Shown here: piece by piece, positions 1-32,000 of the stretch
Position numbering within the stretch: position 1 is the stretch's first letter
Layout: every line of letters begins with the position of its first letter
Assembly (NCBI RefSeq): GCF_000092105.1
Contig: NC_014148.1
Coordinates: 3,420,001-3,452,000 of the forward strand
Source of the DNA: Planctopirus limnophila DSM 3776
Lineage (GTDB): Bacteria; Planctomycetota; Planctomycetia; Planctomycetales; Planctomycetaceae
Reading direction: 5' to 3'
Length of the DNA stretch: 32,000 bases
The notes under the pieces: model-generated
What the model was told of the DNA's origin: nothing
What the model saw: the letters and a program-made list of their open reading frames with translations, nothing else
Database searches by the model: none
Translations under genes and position numbers: made by a program

Positions 1-675
1 GGAGCGATCTGGTATCAGGGTGAATCGAACGCCGGCCGTGCCGAACAGTATCGCAAACTGCTCCCCACCATGATTGCTGACTGGCGGAAGCAATGGGGAC
101 AAGGTGATTTCCCCTTCTATGTCGTCCAACTTGCCAATTATCTCGCCAAGACCCCAGAACCTGTCGAAAGTGCCTGGGCTGAACTTCGCGAAGCTCAGTG
201 GCTGACTGGCAAAAATGTCCCCAATGCAGGCACAGCCATTATCATCGATATTGGTGAAGAAAAGGATATTCACCCTCAAAACAAACAGGATGTCGGCAAG
301 CGACTGGCACTATTGGCTCTGAAAAACACATATGGCAAAGATGTCCCTTCGCAGGGCCCGGTCTACAAATCGATGACCGTAGAAGGCAACAAAATCCGTC
401 TGGCGTTCGATCATGTCCATGGCGGGTTGAAAGTGGCTGGCGATGAACTCCGCAGCTTTGCCGTTTGCGGCGAAGACAAAAAATGGGCCTGGGCCAAAGC
501 GTCGATTGATGGCGATACCGTCGTGCTGGTCGTCCCTGACTCGATCACCAAGCCCGTCGCTGTCCGCTATGCCTGGGCCAATAATCCCGATGCGACTCTG
601 TTCAACGCAGCCGGTTTGCCAGCCGTCCCTTTCCGCACCGATAACTTCCCCGGCGCCACCACCGGCAAGAAGTAG
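1..675 (+). CDS. sialate O-acetylesterase-like (SGNH/DUF303) carbohydrate esterase, C-terminal part; 5' end lies outside the window
   Basis: Frame 1 is open from base 1 (GAIWYQGESNAGRAEQYRKLLPTMIADWRKQWGQGDFPFYVVQLANY...), so the Met at 70 in the ORF track is internal. The IWYQGESN block and the RYAWANNP tail are typical of this esterase family. The stop at 673-675 is followed by a strong terminator. Confidence 0.8.
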   Translation, partial: GAIWYQGESNAGRAEQYRKLLPTMIADWRKQWGQGDFPFYVVQLANYLAKTPEPVESAWAELREAQWLTGKNVPNAGTAIIIDIGEEKDIHPQNKQDVGKRLALLALKNTYGKDVPSQGPVYKSMTVEGNKIRLAFDHVHGGLKVAGDELRSFAVCGEDKKWAWAKASIDGDTVVLVVPDSITKPVAVRYAWANNPDATLFNAAGLPAVPFRTDNFPGATTGKK

Positions 676-728
676 ACCGGCATCACAACTCGCAGAATGA
701 TCAGTAGTTTGCTGGTCAGCATGAACAC

Positions 729-770
729 GACAGGCCACATACTTGCCAGCAGTATGTGGCCTGTCTTTTT
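729..770 (+). terminator. rho-independent terminator of the esterase gene
   Basis: A perfect 15-bp stem (729-743 gacaggccacatact / 751-765 agtatgtggcctgtc) with a 7-nt loop is followed by TTTTT at 766-770. Confidence 0.8.
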
Positions 771-917
771 GTCAGCCGGCGCTCTCGGATACGCATCCCA
801 GAAAACAATTGCGTGCAAAGAGTCGATCAAACATGCTCGCTCCGAGCCACAAGCTGGGCACTCAATGCGCCCTTGTATCCGGGAGTTCGTATGAAAATAG
901 GCACTGATTGAAAAGCC

Positions 918-2486
918 TCACGAGAGCTTTTGACGAACAGCTTTCAACAGGTTGTAGAACAGTTCCATCGAAGCTTCGACCTGCTCGCTGGTGATCACCA
1001 GTGGCGGACTGACACGCAGTACGCACTTGGAAAGCGGGCCCAGCAGATGAATCCCGTCGCCCCAGGTTCCATCACTTTGAAGCCCATGGCCTTGATAGCA
1101 GCCACTGACAATCGCTGCTGCGACTTCTGCAGGAGCCAGTCCTGCAAATGGGGCGCATTCGATCCCATATACCATCCCCTCGCCACGGACATACGAAGTT
1201 AACCCGGTCTCTTTCAAACGATTCAGACCGGCCAACATCCGTGGTTCCATTTGCCGCACATGGCTCATCAAATCACGCGACTCGAATTCATCCAGCGTGG
1301 CGACAACCGCAGCACAGGAAAGTGGATTTGCACTCCATGTGTCACTCAACTCGCCATAGGGGAGCATCTTCATCCATTTCGACGAGCCCGCCACGGCTGC
1401 CACGGGAACACCATTCCCCAGCCCCTTACCCAGCACGACAAAATCCGGTTCGACTCCGTACTTCTCAAAAGCGTACATCGAGCCAGTGCGGCCAAAATTG
1501 GCTTGAACCTCGTCAAAGATCAGCAGGATGTCGTGCTCCCTGCAGAACTGCTGCAGCAACTGATGGTATTCGCGCGGAGGATGATAGCTCCCGCCACCTC
1601 CCAGATAAGGCTCAGTAATCAGACACCCGATCTTCGAACCATATTCGGCCCAGATCGACTCCAGTTCCTTTCGATAGACCGTCAAATCGATGGGAGCGGC
1701 TGCCGACTGATCTCGAATCTCTTCGCGGGGAAAACCAATGAAACGCACCCGAGGATCTCGTTCCCGATCACTTTCAGAGCCAGTCACGGCATTGGAAAGA
1801 CCTTTCTTGCCGTGATATCCATAACGCGTGGCAAGAATCATGGGCCTCGATGGATCGCGATTCAGGCACACCCACAGGGCTTTATGAACGGCTTCTGAAC
1901 CAGAGGCTGCCCAGGCAATTGTCTCCAGTCGTCTGCCGAGTGGTGTCTGTTGCAGACTTTTCACCAGACGTTCACAGGCCAGCACTTCAATCGAAGTCAC
2001 ACTGTTGTAAGCCGTCATGGTTAAACCCATGCCAAACTCTTCGGCACCGGTGATTTCGTCACTCTCGATGTCACCAAAGAGCAGGTTCGGCAGCCACTGG
2101 GAATACCTGGCAAAACGCCTCATCCAACGCAATGGATTATGCCCCAGATTCGAAACGAGAACTCCCGATGTGAAGTCGTACAACCGGCGGCCTTCGGTCG
2201 TCCAATGGTAGATTCCGGAAGATCGCGCTAGAACCGCTTGAGTCGGCGTATAAGTTCGATGAGCGGGCGGCTCCAGCTCCGAGAGTTCCTGCCGCCATTT
2301 GTTCGACTCATCTTCGCCAGCGAAAACCTCCAGCGGATGAAACCATGCTTTTGAAGAAGCCTCTGAGTCAACAGGCCGCAGAGTCTGATCCGTTTTCTCC
2401 ATCGAAGCTGGTACCATGGCGTTAATCTCCCGGTTGACGAGGATCAGCTCAACTGCTGCATGTCTCTCAAACTCATCGTGCCACAC
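918..2486 (-). CDS. class III PLP-dependent aminotransferase
   Basis: 522-aa ORF with the class III signature LIFDEVQANFGRTGSMYAFEKYGVEPDFVVLGKGLGNG (DEVQ.GFGRTG block plus the PLP-lysine GK motif). The true start may be the internal Met at 2417 or 2402 (MVPASMEKTD...). Confidence 0.8.
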   Translation of the reverse strand: MWHDEFERHAAVELILVNREINAMVPASMEKTDQTLRPVDSEASSKAWFHPLEVFAGEDESNKWRQELSELEPPAHRTYTPTQAVLARSSGIYHWTTEGRRLYDFTSGVLVSNLGHNPLRWMRRFARYSQWLPNLLFGDIESDEITGAEEFGMGLTMTAYNSVTSIEVLACERLVKSLQQTPLGRRLETIAWAASGSEAVHKALWVCLNRDPSRPMILATRYGYHGKKGLSNAVTGSESDRERDPRVRFIGFPREEIRDQSAAAPIDLTVYRKELESIWAEYGSKIGCLITEPYLGGGGSYHPPREYHQLLQQFCREHDILLIFDEVQANFGRTGSMYAFEKYGVEPDFVVLGKGLGNGVPVAAVAGSSKWMKMLPYGELSDTWSANPLSCAAVVATLDEFESRDLMSHVRQMEPRMLAGLNRLKETGLTSYVRGEGMVYGIECAPFAGLAPAEVAAAIVSGCYQGHGLQSDGTWGDGIHLLGPLSKCVLRVSPPLVITSEQVEASMELFYNLLKAVRQKLS

Positions 2487-2489
2487 ACC

Positions 2490-3374
2490 TTAGCTGATTT
2501 CTTTTCCTCGGACAAAATCAGAGATCAGTGGAATCAGCTCTTCTTGAGCATCTTCAAGGATGTAGTGGCCGCAATCAGGAAAATAACGGACATGAGCCTG
2601 AGAAAATCGAACTCGCCATTCCGCCAGAAAATGGTCATCAAATACAAAATCTTTAGCGCCCCAGCCAATCAGCATCGGTTTAGATTGCAGGCGGTGCAGT
2701 GCCTGGGCGGTCTTCGAGACAGCGACCCAACTGGGATGCTGCTCATTCAAAGGAATATCCTGCACGAATCGATGGACTGCCCGGCGATTAGACCACGAGT
2801 CATACGGGGCACAATAACTGCGAGCCACATCGGCTGGCATGGGGCGACGAGTCACACAACTGCGGACAGCCCCTTCACTGAAGGCATTGAATCCGCGAAC
2901 CAGAAGTGACCCCAGCCCCGGTGTGCGGGCCAGTCGCAATTGCCACGGCACAGGCTTTTGCTTTGGAAGAGGGAACGCACCGGTATTCAGAATCACCAGA
3001 CGCTCAACCTGTTCCACATGCTCGACGGCCCAGCCGCAGCCAATCATGCCACCCCAGTCATGCACGACAAGAGTCACCGGTTCCGTCAATTGCAGCCCAT
3101 CGATCCATTCCGTGATGTCCGAAATGCGACGTTCCAGTCGATAAGGATAGTCGCGATCGGCCGGCTTATCAGAGAGTCCACAACCAATGTGATCCGGGAC
3201 AAGACAACGATGTGTGGCTTTGAGCGAATCAATCAGGTTTCGAAAGTAATAACTCCAGTTCGGATTTCCATGGAGCATGATGACAGGTCGACCTGCACCG
3301 GCATCCCGGTAGTGCATCCGATGACCACTGATGGTAACAAACTGACTGTCGGCAAAGGGTGCTGGCACAATCAA
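2490..3374 (-). CDS. alpha/beta hydrolase, haloalkane dehalogenase-like
   Basis: 294 aa with LHGNPNWSYYFRNLI and a nucleophile elbow VVHDWGGMIG (Asp nucleophile), as in haloalkane dehalogenase-type hydrolases. It lies directly upstream of, and co-oriented with, the aminotransferase. Confidence 0.75.
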   Translation of the reverse strand: MIVPAPFADSQFVTISGHRMHYRDAGAGRPVIMLHGNPNWSYYFRNLIDSLKATHRCLVPDHIGCGLSDKPADRDYPYRLERRISDITEWIDGLQLTEPVTLVVHDWGGMIGCGWAVEHVEQVERLVILNTGAFPLPKQKPVPWQLRLARTPGLGSLLVRGFNAFSEGAVRSCVTRRPMPADVARSYCAPYDSWSNRRAVHRFVQDIPLNEQHPSWVAVSKTAQALHRLQSKPMLIGWGAKDFVFDDHFLAEWRVRFSQAHVRYFPDCGHYILEDAQEELIPLISDFVRGKEIS

Positions 3375-3451
3375 CTTTCAGATCAAGGCAAGCATATCCA
3401 CGGAGTTGCTCAAGGAGAGACTGTCGAAGGTGCTGGTTCATACCAGAACCC

Positions 3452-4762
3452 TCAATTCCCCTGACCGGGAGATGAGGGCTCTTTCTTGGCATCTGCCTGT
3501 GGAGAATCACCGGCTGGCTGGGCAGGCGTCTCCGAAGTTTTCTGTGCCGGTTGACCGTCCTGAGAAGTGCCAGCCTTTGCTGGAGTGCTCTCCGCTGATT
3601 GATCGACATCACTGGCTGAAGGGGGCGAAAGCTTCTCGACCACAGGCACAACCAGACTGTCTGGTTGAGCACGCTGCAAGCCCGAAATCACGACTCGATC
3701 AGCAGCAGTGATCCCGGTGAGAATTACACGAAACTCGCCTATCTTCGAACCCGTCGTCACTGTTTTCTGCTGAACCTTATTCTCGGCATCGACCACCAGC
3801 AGGTACTTCCCTTCCTGGTTTGTTCCTAACGCCAGATCAGGTACCAGCAGAGCCTGAGGCAGCACTTTTTGTGGAGCTCGGATGCGGACAAATAATCCGG
3901 GAAGTATACCGCCATCCGGATTCGGGAAGGTCCCTCTGACAAGTAAAGTCCCTGTGCTCGCATCCACACCAGGATCGGTATAATCCGAGAATCCTGAATA
4001 AGGATAACCCACATCCGTCAACAGCCCCATCTGCAGTGGCACCGGAGTACGATGCTCTGGATCCTGCGCATTCTTGACCAGATTCGCGCGGAACTCCAGA
4101 AGTTCTCGCTCACTGACATTGAAATAGACATACACGGGATCGTAGGCCTCAACAGTTGTCAAAAGCGTTTCCTGTGCGAGGACAATATTGCCCTCATCGA
4201 TCATTCTCCGGCCAACTCGTCCATCAATCGGCGAGCGGATCTCGGTGTATTTCATATCCAGTTCGGCCCGCTGGACAGCCGCCTTCTCCGCTTCGATCTG
4301 TGCCAGGTTACTATCGCGTTCAGCGACAGTCGTATCCAGGTCTGCACTGGTGGCGACATTCTTTTTGACCAGCGTTTCCACTCGAGCCAGATCGGCTACA
4401 GAGAGTGCATAAGCCGCTTCGGCCTTTCTCAAATTCGCTTTGGCCTGTTCAAGGGTAATGCGGAAGGGATCCTGTTCGATGGTGAACAGCAACTCACCCG
4501 CTTTGACCCGGGCACCATCTTTGAAGTGGACTTTATGAAGGTAACCCGTGACACGGGCTTTCAACTCGACCGTATCAACAGAAGCTGTCGTCCCGGTGAA
4601 CTCATAGTACTGCGTGACTGGCTGCACGACAGGCAGCGCCACTTTGACCTTGGGAGGAGGTGGCTCCTGATAGGCATTCTCCTTCTGGCAACCGGTCATC
4701 AGCAACAGAGCACAAGTGCTGACCGCCAGAAATTGCTTTGCAGTACCTGACAATACCAACAT
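3452..4762 (-). CDS. efflux transporter periplasmic adaptor subunit (membrane fusion protein, HlyD/RND-MFP family), lipoprotein
   Basis: The start is chosen at Met 4762 (MLVLSGTAKQFLAVSTCALLLMTGC), which gives a lipobox LMTG|C; the ORF track extends to 4807. MFP hallmarks are VTGYLHKVHFKDGARVKAGELLFTIE, coiled-coil hairpin repeats and IRSPIDGRVGRR. The C-terminal tail is low-complexity and rich in P, A, S and Q. Confidence 0.85.
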   Translation of the reverse strand: MLVLSGTAKQFLAVSTCALLLMTGCQKENAYQEPPPPKVKVALPVVQPVTQYYEFTGTTASVDTVELKARVTGYLHKVHFKDGARVKAGELLFTIEQDPFRITLEQAKANLRKAEAAYALSVADLARVETLVKKNVATSADLDTTVAERDSNLAQIEAEKAAVQRAELDMKYTEIRSPIDGRVGRRMIDEGNIVLAQETLLTTVEAYDPVYVYFNVSERELLEFRANLVKNAQDPEHRTPVPLQMGLLTDVGYPYSGFSDYTDPGVDASTGTLLVRGTFPNPDGGILPGLFVRIRAPQKVLPQALLVPDLALGTNQEGKYLLVVDAENKVQQKTVTTGSKIGEFRVILTGITAADRVVISGLQRAQPDSLVVPVVEKLSPPSASDVDQSAESTPAKAGTSQDGQPAQKTSETPAQPAGDSPQADAKKEPSSPGQGN

Positions 4763-5112
4763 CCCGTGCCTCGATTTCCATGGATGACCAGATCGAAAAA
4801 CGATCAATGACCAGCAACTCTCGAATCATCCCAGGCTGGTACATGAGCCTCGAATTCAACTCATTCTCTCATGAGAATTCGAAACCAGCGAGTCAGATCA
4901 CTGAAAAAGTTGCGTCTGGTCGATCAAAATTCGATCCAGCAGGGCCTTTTCGTAAGTCCACATCAACAATCTCCGATGAATCGGTACCATGTGTGGACAA
5001 TATCGATGGCTCTCGACACATCGTTTTCGCACTTTTAGTGAATCACGATGAGCGAAACACTGCAGGCGAACACTTCCTGTCGTCGAATCTTGAACCCTGT
5101 GCCGAGCGTTGT

Positions 5113-5604
5113 CTATTTCGCTGGGACGATGGTGGTTTTATCATCCGCGCGCCAGATCCGATACCGGACTTCGGCCCCCTCAGGAACATAAACCACGACT
5201 GGCAACCGACTGTTGTAGCGGATCAACTGTGGTTCGCCTCCCAGTGTGACAAAACGATCCACCAGGGGTTCATTGGGATCGACGCCAATCAAAGTGCCAC
5301 CCATGGGCCCCAGTTTGGCAACCACATACTTCGTAAAACCCCAACCATCGATATTTTTGGCCTCTAGACTTCCACCGAAGAAGAAGTGATTGCGACTGTC
5401 AGTCTTGACCACTTTCCCCACCTGTAACTCAACTTTAAACAGGCTTTCATCAGGTTGCGGCTCCAGAAAGATCACATGTCGAGTCATTCCCGGCTCAGCC
5501 GGAGGAAAAGCCTTGAGGTTCTGTTCGGCCTCTCCACCCTGCACCACCGGCAGCAGACATACCAACACCATCCCGACAAAGCATTTCCCAAAACTTGTTA
5601 ACAT
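5113..5604 (-). CDS. eco: ecotin-family serine protease inhibitor with signal peptide
   Basis: The protein aligns by eye along most of E. coli ecotin (AFPPAEPGMTRHVIFL.PQ.DESLFKVEL..G, GG.LE.K...GWG, LIRYNSRLPVVVYVPEGAEVRYRIW). The start is set at Met 5604 (MLTSFGKCFVGMVLVCLLPVVQG, signal-like), with GGAGG 7-11 nt upstream. The ORF-track start at 5754 adds 50 unlikely residues. Confidence 0.8.
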   Translation of the reverse strand: MLTSFGKCFVGMVLVCLLPVVQGGEAEQNLKAFPPAEPGMTRHVIFLEPQPDESLFKVELQVGKVVKTDSRNHFFFGGSLEAKNIDGWGFTKYVVAKLGPMGGTLIGVDPNEPLVDRFVTLGGEPQLIRYNSRLPVVVYVPEGAEVRYRIWRADDKTTIVPAK

Positions 5605-5800
5605 CGTCTTGCCTCCATTCACTGATTGGTCAACTCGGCGATATGGGATCGCGCTGCCGGAACCTGAATCAAGATTCCTGATTATCCAAAATGTACCTGT
5701 GCATGAGATCTGAAGGGATCCTTGCACCACGAGTTCCCAAAACTTCGTGATCAACAGGCAATTGAACCAGAATTACTGATGACGATCCGATCATCTCAAT

Positions 5801-6259
5801 TTGACCGTTCGCTGGCACTCGATGCTTCGCTCAATTTCCCTCGAATACGACAGGCAGCGAATGATGGACAGACTTAAGAAATTAGCCGCCTATGCCTGGG
5901 CATCCCCCAACACCCTCCTTGGCATTCTAATGGCATTGATTGTGGGTCGAAGCACCAATCAATGGGTCTGGGTCGACGGTGTCCTGGAAATCAGCGGCCC
6001 CAAACTTGCCTCCTGGTTGAATCGCCCCTGGGGGGCTCTCTCCAGTATCACAGCCATCACGTTCGGCCATACCGTCCTGGCACAATCACGCGAAGCACAC
6101 GATTTCACACGTGCTCACGAGCGGATCCATGTCCGTCAATACGAACGCTGGGGCCCGGCCTTCATTCCCGCTTACCTCGGAGCCAGTGGTTTCCTCTGGC
6201 TCCGAGGCCGCGATTGCTATCGGGAAAATCCGTTCGAGAAGGAGGCCTATGGGGAGTGA
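5801..6259 (+). CDS. hypothetical small membrane-associated protein with an HExxH motif
   Basis: 152-aa ORF starting at TTG in the track; the real start is probably one of the downstream Mets (MLRS.. or MMDRLKK..). It has one hydrophobic segment (NTLLGILMALIVG) and a TRAHERIHVRQYERWGP block containing H-E-x-x-H. No family name is recognised with confidence. Confidence 0.5.
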   Translation: MTVRWHSMLRSISLEYDRQRMMDRLKKLAAYAWASPNTLLGILMALIVGRSTNQWVWVDGVLEISGPKLASWLNRPWGALSSITAITFGHTVLAQSREAHDFTRAHERIHVRQYERWGPAFIPAYLGASGFLWLRGRDCYRENPFEKEAYGE

Positions 6260-6269
6260 GAGAGGTGGT

Positions 6270-6373
6270 GTTTGATGTTGGGCATTTGGTGTTTGGAAAG
6301 GCCATCCCATGACAACCCACCCACAACCATCAACTCCCCACAAACGCCAAACCTCAAACACCCAACACCAAAC
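6270..6373. repeat. long imperfect inverted repeat between convergent genes (GT-rich arm / CA-rich arm)
   Basis: 6270-6282 gtttgatgttggg pairs with 6361-6373 cccaacaccaaac (12/13). 6285-6296 pairs with 6347-6358 (10 Watson-Crick pairs plus 1 G:T of 12). The loop is about 50 nt and almost pure C/A. The right arm touches the stop codon of the 6373..7314 gene. Confidence 0.4.
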
Positions 6374-7314
6374 TACGCCATCTCACTGCGTACAGTTTCA
6401 AGCAGTTTCTTAGTCGCCTTGATCCCGTCAGCTTCGGAGATTTTACTCCCTTCATATTCAATACCGACATAGCCTTTGTAACCAAAGCTGGCCACAATCT
6501 TCATCATCTTGCGATAGTCGGTGTGGATCTCATTGCCAGCCGCATCGAAGTCGTGAGACTTCGCACTGACAGCTTTGGCAAAGGGCATCAATTCCTCAAC
6601 ACCTTTGTAGCGATCATACATCTCATCTTTGCTGACACGGAAATTCCCGAAGTCAGGCAAAGTCCCGCAGCGGGGATGATCGACCTTCTTCATCACAGCA
6701 GCCAGCCAGGCACCATTTGAAGAGAGCCCGCCATGGTTTTCCACGATCACATTGATATCGTGAGTCGCCGCAAATTCGGTGAGCCGACGCAGGCCATCAG
6801 CAGCACGTGCCAACTGCTCATCATACGATCCACCGCTCTGTGCATTCACTCGAATTGAGTGGCAACCCAGATACTTGGCGGCAGCCACCCACTTGTAATG
6901 ATTCTCGACAGCCTTTTTGCGTTTCGCTTCGTCGGCGTCACCCAGAGCCCCTTCCCCATCGCACATGATCAGCAGGCTCTTCACCCCATGATCGTCTGCG
7001 CGCTTCTTCAAGTCAGCCAGGAAGGCCTGGTCTTCGGCTTTGCCTTTGTAGAACTGATTCACATACTCAATGGCGTTAATGCCAAATTCTTCTTTCGCGA
7101 TCTTCGCAAAGTCCATGGGGTCAGCCTTCTTGTCAAAGAAAGCCTTATGCAATGACCACTGAGCCAGTGAAATTTCAAACGGACTGGCCGATGTCTGTAA
7201 AGCTGCCGCCACTGACCGTGTCGCTGTCATCGATCCAAAAGCCATGCCGGCCACTGCCAGCCCTGAAACTCGAAGCATATCACGACGCGTACAACCCATG
7301 GGACGATCACTCAT
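6373..7314 (-). CDS. sugar phosphate isomerase/epimerase (xylose isomerase-like TIM barrel) with Tat signal
   Basis: 313 aa. The N-terminus [27 protein letters not shown] has a twin-arginine-like RRDML motif followed by a hydrophobic stretch. The body ([36 protein letters not shown]) fits the AP-endonuclease-2/xylose-isomerase-like TIM fold. Confidence 0.8.
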
Positions 7315-7596
7315 CGCAGACCTCTCTGGCGGTAGTTAAAAATGAAACTCAATGACTCAGGATGTTTTTCGGGAACAGACTCGGATAAACCATGAACCTC
7401 AAGCACGGCCAAGGTCTCGACCAGGCATTCAGTGATGTCCCCAAAAACAAATCAACACCAATTGATGGTATCAACCTCATGACCTGTCGTCGAATGTGAT
7501 GTTCGACAGATTCTTCCCGATCAAAGAATTGGCGACCTCTCAACATCTGCCATGAATCAGCCACTGCACAAAGGATTTGTGAATGACATTGGTCCA

Positions 7597-8979
7597 TCAC
7601 TCAGACAGGTTTCCTGCTGCTGACGGCGTTCTTCGCTCCAGGATTTGACGCATTTCGAAGACGAGGTCCTGCGATTGAGCCGCTTCATTGAGTAAGAGCC
7701 AGGGATCATCCGGGAGCAGATGCAGTCGTTCCAGTTCTGTGTCGAGTGGCCGCCTGGTGGCATCGCTCCATGGCTGCTCTAAGACTTGATCGTTCGGAGA
7801 ATTGGTGAGGCCTCCTTCGATCCCCTGAGAATCTTCTTGAACTTGCGAACTCAGATACACATAGCCTGGTGTCACCACGCCTCTCCATTGCCGGGCTGTC
7901 GCCTGCCAGATCACATGCTCTCTGCAGGGAAACTTTTCATTAGCATAATCCTGTAACGTTGGTGACGAGTGATTGGCTTTTCGCAGACATCGCTCAATAG
8001 TTGCCGCCACATCATCTTCACTCAGGAGCATGCTCCAGCGAGAACCAGCAGGGAAGACTTTTTGACTGCAGGCCTCAACATTTTGCGTAGAAACCAGAGG
8101 ATCCTGATCGTTTGAGATCTCCACTTCGCATCCAGATTCCCAATAGATCAAGGGAGGCCGAAAACTCATCAACTCCGTCCCCTGAATCCGCTCACTCCCC
8201 GGATGAATCGATTCGATCAGTTCACCAGCTGCAGCAAAGAGCAGCAGTTGGACCGGTCGAGTCGCTGCGAGCACTCGAAGTTCTTCAAAGAGAACCCCCA
8301 GGGCATGATCTATGAGCGAGGCATAACTCCCATAGACTGGCCACAACTCACCCCATTCAGACGAATCAATTTCCTCCAGTGCCCAACCCTGATCTTCAAA
8401 ATCGCCAAAGTAAAGATCAGCCAGTTCTTGAGGAGGAAGCCAAGGCTTGGGAATTCCACGAGAATGGAGCCATAACCAATGCGATTCCCCGCTCTGACCA
8501 TCATCTCTCAGACGTCCCGATGGATCAATCTTTGAATCCAGCTGCTTTAGCCACTCCACTCCACGAGCCACCAGTTTTGGAAATGGAAACTGGCTGGGCG
8601 CCACGTCCAGCCCATCTCCACCACTGACAAACTCCACAGGTGATTTCAGCAGAGCAGGATGCTTTTCCTGCAAGCTCTTTTGTGCAAACTGACTCTCCTC
8701 CTCGACGAACAGGCGGCACCGATTCGCCTGCTCTGCCAGAGTCGATGCTTCCAGCAGTTGAAGCCCCTTCGTCCACCAGGCAGGAATCGTTCCCAGATCC
8801 GGGTCGTGAGAAATCAATCGCTCAAACAGGACTCCCTCCATCACCAGTCGGTCCAAATGGGGAGTTTCCACCCATTGATTTCCGTAAGGACCAAGCGCTG
8901 CCGCTGCTAATCGTTCAAAGCTGACAACGACCACCAGGGGTGCTGCCGATGACGGGTGGAACGATGCATGCGTTGTCAT
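7597..8979 (-). CDS. hypothetical protein, sulfatase/alkaline-phosphatase-fold-like but lacking the catalytic CxPxR
   Basis: The 460-aa ORF is clearly coding by length and context. The N-terminus PLVVVVSFERLAAAALGPYGNQWVETPHLDRLVMEGVLFERL resembles the sulfatase N-terminal block (..VDDLr...lG.YGn..v.TPniDrLa.eGv.F.n.) but has SF in place of DD, and no Cys/Ser-x-Pro-x-Arg follows. The confidence given is for the ORF; confidence in the function is about 0.35. Confidence 0.6.
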   Translation of the reverse strand: MTTHASFHPSSAAPLVVVVSFERLAAAALGPYGNQWVETPHLDRLVMEGVLFERLISHDPDLGTIPAWWTKGLQLLEASTLAEQANRCRLFVEEESQFAQKSLQEKHPALLKSPVEFVSGGDGLDVAPSQFPFPKLVARGVEWLKQLDSKIDPSGRLRDDGQSGESHWLWLHSRGIPKPWLPPQELADLYFGDFEDQGWALEEIDSSEWGELWPVYGSYASLIDHALGVLFEELRVLAATRPVQLLLFAAAGELIESIHPGSERIQGTELMSFRPPLIYWESGCEVEISNDQDPLVSTQNVEACSQKVFPAGSRWSMLLSEDDVAATIERCLRKANHSSPTLQDYANEKFPCREHVIWQATARQWRGVVTPGYVYLSSQVQEDSQGIEGGLTNSPNDQVLEQPWSDATRRPLDTELERLHLLPDDPWLLLNEAAQSQDLVFEMRQILERRTPSAAGNLSE

Positions 8980-9522
8980 TCAGGAAAACTCCACTCAACT
9001 TTGGGCCCATGCTCATTGAACCAGTGATCATTCAGCCTGGGCTCTTATCCACTCATCCTCACCCACAAATCCTGATGATTCATCAGCATGAGAGCGAGGA
9101 GTTCACGTGGCCTCACTTCCAGAACTCATTCGTACAACTCTTGAGAGCGATTGAACAGCCACCCACGGCATGTTGCCAATTGGCCTCATGTTGCCGGAAG
9201 CGAGGCAACAGAACGTAACCTTATTTCCCGCATACAGTTAGATCGATAACTGAGAACCATTCTCCAGACACTGATGCCGAAACACCACGGCGGTGAGGGC
9301 TGGCAACACTTTGTCAAAAGAAAAAGCGGGCTTCTGTCAACAATCATAACTCATTGCCCATAAATACTTTACGACAACAGGTTGACTTTCGGAAACATCC
9401 TCCCTCGCCCTTCCAAATCAATTGGCGCAACAGCTGCTTTACATCTTATCCATCTGGCGAAACACCACACGACGCTGGATCACACAGTTCTCAACACTTT
9501 GAACAACAGAAAGATCTCGATC

Positions 9523-9831
9523 ATGACCAACCTCTTTAACGCCCTCCTGAATGACGAAGCCGGTTTCATTGTTTCTGCTGAACTTGTCCTGGTCTCCACC
9601 ATTGCTGTCCTGGCCATGATCGTCGGCTTGTCAGAAGTCGCCCTCAACATCAACAACGAACTCGAAGACGTCGGTGCTGCCTTTGGCAACATCAACCAGT
9701 CCTACAAGGTGGGTGGACTCGATGGACACATGGGTGGCACCTACGGCTCAAAATACAGCGATCGTCAAGATTTCTGCGACAACTACTGCAACATCGTCCC
9801 TAACGGCGACTTCTCCGGCGAACGCCCATAA
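9523..9831 (+). CDS. Flp-like (type IVb/Tad-type) pilin-like small protein, paralogue 1
   Basis: The start is set at Met 9523 (MTNLFNALLNDEAG|FIVSAELVLVSTIAVLAMIVGL). The leader ends in DEAG and is followed by a Glu-containing hydrophobic helix, like the Flp prepilin motif (..DEsG|ATAIEYgLI..). The 102-aa product has a C-terminal region with 2 Cys (DFCDNYC). Confidence 0.6.
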   Translation: MTNLFNALLNDEAGFIVSAELVLVSTIAVLAMIVGLSEVALNINNELEDVGAAFGNINQSYKVGGLDGHMGGTYGSKYSDRQDFCDNYCNIVPNGDFSGERP

Positions 9832-9967
9832 GCCACTACCATCAACTCTTCACCTTCGACCAGCCACATCGGATTTCAATGCACCTTGAGCAGCAGCTCA
9901 TGGAAATCACGAGATGGCAAACTCTGAATCACTAAACACACTCATCTTGTTTTCGAGGAATTTGCCC

Positions 9968-10288
9968 ATGAATGCTCTTCTGTTTTCCCTGTATCACAAT
10001 GAAGCTGGCTTTATCGTCTCCGCAGAACTCGTACTCGTCGCGACCATCGCGGTCCTCGCCCTTGTCGTTGGACTTTCCGAAGTCGCCCACGCAGTCAATC
10101 AGGAACTGGAAGATGTCGCCACAGCCTTCGGCACTGTCAACCAGAGCTATCGCTATGACGGCCTGACCGGCCACCAGGGTGCGGTCGGCGGCGGTAAATA
10201 CCGTGATTCTCTGGATTTCTGCGACGGCGATCGCGACATCGTCTGCGACGCTCCTTCCGGCGAATCTGGTGGTTACTATAACTACTAA
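9968..10288 (+). CDS. Flp-like pilin-like small protein, paralogue 2
   Basis: The start is set at Met 9968 (MNALLFSLYHNEAG|FIVSAELVLVATIAVLALVVGL). It is about two-thirds identical to paralogue 1 through ...ELEDV..AFG..NQSY...GL.GH.G...G.KY.D..DFCD...IV. The product is 106 aa with 2 Cys. Confidence 0.6.
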   Translation: MNALLFSLYHNEAGFIVSAELVLVATIAVLALVVGLSEVAHAVNQELEDVATAFGTVNQSYRYDGLTGHQGAVGGGKYRDSLDFCDGDRDIVCDAPSGESGGYYNY

Positions 10289-10437
10289 CCATATTGCTAT
10301 ATTTTCCACAGAGACGCCGATTCGCTATTCTTATATAGCACTCATCGATCACCCTGTCAGCGAATCATGTATCGTAATTACTTGACCAACGTCTCGACAT
10401 GACCTAGCGACTTCAAAATATCTCATGAGTCTTTCTG

Positions 10438-10495
10438 CCAGCCGTCCTTTGCCAGCAGTGGCACTTGCAAAAGTGCCCGCCCAAAGGACGGCTGG
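10438..10495. other. nested stem-loop element (14-bp outer stem, 7-bp inner stem with GCAA tetraloop)
   Basis: 10438-10451 ccagccgtcctttg pairs perfectly with 10482-10495 caaaggacggctgg. Inside it, 10460-10466 ggcactt pairs with 10471-10477 aagtgcc around the loop gcaa. The element is intergenic, between the pilin-like genes and tRNA-Ser, and no T-tract follows on either strand. Confidence 0.45.
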
Positions 10496-10907
10496 GTGTG
10501 CTTTCACCAAGCGTCTCCTCAACTCTCGAATCATGGCATCAGGAACCCATACTCACAGAATCTCACGGATAAGTCGGTCGATCTGGCCAGCCCCCGAGCT
10601 CAGACCATTCTTCCAGCCTGCCGCACCATTTCCGCGAAGAAGTCGGTCATCGACCACATTCAAAGTGCGTCCCGCGCAAACACTGAAACAAGGCACGTCG
10701 TCACAGGAAATCGATGGACAATCTCAATCGGTAGACAGTCTCTGGTGTTTCCTGCTGCACAAATCGGCCCGCACCCAGCCCAGCCAGAATTGCCAACAAT
10801 GGATTCGCAGCAGGGACACCTGAGAAGTTTTCACACCGGAAACAGCCCGCTAAACCGCTTGCGAAAACTTGACAGCGGAAAGCCAACCCCTTAACGTCAG
10901 GCAAGCA

Positions 10908-12272
10908 TCAAAAGTACCGCCCGGAGAGATGGCAGAGCGGTTTAATGCACCGGTCTTGAAAACCGGCATACCCGCAAGGGTATCCAGGGTTCGAATCCCT
11001 GTCTCTCCGCTGAGTTTTCTTCAAAAAGCCCCTGGTTTTCAGGGGTTTTTCTTTTTTGCCGGTCTCTTCCGGTAAAACTTCAGAAGTGTCAGGTTTTGCC
11101 TCCAAATGCCCCGTTGTGACGCCTCCGCGCTGCAACTGGCGCTGCAACGGCAGACAATCGACCGCCTTCTTCTGCTCGGCCAGGTCAATGTGCGTGTAAC
11201 GTGCCGCTGTGAGGACAGGCGTTGAATGCCGGGCCAGCTTCTGGGCGGTCGTCAACGAAACGCCGCTTCGTCCCAGGTTCGTGATGAACGTGTGACGCAG
11301 TGCATGAAAATCGGCGTATCGCCCGTTGGCGTCCTTGTAGGGTATGCCCGCTTCCTGGAGATCAAACTTCAAAAGTTTTCCCGCATAGCGATACTTCGCC
11401 CAATCTCCCGGCCACAAAGGTGTTCTTGCAGGCTTGCCGGCAAGCCATACTTGAAGTTCACTCCGCAGCTCTTCCGACAAGGGCAATTCGTCTTCACGCC
11501 GACGCTTGGAGTACGCAGCCCGCACCATCACAGTGGGCGGCGAGCGATCAAGCGAAATACTTTCACGAGTCAAGGAGGCCAGTTCTGACGCCCTCAGGCC
11601 TGTAGCACTCGCGACGAGATACAGCATCCGCCGATCTTCACCCCTGAACCCCAGGTACTCCGCGCCACTGGCTGCCGTTGTCAGCAATAGCGTCAACTCC
11701 GCATCGGAAAGTGCTCGACGATCGTGCCGCCGATCGACTTGCACGTTCAACATTTCGAGACGGACCAAAGGATCTTCCCCGATCCGCTTTTCGAGGCACA
11801 GCCAGCGAGTCAGCTGCTTGATGGCTCTCAAGTAATGGTTCGAAGTTTGGGCACTAATCCCCTGCTTATCCCCCTTCTTTGCTCTCAGATCGGCCAGAAC
11901 TTTGGCAATCGATTCAGCACGAAGTTCTGCCAGACGTCGAACTTTGCAAAGTTCGAGGAGCTTCCGGCAGCGTGTCAGAACCAGGCTGACTTGCCCTTCT
12001 GAAACTTGCTTGGCCCGCAAGGACTGCTCGAACGCCAGGAGATGTTCATCCAGAGATTCGTCCTTGAATCGAGCCGCAGGACTCAACAGCCCGGCCTGAA
12101 TCATGGAAGATTCCCGTTCCAGCTTGGCTGCAAGTTGCTGAGTGGCCCCCTTATCGGTGAAGCCGGGCACAGTCTTCAGTTGGCCGTCATAGTCGCGATA
12201 CCGGACGTACCACTTGCGAACCTTAACGGTCTTGCCGTTCTTCTTGTAAGTCGGTCGATAGATCGAAGCCAC
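10908..12272 (-). CDS. int: tyrosine-type site-specific integrase
   Basis: 454 aa. The N-terminal arm-type domain begins MASIYRPTYKKNGKTVKVRKWYVRYRDYDG. The catalytic region includes LVASATGLRASELASL (Arg I), ADFHALRHTFITNL (H-x-x-R) and ARHSTPVLTAARYTHID (His/Tyr). After the catalytic Tyr the frame stays open for about 95 codons. That tail runs antisense through the terminator hairpin, the att core and the tRNA 5' half before reaching the stop at 10908-10910. Confidence 0.9.
   Translation of the reverse strand: MASIYRPTYKKNGKTVKVRKWYVRYRDYDGQLKTVPGFTDKGATQQLAAKLERESSMIQAGLLSPAARFKDESLDEHLLAFEQSLRAKQVSEGQVSLVLTRCRKLLELCKVRRLAELRAESIAKVLADLRAKKGDKQGISAQTSNHYLRAIKQLTRWLCLEKRIGEDPLVRLEMLNVQVDRRHDRRALSDAELTLLLTTAASGAEYLGFRGEDRRMLYLVASATGLRASELASLTRESISLDRSPPTVMVRAAYSKRRREDELPLSEELRSELQVWLAGKPARTPLWPGDWAKYRYAGKLLKFDLQEAGIPYKDANGRYADFHALRHTFITNLGRSGVSLTTAQKLARHSTPVLTAARYTHIDLAEQKKAVDCLPLQRQLQRGGVTTGHLEAKPDTSEVLPEETGKKEKPLKTRGFLKKTQRRDRDSNPGYPCGYAGFQDRCIKPLCHLSGRYF
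10923..11009 (+). tRNA. tRNA-Ser (anticodon UGA), class II with long variable arm
   Basis: The cloverleaf was folded by hand. Acceptor stem GGAGAGA/TCTCTCC plus discriminator G; anticodon stem CCGGT/ACCGG with loop CTTGAAA (anticodon TGA); variable arm ATACCC-GCAA-GGGTAT; T arm CAGGG-TTCGAAT-CCCTG. CCA is not encoded. TTGACA at 10869-10874 is a possible -35 element. Confidence 0.93.
10952..11021 (+). repeat. attL: left copy of the island direct repeat (3' 58 nt of tRNA-Ser plus trailer)
   Basis: 10952-11013 is identical (62/62) to 23145-23206. The match extends to 11021/23214 with one mismatch (69/70). Confidence 0.9.
11029..11057 (+). terminator. rho-independent terminator downstream of tRNA-Ser (hairpin flanked by an A-tract and a T-tract, so potentially bidirectional)
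   Basis: The stem 11029-11034 cccctg / 11040-11045 cagggg has the loop gtttt and is followed by tttttctttttt. It is preceded by aaaaa, so the minus-strand transcript would also see the hairpin followed by CUUUUU. It lies inside the C-terminal tail of the integrase ORF. Confidence 0.8.
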
Positions 12273-12275
12273 GTT

Positions 12276-12494
12276 CTATCCCTTCCGTTTTTGAAGTGGT
12301 GGGGCCATGGGGACTGGGCACCCTGCCGCAATCCATTCCTGAATATCCGAAACTCTCCAGCGTGTCGATTTACCGACGCGGACAGGTGCAGGCAGTTTCC
12401 CCGCACTCCGCATCCGCCAAAGCGTTCTCAATGAGATGCTCAGCATACTCGCGACACTCTCCGCTGTCGCCAGTATTGGGTTGTTCTGATCCAT
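12276..12494 (-). CDS. xis: AlpA/MerR-like helix-turn-helix excisionase-type DNA-binding protein
   Basis: The start is set at Met 12494 (MDQNNPILATAESVASMLSISLRTLWRMRSAGKLPAPVRVGKSTRWRVSDIQEWIAAG). This matches the typical AlpA/excisionase pattern (LS.S.RT..R....G.fP.P...G....W...dI..Wi). It ends 3 nt upstream of the integrase start. Confidence 0.8.
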   Translation of the reverse strand: MDQNNPILATAESVASMLSISLRTLWRMRSAGKLPAPVRVGKSTRWRVSDIQEWIAAGCPVPMAPPLQKRKG

Positions 12495-12563
12495 CAGAGT
12501 TTCCTTTGCAAATTCATTTGTTCCAAAAGAGTTTTTAACACCCACATTACAAGCCATAAATAC

Positions 12564-12854
12564 CTAGCTCGCTCGCCTCATTATGGTTTCCAATTCATCG
12601 AAGGAGATACCTTCTTCTTGAGTATCCAAACGGCTTAGGATGACGCTAATTTCAATAAGGCCGGTTACTGGATCGACTTTATTGTCGATCATCACTCCTC
12701 GTTGAAAAAGCTCCTGCAAGTACTCGAAAGCCTCGTTGTCCGATCTGATTCGAAGGCCTTCTTTTGCTGCGAAGAGAACAACCATCGGTTTGAAATCTTC
12801 CAAAATCATCAATAAACGTTTTCGATCTCTACGGGCTTTGCGTTCTCGACTCAT
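12564..12854 (-). CDS. hypothetical protein (96 aa), translationally coupled to the upstream rep-like gene
   Basis: The start Met at 12854 overlaps the stop of the 12851..14140 ORF in an ATGA arrangement (12851-12854 tcat on the + strand). The N-terminus is basic (MSRERKARRDRKR). No family was recognised. Confidence 0.55.
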   Translation of the reverse strand: MSRERKARRDRKRLLMILEDFKPMVVLFAAKEGLRIRSDNEAFEYLQELFQRGVMIDNKVDPVTGLIEISVILSRLDTQEEGISFDELETIMRRAS

Positions 12855-14140
12855 GATTCGGATTCCTTTCCGGAAGTAGAGGTATCGATTTCTGTGCCCC
12901 CGGAACTCCCCGGGTAACCCAGTTGAATCGATTTCACAGCGAGCTTGCTTTGAAAGTCGTGTTGATCGAAATACCAACGCACTTGATCAGACATGGAGGC
13001 CAGTGCGTCTTGTAGCGTGAGTAACCGTTCTCTTGCGGCATATCCCACCAGGCAGCCAGCGACGTGGTTCACATACCAGGTGCTGTCAGCAGAAGCGGTA
13101 TCAAGCGTTCGCTCCAGATTCATCAATGACCCGAATTGATCGGCACATGATTGCACGACCTCCCACCAGGGAAGCACTGTGCGGCGGCTCGTGTTGCAGT
13201 CATCTTGTGCCCGCAGAGAGAACCAGTCTTCGGTGAGGTACTGCCATAATCCCCCGACTTTCTCAATCAGATGATCCAGTTGATCAATGCCAAACTGTTT
13301 GAGAATCTCCCGGCGTAGCTGATACTCAATTCGCCAGACATGCGTTTCCGGCTCAACATTCCAAAGCTCGTAGAACCAGAGCTTGGTACCCCCTTTGAGA
13401 ACTTCCAGGCCCTTGTCATAGATTCTCAATTGAATCGGTGATTTCTTGGCGCCGTGATAAAACGTCTCCAGTGAATCGCCAGTCATATTGTGAGAATGCT
13501 GCACATGCTGCGGGACTCGATGACTCAGGAGAAATGGCAGACTCAGAGGGTCTTTGAGTTGAAGATCAACGGCCAGATCACACCGGCTCGGTTTGATCGA
13601 TCGCACTTTTCCTTCCAGAAGCTCAATCCAACGAACCATCAGATTGACCGCACTGGAGATTCCCATCGACCAGAGCGTTTTCGCATTGATCGAAACATAA
13701 CCATTGGGAGTGTTTCTGTAAGGTTCAGCACTGCGTCCCAGATAGAGATGAAACTCCGGCCATTGGAGATGCCAGCGATAGCTGGGTGGCTTACCACTGG
13801 GGAGGATGAGGAAATGATCGCCAAAGATCGGAACACCTTGAGTTCCTGCGGCCTGCTCCTTGGCTTGATCGAGAATCTGAGTCAGATCCGACCAGTTTGA
13901 ACTCCACTCGATGTAAAGGCCCAGGTCGAGTGTATCAACGCCGCAAATCAGAGGAACAGGAAGGTGATTCTTCTCCCCATTTGTAAAGGGGGCTAGGCGT
14001 GTTACAGACAATGCCTCGCCCCCATGCCGTTGCATGGGATTTTGTTGAGAATCGCCTATTGGGTGTTCTTCAGAAGAAAACTTCTGGGGAATATCGCACC
14101 AGGAATTGTTCTCCTTGCGCGAGAAACTCTCGTCACACAT
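12851..14140 (-). CDS. replication initiation protein, Rep_trans-like (rolling-circle/phage CRI-type initiator family)
   Basis: 429 aa carrying the spaced motif series typical of the replication initiation factor family: PSRCDLAVDL, then TFYHGAKKSPIQLRIYDKGLE, then HVWRIEYQLRRE. Confidence 0.65.
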   Translation of the reverse strand: MCDESFSRKENNSWCDIPQKFSSEEHPIGDSQQNPMQRHGGEALSVTRLAPFTNGEKNHLPVPLICGVDTLDLGLYIEWSSNWSDLTQILDQAKEQAAGTQGVPIFGDHFLILPSGKPPSYRWHLQWPEFHLYLGRSAEPYRNTPNGYVSINAKTLWSMGISSAVNLMVRWIELLEGKVRSIKPSRCDLAVDLQLKDPLSLPFLLSHRVPQHVQHSHNMTGDSLETFYHGAKKSPIQLRIYDKGLEVLKGGTKLWFYELWNVEPETHVWRIEYQLRREILKQFGIDQLDHLIEKVGGLWQYLTEDWFSLRAQDDCNTSRRTVLPWWEVVQSCADQFGSLMNLERTLDTASADSTWYVNHVAGCLVGYAARERLLTLQDALASMSDQVRWYFDQHDFQSKLAVKSIQLGYPGSSGGTEIDTSTSGKESES

Positions 14141-14774
14141 GAAATCGCTCGCCCATTGAAATGAAGAAACTGTTTACGACGATTGTCGAAACAGCTTCAG
14201 CTGCCTGCTTTACAGGCCAGAAACATGGGCGGGGGCGAGCCTATCAACAAAAATATCCGCGCTACCAAAGACTCAGCAGTAACCACAAAAAAGACCGTGC
14301 AAAACGATCCCCCACTGAGCGGTGCATTCAACGGTGCGGAAAGCTCGGCGACAAACTGTCGCTTTTAAATAATGTATCCCATGCTCTGTGCTGAACTCTC
14401 AACCCAGGAACATCCTGGAACTGAACGGCACCCATTCAACTTGAACCATGATTTCAATAGAATCATTACCAACTTGAATTCGACACCGCCGAAAAAAGGT
14501 TATCCGCAACTTTCCAGTTGTCTAGGGGAGTTTCTCAGAATTGTAATCACTACATCATTTGTATTTATAATTGCAAATATCTCTCTTCTATTGGCCTTGC
14601 AGGCCGTTCGGTCACTCCGCTCCGATCTCCGGACTCCGCTTACGCTGCGCCGGAATCTTCGCTGCGTTCCCTCACGCCTCATAAGCCAGAAAGGCCGAGC
14701 GAAACACGCCTCAGCCCAGGCTGGCACCTTTGAGGGGTGCCCGTCGCCTGATCTGAGGGTTTCCACTAGGGGCC

Positions 14775-16322
14775 GTGAGTGATGCCGGGTTTTCCAGAAC
14801 ACTCATCGATGGTATGAAGGCCAACCCCTCTGATATATTGCGGGCTCCCTTAGGAGCCACAGACCGCATGTTCGAACAAGCCTTCAAAAATATCGACGAC
14901 GTCCTGCGAAAAGAGTCCGGTTGCACGACCGAACTCGATTACACCGAGCAAACCTCCTGGCTGCTCTTCCTCAAGTATCTCGACGGGCTGGAACAGGACA
15001 AAGCCGACGAAGCCGCCCTGGAGGGGAAGAAGTACACCTTCATCCTCGACCCGCCCTATCGCTGGGAGGCGTGGGCTGCTCCCAAGGGGAAAGACGGCCT
15101 GATCGATCACAACCGGGCACAGACCGGCGACGACCTGCGCGACTTCGTCAACGAGAAGCTCTTCCCTTATCTCCACGGGTTCAAGCAGAAAGCCATCGGG
15201 CCGAACACCATCGAGTACAAAATTGGTGAAATCTTCGGCGAGATCAAAAACAAAATCTCCAGCGGCTACAACCTGCGAGAAATTATCGATCACATCGATG
15301 AACTGCGGTTCCGCTCGCAGACCGAGAAGCACGAGCTGTCGCATCTCTACGAAGCCAAGATCAAGAACATGGGCAACGCCGGGAGGAACGGCGGCGAGTA
15401 TTACACGCCCCGTCCCCTCATCCGGGCAATGATCCAAGTGGTGAAACCGAAGATCGGCGAACGGATCTACGATGGCGCGGTCGGCTCGGCGGGCTTCCTG
15501 TGCGAGGCGTTCGAGTATCTGAGAGCGAAGCGAGGTTTAACAACCAAAGAGGCCAAGACGCTGCAGGAGAAGACGTTCTACGGCAAAGAGAAAAAGTCGC
15601 TGGCCTACGTCATCGCGATCATGAACATGATCCTGCATGGCATCGAAGCGCCGAACATCGTCCACACCAATACGCTGACGGAGAACCTCGCGGATATCCA
15701 GGAGAAGGATCGTGTCGACGTGGTGCTGGCCAATCCACCATTTGGCGGCAAGGAACGAAAGGAGGTTCAGCAGAACTTCCCCATCCGCACAGGCGAGACC
15801 GCGTTCCTGTTCTTGCAGCACTTCATCAAGATTCTGAAAGCGGGGGGACGGGGCGGCGTGGTCATCAAGAACACGTTCCTCTCGAATACCGACAACGCCT
15901 CGGTGAGTTTGCGGAAGCTGCTGCTCGAGAGCTGCAACCTGTACGCCGTGCTCGATTGCCCCGGCGGCACGTTCCAGGGGGCGGGCGTGAAGACCGTCGT
16001 GCTCTTCTTTGAGAAGGGAGCACCAACGCGGAAAGTCTGGTTCTACCAGCTCGACCCAGGCCGCAACCTGGGCAAGACGAACCCGCTCAACGATGCCGAT
16101 TTGGCTGAGTTCATCGAATTGCAGGCGACCTGCGCCGATTCGCCGAAGTCGTGGAGTGTGGAGGCCACCACGATCGACCAATCGACATTCGACCTGTCGG
16201 TGAAGAACCCCCACGGCGGCGAGGAAGTGACGCATCGCAGCCCCGAAGAGATCATGGACGAGATCGCCGCCTTGGACGCCGAGAGTGCCGAAGTCCTGCA
16301 AACCATCCGGGGGCTGATATGA
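14775..16322 (+). CDS. hsdM: type I restriction-modification system, DNA methyltransferase subunit M (N6-adenine)
   Basis: Motifs present are an HsdM N-terminal block (TEQTSWLLFLKYLD), a SAM-binding motif (IYDGAVGSAGFL) and the catalytic VLANPPFGG. The ORF-track start is GTG at 14775; ATG at 14814 or 14868 are equally plausible. The stop overlaps the hsdS start (ATGA at 16319-16322). Confidence 0.92.
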   Translation: MSDAGFSRTLIDGMKANPSDILRAPLGATDRMFEQAFKNIDDVLRKESGCTTELDYTEQTSWLLFLKYLDGLEQDKADEAALEGKKYTFILDPPYRWEAWAAPKGKDGLIDHNRAQTGDDLRDFVNEKLFPYLHGFKQKAIGPNTIEYKIGEIFGEIKNKISSGYNLREIIDHIDELRFRSQTEKHELSHLYEAKIKNMGNAGRNGGEYYTPRPLIRAMIQVVKPKIGERIYDGAVGSAGFLCEAFEYLRAKRGLTTKEAKTLQEKTFYGKEKKSLAYVIAIMNMILHGIEAPNIVHTNTLTENLADIQEKDRVDVVLANPPFGGKERKEVQQNFPIRTGETAFLFLQHFIKILKAGGRGGVVIKNTFLSNTDNASVSLRKLLLESCNLYAVLDCPGGTFQGAGVKTVVLFFEKGAPTRKVWFYQLDPGRNLGKTNPLNDADLAEFIELQATCADSPKSWSVEATTIDQSTFDLSVKNPHGGEEVTHRSPEEIMDEIAALDAESAEVLQTIRGLI

Positions 16323-17560
16323 AGGCTGGATGGATATACAAGACGCTAGACGACGTTTGCGAATTCAATAATGGACTTTGGAAGGGAGAGAAGCCACCCT
16401 TCGTCACAGTTGGCGTAATAAGGAACACCAACTTCACGAAAGAAGGCACGTTAGATGATTCCGACATTGCCTATATTGAGGTTGAGGCAAAGAAATTCGA
16501 GAAACGTCGCTTGGTCTTTGGCGACCTAATCTTGGAGAAGTCGGGGGGGGGGCCGAAGCAACCAGTAGGACGTGTTGCGCTCTTCGACAAAAGGGCGGGG
16601 GATTTTTCCTTCAGCAACTTCACAGCTGCGATACGCGTGAAAGATCCGAAAACGTTGGACTTCCGCTTTCTGCACAAGTTTCTTTTCTGGACGCACTTGT
16701 CTGGTGTCACAGAAACGATGCAGAGCCATTCGACAGGTATTCGAAATCTCAATGGCGACGTTTACAAATGCATTGAGGTACCGCTTCCCCCGCTGACCGA
16801 GCAGCGGCGGATTGTGGGGATTCTTGACGAAGCGTTTGAGGGCCTCGCCACCGCCAAAGCGAACGCCGAAAAGAACCTCCAAAACGCCCGCGCCCTCTTC
16901 GAAAGCCACCTCCAGGCCGTCTTCACCCAACGCGGCGACGGGTGGGTGGAGAAAACTGTGAAGGACGTTGCCTCGCCAATCAAAGGCTCAATTCGCACTG
17001 GACCTTTCGGTAGTCAATTACTGCACAGCGAGTTCGTTGATGAAGGTATTGCTGTTCTCGGCATCGACAACGCCGTCGCCAATGAATTCCGCTGGGGAAA
17101 AAGCCGGTTCATCACGAAAGACAAGTTCGGCCAGCTTGAGCGCTACCGAGTGTATCCCGGAGATGTGCTGATAACGATCATGGGAACATGTGGCCGCTGC
17201 GCGGTTGTTCCGGACGACATTCCGACCGCGATCAATACAAAGCATATCTGCTGCATCACGCTTGACTGGAAAAAGTGCTTGCCGAGCTACCTCCACCTCT
17301 ACTTCCTACACGCACAACAGTCGCAAGCATTCTTAGCGAAACATGCCAAGGGCGCAATCATGGCTGGACTGAACATGGGCCTAATTCAAGAGCTTCCGGT
17401 ATTGCTCCCACCGACTCAGGTTCAGTCAGCAATCGTCGAAGCAGCCAACGATCTCCGCGAAGAAACCCAACGCCTCGAATCCCTCTACCAGCGCAAGCTC
17501 GCCGCGCTCGATGAATTGAAAAAGTCACTGCTGCACCGCGCCTTCAGCGGGGAACTGTAG
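16319..17560 (+). CDS. hsdS: type I restriction-modification system, specificity subunit S
   Basis: The start is set at ATG 16319 (MKAGWIYKTLDDVCEFNNG), overlapping the hsdM stop. There are two target-recognition domains separated by the conserved central helix LPPLTEQRRIVGILDEAFEGL, and a C-terminal conserved helix (QRLESLYQRKLAALDELKKSLLHRAFSGEL). The 56 codons upstream in the ORF track (16151-16318) lie inside hsdM and are not used. Confidence 0.9.
   Translation: MKAGWIYKTLDDVCEFNNGLWKGEKPPFVTVGVIRNTNFTKEGTLDDSDIAYIEVEAKKFEKRRLVFGDLILEKSGGGPKQPVGRVALFDKRAGDFSFSNFTAAIRVKDPKTLDFRFLHKFLFWTHLSGVTETMQSHSTGIRNLNGDVYKCIEVPLPPLTEQRRIVGILDEAFEGLATAKANAEKNLQNARALFESHLQAVFTQRGDGWVEKTVKDVASPIKGSIRTGPFGSQLLHSEFVDEGIAVLGIDNAVANEFRWGKSRFITKDKFGQLERYRVYPGDVLITIMGTCGRCAVVPDDIPTAINTKHICCITLDWKKCLPSYLHLYFLHAQQSQAFLAKHAKGAIMAGLNMGLIQELPVLLPPTQVQSAIVEAANDLREETQRLESLYQRKLAALDELKKSLLHRAFSGEL
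16543..16552 (+). repeat. homopolymeric G10 tract inside the hsdS coding sequence
   Basis: The sequence reads tc-gggggggggg-cc at 16541-16554 and encodes ..EKSGGGPKQ.. (codons 75-78 of HsdS). It is the longest homopolymer I noticed in the window. Confidence 0.95.
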
Positions 17561-17574
17561 GAGATGCCCATATC

Positions 17575-18987
17575 ATGATCACCACTCCCGAACAAATCGA
17601 CGCCTGGCGTGCGGCACGCTCGGAACATCAAAACCTCGAATTCAAAGAGGCCAAGAACCAATTCGATAACCGCAAGCTCTTCCGCTATTGCGTCGCTTTG
17701 GCCAACGAAGGGGGCGGGCACTTGCTGCTGGGAATCGAAGACGTTCCACCTCGCAAAGTGGTGGGAACGGCTGCATTCAACGATCCGGTGGAGATGGCCG
17801 CGAAGATATTTCAAACTTTGAACTTTCGAGTCGAAATCGAGGAAGTTGCTCATCCCGATGGCCGTGTTCTCGTGTTTCATATCCCCAGCCGGCCCTTGGG
17901 AACCGCCTATCAATACGAAGGTGCTTACCTGATGCGGGCGGGCGAAGAGCTTGTCGCGATGAGCGAAGATCGCTTGCGGCAAATCTTTTCCGAAGGTCAA
18001 CCTAATTGGCTTTCACAACCCGCAAAGACCGATGCCAGTGACGATGAGGTCATTGCGTTGCTCGACACGCAGGCTTACTTCGACCTGATGAAGTTGCCCT
18101 ATCCTACCCAACGAACGGGCGTTCTGGAAAGATTGGCGAGCGAAGGATTGATCAAAGGCGACTCGAATGGGTGGGAGATTTCGAACCTCGCTGCCATTCT
18201 TCTGGCGAAAAGACTCGATGGGTTCTCGCACGCACTGGCAAGGAAAGCGCCCCGTGTGGTGATCTACGACGGTGTGAACAAACTCAAGACAAAAGATGAC
18301 AAACCCGGAATGCGGGGCTACGCCGTAGGATTCGAGGCGTTAGTGGACTTTGTGCATTCGGCCGCACCGCAGAATCGGTTCATCGAAGAAGCCGTGCGAA
18401 AAGAAGTCAAAATGTTCCCGAAGCAAGCCCTTCGCGAACTTATTGCGAATGCACTTGTTCATCAAGACTTTCTGATGACCGGAGCATCCGTGATGATCGA
18501 GATGTACGACGATCGAGTGGAAATCTCGAATCCCGGACTTCCACCGATCCAGGTCGAGCGATTCATTGATGAGTATCGCTCCCGAAACGAACGCCTGGCC
18601 GATCTGATGCGTCGGCTGGGAATCTGCGAGGAGAAAGGCAGTGGCATCGACAAGGTGATCAGTGCGTCGGAAGTGTTTCAACTTCCCGCCCCAGATTTTC
18701 GCGCCGGAGAGTTGCGAACCACGGCTGTCCTGTTCGCCCATCAAGATTTTCCGGTCATGACAAAGGCGGATCGCATCCGAGCGTGCTATCAGCACTGTTG
18801 CTTGCAGTACGTGAGCGGGCAGCGGATGTCAAATCAGTCGCTCCGGCAGCGGTTCGGAGTGGACGATTCAAAAGTTGCAACCGTGTCGTTGGTGATCACC
18901 GCGACGAAAGACGAAGGTCTGATCAAAGCGGATGATTCTGAAAGCAGTTCGACTCGTTACGCTCGGTATCTGCCGTTCTGGGCGTAA
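17575..18987 (+). CDS. AlbA_2 (Schlafen-like) / HATPase_c_4 ATP-binding protein with C-terminal wHTH, embedded in the R-M operon
   Basis: 470 aa. The N-terminal block EHQNLEFKEAKNQFDNRKLFRYCVALANEGGGHLLLGIED is typical of the AlbA_2 putative DNA-binding domain. The central block KQALRELIANALVHQDF...IEMYDDRVEISNPGLPP...RSRNERLADLMRRLGICEEKGSGIDKV is typical of the RecG-C-terminal-like HATPase_c_4 module. GGAG lies 11 nt upstream of the ATG, and the gene starts 15 nt after the hsdS stop. Confidence 0.8.
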   Translation: MITTPEQIDAWRAARSEHQNLEFKEAKNQFDNRKLFRYCVALANEGGGHLLLGIEDVPPRKVVGTAAFNDPVEMAAKIFQTLNFRVEIEEVAHPDGRVLVFHIPSRPLGTAYQYEGAYLMRAGEELVAMSEDRLRQIFSEGQPNWLSQPAKTDASDDEVIALLDTQAYFDLMKLPYPTQRTGVLERLASEGLIKGDSNGWEISNLAAILLAKRLDGFSHALARKAPRVVIYDGVNKLKTKDDKPGMRGYAVGFEALVDFVHSAAPQNRFIEEAVRKEVKMFPKQALRELIANALVHQDFLMTGASVMIEMYDDRVEISNPGLPPIQVERFIDEYRSRNERLADLMRRLGICEEKGSGIDKVISASEVFQLPAPDFRAGELRTTAVLFAHQDFPVMTKADRIRACYQHCCLQYVSGQRMSNQSLRQRFGVDDSKVATVSLVITATKDEGLIKADDSESSSTRYARYLPFWA

Positions 18988-19082
18988 GTGCTTTAATGCA
19001 AAAGGAAATCCACAACCACCTAAGACGCAATGTATTGACATGAAAAGACTTGTGCTCTTTAACGCAATCCAGAATGCATGCT

Positions 19083-19229
19083 CTGAACGAAGCCAAAACC
19101 AGAGCCGACCGCATCAACACCACGCGCGCCGGTGCCAGTTGGGGAGTCATCGAAGGAAACCGTATGTGGCAGGGATATCCGATTGCTATGAGACTTCTCG
19201 AAGGCTTTAGCCAGTGCGGCACAGCTTGA
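19083..19229 (+). pseudogene. decayed 5' fragment of a second hsdR allele (first about 48 codons, start codon lost)
   Basis: Translated in frame, it reads (L)NEAKTRADRINTTRAGASWGVIEGNRMWQGYPIAMRLLEGFSQCGTA*. This aligns without gaps to the N-terminus of the intact HsdR at 20345 (MNEAETRAEHIDPALAAAGWGVVAGSRIRREYPIAPGRLEGFGRRGK), at about 50 percent amino-acid identity by hand count. ATG is replaced by CTG, and similarity ends at a TGA at 19227-19229. Confidence 0.7.
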
Positions 19230-19280
19230 TCAACGAATTTAGTAGACCGAGTTTTCACTGGGGCACTCCAGGAACCGCAG

Positions 19281-20339
19281 ATGGCCGACGAAACACCTCC
19301 CTCCGAGATGATTCTGTACCAGACCGAAGATGGCAGGACTCGCATCCAGTGCCGCTTCGAGAACGAAACCATTTGGCTGACGCAGGCCCTGATCGCTGAA
19401 TTGTTCCAGGTCACTCCGCAAAACGTGACACTCCATCTGAAGGCGATCTACCGGGAAGGGGAACTCGACGAGGGGGCAACTTGTAAGGATTGCTTACAAG
19501 TTCGATCCGAAGGAGGCCGCGAAGTCACTCGCAAACTTCGCCATTACAGCCTGCCTGTCATTCTGGCCGTTGGTTATCGCGTTCGCAGTCATCGCGGCAC
19601 CCAGTTTCGCCAGTGGGCGACGGCCCGCTTGAGCGAATACCTGGTCAAAGGGTTCGCGATGGACGACGAGCGGCTCAAGAATCCGCCCGGCAAAGGTCAA
19701 AAAGACTACTTCGACGAGCTGCTGGAACGCATTCGAGACATCCGCTCCAGCGAACGGCGGTTCTATCAGAAAGTCCTCGACATTTATGCGACCAGTGTCG
19801 ATTACTCGCCGAAAACGGAGACCTCGCAGGAGTTCTTCGCCACAGTGCAAAACAAAATGCACTGGGCGGCACACGGTCACACTGCCGCCGAAGTGATCCA
19901 TCGCCGAGCCGACGCCAACCAGCCACTGATGGGAATGAAATCAACCCGTCCGGGCGGTGTGATCCGCAAAGATGATGTCTCAATCGCCAAGAACTACCTC
20001 AACGAGGACGAACTGCAGGCTTTGAATCGCATCGTCAATGCCTATCTCGAATTTGCCGAGCTGCAGGCGCTCAACCGAAAACCGATGACAATGGTCGACT
20101 GGATCGTCAAACTGGATGATTTCCTGAAGTTGTCGGGACGTGAATTGCTGCAACACGCTGGAAAAATTTCCGCTGAAGACGCCCGCAACAAGGCAGAAGC
20201 CGAGTACGCGCGCTATCGACAGTTTTTAGACTCCCAGCCGCGCCGAGTGGACGACGACCTGGAGCAAGCCGCAAAAGAGATTCAGAAACTTCCGAAGCCG
20301 AAAAGGCCAAGAAAACCCAAAGACGGCAGTGAAGGTTGA
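19281..20339 (+). CDS. rhuM: RhuM-family protein (virulence protein RhuM-like), embedded in the R-M operon
   Basis: 352 aa. The N-terminal and central blocks are characteristic of the RhuM family: MILYQTEDGRTRIQCRFENETIWLTQALIAELFQVTPQNVTLHLKAIY, YSLPVILAVGYRVRSHRGTQFRQWATARLSEYLVKGF and DYFDELLERIRDIRSSERRFYQKV. Its stop lies 5 nt before the hsdR ATG. Confidence 0.85.
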   Translation: MADETPPSEMILYQTEDGRTRIQCRFENETIWLTQALIAELFQVTPQNVTLHLKAIYREGELDEGATCKDCLQVRSEGGREVTRKLRHYSLPVILAVGYRVRSHRGTQFRQWATARLSEYLVKGFAMDDERLKNPPGKGQKDYFDELLERIRDIRSSERRFYQKVLDIYATSVDYSPKTETSQEFFATVQNKMHWAAHGHTAAEVIHRRADANQPLMGMKSTRPGGVIRKDDVSIAKNYLNEDELQALNRIVNAYLEFAELQALNRKPMTMVDWIVKLDDFLKLSGRELLQHAGKISAEDARNKAEAEYARYRQFLDSQPRRVDDDLEQAAKEIQKLPKPKRPRKPKDGSEG

Positions 20340-20344
20340 ACACC

Positions 20345-22780
20345 ATGAACGAGGCGGAAACCAGAGCCGAACACATCGACCCAGCGCTCGCCGCCGCTGG
20401 CTGGGGAGTCGTTGCAGGGAGCCGTATTCGGCGGGAGTACCCCATCGCTCCAGGACGGCTTGAAGGGTTTGGCCGGCGCGGGAAATCACTTACTGCCGAT
20501 TACGTGTTGGAATACCGCAATACAAAACTCGCTATCGTCGAGGCCAAGGCCTGGGATGAAGAACTGACCGAAGGGGTCGGCCAGGCAAAGAACTATGCCG
20601 AAAAACTCGAAGTTCGCTTCACTTACTCGACCAATGGACAAGGGATCTACGGCATCGACATGCGGGAGGGAACCGAAGAGGAAGTCCCCCGATATCCGAC
20701 ACCCGATGAACTGTGGAATCTTACTTTCGCCGAACAGAACGCCTGGCGCGACCGATTCGCCGCGATTCCGTTTGAAGACCGGGGCGGCTACTTCCAGGGC
20801 CGCTACTATCAGGACATCGCCATCGAGCGGGTACTGGAAGCCATCGCCGCCGGGAAGCCGCGAATTCTGCTCACACTGGCGACCGGTACGGGCAAGACGT
20901 TCATCGCGTTTCAACTCGCCTGGAAGCTGTTCCAGAGCCGCTGGAATCTGAGCCGCGAACCGTCACGCCGTCCACGCATTCTGTTCCTCGCCGATCGAAA
21001 CATTCTTGCCAACCAGGCCTTCAATGCCTTTTCCGCTTTCCCGGAAGATGCAATGGTGCGGATCGAACCAGGCGAAATCAAAAAGAAAGGCAAAGTCCCC
21101 AAGAACGGCAGCCTGTTCTTCACGATCTTCCAGACGTTCATGAGTGGACCACCCAAAAACGGTGAGCCGTCCCCCTACTTCGGCGAATATCCGGCGGACT
21201 TTTTCGACTTCATTGTCATCGACGAATGCCATCGGGGCGGCGCAAACGACGAAAGCACCTGGCGCGGCATCCTCGACTATTTCGCTCCTGCCGTGCAGCT
21301 CGGCCTGACCGCGACGCCCAAGCGGAAAGACAACGTCGACACCTATGCATACTTCGGCGAACCCGTCTACGTCTATTCGCTGAAAGATGGCATCAACGAC
21401 GGCTTCCTGACGCCGTTCAAGGTGAAGCAGATTTCCACCACGCTGGATAACTACATCTACACTGCTGACGACGAACTGATCGAAGGAGAGATTGAGGAGG
21501 GCAAGCGGTACGAGGAGAAAGACTTCAACACGATCATCGAGATCCGCGAACGGGAAGCGTATCGTGTGAAGTTGTTTATGGAGTTAATCGACCAGCGGCA
21601 GAAGACTCTTGTCTTCTGTGCCACTCAGATTCATGCGCTGGTAGTTCGCGACCTGATCAATCAGATCAAGACGAGCAAAGAACCGAACTACTGTGTTCGT
21701 GTGACCGCAGATGATGGCAGCCTGGGGGAACAGTATCTGCGGGACTTTCAGGACAACGAAAAAAGTATTCCGACGATTCTGACGACATCGCAAAAGCTCT
21801 CGACTGGCGTCGATGCGCGAAACGTGCGAAATATTGTGCTGATGCGGCCAATCAAGTCCATCATCGAATTCAAGCAGATCGTCGGCCGCGGGACTCGCCT
21901 CTACGACGGTAAGGATTACTTTACGATCTACGATTTCGTCGAGGCTCATCACCATTTTGCCGACCCCGAATGGGACGGCGAACCAGTCGATGATGAACCA
22001 TGCGAGAAGTGTGGACAGAATCCTTGTGAATGCATAAAGCCCCCCTCTCAGCCGTGCGAAGAATGCGGGGAAAGCCCATGCGTTTGTGTTCCAAACCCGT
22101 GCTCGAATTGCGGCAAACAGCCGTGCGAATGCCCCCGGGAGCCATGTTCCCAATGCGGGAAAATGCGGTGCAAGTGCCAGCGCAAACGCATCACAAGGGT
22201 CAAACTGGCCGACGGCAAGGAACGAACGATCCAGCACATGATGGCAACGAGCTTTTGGCATCCGGATGGAACACCCATGTCGGCTCAGCAATTCATGCAA
22301 AGCCTATACGGCAAATTCCCCGACTTCTTCAGCGACGAGACCGAACTACGAACGCTGTGGAGTTCGCCGGACACACGGGCCAAACTGCTGGAAGGGCTGG
22401 CAGAAAAAGGATTCGGCTCCGACCAGATGGCTGAGATGCAACGGATCATCGACGCCGAAAAGAGCGACCTGTTTGACGTGTTGGCCCACGTTGCCTTTGC
22501 CCTGACACCGCTGACCCGCGAAGAACGCGCCGCCCGTGCAAAGCTGGAAATTAGTACTCACTTCGATGACAAGCGGCAGGCATTTCTTGCATTTGTGCTG
22601 GCGCAATACGTGAAGGAAGGCGTGGGCGAACTGGACTCGGACAAACTCGGCCCACTGCTGAAACTCAAATACAACAATGCCATCGCGGATGCGGTCATCG
22701 ACCTGGGACGCCCCGAAGAGATTGGCAAAGTGTTCAATGGATTCCAGAAATTCCTTTACCAGTCGCAAACCGTTGTTTGA
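20345..22780 (+). CDS. hsdR: type I restriction enzyme, R subunit (EcoEI-like architecture: HSDR_N nuclease, SF2 helicase, EcoEI_R_C tail) with a Cys-rich insertion
   Basis: The start is set at ATG 20345 (MNEAETRAEHIDPALAAAGW); the track uses TTG at 20336. The nuclease core is ADYVL...AIVEAK. Helicase motif I is LATGTGKTFIAF, motif II is VIDECHRG, and the run continues with LGLTATPKR and later motifs. The C-terminal block SDLFDVLAHVAFALTPLTREERA is typical of the EcoEI R C-terminal domain. A 4x CxxCGxxxCxC block lies at 21998-22180. Confidence 0.9.
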   Translation: MNEAETRAEHIDPALAAAGWGVVAGSRIRREYPIAPGRLEGFGRRGKSLTADYVLEYRNTKLAIVEAKAWDEELTEGVGQAKNYAEKLEVRFTYSTNGQGIYGIDMREGTEEEVPRYPTPDELWNLTFAEQNAWRDRFAAIPFEDRGGYFQGRYYQDIAIERVLEAIAAGKPRILLTLATGTGKTFIAFQLAWKLFQSRWNLSREPSRRPRILFLADRNILANQAFNAFSAFPEDAMVRIEPGEIKKKGKVPKNGSLFFTIFQTFMSGPPKNGEPSPYFGEYPADFFDFIVIDECHRGGANDESTWRGILDYFAPAVQLGLTATPKRKDNVDTYAYFGEPVYVYSLKDGINDGFLTPFKVKQISTTLDNYIYTADDELIEGEIEEGKRYEEKDFNTIIEIREREAYRVKLFMELIDQRQKTLVFCATQIHALVVRDLINQIKTSKEPNYCVRVTADDGSLGEQYLRDFQDNEKSIPTILTTSQKLSTGVDARNVRNIVLMRPIKSIIEFKQIVGRGTRLYDGKDYFTIYDFVEAHHHFADPEWDGEPVDDEPCEKCGQNPCECIKPPSQPCEECGESPCVCVPNPCSNCGKQPCECPREPCSQCGKMRCKCQRKRITRVKLADGKERTIQHMMATSFWHPDGTPMSAQQFMQSLYGKFPDFFSDETELRTLWSSPDTRAKLLEGLAEKGFGSDQMAEMQRIIDAEKSDLFDVLAHVAFALTPLTREERAARAKLEISTHFDDKRQAFLAFVLAQYVKEGVGELDSDKLGPLLKLKYNNAIADAVIDLGRPEEIGKVFNGFQKFLYQSQTVV

Positions 22781-22878
22781 TGAATATGACCTAAAAATAT
22801 CCAATGGAAGAAACGTTCTATTCGTGGAGTCACGGCCTGCCGAGAGGAGCCCACCAGGTAAATAACGGGTGACTTCCT

Positions 22879-23142
22879 TTACTTTCGACTCGCGACGACA
22901 TCAGAGTCTTTCAATGGCGAGGCACCCCCTACAATTTCCAGAATCGCCCGCTGGAGGTGCCTGGGTAGAGTTGGCCAGGCTTCGACGATTGCCCTCACTT
23001 CACGATCATTCTGTGAGGACTGATGACTCTGAGTGTCAGCCGGTGACAGGGGTCGATTCAATGGCGCTGCAACAGGCGCTGCAAGGCTACTGAGGCCATC
23101 AAGTAACTCATTGCTATTTAAAGTAGTTACGGAAAACGTCAT
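22879..23142 (-). CDS. hypothetical 87-aa ORF at the extreme right end of the island (start codon 2 nt from the att repeat)
   Basis: The ATG at 23142-23140 abuts the attR core, which starts at 23145. The ORF is in frame with the integrase ORF across a reconstituted attP (see findings). It contains the helix-like motif AIVEAWPTLPRHLQRAILEIV. No independent promoter or RBS is evident inside the island. Confidence 0.4.
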   Translation of the reverse strand: MTFSVTTLNSNELLDGLSSLAAPVAAPLNRPLSPADTQSHQSSQNDREVRAIVEAWPTLPRHLQRAILEIVGGASPLKDSDVVASRK

Positions 23143-23144
23143 TT

Positions 23145-23214
23145 GGTCTTGAAAACCGGCATACCCGCAAGGGTATCCAGGGTTCGAATCCCTGTCTCTC
23201 CGCTGACTTTTCTT
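23145..23214 (+). repeat. attR: right copy of the direct repeat (displaced 3' fragment of tRNA-Ser, not a functional tRNA)
   Basis: It has the same sequence as 10952-11021 but lacks the 5' acceptor strand, the D arm and most of the 5' strand of the anticodon stem (upstream flank ...aaaacgtcattt). Confidence 0.9.
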
Positions 23215-23323
23215 GCTAACCGGTGATGTCCATTGGTCTTTGGTTCTACCTCGCCTGAATGAAGGTTGGGTTCAATCGGAGAGCACAGTCCGATGGCTCG
23301 AATTTTCCTGATCGAGTACTGCT

Positions 23324-24883
23324 TCAAGAAGAACTTTTTCTCTTCTGGGCTGGACGTGGGGAACCATCTGGCGGATTGGCGTGGTTGGGGCCGGGGCCTT
23401 GATATTGCTCCCAGTAGGCTTTGTGAAAGGGATTGACCGCTGGTCCTTCGATGCTCTCATTCTCCATCTTTGGCACAACTGAAAGCCACCACGCGTCGTA
23501 GATCTTCTTGAGTTCTTCCACACGATCGGGATACTTTTTTGCCAGGTTGATCTTCTCCGCAGGGTCTTCCGCAAGCTGATAGAGCTCCCATTGGGGCTCA
23601 CCCTGTTTCACATTGGAAATCAGCTTCCAATCTCCCAGCCGGATCGCACATTTGGCGTATTGATACGTCGATGGTTCACGCTTGGGGTCATGCTCTTTGG
23701 GCCAGCGACCTACGTGAGTGATGAATGGCCTTGGAGGCCAATTCGGCGAGCGTCCTGCCAATAGCGGCACCAGTGATCGTCCCTGCCACGACTGTTTTTC
23801 GTCGTCGGCTACAGGAACATTCGCCAACTCAGTGAGGGTGGGAAGAATATCATAATGGCAAGTCACCTCCTGACGAACCTGCGGCTGCCAATGTCCCGCC
23901 CATGACCAGAAGGCGGGCACGCGGATTCCCCCTTCATAAGGTGTCCCTTTATTCGCCCGCATCCCTGCCGAAAAATGTTTGGCCCCGGTGGCAGATCCGT
24001 TGTCGGTCATAAAAATCACAATCGTATCTTTCGATATATCACGATCCTCCAAAGCCTTTAGAAGGCGGCCTAATTGATCATCCCAGTGAGTAATCATGCC
24101 ATAGAACCTGGCGACATCTTCGGGAACATGCTCAAGATATGGCTCATAATATTCTTTAGGGCAATCGAGTGGCGCATGCGGCGCATTCGGGGTGATATAG
24201 CAGAAGAAAGGCTGATTGTCGGGTTGGGATGAAATCCAGGTAATTGCCTGATCGACAAAGACCTTTGTACAATAGCCATTGGTCGCCACAAACTTTCCAT
24301 TGTGACGAATCACTGGATTAAAGTACTTATTGAGAGGAGCATCACCACAACTCCCGGGATATGACTGACCAATCCCGCCTCCGCCATGGATAAACACTTC
24401 ATCGAAACCACGTTTTCCAGGCTGATAAGCATCTTCATCACCCAAATGCCACTTACCAAATATTCCTGTCGTATAACCGGCCCGCTTGAGAAACTGCGGA
24501 AGAATTGTCGCTTTGAGTGAAAGTCGCTCTCGCTCCAGAATCGTATGTGTGACGCCGCTGCTGAACTCATGACGGCTGGTCATGATGGAGGCACGCGTTG
24601 GTGCGCAAGTCGGGCTGACATGGAATTGCTCGAATCGCACACTCTGCCGGCCCAATTGATCAAGATGAGGTGTTTTGACAACAGGATTTCCATGTAGCGA
24701 AAGATCGCCATAGCCCTGATCGTCAGTCATCATCAGGATGATGTTCGGACGAGTTTTCGATTCATCCGCCTCGACGATTCTGGCAATTGTCAACCCTGCG
24801 CCTATGACCGTAGCGATCATGGAGAAGATCGCCAGTTGCCTGAAACACACTCGACATTTAATCACGTTTTGATCAATCGGCAT
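23324..24883 (-). CDS. arylsulfatase (formylglycine-dependent sulfatase family), secreted
   Basis: 519 aa with an N-terminal hydrophobic signal or anchor (LAIFSMIATVIGAGLTIA). Sulfatase signatures are ILMMTDDQGYGDLS, the SPTCAPTRASIMTSRH (C-x-P-x-R) site, GKWHLG and FMTDNG. Confidence 0.9.
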   Translation of the reverse strand: MPIDQNVIKCRVCFRQLAIFSMIATVIGAGLTIARIVEADESKTRPNIILMMTDDQGYGDLSLHGNPVVKTPHLDQLGRQSVRFEQFHVSPTCAPTRASIMTSRHEFSSGVTHTILERERLSLKATILPQFLKRAGYTTGIFGKWHLGDEDAYQPGKRGFDEVFIHGGGGIGQSYPGSCGDAPLNKYFNPVIRHNGKFVATNGYCTKVFVDQAITWISSQPDNQPFFCYITPNAPHAPLDCPKEYYEPYLEHVPEDVARFYGMITHWDDQLGRLLKALEDRDISKDTIVIFMTDNGSATGAKHFSAGMRANKGTPYEGGIRVPAFWSWAGHWQPQVRQEVTCHYDILPTLTELANVPVADDEKQSWQGRSLVPLLAGRSPNWPPRPFITHVGRWPKEHDPKREPSTYQYAKCAIRLGDWKLISNVKQGEPQWELYQLAEDPAEKINLAKKYPDRVEELKKIYDAWWLSVVPKMENESIEGPAVNPFHKAYWEQYQGPGPNHANPPDGSPRPAQKRKSSS

Positions 24884-24923
24884 AAAAGATCTCTCCGGGT
24901 TGAGAGGTTCTAGCTACTGGAAG

Positions 24924-25544
24924 TTAAAGATATCGATCGAGCACCGCGCGGGAGGTTGTATCCAGCCGCTGATGATCGGAGACGCGGTATCTGAGACCTT
25001 GTGAGTCTGAGATCAGCACGCTGTCAGAATCAAGACGCCGGACATCATCGAGTGAAATCACTTCAAAATCGGTCACGCCGGCATTGGTTTCCACCGTCCA
25101 ATGGCAGGGTGGCGAGTTCGGTTCCGTCTTTACGATTCGCAGAATCTCTGGCACAAAATCGCGTTGTTCCAGAGCATTGAGGATCATTTGCCGAGGGCCT
25201 GTCTGCAGCAGATCCAGACAGGGAATCAAGCCCCATTCGAGCCCCTTTTCATCAACGAGCGCAATGTGATTTGCGGGCGAACTCCAGGGAAAGCTGCGGA
25301 CAGGCTCGACAATGACGGGTGGTTTGCCAGGCCATGCTGCCAGCAATCGGCCAAAAGGATCGACCCAAAGCTCTAATTCATGCCAAGGCAGATCGATTGT
25401 TTTGAACCCCGGGATTGTCGCTTCCATCCCACGCTCCCCTACTGCTGATGAATTCACAAGCCAGCCTGTCACCAATCCCGTCGCAAAAATCACAGATGAC
25501 GCTGGGCCTTTCATCCTTCGATGAAAATCGAGTTTCGCTGGCAA
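24924..25544 (-). CDS. DUF1854-like protein
   Basis: The pattern PVRSFPWSSP..HIALVDEKG.EWG.I..LD.L....RQ.L...LEQRDFVPEI.RI......PPCHWTVETNAGVTDFEV....DVRRL....VLISDSQGLRYRV.D...LD..SRAVLDRYL matches my recollection of the DUF1854 family. The start is uncertain (25544, 25514 or 25427). Confidence 0.55.
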   Translation of the reverse strand: MPAKLDFHRRMKGPASSVIFATGLVTGWLVNSSAVGERGMEATIPGFKTIDLPWHELELWVDPFGRLLAAWPGKPPVIVEPVRSFPWSSPANHIALVDEKGLEWGLIPCLDLLQTGPRQMILNALEQRDFVPEILRIVKTEPNSPPCHWTVETNAGVTDFEVISLDDVRRLDSDSVLISDSQGLRYRVSDHQRLDTTSRAVLDRYL

Positions 25545-25562
25545 TCCATGACAATAGCCATG

Positions 25563-27116
25563 TTATACCAGTTTTTCAGCCAGCCGGGATAACCGAAGCA
25601 GGCAACTCGTCTGACCAATCAATTCCATGGCGTCGAACAGACCAATTCCTGAACCTCGGCCGGTGACTCCCAGTCGCAACGGGGCAACCACTTGACCAAT
25701 TTTATGACTCTGCTGTTCTGCCCATTGATGCACCAGCTGATCCAAAGCTGTCGCCTGCCATGATTCAGCATCTTGAAGCAGAGACTGCAGTGCCAGAACC
25801 ATCTCGCGGCTTCCTGCCTGTGAACGCAGTTTTTCGAGCGGCTTGGATTCAAACTCGAGCGTCTCATCATTCGAAAAGAATTCTCGATAGTCGAGTATAT
25901 CGCTGAAGATCTTCAATCGATCGCCGATACCGGCCAGCATGGCTGCCAGCCGCTCATCGCTGGCTGCCCAGCCCATCTTGTCGAGATAAGGTTTCACCCC
26001 GGCTACCTTGTCGCTGATTGGCAGGACATTCATCCAGTGAGCCTGGAGGGCCTGCAGCTTATCACCGTCAAAACCTGCGGAACTTTTGACGATTCGATCC
26101 AGCGTAAAGTTCTCCACGATCGTGTTGAGATCCATGATCTCCGTCTTATCATCGAGTGACCAGCCTAATCGAGCCAGGGCATTGAGAATTCCCGCCGGTA
26201 GATAGCCCATCTTTTCGTAGTACTCAACCATCACCGGACTCAAGGTTTTCGAATCGCCCAGCCCGAGTTTCGGGCCGATCTCGTCCGCGCGGTCAAACAG
26301 CTTCTTGAGTGCCGGGACATTTCGAAGTTTATCCAGGTCGCGTTTGCTGAGCTTCTTGGTCGAGCCCGGCGAGGTGATGAACGGAATGTGTGCGAAGACC
26401 GGCGGCTCGCAACCCAAAGCGCGAAAAAGTAAAGTCTGCACGCAGGTGTTCGTCAAATGCTCTTCGGCCCGAATCACATGTGTGATCTTCATGGCGGCAT
26501 CATCGACCACCGAGGCAAAGTTGTAGAGAAACGTGCCATTGGATCGCATGAGGACCGGATCGGGCATGGTGCCGCAATCCCAGGTGACTTCTCCGCGGAC
26601 GGCGTCGTGGATGGTGACCGACTGATCCCGCGGCACAAGCAACCGCACCACGAAGGGCGTCCCCGCCGCTTCGAGTTCAGCGATCTTTTCGGGGGTCAGT
26701 TCGAGCGAACGGCGGATATTGACATAGTTCCGCTTCGCCGCTTCCGCCTCGGCACGATCCTGCTGCACGACTTCGGGAGCATCAAAGTCTTTAAAGGCCT
26801 TCCCTTCTGCAAGAAGTCGATCGATGGCCTCACGATAGATCCCGGTTCGCTGCGACTGATAGTAAGGTGCGTAGGGGCCGCCCTTCTCGGCCCCCTCGTC
26901 CCAATCAAGTCCCAACCATTGAAAGGCCCGGAAGATCGGCTGCAGGGCTTCGCTGACGTTTCGTTGCTGATCGGTATCGTCAATCCGCAGAATGAAAGTA
27001 CCGCCCGTATGACGAGCCCACAGCCAGCAAAAAAAAGCCGTTCGCATGCCGCCAATATGCATGTAACCGGTGGGACTGGGGGCAAAACGTGTGCGGACAG
27101 GTCGAGGGGAGGTCAT
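25563..27116 (-). CDS. gltX: glutamate--tRNA ligase
   Basis: 517 aa. The protein begins RTRFAPSPTGYMHIGGMRTAFF, which carries the class I HIGH motif, and it contains KLSKR (KMSKS). The overall GluRS layout includes the C-terminal anticodon-binding region. Confidence 0.93.
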   Translation of the reverse strand: MTSPRPVRTRFAPSPTGYMHIGGMRTAFFCWLWARHTGGTFILRIDDTDQQRNVSEALQPIFRAFQWLGLDWDEGAEKGGPYAPYYQSQRTGIYREAIDRLLAEGKAFKDFDAPEVVQQDRAEAEAAKRNYVNIRRSLELTPEKIAELEAAGTPFVVRLLVPRDQSVTIHDAVRGEVTWDCGTMPDPVLMRSNGTFLYNFASVVDDAAMKITHVIRAEEHLTNTCVQTLLFRALGCEPPVFAHIPFITSPGSTKKLSKRDLDKLRNVPALKKLFDRADEIGPKLGLGDSKTLSPVMVEYYEKMGYLPAGILNALARLGWSLDDKTEIMDLNTIVENFTLDRIVKSSAGFDGDKLQALQAHWMNVLPISDKVAGVKPYLDKMGWAASDERLAAMLAGIGDRLKIFSDILDYREFFSNDETLEFESKPLEKLRSQAGSREMVLALQSLLQDAESWQATALDQLVHQWAEQQSHKIGQVVAPLRLGVTGRGSGIGLFDAMELIGQTSCLLRLSRLAEKLV

Positions 27117-27295
27117 GCGAGCCGTTTCTGTTCAAGCAGTCGGAATCGAGGTTGTGGGTCAAAGCGAGGGATTCGCCTCTCTGTGAAGTTCCCTCACTTT
27201 AGCCGATTAAACGTCCTGACCCCAGCCAGAAAGAGATCTGTGTCCAAATGCTGCTCCGGAAGACTTTGGGGAAACCGTCTTTTGAAACAGGTGTC

Positions 27296-27585
27296 GCGGA
27301 GGGTGTGACGGGGTTGGGGGTATCGACCGTTCGTGTGGTCATAGGAGGGGCTTTCGGGAATGGGGTGGGGGATAGATTGGGAGAGAAAGGGTTGAGTATG
27401 GGTTTGGCTGGATCTGGTTGGGGGAGGGAATTGTGAAGAGCGGAAGGGAGCGGGGAGAGGAAAAGAAACCGGCCGCCAGGGATGACGGCCGGGGTTGAAG
27501 GGGTGGAATTGGGTCAGGAGGGCGTTTGGGAATGGTTTGAACTGGGTTCAGGTGGAGTCAATGGGTTTCAGCGGGTCGTTTTTGA
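27296..27585 (+). other. about 290-bp G-rich, C-poor tract (strong strand asymmetry) between the Rhs/immunity cassette and gltX
   Basis: A hand count of 27361-27460 gives 54 G against 4 C. Runs of GGG to GGGGG are frequent. 27362-27391 (ggggtgggggatagattgggagagaaaggg) fits the canonical G3+N1-7 x4 quadruplex pattern. There is no credible ORF on either strand. Confidence 0.7.
27461..27492 (-). terminator. rho-independent terminator (minus strand) downstream of the immunity-like gene
   Basis: The 7-bp GC stem 27469-27475 ccggccg / 27486-27492 cggccgg has a 10-nt loop. On the minus strand the hairpin is followed by UUUCUUUU (27468-27461). Confidence 0.55.
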
Positions 27586-27608
27586 GACGCTATCAGATCA
27601 GGCAAGAC

Positions 27609-27658
27609 CTCTTGTGCCGCTGGGACACAGGTCGCCCGAAGACGAGCAACCTGTGTCA
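27609..27658 (+). repeat. 50-bp hairpin-forming repeat, copy A (4 nt downstream of the immunity-like gene stop)
   Basis: ctcttgtgccgctgggacacaggtcgcccgaagacgagcaacctgtgtca matches 30411-30460 at 45/50 positions in direct orientation. The internal 8-bp stem gacacagg/cctgtgtc encloses a 5-bp stem (gcccg/cgagc, including one G:T) with a 4-nt loop. Confidence 0.85.
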
Positions 27659-27664
27659 GCCTCC

Positions 27665-28321
27665 TTATATATTCTTGGTCATTTCCTCAACAGCATAGTT
27701 TACATCTTCGTCTGCAGTTCCATACACGTCCCTGGTTGTCTCAGCAACAAGTGTCGCAATTGCTTGAAATTGCTCTCTCTCAGAGAATACATAACGACAG
27801 TGATTTTCAATCGATGTAATCCATGATGTGCATATCATTGTTGGGTACCGCTTTCTTGATGCGATATGCAGCAGGGCAGTTGATAATGCAATTGGACGGC
27901 AGGATTTGATTTTGCACAACTCAATCATACTGGATATGCGATGCAGGCGACTCGAAGTCGGTCTCAAATAGAATGAACTTGCACATAGCGCTATAAAAAA
28001 CTCATCCGGACCATGAGATGATATGTATGCACTTGCAATGCCGTTCACCAGCGAAGCTCTCGAATTGAACGCCTCTTTAACAATATCAGCAGGGATTGGT
28101 GTTGAGAGTTCCATGCAGGCAATTATTGCACAAAACTTTAATCTCTCTGGCATTAGTCTCCATATGGCAATCAATTCTTCGCTTGTGTCAATATGATTCC
28201 TTTCACACCAATCCAAGAAAAGTATATAAACGCTTCGAGTAGTATGATTCTCTGGAGATAAAGTGGCAATTATTCGCGTTACAACACTTTCAATTGTGCG
28301 TACTCTTTTCTTCTTACTCAT
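27665..28321 (-). CDS. hypothetical protein, candidate immunity protein for the upstream Rhs C-terminal domain
   Basis: The start is set at Met 28321 (MSKKKRVRTIESV...), 31 nt after the Rhs stop. The longer ORF-track version (to 28516) would overlap the Rhs 3' end. G+C is low (24/60 in 28081-28140 by hand count). The position and orientation are classical for Rhs immunity genes. No family was recognised. Confidence 0.6.
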   Translation of the reverse strand: MSKKKRVRTIESVVTRIIATLSPENHTTRSVYILFLDWCERNHIDTSEELIAIWRLMPERLKFCAIIACMELSTPIPADIVKEAFNSRASLVNGIASAYISSHGPDEFFIALCASSFYLRPTSSRLHRISSMIELCKIKSCRPIALSTALLHIASRKRYPTMICTSWITSIENHCRYVFSEREQFQAIATLVAETTRDVYGTADEDVNYAVEEMTKNI

Positions 28322-28352
28322 AATGCTATTTCTAGGTAACAAAGGGTAGTGT

Positions 28353-30461
28353 TTATTGAGGGTGGCAGTGTGTATGCGAGCACTTGCAGTTCCATGGTTT
28401 CTCCCCTGGGGTGTGACATCCCGCGTTTCTGCATTTTTTCTCTGCAGCTGCCTCACAGCTCTCTTTGGTGTCACCTGTAGCACTGAAGATACCACATCCG
28501 GGCTTGCAGCATCCATTTGCCTTTGTCGTGCCCTTCCATTTTGGTTTTTTGCAAGTCCAAATAGTTAGTCCAGTTGCCATGCCAGTTCTATCCCACGTGC
28601 ATGTATTTAACACTTCGCCTTTCGATTCACAGCATTGTTTACCTAAATCAATCTTTATTTGAGTGCAACAATTTCCATTTATCCAGGCTAAGTAACTGCA
28701 GTATTCGTTGGAAACTTGGGGGCCCCTTCCCGAGCCAGGGCAATAGTTATGACAGGGTGTTCCAGTGCAGGGGATCTCTCGCAAGCCTGATGGGTCTGTG
28801 TGGTTTAATGGTTTACTAGATGCGTACGAATACAGAGGTGTGAAGCCTGGCTCAACAATCAATCTCACCTGTTCGTTGATAAGTCGAAATATAGGATCAC
28901 GTGATACCCAGAGGCCTAAGGTGGAAATGAGCGTTCGGTGCCGAACCATATACATAACCTGTGACTTGATTGCCTTGTAGCCACAGTAAAGAATTGTCCA
29001 GGCACGACTGGGAGAAGCGTGGACAAAGCTGTCGTCGAGGGTGGTGATTTTGCCATAAAGAGAGTAGTTGTAGTGTTCCTGGGTGTCGCCGTTCCCATTG
29101 ACAATGGCGTCGACGTTCCAGTTGGCGTCTTGAAGGGTGTAGAGGCGTTCGTCGAGGGTGGAATCTGTAGAACGGTCGCGGAGGAGGCAGTTGTCGATGT
29201 ATCTCAGACCCCAGATGTGGTGTTGGTGGGGGGCTTCTGAATCAGGGGCGGTGCCCAGGCGGTCTTCGAGGTTTTGCCAGCCGCTGTTGTAGTAGAGGTG
29301 GCGGGTTTCCTCGATGGTACCGTCGGTGTATTCTTCCTGGGTAATCTGGAACTTGCGGCCGTCGTAGGCGTAGGTGCTGACGGTTTCCAGTGTGCTGGAG
29401 ACTTCCTCTTCGAGTTTGACGAGTCGGTTCCAGGCGTCGTAGGTGGCGAGGTATTCCTTGCTGGGGTCTTTGGGCTGGGGGATGGTGGTCATGTTCCCGG
29501 CGGGGGAGTAGGCGGGTTGGGCCCAGCTTGAACCGACGCTGTTGGTGATGGTGCCGATTTCGTTGACTTCGTTGGCGGTTCTGGCCTGGACAAGGTCGTT
29601 GGTCAGATCGCCGTCGTCGTCGCGGGTGTGGGCGGTCCAGTTGCCGGTGGCGTCGAGGTTCCAGGTCTCGCCGAACGTTTGACTGGTGAGGGCCGTGTGG
29701 CCGACATTCAATGTTCCGCGAGCCATGTCCTTCAACCGATGGCTGCCGTCGTAGGTGTAGATTTCGTCGAACTCGGCACTGTAAGACTGGGCGACCGGGT
29801 TTTCCCGCCAGATGCGGTTCGAGGCGCGGTCGTAGCCGTACTTGATGCGGTCGAGATCGGTGCCCTCTTTGTGCCAGCGGTTGTCTTTGACTCGGCCAAA
29901 GCGGTCGAGGCCCGTGTATATATCGCCGGTATCGGGATCATTGCTGGAACCGACCAGCGTCCATTGGATGCCGGGTTCGGGGGAGGTGCTGGTGACGAAG
30001 GTACTACGGCCCAGGTATTCGTAATCGACCAGGTGAGTGGAATCGTCGTCGATGATCGAGACGGTGCGGCTGAGGGCATCATCCAGACTGTTGGCGGTGC
30101 CGTAGCTGTAGGTCAACGTGCGGCCGTTGGGATAGACCAGCCCTGTCTGGCGGATCGAGTTATTCGAGCCGTCGGCGTAGGTGTACTGGACTTTCGGTGT
30201 CGTCAACACGTTCACCGCTCCATCATGGGACTGGTACTCCGTGATCAGTTGGCCAAAATCATCGTACACCATTTGTACCTGATTGATGCAGTTACTCATT
30301 GCGACGGAATCGAAAGCCACTGCCGGCGAGCGATCCCCGGCAGTGGGTGGAAAGAAACACTTTGCTGAAATATCAAAGAGCAAAAAGATCATGGTCGAGG
30401 GAGGCGCAAACTCTTGTGCCGCTGGCACACAGGTCGCTCTAAGACGAGCAATCTGTGCCAC
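28353..30461 (-). CDS. RHS repeat-associated core protein, N-terminally short form, with a novel Cys-rich C-terminal domain
   Basis: YD/RHS repeats are present throughout (VYDDFGQLITEYQ, YTYADGSN, LVYPNGRTLTYSYG, YEYLGR, YGYDRASNRI, YTYDGSHRL, YAYDGRKF). The RHS core end reads YCGYKA.....MYMVRHRTLISTLGLWVSRDPI...PLYSYASSKPLNHTDPSGL. A 142-aa tail with 19 Cys follows. The start is uncertain: the first 17 codons lie inside repeat copy B, and Met 30392 or Met 30299 are alternatives. Confidence 0.85.
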   Translation of the reverse strand: MAQIARLRATCVPAAQEFAPPSTMIFLLFDISAKCFFPPTAGDRSPAVAFDSVAMSNCINQVQMVYDDFGQLITEYQSHDGAVNVLTTPKVQYTYADGSNNSIRQTGLVYPNGRTLTYSYGTANSLDDALSRTVSIIDDDSTHLVDYEYLGRSTFVTSTSPEPGIQWTLVGSSNDPDTGDIYTGLDRFGRVKDNRWHKEGTDLDRIKYGYDRASNRIWRENPVAQSYSAEFDEIYTYDGSHRLKDMARGTLNVGHTALTSQTFGETWNLDATGNWTAHTRDDDGDLTNDLVQARTANEVNEIGTITNSVGSSWAQPAYSPAGNMTTIPQPKDPSKEYLATYDAWNRLVKLEEEVSSTLETVSTYAYDGRKFQITQEEYTDGTIEETRHLYYNSGWQNLEDRLGTAPDSEAPHQHHIWGLRYIDNCLLRDRSTDSTLDERLYTLQDANWNVDAIVNGNGDTQEHYNYSLYGKITTLDDSFVHASPSRAWTILYCGYKAIKSQVMYMVRHRTLISTLGLWVSRDPIFRLINEQVRLIVEPGFTPLYSYASSKPLNHTDPSGLREIPCTGTPCHNYCPGSGRGPQVSNEYCSYLAWINGNCCTQIKIDLGKQCCESKGEVLNTCTWDRTGMATGLTIWTCKKPKWKGTTKANGCCKPGCGIFSATGDTKESCEAAAEKKCRNAGCHTPGEKPWNCKCSHTHCHPQ
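30411..30460 (+). repeat. 50-bp hairpin-forming repeat, copy B (31 nt downstream of the alpha/beta hydrolase stop, overlapping the nominal Rhs ORF start)
   Basis: ctcttgtgccgctggcacacaggtcgctctaagacgagcaatctgtgcca is 45/50 identical to 27609-27658. It forms a 6-bp version of the same stem. Confidence 0.85.
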
Positions 30462-30491
30462 CTGCTGTCCGGAAGGTTGGTGAGCCGAGAA

Positions 30492-31463
30492 TCACTTGCG
30501 AGCAACATGCTTGCCGAGGAAATCACGCATCAGTCGGGCAATCTCGTCGCCGTTGGATTCCAGGGCAAAGTGACCCGCGTCGAGGAGATGGAACTCCAGC
30601 GTCTTGAGGTCTCGTTTGTAAGGCTCGGCACCGGCAGCGGGGAAGATCTGATCATTCTTTCCCCAGACGATCAGCATCGGCGGCTGGTGCTTACGGAAAT
30701 ACTCCTGCCAGCGGGGATAAAGGGCCGGATTGCTGCCGTAACTGAGGAACATGTCGAGCTGAATCTCGGCATTGCCGGGGCGGTCGAGGAGAAACTGATC
30801 GTGGGCAGCTCCATCCGGGCTGACACGCTCCGGCTGCTTCACCCCATGCAGATACTGCCACTTGGTGGCGTCGTAGTTGAGAACTCCCTTGAGGGCGTCG
30901 CGCTTCGTCTGGCTGGTGGGATCGTTCCAGTAGGCCTTGATCGGCTTCCAGAAGTCGTTGTCGAGCCCTTCATCGTAGGCATTGCCATTCTGGACGACGA
31001 TCGCCGTGATGCGTTCGGGATGGGCACTGGCCAGACGATAGCCGATCGGCGCGCCGTAGTCCTGCACATAGAGGGCGTACTTCGTGAGGCCGATCTTTTG
31101 CGTGAATTCGTCGATTACCTTTGCCAGGTTGTCGAAGGTGTAGGTGAATTTGTCGTGGGTGGGCATCGAGCTGTGGCCGAAACCGGGATAGTCAGGGGCG
31201 ATGACGTGGTACTTGTCGGCCAGAGCGGGAATGAGATTGCGGAACATCTGCGAACTGGTGGGAAAGCCGTGCAGCAGCAGGATCGTCGGCGCGTCCTTCG
31301 GACCGGCCTCACGATAGAAGATGTCGAGGTCGCCCACTTTGACCGTCTTGTGCAGGACAGTCTGGGTTTGAGCCTGGGTTTCGTTGGCGGAGAGCCAACC
31401 CCATGCCGTGAATGCTGAGAAAGCCAATAGAATAGCGAGGGAATTACTGCGAGACATGGTCAA
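30492..31463 (-). CDS. secreted alpha/beta hydrolase (epoxide hydrolase / haloacetate dehalogenase-like, Asp nucleophile)
   Basis: 323 aa with a signal peptide ([31 protein letters not shown]). Other motifs are [18 protein letters not shown], the nucleophile elbow [10 protein letters not shown], and a C-terminal GHFALE containing the catalytic His. Confidence 0.8.
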
Positions 31464-31511
31464 TACTCTCTAAATGAGAAGTGGGCTTTAAAGAACAAGT
31501 TTGATCGTTAT

Positions 31512-32000
31512 TTAGCGGATTTCGAAAATGCCCGGGTGATCCGCTGGGCGTGCGCCGGGGGCGGGCCAGAAGAATTTGCGGTCGGATTCGACGATATCGA
31601 TGTCGTTGATGCTGGCCTCGCGGCGACGCATCAAACCACGTTCGTCGAACTCCCAGAGTTCGTTGCCATAGCTCCGGTGCCAGCCGCCGTGGAGATCGCG
31701 CCATTCATACTGGAAGCGGACAGCGATACGATTATCAGTAAAAGCCCAGAGATCTTTCACCAGCCGATAGTCGAGTTCCCGTTGCCATTTACCAGCCAGA
31801 AACCGTTGGATCTCTGCGCGACCGGTGACGAACTCGCTGCGATTACGCCAGACGGAGTCCTCGGTGTAGGCAAGGGAGACACGCACTGGATCACGGGAAT
31901 TCCAGCTATCTTCGGCCAGACGAACTTTGCGGAGTGCCGTCTCTTGTGTGAATGGCGGCACTAGGATCAGTGTCGCATGCTGTTGGATCGTCGTGGACAT
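31512..32000 (-). CDS. DUF1348 family protein (NTF2/SnoaL-like fold)
   Basis: The pattern [97 protein letters not shown] matches DUF1348 as I remember it. The Met codon occupies 31998-32000, the very last bases of the window, so the ORF may be complete or may extend further. Confidence 0.7.

Follow-up and report, generated by a model that had tools for sequence, protein, structure and literature searches.

Two candidate defence genes of the Schlafen and RhuM families lie inside a type IB restriction-modification operon on a tRNA-Ser island of Planctopirus limnophila

The window analysed here is a stretch of 32,000 nt from Planctopirus limnophila DSM 3776 (NC_014148.1:3420001-3452000), and all positions are counted from its first letter. 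It contains a 12.2-kb island at a tRNA-Ser gene, which has 70-nt repeats at both ends and carries, on one strand, the genes for the three subunits of a type I restriction-modification (R-M) system and for two further proteins, here called passengers 1 and 2 (Table 1). In a repeat search of the window the two copies of the repeat proved 99% identical, and the 3' end of the integrase ORF overlaps both attL and the tRNA gene. The initial annotation had placed the operon on a mobile island, and the tRNA-Ser(tga), the direct repeat, the integrase and the HTH_17 gene all bear this out. A 429-aa island ORF matched no family in Pfam or PADLOC.

Table 1. Features of the island and of the operon that it carries, with window positions, strand and basis of assignment.
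Feature	Position	Strand	Basis
tRNA-Ser(tga), island integration target	10923..11010	+	ARAGORN
Tyrosine integrase ORF	10908..12272	-	Pfam Phage_integrase, E = 2e-17; ORF list
attL, left 70-nt repeat copy (3' part of tRNA)	10952..11021	+	Direct repeat
HTH_17 (AlpA/excisionase-like) gene	12276..12557	-	Pfam PF12728, E = 5e-11
429-aa island ORF	12851..14140	-	Weak PHROG match 'replication initiation protein', E = 1e-4
hsdM, type I methyltransferase subunit	14868..16322	+	Pfam N6_Mtase (E = 6e-62) and HsdM_N
hsdS, specificity subunit, two target-recognition domains	16319..17560	+	Pfam Methylase_S, two stretches; PADLOC Specificity_I
Passenger 1, prokaryotic Schlafen 'Schlatpase-HTH', 470 aa	17575..18987	+	Pfam PF04326 and PF13749
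Native 95-nt spacer, once between Schlafen gene and original hsdR	18988..19082	+	Homology
hsdR 5' pseudogene, about 45 codons	19083..19219	+	Similarity to 20346-20481; tblastn; translation
hsdS 3'-tail pseudogene	19220..19271	+	Aligns with window hsdS 3' end (17510-17560) and L001 scar
Passenger 2, RhuM-family protein, 352 aa, PADLOC candidate PDC-S05	19281..20339	+	Pfam PF13310; PADLOC
hsdR, type IB restriction subunit, appears intact	20345..22780	+	NCBIfam NF046051; Pfam ResIII and EcoEI_R_C
attR, right 70-nt repeat copy (island end)	23145..23214	+	Direct repeat; sequence

Judged by sequence, the R-M system is an intact member of type IB (EcoAI/FtnUII, EcoAI-family). HsdM and HsdS are encoded together, each with a full-length PADLOC match (MTase_I and Specificity_I), and their genes overlap in the ATGA arrangement described earlier (16319-16322). 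The start of hsdM had been placed at GTG 14775; because the MFEQ start (ATGTTTGAACAAG) is kept in relatives, ATG 14868 is most likely the correct one. HsdR scores 805.6 bits against NCBIfam NF046051 (cut-off 550) over its full length (residues 1-806), and with its predicted N-terminal nuclease, SF2 helicase and EcoEI_R_C domains is assigned to type IB above the equivalog cut-off. The domain sets of all three subunits are those of the EcoAI/EcoEI family, but whereas canonical operons of that family run from hsdS to hsdR without passengers between them, this locus has two. As had been noted, the five genes are co-oriented, in the order hsdM, hsdS, Schlafen, RhuM and hsdR, and their spacing suggests that they are probably co-transcribed.

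Passenger 1 comprises an SLFN/AlbA_2 nuclease domain (PF04326, 54.6 bits against a threshold of 25.3), a GHKL ATPase-like domain (HATPase_c_4, PF13749, 82.8 bits against 26) and a C-terminal winged helix-turn-helix (wHTH), the three elements previously recognized, which HMM searches, complemented by AlphaFold2 with Foldseek, recovered. In the translation the tRNase motif Ex4(E/D)xK is intact (E17-HQNL-E22-F-K24, plus D56), as is the Mg-ATP-binding motif of the GHKL domain (E288-x3-N292), which corresponds to E314/N318 of RzAgo; E17, E22, K24, E288 and N292 do not vary among 50 homologues, and conservation of D56 among them is at least 90%. The GHKL domain also carries G355-S-G357. The stretch EHQNLEFK aligns with ESQLVEFK of SLFN11, a protein that phmmer matches at E = 0.0075. 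The AlphaFold2 model (pLDDT 74.9, with the GHKL motif region at low confidence) retrieves 3lmm (E = 8e-18), the N-domains of mammalian SLFN proteins (SLFN13/11/5/14) and MarR/ArsR-type wHTH proteins in Foldseek, and an SLFN C-lobe-like fold is indicated by the matches 5yd0, 7zel and 7fex (E 1e-4 to 3e-4). The gene has its own GGAG (17560-17563), as first reported, although the gap to hsdS is 14 nt rather than the 15 nt given, since the hsdS stop (TAG, 17558-17560) ends at 17560 and the passenger ATG lies at 17575.

Bacterial Schlafens are demonstrated tRNase defence effectors (PMC13056530; PMC13552941; bioRxiv 10.64898/2026.05.29.728809). RorSlfn5 cleaves tRNA (PMC13056530), and the same Pfam GHKL domain with E-x3-N drives ATP-dependent tetramerization (bioRxiv 10.64898/2026.05.29.728809). 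The pSlfn proteins (Perez Taboada et al., Nat Microbiol 2026, PMC13056530) and the SLFN+GHKL supradomain named Schlatpase (bioRxiv 10.64898/2026.05.29.728809) share with passenger 1 the Ex4(E/D)xK SLFN domain, the PF13749 GHKL domain with E-x3-N, the C-terminal HTH and a location in defence islands, and its architecture is the commonest among bacterial Schlafens: the HisKinase-HTH type accounts for 19.2% of all pSlfn, and the majority of Schlatpases are small and carry an HTH. The characterized members, however, rely on other sensors, namely a CARF-like Csx15, an Argonaute core, DUF262 or an Ig-like domain, and unlike them the clade of passenger 1 is very often embedded after hsdS. Transfer RNA cleavage and phage protection are known for RorSlfn5, EcoSlfn7, RzAgo and Cash, none of which has the Schlatpase-HTH architecture, and two Schlafen-histidine-kinase fusions gave no protection against the phage panel of the study that tested them (PMC13056530); the defence role proposed for Schlatpase-HTH proteins therefore draws on relatives with other sensors.

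Passenger 2 matches Pfam PF13310 (Virulence_RhuM) at 383.6 bits against a threshold of 33.7 (E = 5e-115) and PADLOC PDC-S05 at 484.8 bits over residues 4-337 (E = 3e-146), and consists of a wHTH-like domain at the N-terminus, followed by a conserved helical domain and a tail that is basic. Its predicted structure reaches a pLDDT of only 51.7, and a search of the PDB found no relatives. Assignment to the HEPN nucleases with an Rx4-6H motif was rejected, as the R287-x4-H292 pattern is not conserved in diverse homologues. The match to PDC-S05 is full-length and, as here, to a single gene; the sole tested homologue, from a cold-seep metagenome, acts against phage as a single gene, protecting Escherichia coli from T7, T5 and T4 and lowering the plating efficiency of T7 and T5 about 1000-fold (bioRxiv 10.1101/2024.09.26.614923). 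Passenger 2 differs from that gene in being flanked by a recombination scar and in lying 5 nt upstream of hsdR, the distance originally stated (stop 20337-20339, ATG 20345). An alternative hsdR start, TTG at 20336, would create a TTGA overlap with the RhuM gene. The family was noted earlier in R-M operons (PMC3710099) and beside hsdS invertons (PMC9881135). The families of both passengers have previously been listed among stand-alone anti-phage genes, and with the PDC-S05 result and the tRNase activity of bacterial Schlafens the earlier view that no role has been demonstrated for either family is outdated.

Other readings of the passengers were weighed. Schlafen homologues carry older labels such as 'ATP-dependent DNA helicase RecG', 'ATP-binding protein' and 'putative DNA binding domain-containing protein', both passengers have wHTH-like domains, the sequence before hsdM contains three direct repeats, and 30% of pSlfn genes have no known defence gene nearby (PMC13056530), all of which would suit a regulatory or housekeeping function, with the Schlafen as a wHTH transcription factor for the operon or island and RhuM as a DNA-binding 'virulence' or antirepressor-like protein. 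We regard this as very unlikely, as the nuclease and GHKL motifs of the Schlafen are invariant and a plain repressor would need neither, the region upstream of hsdM is not conserved among relatives sharing the passenger, and the homologues show strong signs of horizontal transfer (more than 60-70% identity across phyla) and lie in defence-rich neighbourhoods. There is likewise only a slim chance that the passengers are toxin-type addiction genes that mainly stabilize the island or the restriction operon. RhuM has a predicted toxin domain (PMC3710099), one homologue is annotated 'toxin-antitoxin system, toxin component, Fic family', and both genes travel on a mobile island; however, no antitoxin-sized ORF adjoins either passenger among the window ORFs, comparison of the RhuM profile with a Fic protein gave no similarity (hhalign against SoFic, probability 0.1%; no match to Pfam Fic even at E up to 10), and relatives have demonstrated anti-phage phenotypes.

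The history of the passengers is recorded in the gap between them (18988-19280), for which both the length of 293 nt and the hsdR remnant initially reported are confirmed, and which additionally holds the remnant of an hsdS 3' tail. From left to right it consists of a native spacer, an hsdR 5' pseudogene and the hsdS tail. The spacer is homologous to those between Schlafen and hsdR at the related loci L005, L025 and L042, and has the same length in L005. The hsdR remnant (19084-19219) is 71% identical over 136 nt to 20346-20481 (tblastn E about 1e-10), its start codon is now CTG, and an in-frame stop follows at 19227; the hsdS tail has an 11-nt deletion, and its stop has changed from TAG to CAG. 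The gap therefore shows that the RhuM-hsdR segment recombined in from another type I locus, a donor of the order hsdS-RhuM-hsdR, the hsdS remnant marking the left end of the incoming segment. As the hsdR'/'hsdS scar separates the passengers in the window, L001 and L042, the Schlafen and RhuM genes were acquired separately.

Separate acquisition bears on the earlier suggestion of a two-gene system, a sensor ATPase plus effector in which the GHKL/wHTH Schlafen senses infection and RhuM executes. The two genes are neighbouring and co-oriented here, stand in the same order in L001 and L042, and are also paired in L048, L006 and L055, yet among 80 Schlafen-centred and 80 RhuM-centred loci they are adjacent in only five and one, respectively, so that such a pair is not supported. 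Together with the scar, the Schlafen's own intact nuclease motif and the activity of a RhuM homologue as a single gene, these co-occurrence counts largely refute the two-gene system, which we find scarcely credible.

Each family's association with type I loci is frequent but non-obligate. Of the 80 loci of close Schlafen orthologues, 41 have an hsd-like gene no more than 6 kb away, and hsd genes lie nearby in 26 of the 80 RhuM loci, which gives figures to the earlier claim that both families recur in such loci, in agreement with the literature (PMC3710099; PMC9881135; bioRxiv 10.1101/2024.01.29.577857). The nearest large downstream gene encodes HsdR in 22/67 Schlafen loci, the nearest upstream gene HsdS in 13/68, and about 27-30% of the orthologues are wholly embedded in a type I locus; plasmid pACNA2.1, for example, is annotated in RefSeq as hsdM-hsdS-'ATP-binding protein'-hsdR. 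Defence genes between hsdS and hsdR are a published theme ('guilt-by-embedding'): PrrC of EcoprrI, RloC with the rlo genes, TgvAB (V. cholerae VPI-2) and DarTG2 (EPEC) are co-oriented and probably co-transcribed with the genes around them. PrrC, a tRNA-targeting suicide nuclease, offers a functional analogy for the Schlafen passenger, which could, perhaps along with RhuM, be kept latent on the type I complex and freed once an anti-restriction protein of a phage has put the complex out of action. The Schlafen gene occupies the prrC position, its spacing from hsdS (14-18 nt, or a 4-nt overlap) would allow translational coupling and is conserved across two type I families, Schlatpase modules are fused to HsdS in Poribacteria (bioRxiv 10.64898/2026.05.29.728809), and an analogy between HEPN proteins and R-M had been put forward (PMC3710099). 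The very tight spacing and the fusions hint at real coupling to the restriction complex, which autonomous modules would not need.

We nevertheless consider such a guard function unlikely. Almost all PrrC genes are embedded in type I loci, and PrrC is controlled by the restriction complex, whereas the Schlafen clade is embedded in only about one third to one half of cases, and hsd genes are absent within 6 kb of about half of the close orthologues. Orthologues in two or more type I families, beside MmeI-type genes and in surroundings free of restriction genes are intermixed on the tree, consistent with movement among these contexts, and intact Schlafen genes persist beside decayed hsdR in L006, L029, L018 and L039. 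Protection that needs no restriction partner is documented for a RhuM homologue and for other Schlafens. Passenger 1 was also rejected as a PrrC-type anticodon nuclease proper, as it combines SLFN and GHKL domains where PrrC combines an ABC-ATPase with HEPN.

An accessory defence role for both passengers, as first proposed, is the best reading. We think it likely that an intact type IB operon on the tRNA-Ser island gained two independent, single-gene modules of abortive type at the hsdS-hsdR junction. [quoted passage not shown] RhuM/PDC-S05 would act as a second, putative toxic effector, protective alone, such that one mobile unit would supply DNA restriction and two back-up layers. The locus joins the known themes of bacterial Schlafens, PDC-S05 and defence genes embedded in type I operons.

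The scars may have a wider significance. Tentatively, they could reveal a general and undescribed mode of assembly, in which defence cassettes bounded by the conserved 3' end of hsdS and the conserved 5' end of hsdR are swapped among type I loci, through homology-anchored and partly illegitimate recombination, and stacked upstream of hsdR; though doubtful, this would make the hsdS-hsdR junction a defence-gene array resembling an integron. Linked to this, Schlatpase-HTH proteins might serve as PrrC-like guards of the type I complex. Scars of hsdR-5' sequence lie between passengers in 8/37 loci with a full-length hsdR and are possibly a sign of cassette stacking, perhaps itself undescribed. The order in L001 is Slfn, scar, RhuM, scar, SoFic and hsdR, and L081 holds four hsdR-5' copies.

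We consider it fairly probable that the locus comprises an intact type IB restriction-modification (R-M) system together with two autonomous back-up defences of one gene each (encoding a Schlafen protein and a RhuM protein), with all passenger and hsd genes probably co-transcribed and mobilised together. The genes hsdM, hsdS, Schlafen, RhuM and hsdR all lie, co-oriented, where the initial annotation had placed them (see table), and Pfam, PADLOC and NCBIfam agree with each of the five assignments. The ATGA overlap of hsdM with hsdS, and the 5 nt between the end of RhuM and the hsdR ATG, are likewise as it described; the Schlafen gene does have its own GGAG (17560-17563), but starts 14 nt, not 15 nt, after the hsdS stop. 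The EcoAI/FtnUII equivalog model recognises HsdR at 806 bits (cut-off 550), and the R-M system therefore appears to be of type IB and intact. A start of hsdM at GTG 14775 is disfavoured, given the N-terminus that relatives keep. The locus joins known kinds in a known arrangement (type IB R-M, prokaryotic Schlafen (pSlfn)/Schlatpase-HTH, and RhuM/PDC-S05, the latter a PADLOC candidate defence gene): it is a textbook-style case of a restriction operon with defence genes inside it, and mostly confirms current thinking. Embedding of defence genes at the hsdS-hsdR junction is established for PrrC, TgvAB (PMC11411939) and DarTG2 (PMC12255303), and 'guilt-by-embedding' is a published theme (bioRxiv 10.1101/2024.01.29.577857).

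Coordinates of features in the window and in the metagenomic locus L081
Feature	Position	Strand	Remarks
tRNA-Ser(tga)	10923-11010
70-nt direct repeats (attL, attR)	10952-11021, 23145-23214
429-aa island ORF	12851-14140	minus	PHROG replication initiation protein, weak (E = 1e-4)
hsdM	likely start ATG 14868; ends 16322	+	MFEQ N-terminus conserved in relatives
hsdS	16319-17560	+	ATGA overlap with hsdM 3' end
Schlafen gene (passenger 1)	17575-18987	+	Pfam SLFN_AlbA_2 and HATPase_c_4
native Schlafen-hsdR spacer	18988-19082 (95 nt)		homologous to spacer in Schlafen loci L005, L025, L042
hsdR 5' pseudogene	19083-19219		71% identical to live hsdR start
hsdS 3'-tail pseudogene	about 19220-19271		aligns with window hsdS end and with scar of L001
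RhuM (passenger 2)	19281-20339	+	PF13310, PADLOC PDC-S05
hsdR	ATG 20345, 5 nt after RhuM end	+	EcoAI/FtnUII equivalog model
702-aa ORF	28353-30461	minus	within stretch of unusual strand composition
L081, hsdR 5' copies	152-218, 3365-3471, 4598-4804, live 5877-6083
L081, hsdS 3' tails	302-368, 1275-1341

The 293-nt gap between the two passengers (18988-19280), whose length and hsdR remnant had been correctly noted, is a recombination scar of four parts. It opens with a native Schlafen-hsdR spacer of the same length as that in L005, followed by an hsdR 5' pseudogene in which CTG replaces the ATG start and a stop falls after 48 codons, then by an hsdS 3'-tail pseudogene that lacks 11 nt and whose stop is mutated, and finally by 9 nt leading to the RhuM ATG. 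This order, hsdR 5' end and then hsdS 3' tail, shows that the RhuM-hsdR segment came from an hsdS-RhuM-hsdR donor and that the joint falls within the resident hsdR. In the closest relative, the Planctomycetaceae MAG locus L001 (JBJXEX010000216.1; four of the five proteins 83-89% identical), the junction of the first scar lies at a 9-nt microhomology, CCGCGCTCG, common to hsdR codons 12-16 and the hsdS tail, and the two junctions are compatible with one ancestral scar, later eroded.

Comparable scars recur elsewhere. When 38 full-length HsdR proteins were cut into 100-aa segments and these were searched against their own loci, the N-terminal segment gave 11 extra-genic matches (E ~1e-4 to 1e-39), ten of them upstream of hsdR on the same strand (E ~1e-5 to 1e-39); the eleventh (L078) was marginal and was discounted, and the other segments gave just seven matches, all marginal. 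Remnants of hsdR lie ahead of passengers in 8 of 37 loci, among them the window, L001 (two remnants), L042, L062, L071, L081 (three remnants) and L085. L001 (8461-11120) holds the window's five genes plus SoFic (PADLOC E = 5e-119) between RhuM and hsdR, in the order Slfn / scar / RhuM / scar / SoFic / hsdR, such that an hsdR 5' remnant precedes both RhuM and SoFic. In L081 (metagenome contig Ga0209702_10000001, 150-6100), four hsdR 5' copies, one of them 96% identical to the live hsdR start, and two hsdS tails separate the cassettes, which include two diverged RhuM proteins (46% and 79% identical to that of the window). As the hsdR 5' remnants of L062 (9813-9992; 63 codons) and L071 (286-387; 35 codons), which belong to a different type I family, stop within ~10 nt of the Schlafen start codon, the Schlafen gene itself can be the incoming cassette. 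From these patterns we infer that type I loci recombine repeatedly, anchored by homology, or that tandem loci undergo deletions, and that cassettes stack upstream of hsdR. The scars would show how nested loci are built, each added passenger coming after a residual hsdR start and, in some cases, an hsdS tail; if general, the pattern accounts for the hotspot character of the hsdS-hsdR junction, and would give a simple sequence signature by which new embedded defence genes could be discovered. A search for hsdR remnants or truncations as cassette scars returned nothing relevant in the searchable literature, and this signature of cassette stacking is the only element of the locus that may be new.

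Profile and structure searches, proposed earlier for both passengers, assigned the first but left RhuM without a relative in the PDB. The translation of passenger 1 contains E17-HQNL-E22-F-K24, which agrees with the catalytic motif of prokaryotic Schlafens, Ex4(E/D)xK (PMC13056530), and which phmmer pairs with ESQLVEFK of human SLFN11; E17, E22 and K24, together with E288 and N292 of the GHKL N-box and G355-S-G357, are invariant in 50 homologues. Its AlphaFold2 model (pLDDT 74.9, the GHKL part weaker) matches 3lmm (E = 8e-18), the uncharacterised DIP2311 protein of the same architecture, as well as the N-domains of SLFN13/11/5/14, and its C-terminus matches MarR/ArsR-type winged helices. Motifs, Pfam domains and model matches together identify passenger 1 as a 'Schlatpase', a supradomain of SLFN plus GHKL, followed by a C-terminal HTH. 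This is the commonest bacterial Schlafen architecture, for which the locus provides a clean natural setting. Schlafen relatives with other sensors are anti-phage tRNases (PMC13056530; PMC13552941), and where the same Pfam GHKL domain is part of an Argonaute fusion, its binding of ATP drives the protein to form tetramers, which assembles the nuclease. A defence role for this exact Schlatpase-HTH architecture is a prediction from such relatives, as two Schlafen-histidine-kinase fusions protected against none of the phage panel used (PMC13056530).

The main rival to autonomous defence is that the Schlafen protein acts as a PrrC-like guard, held latent by the type I complex and freed when phage disables that complex. 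Such a guard would fit the short, conserved distance of the gene from hsdS and the HsdS-Schlatpase fusions that have been reported; we nonetheless think it unlikely, as hsd genes are absent within 6 kb of around 50% of Schlafen orthologues, and as intact Schlafen copies stand beside decayed hsdR genes. With Schlafen 14 nt after hsdS, the 'guard of restriction' question is directly testable here. Across 80 genomic loci from many phyla (orthologues 59-87% identical, those closest to the window in Planctomycetaceae MAGs), iterated profiles placed an hsd-like gene within 6 kb of Schlafen in 41; hsd genes were nearby in 26 of 80 metagenomic RhuM loci, where HsdR was the next large gene in 10/58, such that the recurrence of both families in type I loci, previously claimed, holds. 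An HsdR-type protein is the nearest large gene downstream of Schlafen in 22/67 loci, the nearest upstream gene is HsdS in 13/68 (and an MmeI-type enzyme in 4), and the full hsdM/S - Schlafen - hsdR order occurs in 13 of the 48 loci with at least 3 kb on both sides; RefSeq annotates the same order on Acidovorax carolinensis plasmid pACNA2.1. Embedded Schlafen genes are found in at least two type I families, one with an HsdR of ~780 aa carrying EcoEI_R_C and another with an HsdR of ~1030-1100 aa carrying HSDR_N and T1RH-like_C, and genomic contexts are intermixed on the tree of Schlafen proteins. In four cyanobacterial loci (L011, L014, L019, L028; ~7100-10000), the gene immediately upstream of the orthologue (~70% identical) encodes an MmeI-family (type IIL) enzyme of ~930-960 aa, not a type I subunit; GT4-conflict and AEP-TOTE 'conflict system' domains are also among the neighbours in the set.

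The two passengers do not form a pair. The initial annotation had envisaged a sensor ATPase plus an effector, yet Schlafen adjoins RhuM in just 5/80 Schlafen loci (L001, L006, L042, L048, L055), RhuM adjoins Schlafen in 1/80 RhuM loci (L090), and close orthologues of each sit in many other contexts, which makes a sensor/effector pair less likely than separate defences. We likewise regard a purely regulatory role of the passengers, or one in addiction, as less likely.

Passenger 2 is a full-length RhuM (PF13310, 384 bits; PDC-S05, E = 3e-146), of a very large family (28,670 representatives after clustering at 50%). In E. coli B carrying a PDC-S05 gene taken from a cold-seep metagenome, plating of T7 and T5 fell ~1000-fold and that of T4 ~10-fold. 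RhuM-like genes were noted within R-M operons in 2013, with a predicted toxin role (PMC3710099), and are enriched beside hsdS invertons (PMC9881135). The AlphaFold2 model, built with 40 homologues, reached a pLDDT of 51.7, exceeding 70 only in an N-terminal wHTH-like part, and Foldseek of this low-confidence model against the PDB found no match; a profile search for diverse homologues still gave sequences 69-89% identical. Against the PDB, phmmer and two profile searches gave a marginal Ntox15 match (E = 0.009) and otherwise noise; the two halves matched PF13310 alone in Pfam at E up to 10, PHROGs gave no match, and hhalign of the RhuM profile with SoFic showed no similarity to the Fic protein. 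We rejected a HEPN RNase, as its motif (R287-x4-H292) is not conserved in diverse homologues and RhuM is not placed among HEPN proteins in PMC3710099; a Bro-N/KilA-N-like N-terminus was supported by no tool. The polar residues R155, S157, E158, D174, Y175, Q190, N191, E204, R209, K237 and N238, near-invariant in diverse homologues, are candidate active-site residues; representatives P0383 and P0366, whose C-terminal extensions appear to be chimeric gene calls, were left out. Tandem RhuM pairs occur in metagenomic loci L123, L124, L153 and L081. By ORF coordinates, RhuM stop and hsdR start overlap by 4 nt in L042, L081, L102, L150 and L158, and as these loci span two type I families, the overlaps suggest that RhuM and hsdR have long been translationally coupled. 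The window would have the same overlap (TTGA) if hsdR started at the TTG at 20336.

A promoter and terminator scan of the window returned 0 promoters, and no more terminators than shuffled sequence. Upstream of hsdM lie three direct repeats of TGAGGGNTNCC with 22-23 nt spacing (14731-14786) and a 22-nt AT-rich palindrome, ATTTGTATTTATAATTGCAAAT (14557-14578), which may be operator sites; when a conserved operator was sought there, the repeats were present and the region was not conserved in relatives. The mobile island proposed earlier is borne out by the tRNA-Ser(tga), the pair of 70-nt direct repeats, a tyrosine integrase and an HTH_17 gene, with ordinary chromosomal genes on both flanks. 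The integrase ORF (minus strand) runs ~275 nt beyond its catalytic domain, across attL and the whole tRNA-Ser gene (10908-11021), and excision would alter the integrase C-terminus. The 429-aa ORF has no family in Pfam or PADLOC and only the weak PHROG match given in the table; the island may be capable of replication, or may resemble a satellite. The 702-aa ORF has no Pfam family, and the strand composition at 29001-30000 shows a GC skew of +0.25 and an AT skew of -0.28.

What the first reader, a model, noticed from the sequence alone, without database searches (positions are those of the whole stretch)
22879..23214. The att core lies inside the integrase ORF, so excision would fuse int in frame to the 87-codon ORF at the opposite island end
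The int ORF (12272 down to 10908) stays open after the catalytic Tyr and reads through the att core as ...QRRDRDSNPGYPCGYAGFQD. In the integrated state it then continues into the chromosomal tRNA 5' half as RCIKPLCHLSGRYF*, giving 454 aa. The attL-to-attR offset is 12193 nt, which is 1 mod 3. Int codons start at positions equal to 2 mod 3, so at attR the same frame falls on positions equal to 0 mod 3. The ATG at 23142 of the 22879..23142 ORF is in exactly that frame. In a circular attP molecule the reading frame would therefore be ...GFQD-Q-MTFSVTTLNS...AIVEAWPTLPRHLQRAILEIV...SRK*, a 528-aa Int with a different tail 88 residues long. The small ORF has its ATG only 2 nt from the core and no island-internal upstream region of its own, which fits it being the true 3' end of int. 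Elements with attP inside a gene are known, for example SSV-type archaeal integrases and integration-dependent immunity in some mycobacteriophages. In those cases integration switches the C-terminus of a key protein. Here the switch would mark whether the element is integrated or free. One caveat is that in-frame continuity has a 1-in-3 chance expectation. A second caveat is that the tail also crosses the antisense side of a terminator hairpin (11029-11057).
Basis: inference. Interest (0 to 1): 0.72.

Follow-up and report, generated by a model that had tools for sequence, protein, structure and literature searches.

The report
Integrase gene spans its attachment site
A 12-kb mobile island inserted in a serine tRNA gene carries an integrase gene that runs across the island's own recombination site, so insertion and excision swap the enzyme's tail; this layout was known from one myxobacterial phage (Mx8) and here proves to be common in Planctomycetota.

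Summary
tRNA-Ser(TGA) is at 10923-11010. A 70-nt direct repeat (10952-11021 = 23145-23214, one mismatch) bounds a 12.2-kb island. The int ORF (12272..10908) reads antisense through the tRNA and gives 454 aa. Joining the ends as attP gives one open 528-aa frame ending in the 87-codon ORF.

This is not chance. In seven other islands, found through the tail motif alone, the virtual attP fusion is also in frame and open (8 of 8 with the window). At least eight natural contiguous ORFs carry Int, tRNA-antisense core and the same tail motif (xVVxAWPxLPxxIRxAIxALV). In 41 of 42 loci the tail frame stays open back through the tRNA T-arm. The motif is under purifying selection (dN/dS 0.06-0.18). AlphaFold2 predicts a disordered linker and a confident helical hairpin at the motif.

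Four copies of TTGCAGCGC, the only ones in the window, flank the core and look like arm-type Int sites.

The closest precedent is phage Mx8, where attP lies inside int and integration converts intP to intX. It is not SSV or mycobacteriophage immunity. There is no sequence homology to Mx8. I class it as a new variant of a known kind: a family across Planctomycetota with a conserved tail. The tail's function is inferred, not shown.

The parts
10923..11010 (+). tRNA-Ser(TGA), the integration target. Its 3' two-thirds are part of attL.
   Evidence: ARAGORN
10952..11021 (.). attL copy of the att core. The perfect 62 nt are 10952-11013. It runs from the anticodon stem to 11 nt past the tRNA 3' end.
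   Evidence: the repeat finder family D2; script alignment
10908..12272 (-). int as it reads in the integrated state: 454 aa, GTG start. The catalytic domain is about residues 1-375, with Tyr359 at 11196-11198. The last 14 residues (RCIKPLCHLSGRYF) come from the antisense of the chromosomal 5' part of the tRNA.
   Evidence: ORF list. PF00589 matches residues 214-363. NCBIfam Xer-type profiles end at about residue 370. 3166 homologues with E<=1e-10.
11022..11160 (-). Linker part of int between the catalytic domain and the core. It is predicted disordered, varies in length among homologues, and doubles as the P arm of attP.
   Evidence: AF2 pLDDT below 50 for residues 379-483; homologue tails
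11127..11147 (-). Two copies of TTGCAGCGC 12 nt apart (translated LQRQLQR). Candidate arm-type Int sites of the P arm.
   Evidence: The 9-mer occurs only 4 times in the window, against 0.5 expected and 0 of 100 shuffles reaching 4. The same pair sits at the same distance from the tRNA in L133, with a variant in L134.
11024..11050 (.). G+C-rich hairpin with T-runs on both strands, just after the tRNA 3' end. It is the island-supplied tRNA terminator and lies inside the int ORF.
   Evidence: Terminator scan; similar hairpins in L039 and L054
12276..12557 (-). Excisionase-like HTH_17/AlpA gene ending 4 nt upstream of int.
   Evidence: Pfam PF12728, E 4.7e-11. The same HTH_17-int order occurs in L006, L133 and L134.
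11022..23144 (.). Island body. Genes: int, xis, Rep_trans-like ORF (14140..12851), type I R-M (hsdM 14775-16322, hsdS about 16310-17560, hsdR 20336-22780), AlbA_2/HATPase_c_4 protein (17575-18987), RhuM (19281-20339), and the tail ORF.
   Evidence: ORF list and Pfam. The hsdM, hsdS and hsdR names rest on my reading of the translations, not on a family search.
23145..23214 (.). attR copy of the att core, a displaced 3' fragment of the tRNA.
   Evidence: The same junction next to the same sulfatase gene occurs in L001 and L050.
22879..23142 (-). The 87-codon 'tail' ORF. In attP it is the 3' end of int, residues 442-528 of the 528-aa form.
23064..23084 (-). Two more copies of TTGCAGCGC 12 nt apart (translated AAPVAAP, a different frame of the same DNA word). 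Candidate P' arm sites.
   Evidence: conserved in L001 and L050
22918..23016 (-). Conserved tail motif ...REVRAIVEAWPTLPRHLQRAILEIVGG. It is predicted to form a helix-turn-helix-like hairpin (fusion residues 483-512).
   Evidence: Tail HMM hit scoring 62. 607 proteins with E<=0.01. dN/dS 0.06-0.18. AF2 pLDDT about 90 for residues 491-510.

Best explanation
The island is a tRNA-Ser-targeting integrative element whose integrase gene runs across its own attP.

The gene is laid out as follows: a lambda-like tyrosine integrase (N-terminal beta domain, core-binding domain, catalytic domain); a roughly 65-aa disordered linker that also holds the P-arm sites and the terminator the island supplies to the tRNA; 20 codons that are the antisense of the tRNA 3' part (the core); a roughly 45-aa variable stretch that holds the P'-arm sites; and a conserved helical hairpin of about 30 aa (AIVEAWPTLPRHLQRAILEIV).

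When attP is intact, the gene makes the 528-aa protein. That happens on the excised circle or at the junction of tandem copies. Integration cuts the gene at the core. The prophage-state gene then makes a 454-aa protein in which the last 88 residues are replaced by 14 residues read from the tRNA antisense, and the tail is left at the far end of the island. Excision restores the long form. Recombination therefore rewrites the C-terminus of the enzyme that catalyses it, as in phage Mx8 (intP to intX).

Shown here: the geometry, the reading-frame continuity and its conservation, the existence of contiguous natural genes, and selection on the motif as protein.

Inferred: the tail tunes activity or directionality. 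The most likely version is that the long form is the efficient attP x attB integrase and the short prophage form is less active, which would stabilise the integrated state.
For: Geometry and frame in the window.

Family-level frame test. Loci were found by tblastn of the tail motif alone, so their selection did not depend on the int frame. Wherever a direct repeat links the tail's upstream region to the 3' end of an integrase on the same strand, the virtual attP is in frame and open. This holds for L020, L032, L039, L047 and L048, where the Int HMM hit is in the same frame, and for L053 and L054, where the post-Tyr part of more distant integrases is in frame. With the window that is 8 of 8. 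Seven of seven by chance would be (1/3)^7, about 5e-4. The offsets mod 3 differ between loci and the linker lengths vary widely, so the frame must be maintained.

Contiguous natural ORFs of Int, core and tail: P0028, P0036, P0050, P0098, P0103 and P0112; P0132 and P0133; L033 and L100. The loci of P0050, P0036 and P0112 carry no full tRNA. The tRNA called in L002 has 3 unpaired positions of 7 in the acceptor stem.

Int homologues keep the frame open for a median of 122 aa past the Tyr, and 72 of 118 read through a tRNA antisense.

Tails sit at tRNA fragments: 42 of 87 against 1 of 199 controls. The tail frame is open back through the T-arm in 41 of 42, against 13 and 11 of 42 for the other two frames. 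Twelve of 42 have no ATG, GTG or TTG between T-arm and motif.

dN/dS of the motif is 0.06-0.18 in three related strains.

AF2 on the virtual fusion gives a core pLDDT above 90, a linker (379-483) below 50, and tail helices 483-499 and 502-512 with pLDDT about 90.

No curated profile covers anything beyond about residue 375.

Precedent: in Mx8, attP lies within int and integration creates a new 3' end (PMC6070905; PMC4383910). The Mx8 Int sequence shows the same layout.
Against: There is no expression or excision data, so the 528-aa protein has not been observed.

The hairpin at 11024-11050 also scores as a terminator on the int strand. If it terminates int transcripts efficiently, little full-length mRNA would reach the core in either state.

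In the window lineage the tail has its own ATG 2 nt after the core, conserved in L001 and L050, so separate translation in the integrated state is possible.

Some adjacent int-tail pairs are not clean fusions. L098 is out of frame with an int that carries a nonsense codon. L026 and L035 are in the same frame but have stops between the parts. I read these as decayed or tandem junctions, but they are exceptions.

A subfamily of about 390 aa stops roughly 30 aa after the Tyr, so the extension is not needed for catalysis.

The functional effect of the tail is taken by analogy from Mx8, whose tail is unrelated in sequence.
Confidence: 0.85

Rival explanations
1. Coincidence. int simply lacks a stop codon until it has run through the tRNA, the 87-codon ORF is an unrelated or spurious small ORF at the other island end, and the in-frame relation is the 1-in-3 chance outcome.
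For: For the window alone the frame match has a prior of one third. The small ORF has no Pfam or NCBIfam match. The word-index search with the single sequence found only one homologue.
Against: The virtual fusion is in frame in 8 of 8 independent islands. Contiguous natural fusions exist. The motif occurs in 607 proteins. dN/dS is 0.06-0.18. The tail frame is open through the T-arm in 41 of 42 loci.
Confidence: 0.03
2. The tail is mainly a separate small protein. In the integrated state it would be translated from its own start (ATG 23142 here), perhaps by read-through from the chromosomal sulfatase gene, and would act in trans, for example as a regulator or Int partner. The continuity with int would be secondary.
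For: An ATG lies 2 nt after the core and is conserved in L001 and L050. Gene callers report hundreds of tails as ORFs of 31-96 aa. 30 of 42 loci have some ATG, GTG or TTG between T-arm and motif. No terminator was found on the - strand between the sulfatase gene and the ORF.
Against: Only 11 of 42 loci have an in-frame ATG, and 12 of 42 have no canonical start at all between T-arm and motif. Separate translation does not explain why the frame matches int in every paired island, or why int keeps about 100 extra open codons up to the core. The two readings do not exclude each other.
Confidence: 0.1
3. The conservation beside the core is at the DNA level. The flanks would be attP arms (Int, Xis or IHF-type sites), and the open frames and the 'motif' would be by-products of conserved binding sites, not a translated tail.
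For: Part of the flanks is clearly constrained as DNA. The 9-mer TTGCAGCGC occurs four times, only beside the core, and is read in two different frames (LQRQLQR and AAPVAAP). The N-terminal 45 codons of the tail ORF show dN/dS above 1.
Against: In the motif region proper, synonymous changes far outnumber replacements (dS 0.27-0.58 against dN 0.02-0.09). The amino-acid motif is kept across Planctomycetaceae, Gemmataceae, Pirellulales, Isosphaeraceae, Phycisphaerae and Ca. Kuenenia, next to different tRNAs. A stop follows within about 5-20 codons of the motif in all of them.
Confidence: 0.02

Closest known systems
Myxococcus xanthus phage Mx8 integrase (intP converted to intX on integration)
   Same: attP lies inside the int coding sequence, downstream of the catalytic Tyr. 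The target is the 3' part of a tRNA gene. Integration gives int a new, short, host-encoded 3' end. An excisionase gene sits just upstream of int (PMC6070905; PMC4383910; record AF396866). The Mx8 Int sequence (533 aa) has the same order: catalytic domain, linker, tRNA-antisense peptide (STGLEPV), and a tail of about 110 aa. From my own memory of Tojo et al. 1996 and Magrini et al. 1999, which I could not read here: 112 residues are replaced by 13, IntX is less active, and both flanks of the core inside int are needed for attP function.
   Different: There is no detectable sequence similarity in the integrase or the tail (BLASTP E about 0.08), and tblastn of this Int finds nothing in 50,697 phage records. 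The element here is a 12-kb R-M island, not a phage. The tail carries a short motif conserved across a whole phylum, which is not a feature I know to be described for Mx8.
SSV-type ('suicidal') archaeal integrases (SSV1, pTN3, pT26-2)
   Same: The att site lies within the integrase gene, so integration partitions the gene (PMC8371274).
   Different: There the split separates an N-terminal part from the catalytic part and yields two inactive pseudogenes, and the family is PF16795. Here the whole catalytic enzyme (PF00589) stays intact and only a C-terminal appendage is exchanged. That review states that self-disrupting recombinases are found only in archaea.
Integration-dependent immunity of mycobacteriophages (BPs, Brujita, Charlie)
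   Same: attP lies inside a gene, so integration changes the C-terminus of the protein and with it the element's state. The Brujita Int structure (5vfz) is the best Foldseek match to the core of the model.
   Different: By my own knowledge of Broussard et al. 2013, which I did not read here, attP lies in the repressor gene in those phages, not in int, and the removed C-terminus is a degradation tag. Here the gene is int, and the tail is a structured, conserved motif rather than an ssrA-like tag.
Lambda-type heterobivalent tyrosine integrases with arm-type sites
   Same: AF2 predicts an N-terminal beta domain (residues 1-36) and core-binding and catalytic domains that align with full-length lambda Int over about 370 columns. 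Repeated 9-mers flank the core on both sides. A Xis-like gene is adjacent.
   Different: In lambda the arms are non-coding and int ends before attP. Here both presumed arms lie inside the int reading frame.

Membership tests
Tyrosine recombinase / phage integrase (PF00589) | Catalytic domain with the R..HxxR..Y signature and a match to the family profile above its cut-off | tested here: met
   PF00589 scores 63.7 bits against a cut-off of 27.1, over residues 214-363. HALRH and RYTH are visible in the translation. Foldseek gives probability 1.00 to lambda Int, Tn1549 Int, Xer and Cre.
Mx8-type 'int spans attP' arrangement (intP/intX) | The att core lies inside the int ORF, downstream of the catalytic Tyr | tested here: met
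   Tyr359 is at 11196-11198. The core 11021..10952 is read as codons about 418-440 of the same ORF.
Mx8-type 'int spans attP' arrangement (intP/intX) | attP reconstitutes a longer ORF, and integration replaces a long C-terminal segment with a few host-encoded residues | tested here: met
   In silico: 528 aa against 454 aa, with 88 residues replaced by 14. The fusion is in frame in 8 of 8 islands. Natural contiguous genes exist.
Mx8-type 'int spans attP' arrangement (intP/intX) | The prophage form has altered (lower) recombination activity | not testable with these tools
   This needs recombination assays with the 528-aa and 454-aa proteins.
Mx8-type 'int spans attP' arrangement (intP/intX) | Sequence homology to Mx8 Int or its tail | tested here: not met
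   BLASTP best E is 0.079 over 63 residues. There was no tblastn hit in the phage collection. The resemblance is in layout, not in ancestry closer than the tyrosine recombinase superfamily.
SSV-type suicidal integrase | [quoted passage not shown] | tested here: not met
   The integrated-state ORF keeps residues 1-440 including all catalytic boxes. The Pfam hit is PF00589 only.
Mycobacteriophage integration-dependent immunity | attP lies inside the repressor gene | tested here: not met
   The ORF crossing the core is the integrase. No other ORF was seen crossing the core apart from the 62-aa ORF noted in passing.
tRNA-targeting genomic island (Islander-type definition) | Full tRNA at one end, displaced identical 3' tRNA fragment at the other, and an integrase inside | tested here: met
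Heterobivalent (lambda-like) integrase with arm-type sites | N-terminal arm-binding domain plus repeated arm sites on both sides of the core | tested here: inconclusive
   AF2 predicts a beta domain at residues 1-36, and the alignment with full-length lambda Int spans 371-379 columns. Four copies of TTGCAGCGC flank the core. Binding has not been shown.

The most novel reading that the evidence does not exclude
In a large family of Planctomycetota integrative elements, targeting many different tRNAs in either orientation, the integrase carries a conserved C-terminal helical module that is attached to the enzyme only while attP is intact. The element would then read its own topological state (free or tandem against single integrated copy) straight from the primary structure of its recombinase. 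It would use that to set directionality or copy number, with the attP arms and the host tRNA's terminator all packed inside one reading frame.
Probability: 0.45. Interest if true: 0.75.

Novelty: new variant of a known kind. Interest (0 to 1): 0.62.

Why it matters
Mx8 has stood for 25 years as a near-isolated bacterial case of an enzyme that rewrites its own gene. A 2021 review still describes integrases with the att site inside the gene as an archaeal speciality (PMC8371274).

The layout turns out to be maintained by selection in hundreds of elements across a phylum, with a short conserved tail motif. That makes a curiosity into a testable, general control principle for integration and excision.

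It also has practical consequences:
- Integrase ORFs that 'run into' tRNA genes should not be trimmed as annotation errors.
- The small 'hypothetical' ORFs beside displaced tRNA fragments are the missing 3' ends of int and mark island boundaries.
- Int proteins cloned from integrated copies for genetic tools in Planctomycetota would lack the native tail.

Tried and rejected
- tblastn of Int against 50,697 phage records gave no match, so Mx8 could not be reached by homology. I fetched it by accession instead.
- The tail-motif scan of IMG/VR viral contigs confirmed no locus.
- The first motif alignment (A2) was too short or too diverse for two tools. I replaced it with A3.
- Alignment A4, which mixed full-length integrases with small tail ORFs, was mis-aligned by MAFFT: the tails stacked on W276 of the core. 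I discarded it and used A5.
- The contigs of the close Int homologues P0004 and P0014 (L133, L134) show the int-side arm repeats and the tRNA, but no tail or second core within 10 kb. They added nothing to the frame test.
- ARAGORN's 'full tRNA-Ser' inside the contiguous ORF of L002 looked like a contradiction. Its acceptor stem has three unpaired positions of seven, so I treat it as a pseudo-tRNA and the locus as attP-type.
- L046 has a complex repeat structure and I left it unclassified.
- The original Mx8 papers (PMC178153, PMC93896, PMC93897) are not held. Details from them are marked as my own knowledge.
- One literature search timed out and two were malformed.
- I considered a census of in-frame ATG codons as a test of independent translation. 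It is only weakly discriminating, because ATG is expected by chance in open frames of this length, so I report it without leaning on it.
Full report
**1. What is in the window**

ARAGORN finds a single tRNA, tRNA-Ser(TGA), at 10923-11010 on the + strand. A 70-nt direct repeat with one mismatch, 10952-11021 = 23145-23214, has a perfect stretch of 62 nt and an offset of 12193 nt. It runs from the anticodon stem of the tRNA to 11 nt past its 3' end. This is the usual signature of an island inserted in the 3' part of a tRNA gene: a full tRNA at attL and a displaced 3' fragment at attR.

Between the repeats lie these genes:
- a tyrosine integrase (12272..10908, - strand; PF00589);
- an HTH_17/AlpA excisionase-like gene ending 4 nt upstream of it (12557..12276);
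- a weak Rep_trans-like ORF;
- a type I restriction-modification system;
- an AlbA_2/HATPase_c_4 protein;
- RhuM.

**2. The observation checks out**

The int ORF does not stop after the catalytic Tyr (RYTH, Tyr359). It stays open for 95 more codons, passes through a terminator-like hairpin (11024-11050) and through the core in antisense (QRRDRDSNPGYPCGYAGFQD), and ends 14 codons later in the chromosomal 5' part of the tRNA. That gives 454 aa.

At the other end, the 87-codon ORF 23142..22879 starts 2 nt from the core, on the same strand. Its frame is open upstream through the attR core with the identical peptide. Joining the ends across the core by script gives one open frame of 528 aa.

**3. 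Is the frame continuity more than a 1-in-3 accident?**

Four independent lines of evidence say it is.

*(a) Int homologues.* There are 3166 homologues with E<=1e-10. Of the best 120, box II could be located in 118. The median extension beyond the Tyr is 122 aa, and 72 contain the tell-tale antisense-tRNA peptides (RDSNPG, GIRT, GFEP...). Only 26 end within 45 aa of the Tyr.

*(b) Contiguous natural genes.* Six of those 120 proteins (P0028, P0036, P0050, P0098, P0103, P0112) continue past the core. They end with the same motif as the window's small ORF, and they align end to end with the virtual 528-aa fusion. An exhaustive HMMER search of 1.84 billion representatives with the small ORF gave 14 hits. 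Among them are P0132, a fragment with an integrase C-terminus, core and tail, and P0133, with an Int linker, core and tail. Most of the remaining small hits begin with antisense-tRNA peptides. The loci of P0050, P0036 and P0112 have no full tRNA, as expected for attP-type DNA. The tRNA that ARAGORN calls in L002 has a broken acceptor stem.

*(c) An unbiased frame test.* I collected loci by tblastn of the tail motif alone, 42 from genomes and 80 from metagenomes, so their selection did not depend on the int frame. Where a direct repeat connects the region upstream of the tail with the 3' end of an integrase on the same strand, I built the virtual attP by script. L020, L032, L039, L047 and L048 have the Int HMM hit in the same frame as the tail. 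L053 and L054 have the post-Tyr part of more distant integrases in that frame. All seven are in frame and open, as is the window.

The repeats are 22-68 nt long, lie in different tRNAs, and have offsets of 0, 1 or 2 mod 3. Seven of seven by chance would be about 5e-4. Because linker lengths differ greatly between members, inheritance from one lucky ancestor cannot explain it: indels would have scrambled the frame without selection.

*(d) Position and start codons.* A strict T-arm hairpin lies within 350 nt upstream of the motif in 42 of 87 tails, against 1 of 199 control windows. The tail frame is open from the motif back through the T-arm in 41 of 42, against 13 and 11 of 42 for the other two frames. 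Only 11 of 42 have an in-frame ATG between T-arm and motif, and 12 of 42 have no ATG, GTG or TTG there at all. The tails are therefore not free-standing genes away from att sites, and many cannot start translation on the island side of the core.

**4. Exceptions**

Among tail-ascertained loci where an integrase lies directly upstream of a tail:
- L033 and L100 are contiguous.
- L026 is in the same frame but has four stops and a truncated int.
- L035 is in the same frame with stops. It comes from a MAG with several related copies, so it may be a junction between different elements.
- L098 is out of frame, with a nonsense codon inside box II of int.

I read these as decayed copies or tandem junctions. 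They do not carry the weight of the paired-end test.

**5. Is the tail coding?**

Two other strains carry the same attR junction next to the same sulfatase gene (L001 and L050). For codons 46-73, the motif region, dN/dS is 0.06-0.18. The same DNA read in the other two frames gives 0.67-1.21 over the whole 73-codon stretch. For codons 1-45 dN/dS is above 1, which is linker-like.

The motif (consensus DPxLxxVVxAWPxLPxxIRxAIxALV, followed by a stop within about 5-20 codons) is found in 607 proteins with E<=0.01. The loci come from Planctomycetaceae, Gemmataceae, Pirellulales, Isosphaeraceae, Phycisphaerae and Ca. Kuenenia (record titles). It matches no Pfam or NCBIfam model, and all curated integrase profiles end at about residue 375.

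AlphaFold2 on the virtual fusion, with alignment A5, gives the following:
- a confident core (pLDDT above 90);
- an N-terminal beta domain (residues 1-36);
- a disordered stretch at 379-483 (pLDDT about 30);
- two helices, 483-499 and 502-512, with pLDDT about 90, exactly at the motif.

Foldseek matches the core to Brujita Int, full-length lambda Int, Tn1549 Int, Xer and Cre over at most about 379 columns. The extension therefore has no solved counterpart.

**6. The flanks also look like attP arms**

The 9-mer TTGCAGCGC occurs four times in the 32-kb window, against 0.5 expected, and no shuffle out of 100 reached four. All four are on the - strand, as two pairs 12 nt apart. One pair (11127-11147) is in the int linker, 106-126 nt from the core. 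The other (23064-23084) is in the tail ORF, 61-81 nt from the core.

They are read in different frames (LQRQLQR and AAPVAAP). The first pair is kept at the same distance from the tRNA in L133 (Int 67% identical), with a variant in L134. The second pair is kept in L001 and L050. This points to DNA-level constraint, and arm-type Int sites are the natural reading, given the lambda-like N-terminal domain.

The hairpin at 11024-11050, immediately after the tRNA 3' end and followed by a long T-run on the tRNA strand, is best explained as the terminator the island supplies to the tRNA it has rebuilt. L039 and L054 have similar hairpins in the same place. The int reading frame therefore contains, in order: the P arm, the tRNA terminator, the core, the P' arm and the tail motif.

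**7. How it most likely works**

*Shown.* Integration and excision must exchange the last 88 residues of Int for 14 unrelated ones, and back again. This arrangement is maintained by selection in a large family.

*Inferred.* The conserved hairpin modulates the enzyme. The only experimental guide is phage Mx8. There, attP lies within int and integration creates a recombinant gene with a new 3' end that is not inactive but has altered properties (PMC6070905; noted also in PMC4383910). From memory of Magrini et al. 1999, IntX is the less active form and this limits excision.

By analogy, I propose that the 528-aa form, made only from circles or tandem junctions, is the efficient attP x attB integrase. 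The 454-aa prophage form would be weaker, stabilising single-copy integration.

A caveat is that the hairpin also scores as a terminator on the int strand. If it works there, it would limit how much mRNA reaches the core in either state.

**8. Comparison with what is known**

- *Mx8.* The layout matches Mx8 feature for feature. Mx8 Int is 533 aa with a catalytic domain, a linker, STGLEPV from the tRNA antisense, and a tail of about 110 aa. An excisionase gene sits just upstream. There is no sequence relationship beyond the superfamily, and the tails are unrelated.
- *SSV type.* It is not SSV-type, because the catalytic enzyme is not split. A 2021 review reserves self-disrupting integrases for archaea (PMC8371274).
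- *Mycobacteriophage integration-dependent immunity.* It is not this either, because the gene crossed by attP is int, not a repressor.

My verdict is a new variant of a known kind. The principle is Mx8's. What is new is the family, its phylum-wide spread, its use of many tRNAs in both orientations (T-arm in sense in L011, L030, L045, L059, L112 and L116), and a conserved, structured tail motif.

**9. Scores**

- Confidence that int truly spans attP and that the 528-aa protein is the product of the intact attP form: 0.85.
- Confidence in the specific regulatory role: about 0.45.
- Interest: 0.62. A specialist would recognise the Mx8 principle, but would be surprised by its breadth and by the conserved tail. 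The question of what the tail does is now directly testable.

Noticed in passing
window 11127-11147 and 23064-23084 (- strand): TTGCAGCGC occurs only four times in the window, as two pairs 12 nt apart on either side of the att core. The pairs are read in two different frames (LQRQLQR and AAPVAAP). They are candidate arm-type Int binding sites inside coding DNA.
   Followed up: partly
window 11024-11050: A bidirectional terminator-like hairpin lies directly after the tRNA-Ser 3' end. It is supplied by the island and sits inside the int linker ORF. On the int strand it could truncate int mRNA before any stop codon.
   Followed up: partly
window 14775-22780: The island cargo is a type I R-M system (hsdM, hsdS, hsdR) interrupted by an AlbA_2/HATPase_c_4 gene (17575-18987) and a RhuM gene (19281-20339). 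This is a defence-type load on an island of only 12 kb.
   Followed up: no
window 12851-14140 (- strand): A 429-aa ORF has only a weak Rep_trans match (E 0.0016, below the cut-off) and no NCBIfam match. It may be the element's replication or transfer initiator.
   Followed up: no
window 23139-23327 (- strand): A 62-aa ORF in another frame runs from the end of the sulfatase gene through the attR core. It stops in an ATGA overlap with the ATG of the tail ORF. It may be spurious, or it may give translational coupling in the integrated state.
   Followed up: no
window 19084-19219 and 20346-20481: A 136-nt direct repeat at 71% identity sits upstream of rhuM and at the start of hsdR (family D1). I have no explanation for it.
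   Followed up: no
L032 (10010, 12393, 14303), L033 (9980, 12011), L038 (9998, 12800), L090 (6384, 7480): Several loci carry two or three tail motifs 1-3 kb apart on one strand. This looks like a pile-up of decayed elements at one att site.
   Followed up: no
L035:2250-2500 (also L022, L023; one Phycisphaerales MAG): A second C-terminal-looking motif (MIARLPLTDAEKADAVRRLLADFR*) is encoded in a different frame just upstream of the AWPTLP tail. It could be a second tail type, a frameshift site, or a junction of two elements.
   Followed up: no
L011, L030, L045, L059, L112, L116: Here the tail is preceded by a tRNA T-arm in the sense orientation; in L011 and L030 ARAGORN calls a full tRNA there. 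Some family members are therefore inserted the other way round relative to the tRNA, and the tail frame is still open through it.
   Followed up: partly
L130:10001-11644 (contig of 178,751 nt): An intact fused Int-core-tail gene (P0112) sits in a long contig beside a DDE transposase, with no second core copy within 10 kb. It is an attP-type arrangement that is not obviously on an excised circle.
   Followed up: partly
L002:11238-11326: ARAGORN calls a full tRNA-Ser inside a contiguous Int-tail ORF, but three of seven acceptor-stem positions are unpaired. It is probably a pseudo-tRNA within attP.
   Followed up: yes

Follow-up and report, generated by a model that had tools for sequence, protein, structure and literature searches.

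The cysteine-rich tail of the Rhs fragment Plim_2663 and the gene downstream of it are best explained as an orphan cassette of the rhs-CT/rhsI type, in which the last part of the tail (the C-module) would be a toxin and the downstream protein, probably of the HEAT-repeat family, its immunity protein. We put the probability of this reading, with the cassette most likely a silent reservoir, at roughly 0.6. The window that we analysed is a stretch of 32,000 nucleotides from Planctopirus limnophila DSM 3776 (contig NC_014148.1), and all coordinates refer to positions within it.

The gene encodes the end of a Rhs shell

The Rhs fragment is encoded by an intact open reading frame of 702 codons on the minus strand (28353..30461), which is 100% identical to Plim_2663. 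Its RHS-associated core ends in the DPxGL signature, here DPSGL (28782-28796, minus strand), and the alignment of TIGR03696 with the preceding SRDPIF...HTDPSGL segment places the boundary between core and cargo at this motif. TIGR03696 aligns with the core end from end to end (positions 1-76), with a score of 27.6 bits that stays under the cut-off of 32.5 because of a 17-residue insert in the core end. PF05593 likewise remains under its cut-off of 22 (14.6 bits, E 0.045). With the curated models below their cut-offs, the probable assignment as Rhs is based on homology with Rhs proteins of planctomycetes: the fragment protein has 1609 homologues with 45-73% identity, many of which carry PF05593 or PF25023.

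Judged by its homologues, the gene is an orphan fragment that is truncated at its 5' end and represents only the last third of a Rhs shell. The alignment with the Rhs protein P0145 (1801 residues, 27% identity) is confined to residues 1295-1756 of the latter, and the open reading frame does not contain a complete shell with an N-terminal plug and a trafficking or secretion domain. Homology to the YD-repeat core becomes recognisable from about position 30300; the 54 codons before this point cross a junction repeat, and 5' of it only that repeat and a hydrolase gene are found. In the window copy, two thirds of the Rhs shell and any export or trafficking domain are missing; it would therefore be undeliverable as it stands, and is not a deployable Rhs toxin. 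The cassette is located between an alpha/beta-hydrolase gene (upstream) and gltX, and within the window neither a full-length rhs gene nor secretion genes adjoin it.

Core end, tail and partner gene are exchanged as one block

The conserved backbone of the fragment (29103..30461, minus strand) shares 85% nucleotide identity with positions 5860-7209 of a locus from a related genome, L007. The similarity ends at 29103 and picks up again at 27662, with homologous sequence on both flanks. Since homology is lost over this interval, the polymorphic minus-strand segment (27663..29102), which holds the final ~105 codons of the core together with tail and partner gene, has been exchanged as one block. 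The breaks coincide with a drop in G+C content: the core body has a G+C fraction of 0.59, the core end (28782-29100) 0.48, the tail 0.48 and the partner gene 0.41, with 0.53 for the whole window. By this comparison, the low-GC block is a swapped cassette. Horizontal exchange had been proposed before from hand counts of G+C (24/60 and 34/60), which our recount reproduced exactly.

At L007, a full-length Rhs gene (at least 1495 residues) and an LRR-like open reading frame precede the matching fragment at a distance of 1.25 kb, which is the classical layout of a main gene plus orphan. The fragment there keeps the same truncated arrangement, including an open 54-codon leader, at 85% identity. About 1.4 kb of conserved core is retained by the Rhs fragment in the window, and could serve homologous recombination with a full-length rhs gene.

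The cassette is bracketed by two copies of a 59-nt junction repeat, which are direct repeats with 85% identity; none is expected by chance. The upstream copy (30402..30460) lies immediately beyond the alpha/beta-hydrolase stop codon, where the Rhs fragment has its 5' edge, and the downstream copy (27600..27658) starts 7 nt past the stop codon of the partner gene. Both are predicted to fold into hairpins, of -29 kcal/mol (z -2.8) for the upstream copy and -34.9 kcal/mol (z -3.3; arms 27624-27638 and 27643-27657) for the downstream copy, and the repeat flanks the cassette in L007 too. An Rfam search with the repeat gave no match to a known RNA. Inspection by eye revealed no GTTRRRY/RYYYAAC core sites, and we rejected an integron attC site. 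The repeat may have a REP-like or terminator-like role. Downstream of the cassette, a consensus scan also marks a terminator-like GC-rich hairpin followed by a T-run (27469..27492, minus strand).

The tail consists of two modules

The tail (28356-28781, minus strand) comprises 142 residues with 19 cysteines, including three CC pairs and one CKC motif; recomputation returned the same DPSGL boundary, composition and sequence that had been given before. Cysteines make up 13.4% of the tail, versus 3 cysteines in the 506-residue core, and the probability of finding at least 19 in 142 residues is 4e-20 at the frequency of the core and 7e-13 at a frequency of 1.5%. The cysteine-richness on which the original prediction was built is real and extreme, but it is a class property of planctomycete Rhs tails, for which the median cysteine content is 5.2% versus 0.6% in the cores, with the tail of Plim_2663 as the extreme case.

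Although the tail had been taken for a single domain, its matches indicate two modules with separate distributions. Searches with HMMER against 1.84 billion representatives returned matches to tail residues 7-101 or 76-141, separately. The N-module spans tail residues 1-75 (28557..28781, minus strand), with a conserved part at about 5-80, and has invariant cysteines at positions 28, 38, 39, 51, 61 and 77. Homologues are present in P0014, P0123, P0128, P0145 and P0152, and in P0014 and P0145 the N-module is joined to another C-terminal module. AlphaFold2 (AF2) predicts a helix (residues 41-53) and two strands (57-64 and 72-78) with pLDDT values of 55-89. The N-module is a cysteine-rich adaptor of the disulfide type.

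The C-module is a small basic domain found almost only in Planctomycetota

The C-module, the probable effector, corresponds to tail residues 76-142 (28356..28556, minus strand), of which ~80-142 form a basic domain of about 62 residues with a net charge of +6.6 and a pI of 9. The family consensus is KKKxWKCTxKPRGxCPPxC..FxGxGxT..AKxAA..AC.AAGCHTPGG.P.NC.CGH..C., in which C92, C96, C117, C122, C132, C134 and H136 are near-invariant. All six core cysteines and H136 are retained in the window. Two positions deviate, N89 (Arg in at least 90% of the family) and S135 (mostly Gly), and the window copy may therefore be inactive. It is speculative, but possible, that the core cysteines form disulfides or zinc sites. 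C139 covaries perfectly with C84 or C109 (22/22 and 5/5), a disulfide-like pattern that is awkward for a purely cytoplasmic life.

The AF2 model of the C-module has a beta-beta-alpha-beta arrangement and a pLDDT of ~97. The underlying alignment excluded P0014 and P0145, which have the N-module only and which MAFFT had placed under the C-module. No family match was found in Pfam, NCBIfam, PADLOC or the PDB sequences, nor with Foldseek against the PDB and BFVD, in agreement with the earlier description of the tail as of unrecognised type, and the searches revealed neither a catalytic motif nor the fold of a known toxin. HNH/EndoVII nucleases, BECR RNases, deaminases, ADP-ribosyltransferases and the Ntox/Tox families of Pfam gave no match at E<=1; for HNH/EndoVII (beta-beta-alpha-metal) folds, moreover, beta1, beta2 and the helix of the C-module contain no conserved His, Asp or Asn. 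The APP copper-binding domain was rejected as well, with a weak Foldseek match only (probability <=0.25), as was a viral origin, with no relative in IMG/VR.

The module has ~80 homologues, all except one from Planctomycetota or unassigned metagenomes; its relatives include about 28 representatives among the 1.84 billion proteins, 10 genome loci and 33 metagenome loci. The C-module thus seems to constitute an undescribed family that is almost confined to Planctomycetota. It is encoded either at Rhs ends or in stand-alone genes of ~70 codons, whose products have no signal peptide and no membrane segment. As to the occurrence of the tail on other scaffolds, which the original prediction had raised, it is the C-module that recurs: at least nine independent Rhs/YD proteins, with differing linkers, carry it after DPxGL as their very last part, in addition to the stand-alone genes. 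Two loci in which a Rhs-borne module appeared to be combined with an SFRF partner (L028 and L030) are spurious and arise from the long open frames that high-GC DNA produces.

The downstream gene encodes a probable divergent HEAT-repeat protein

The partner gene, encoding the probable immunity protein, is located on the minus strand (27665..28321), starts 31 nt past the Rhs stop codon and is intact over 218 codons, in accordance with the earlier description. No family had been recognised for its product. In a BLASTP search we found 26% identity over 145 residues (E 2e-7) to the protein encoded downstream of the C-module at L003, which itself scores 46.7 bits with Pfam HEAT_2 (cut-off 27.7); the equivalent protein at L015 scores 59.5 bits. 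An HMM made from three proteins of the type that passes HEAT_2 matched only the partner among the 98 open reading frames of the window (E 4.7e-6). The partner itself has no Pfam match, and the best-scoring HEAT repeats of its relatives lie in a 40-residue stretch that is deleted from it. The AF2 model has twelve helices and no strands, which is the all-alpha architecture of HEAT-repeat proteins, albeit in a poor model based on three close sequences only (mean pLDDT 57.5). We consider the partner a probable divergent and shortened member of the HEAT-repeat family, to which its link is modest (18 bits, 26% identity). Among planctomycete polymorphic toxins, both HEAT and ankyrin repeat proteins count as established classes of immunity protein (PMC3482391).

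A recognisable partner gene is located directly downstream of 47 of the 50 C-module reading frames that were recovered; the other three are near a contig end or have no HMM match. The partners belong to the HEAT family, the 'SFRF' family, an ankyrin-like (ANK) protein and an 87-residue protein. In a neighbour-joining tree, the 31 SFRF-linked and the 9 HEAT-, ANK- or 87-aa-linked C-modules fall in separate clades (31/31 versus 9/9), which indicates that the partner family tracks the phylogeny of the C-module. Neither the tail gene nor the partner gene is matched by any toxin, defence or toxin-antitoxin model. Because an undescribed module is regularly paired with a downstream gene, the two probably constitute a new toxin/immunity family. 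The pairing that the original prediction had proposed is conserved, while the toxin and immunity roles are what we infer from it.

The partner, its HEAT homologues and the SFRF family are all predicted to have no signal peptide or membrane segment, and neutralisation is therefore probably cytoplasmic. Paralogues of the partner exist in Plim_0728 (89%) and P0001 (94%), and near-identical ones occur without the tail (L001). Such tail-less copies would fit orphan immunity genes, but also an independent function.

A silent reservoir of toxin and immunity genes, and alternative readings

We propose that the C-module is a toxin, which the downstream HEAT-repeat protein, as cognate immunity protein, would neutralise by direct binding in the cytoplasm. 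The cassette would most likely be a silent reservoir, in which the partner gene protects against kin that deploy the same toxin. Possibly, toxin and partner are instead expressed internally as a toxin-antitoxin-like pair. Both orphan rhs-CT/rhsI modules and possible expression of this kind are established (PMC3150448; PMC7043789). The target of the C-module may be RNA, a speculation based on the basic KKKxWK tract, a motif that resembles the beta3-alpha2 junction of double-stranded RNA-binding domains (dsRBDs), and the single invariant His.

A more far-reaching version of this proposal, which we regard as doubtful, holds that the C-module represents a new class of mini-toxins confined to Planctomycetota, with a strand-helix core derived from a dsRBD, locked by its cysteines (through zinc or disulfides) and directed against RNA. 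The class would be common to an abundant stand-alone pair of the toxin-antitoxin type, with the toxin gene first and SFRF as antidote, and to Rhs cargo with HEAT or ankyrin antidotes, and the general cysteine-richness of planctomycete Rhs cargo would reflect lineage-specific delivery through an oxidising compartment.

It is unlikely that the tail is a disulfide-knotted, cationic mini-protein, similar to defensins or bacteriocins, that acts on the envelope, in the periplasm or extracellularly, with the partner protecting the producer. Such a protein could have the cysteine content of the tail, the charge and pI of the C-module and its CxxxC...CxC pattern; covariation of C139 with C84 or C109 is typical of disulfides, and cysteine-rich tails throughout the class fit survival in an oxidising environment. 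However, immunity proteins against envelope toxins are normally exported, and the partners and stand-alone modules have neither signal peptides nor membrane segments, so that the periplasmic or extracellular action suggested by the original prediction is not favoured. The topology disagrees too. The CxC motif is located in the last strand, but CxxxC (C-P-P-x-C) lies in the beta1-beta2 loop and not in a predicted helix; the cysteine-stabilised alpha-beta arrangement of defensins is therefore lacking, and Foldseek returned no defensin-like match for the C-module model.

Equally unlikely is that the pair is not a toxin with its antidote, and that the C-module is a small nucleic-acid-binding or regulatory protein, stabilised by zinc or disulfides, that cooperates with the partner and was fused to Rhs secondarily. 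About 31 of the 40 distinct C-module loci are stand-alone two-gene units without a delivery domain, the sole similarity found is to an RNA-binding motif and none is catalytic, and the lack of a matching toxin, defence or toxin-antitoxin model for either gene agrees with this view. Yet the position directly after DPxGL, occupied in the at least nine independent Rhs/YD proteins, is the defining site of encapsulated toxic cargo, and the partner families (HEAT, ANK, 87-aa and SFRF) swap while the module stays, a pattern typical of turnover among immunity genes. Polymorphic toxin systems are, moreover, known to include toxin cassettes that stand alone (PMC3482391).

Similarly unlikely is the reading that the window copy is a decaying relic of an old recombination or insertion, with a tail that has no present role and a partner that is maybe a surviving orphan immunity gene: the 5' truncation, the lack of adjacent full-length rhs or secretion genes, the substitution of two nearly invariant positions (N89 and S135) and a scan that found no sigma-70-like promoter 5' of the fragment (weak evidence for a planctomycete) are in line with decay, but both reading frames are intact, the six core cysteines and H136 are all kept, L007 preserves the truncated layout and its open leader, and orphan cassettes are typically silent yet functional upon recombination (PMC3150448).

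Implications for planctomycete toxin systems

Proteobacteria, Firmicutes and Bacteroidetes have been charted thoroughly for polymorphic toxin systems, whereas Planctomycetota have received hardly any such study. The type of system described here, a Rhs orphan cassette with an immunity gene, is ordinary, and the C-module is probably a new toxin/immunity family within it. What the locus adds for Planctomycetota is, first, a lineage-restricted cargo domain whose fold is predicted with confidence and which has no counterpart in present domain and structure libraries; second, its two partner families, of which one (SFRF) is wholly uncharacterised; and third, an orphan cassette, with a conserved junction repeat, at which block exchange is plain to see. 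Should the C-module prove toxic, few Rhs cargo domains would be smaller, and it would provide a tractable entry to toxin delivery and resistance in planctomycetes, whose envelopes are unusual. Should it not, the conserved pair that the stand-alone module forms with its partner would still be a two-gene unit in need of an explanation, and one that is found almost only in Planctomycetota.

Comparison with known systems

HicA/HicB systems are small toxin-antitoxin pairs in which the toxin gene comes first. The stand-alone C-modules resemble them in layout only: they are basic, ~70 residues long, contain an invariant His and are encoded directly upstream of a conserved partner gene, with which they often overlap. 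Unlike HicA, the C-module is cysteine-rich, and neither sequence nor profile comparison links it to HicA or any other toxin-antitoxin family.

With dsRBDs the C-module shares the motif F-x-G-x-G-x-[ST]-[KR]-x-x-A-K-x-A-A at a strand-to-helix junction, with a basic tract nearby. The motif matches PDB sequences with sub-threshold E values of 0.12-2.2 over 20 residues, and hhalign gives a probability of 68% over 20 columns against an approximate reference alignment. None of the family members reaches the Pfam dsrm thresholds (best DSRM_2 E 0.039, in 1 of 30 members). The C-module has a predicted beta-beta-alpha-beta topology that lacks both helix alpha1 and the first strand of dsRBDs, and six additional invariant cysteines. 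With a topology unlike alpha-beta-beta-beta-alpha and a profile match below significance, we rejected membership of the dsRBD family.

The HEAT and ankyrin-like partners resemble Imm-HEAT and Imm-ank (Zhang et al., 2012; PMC3482391) as all-helical repeat proteins encoded directly downstream of a toxin and without export signal. Imm-HEAT and Imm-ank have been reported in planctomycetes, linked to Tox-REase-7 and Tox-AHH nucleases (PMC3482391); here, in contrast, the partners follow an unrelated module of 62 residues, and the partner in the window is too divergent and too short to match the Pfam HEAT models.

The enterobacterial orphan rhs-CT/rhsI modules of Dickeya dadantii and Salmonella Typhimurium (PMC3150448; PMC7043789) consist, like Plim_2663, of a 5'-truncated core, a polymorphic C-terminal region and a small downstream open reading frame. 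All of these elements, a 5'-truncated rhs fragment with a conserved core, a variable C-terminal region and a downstream reading frame, are present in the window. In contrast to the enterobacterial modules, the cassette is solitary, flanked by the hydrolase gene and gltX rather than by a main rhs gene, is bracketed by a 59-nt hairpin repeat, and belongs to a planctomycete, with no secretion system visible in the window. Its ~1.4 kb of core is also much more than is found in typical enterobacterial orphans. What it has in common with them is that core end, toxin and immunity gene are exchanged as one block, and that, in L007, a full-length rhs gene lies upstream.

A partial Rhs gene with a cysteine-rich tail

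The Rhs-fragment ORF (28353..30461, minus strand) encodes a protein that is a 100% match to Plim_2663 of Planctopirus limnophila DSM 3776 (P0003). Its core ends with DPSGL (28782-28796, minus strand) and is followed by a tail of 142 aa (28356-28781, minus strand; residues are numbered within the tail). A partner ORF of 218 aa (27665..28321, minus strand) begins 31 nt past the Rhs stop codon. Recomputation reproduced this layout as described in the original prediction, which had proposed a toxin/immunity pair, as well as its count of 19 cysteines in the tail, among which are three CC pairs and a CKC. At the Cys frequency of the core (3 in 506 aa), the probability of 19 Cys in 142 residues is 4e-20.

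The core is matched by 1609 planctomycete Rhs-family proteins (45-73% identity), and curated Rhs models score slightly under their cut-offs on the fragment. The fragment can be aligned solely to residues 1295-1756 of the Rhs protein P0145 (1801 aa), Rhs homology is recognisable from about 30300 onward, and an alpha/beta-hydrolase gene lies 5′ of the fragment. Judged by these alignments, the Plim_2663 ORF is partial and not a full Rhs gene. Many further homologues of 600-700 aa, located on long contigs, begin inside one common core stretch of ~60 residues. No secretion-system genes were found near the cassette.

The 66 tails of 40 aa or more among the best 120 Rhs-core homologues (P0003-P0122) have a median Cys content of 5.2%, versus 0.6% in the cores. 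Eight of the 66 exceed 10%, with the window tail highest at 13.4%. Cys-richness is thus a property of the planctomycete Rhs clade, of which the window tail is the extreme case. In several tails of the clade there are runs of CC and CxC, or else a Cys cluster preceded by a membrane helix.

Exchange of the cassette as a block

The closest relative, L007 (a Planctomyces sp. MAG, locus of P0004), shares 85% nucleotide identity with the fragment. Window positions 30461-29103 align with L007 5860-7209 at 85% identity, after which homology is lost; it resumes at 27662, three bases past the partner stop codon (window 27662-27298 versus L007 8580-8943, 76%). The non-homologous segment (27663-29102) spans tail and partner together with the final ~105 codons of the core, and coincides with the low-GC region (G+C: partner 0.41, tail and core end 0.48, core body 0.59). 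At the equivalent place L007 has another tail and an ORF for a membrane protein. The lower G+C is confirmed and the swapped cassette proposed from it is supported; the alignments indicate that core end, tail and partner have really been exchanged as a block.

At each border of the cassette stands one copy of a direct repeat of 59 nt (27600-27658 and 30402-30460; 85% identity between copies, none expected by chance) that folds as a 15-bp hairpin. L007 has three copies, also at cassette borders (5861-5919, about 8580-8640 and about 9558-9620), so that the repeat holds this position in two genomes. It has no match in Rfam; a terminator, a REP-like element and a recombination site are candidate roles. 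Just 3′ of the cassette, a G-rich stretch with no evident gene (27298-27560, GC skew up to +0.62) is kept at 70-76% identity in L007 (8580-8943 and again 9558-9764).

At another locus (L002), an Rhs fragment (P0014) is flanked by two near-identical Y1_Tnp (PF01797) transposase genes (1832-2362 and 5289-5963), which suggests that cassettes of this type can be mobilised. Elsewhere in the window, a probable integrated defence island (10908-22780) contains tRNA-Ser (10923-11010), a tyrosine integrase and a type I restriction-modification system (HsdM, HsdS, HsdR), in which a Schlafen/AlbA_2-HATPase_c_4 gene (17575-18987) and a gene of the RhuM family (19281-20339) separate HsdS from HsdR. A homologue of ecotin-family serine-protease inhibitors (5113-5754, minus strand; PF03974, E 4e-42) adjoins a gene for an HlyD-like membrane-fusion protein.

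Two modules in the tail

Searched exhaustively with HMMER, 1.84 billion representative proteins gave 33 matches to the tail, covering either residues ~7-101 or residues ~76-141, and by this pattern the tail is built of two modules. The N-module (residues ~5-80), with invariant cysteines at positions 28, 38, 39, 51, 61 and 77, is carried by P0014, P0123, P0128, P0145 and P0152. In P0014 and P0145 a different C-terminal module follows, and the N-module, being joined to different end modules, thus behaves as an adaptor.

The C-module (residues ~80-142) is always located at the extreme C-terminus, either preceded by DPxGL and a linker of variable type (hydrophobic, proline-rich, or the N-module itself) or as a stand-alone protein of ~70 aa. 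Its consensus is KKKxWKCTxKPRGxCPPxC..FxGxGxT..AKxAA..AC.AAGCHTPGG.P.NC.CGH..C, in which C92, C96, C117, C122, C132, C134 and H136 are near-invariant; in the window module, a nearly invariant R and a nearly invariant G are replaced by N89 and S135, respectively. AlphaFold2, run with a 28-sequence alignment, predicts residues 80-142 with pLDDT ~97, in the order strand (82-89), strand (98-103), helix (106-119) and strand (133-141). C139 is present together with C84 or C109 in 22/22 sequences and absent in 5/5 that miss both, a covariation typical of a disulfide with a relocated partner residue.

Neither the tail nor the C-module family nor the stand-alone proteins have a match in Pfam, NCBIfam or PADLOC; profile searches against PDB sequences gave no significant match, and Foldseek against PDB and BFVD gave none below E 0.5. 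The tail thus matches no described family, as had been predicted. The only recurring lead is a 20-column motif that the C-module has in common with dsRNA-binding domains, in their beta3-alpha2 region (ADAR2 dsRBDs, E 0.12-2.2; DSRM_2 in one family member, E 0.04; hhalign, 68% probability with a small, hand-typed alignment of dsRBDs). The motif hints at nucleic-acid binding; membership of the dsRBD family was rejected, the likeness being confined to these 20 columns with weak E values.

Partners of the C-module

The partner has no Pfam match, and the original prediction recognised no family for it. Over its full length, allowing for a 40-aa deletion, it can be aligned to a 258-aa protein encoded 3′ of a C-module-bearing Rhs gene (L003; 26% identity over 145 aa, E 2e-7). 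This protein and its homologue in L015 score above the HEAT_2 cut-off, and an HMM of three such HEAT-family proteins matches the partner alone among 98 window ORFs (E 4.7e-6). Paralogues of the partner, Plim_0728 (P0002) and an ORF in L001 (172-837), share 89-94% amino acid identity, and 96% nucleotide identity over the ORF only; they occur in other contexts with no Rhs tail upstream, and resemble orphan immunity genes.

Searching GTDB genomes and JGI metagenomes with the C-module added 10 and 33 loci, respectively. Their named hosts are all Planctomycetota except one 'Alcaligenaceae' bin, and a search of IMG/VR gave no match. Of 50 ORFs with the module, 47 have a recognisable partner gene 3′ of it, encoding a HEAT-family protein (window, L003, L005, L015, L018, L044, L047), an ankyrin-like protein (L006), an 87-aa protein (L004, L008) or, at about 31 distinct stand-alone loci, a protein of the conserved 'SFRF' family. 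In the stand-alone units (L009-L014, L016, L017, L019-L050; for example L017 1889-2065 and 2084-2470), a ~70-aa C-module gene is followed directly, often with overlap, by an SFRF gene of 120-207 aa. These units, almost exclusive to Planctomycetota, may be toxin-first toxin-antitoxin-like pairs; SFRF has no match in Pfam, NCBIfam or PADLOC. In a neighbour-joining tree, the 31 SFRF-linked modules and the 9 modules linked to HEAT, ankyrin or 87-aa proteins, nearly all Rhs-borne, form separate clades. Partner type therefore tracks module lineage, as would be expected for cognate binding pairs.

Proposed function

The locus is most likely an orphan Rhs-CT cassette, in which the C-module would be the effector and the HEAT-family partner the immunity protein. 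Planctomycete polymorphic toxins have HEAT and ankyrin proteins among their recognised immunity classes (PMC3482391). Periplasmic or extracellular action, suggested originally, is argued against by the absence of a signal peptide or membrane segment from all partners and stand-alone modules, which favours neutralisation in the cytoplasm; the disulfide-like covariation of C139 fits a purely cytoplasmic role less well. Since the N-terminal two thirds of the shell are missing, the cassette would not be deliverable. It probably serves both as a reservoir for recombination, by way of its conserved 1.4-kb backbone, and as an immunity source. It may also be expressed internally in the manner of a toxin-antitoxin pair, as has been shown for orphans of Salmonella (PMC7043789).

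The candidate-toxin module of the cassette is a cysteine-locked unit of 62 aa with a confidently predicted fold. In L007, the fragment is placed 1.25 kb 3′ of a full-length Rhs (at least 1495 aa) and an LRR-like ORF, which is the classical layout, with an orphan rhs-CT/rhsI cassette placed after a main rhs gene (PMC3150448). That full-length Rhs (121-5792) ends in a membrane helix and a Cys-rich tail, and the 424-aa LRR-like ORF after it may represent another kind of repeat-protein immunity. The cargo and partner constitute a new, lineage-restricted family, while the kind of system itself is well known.
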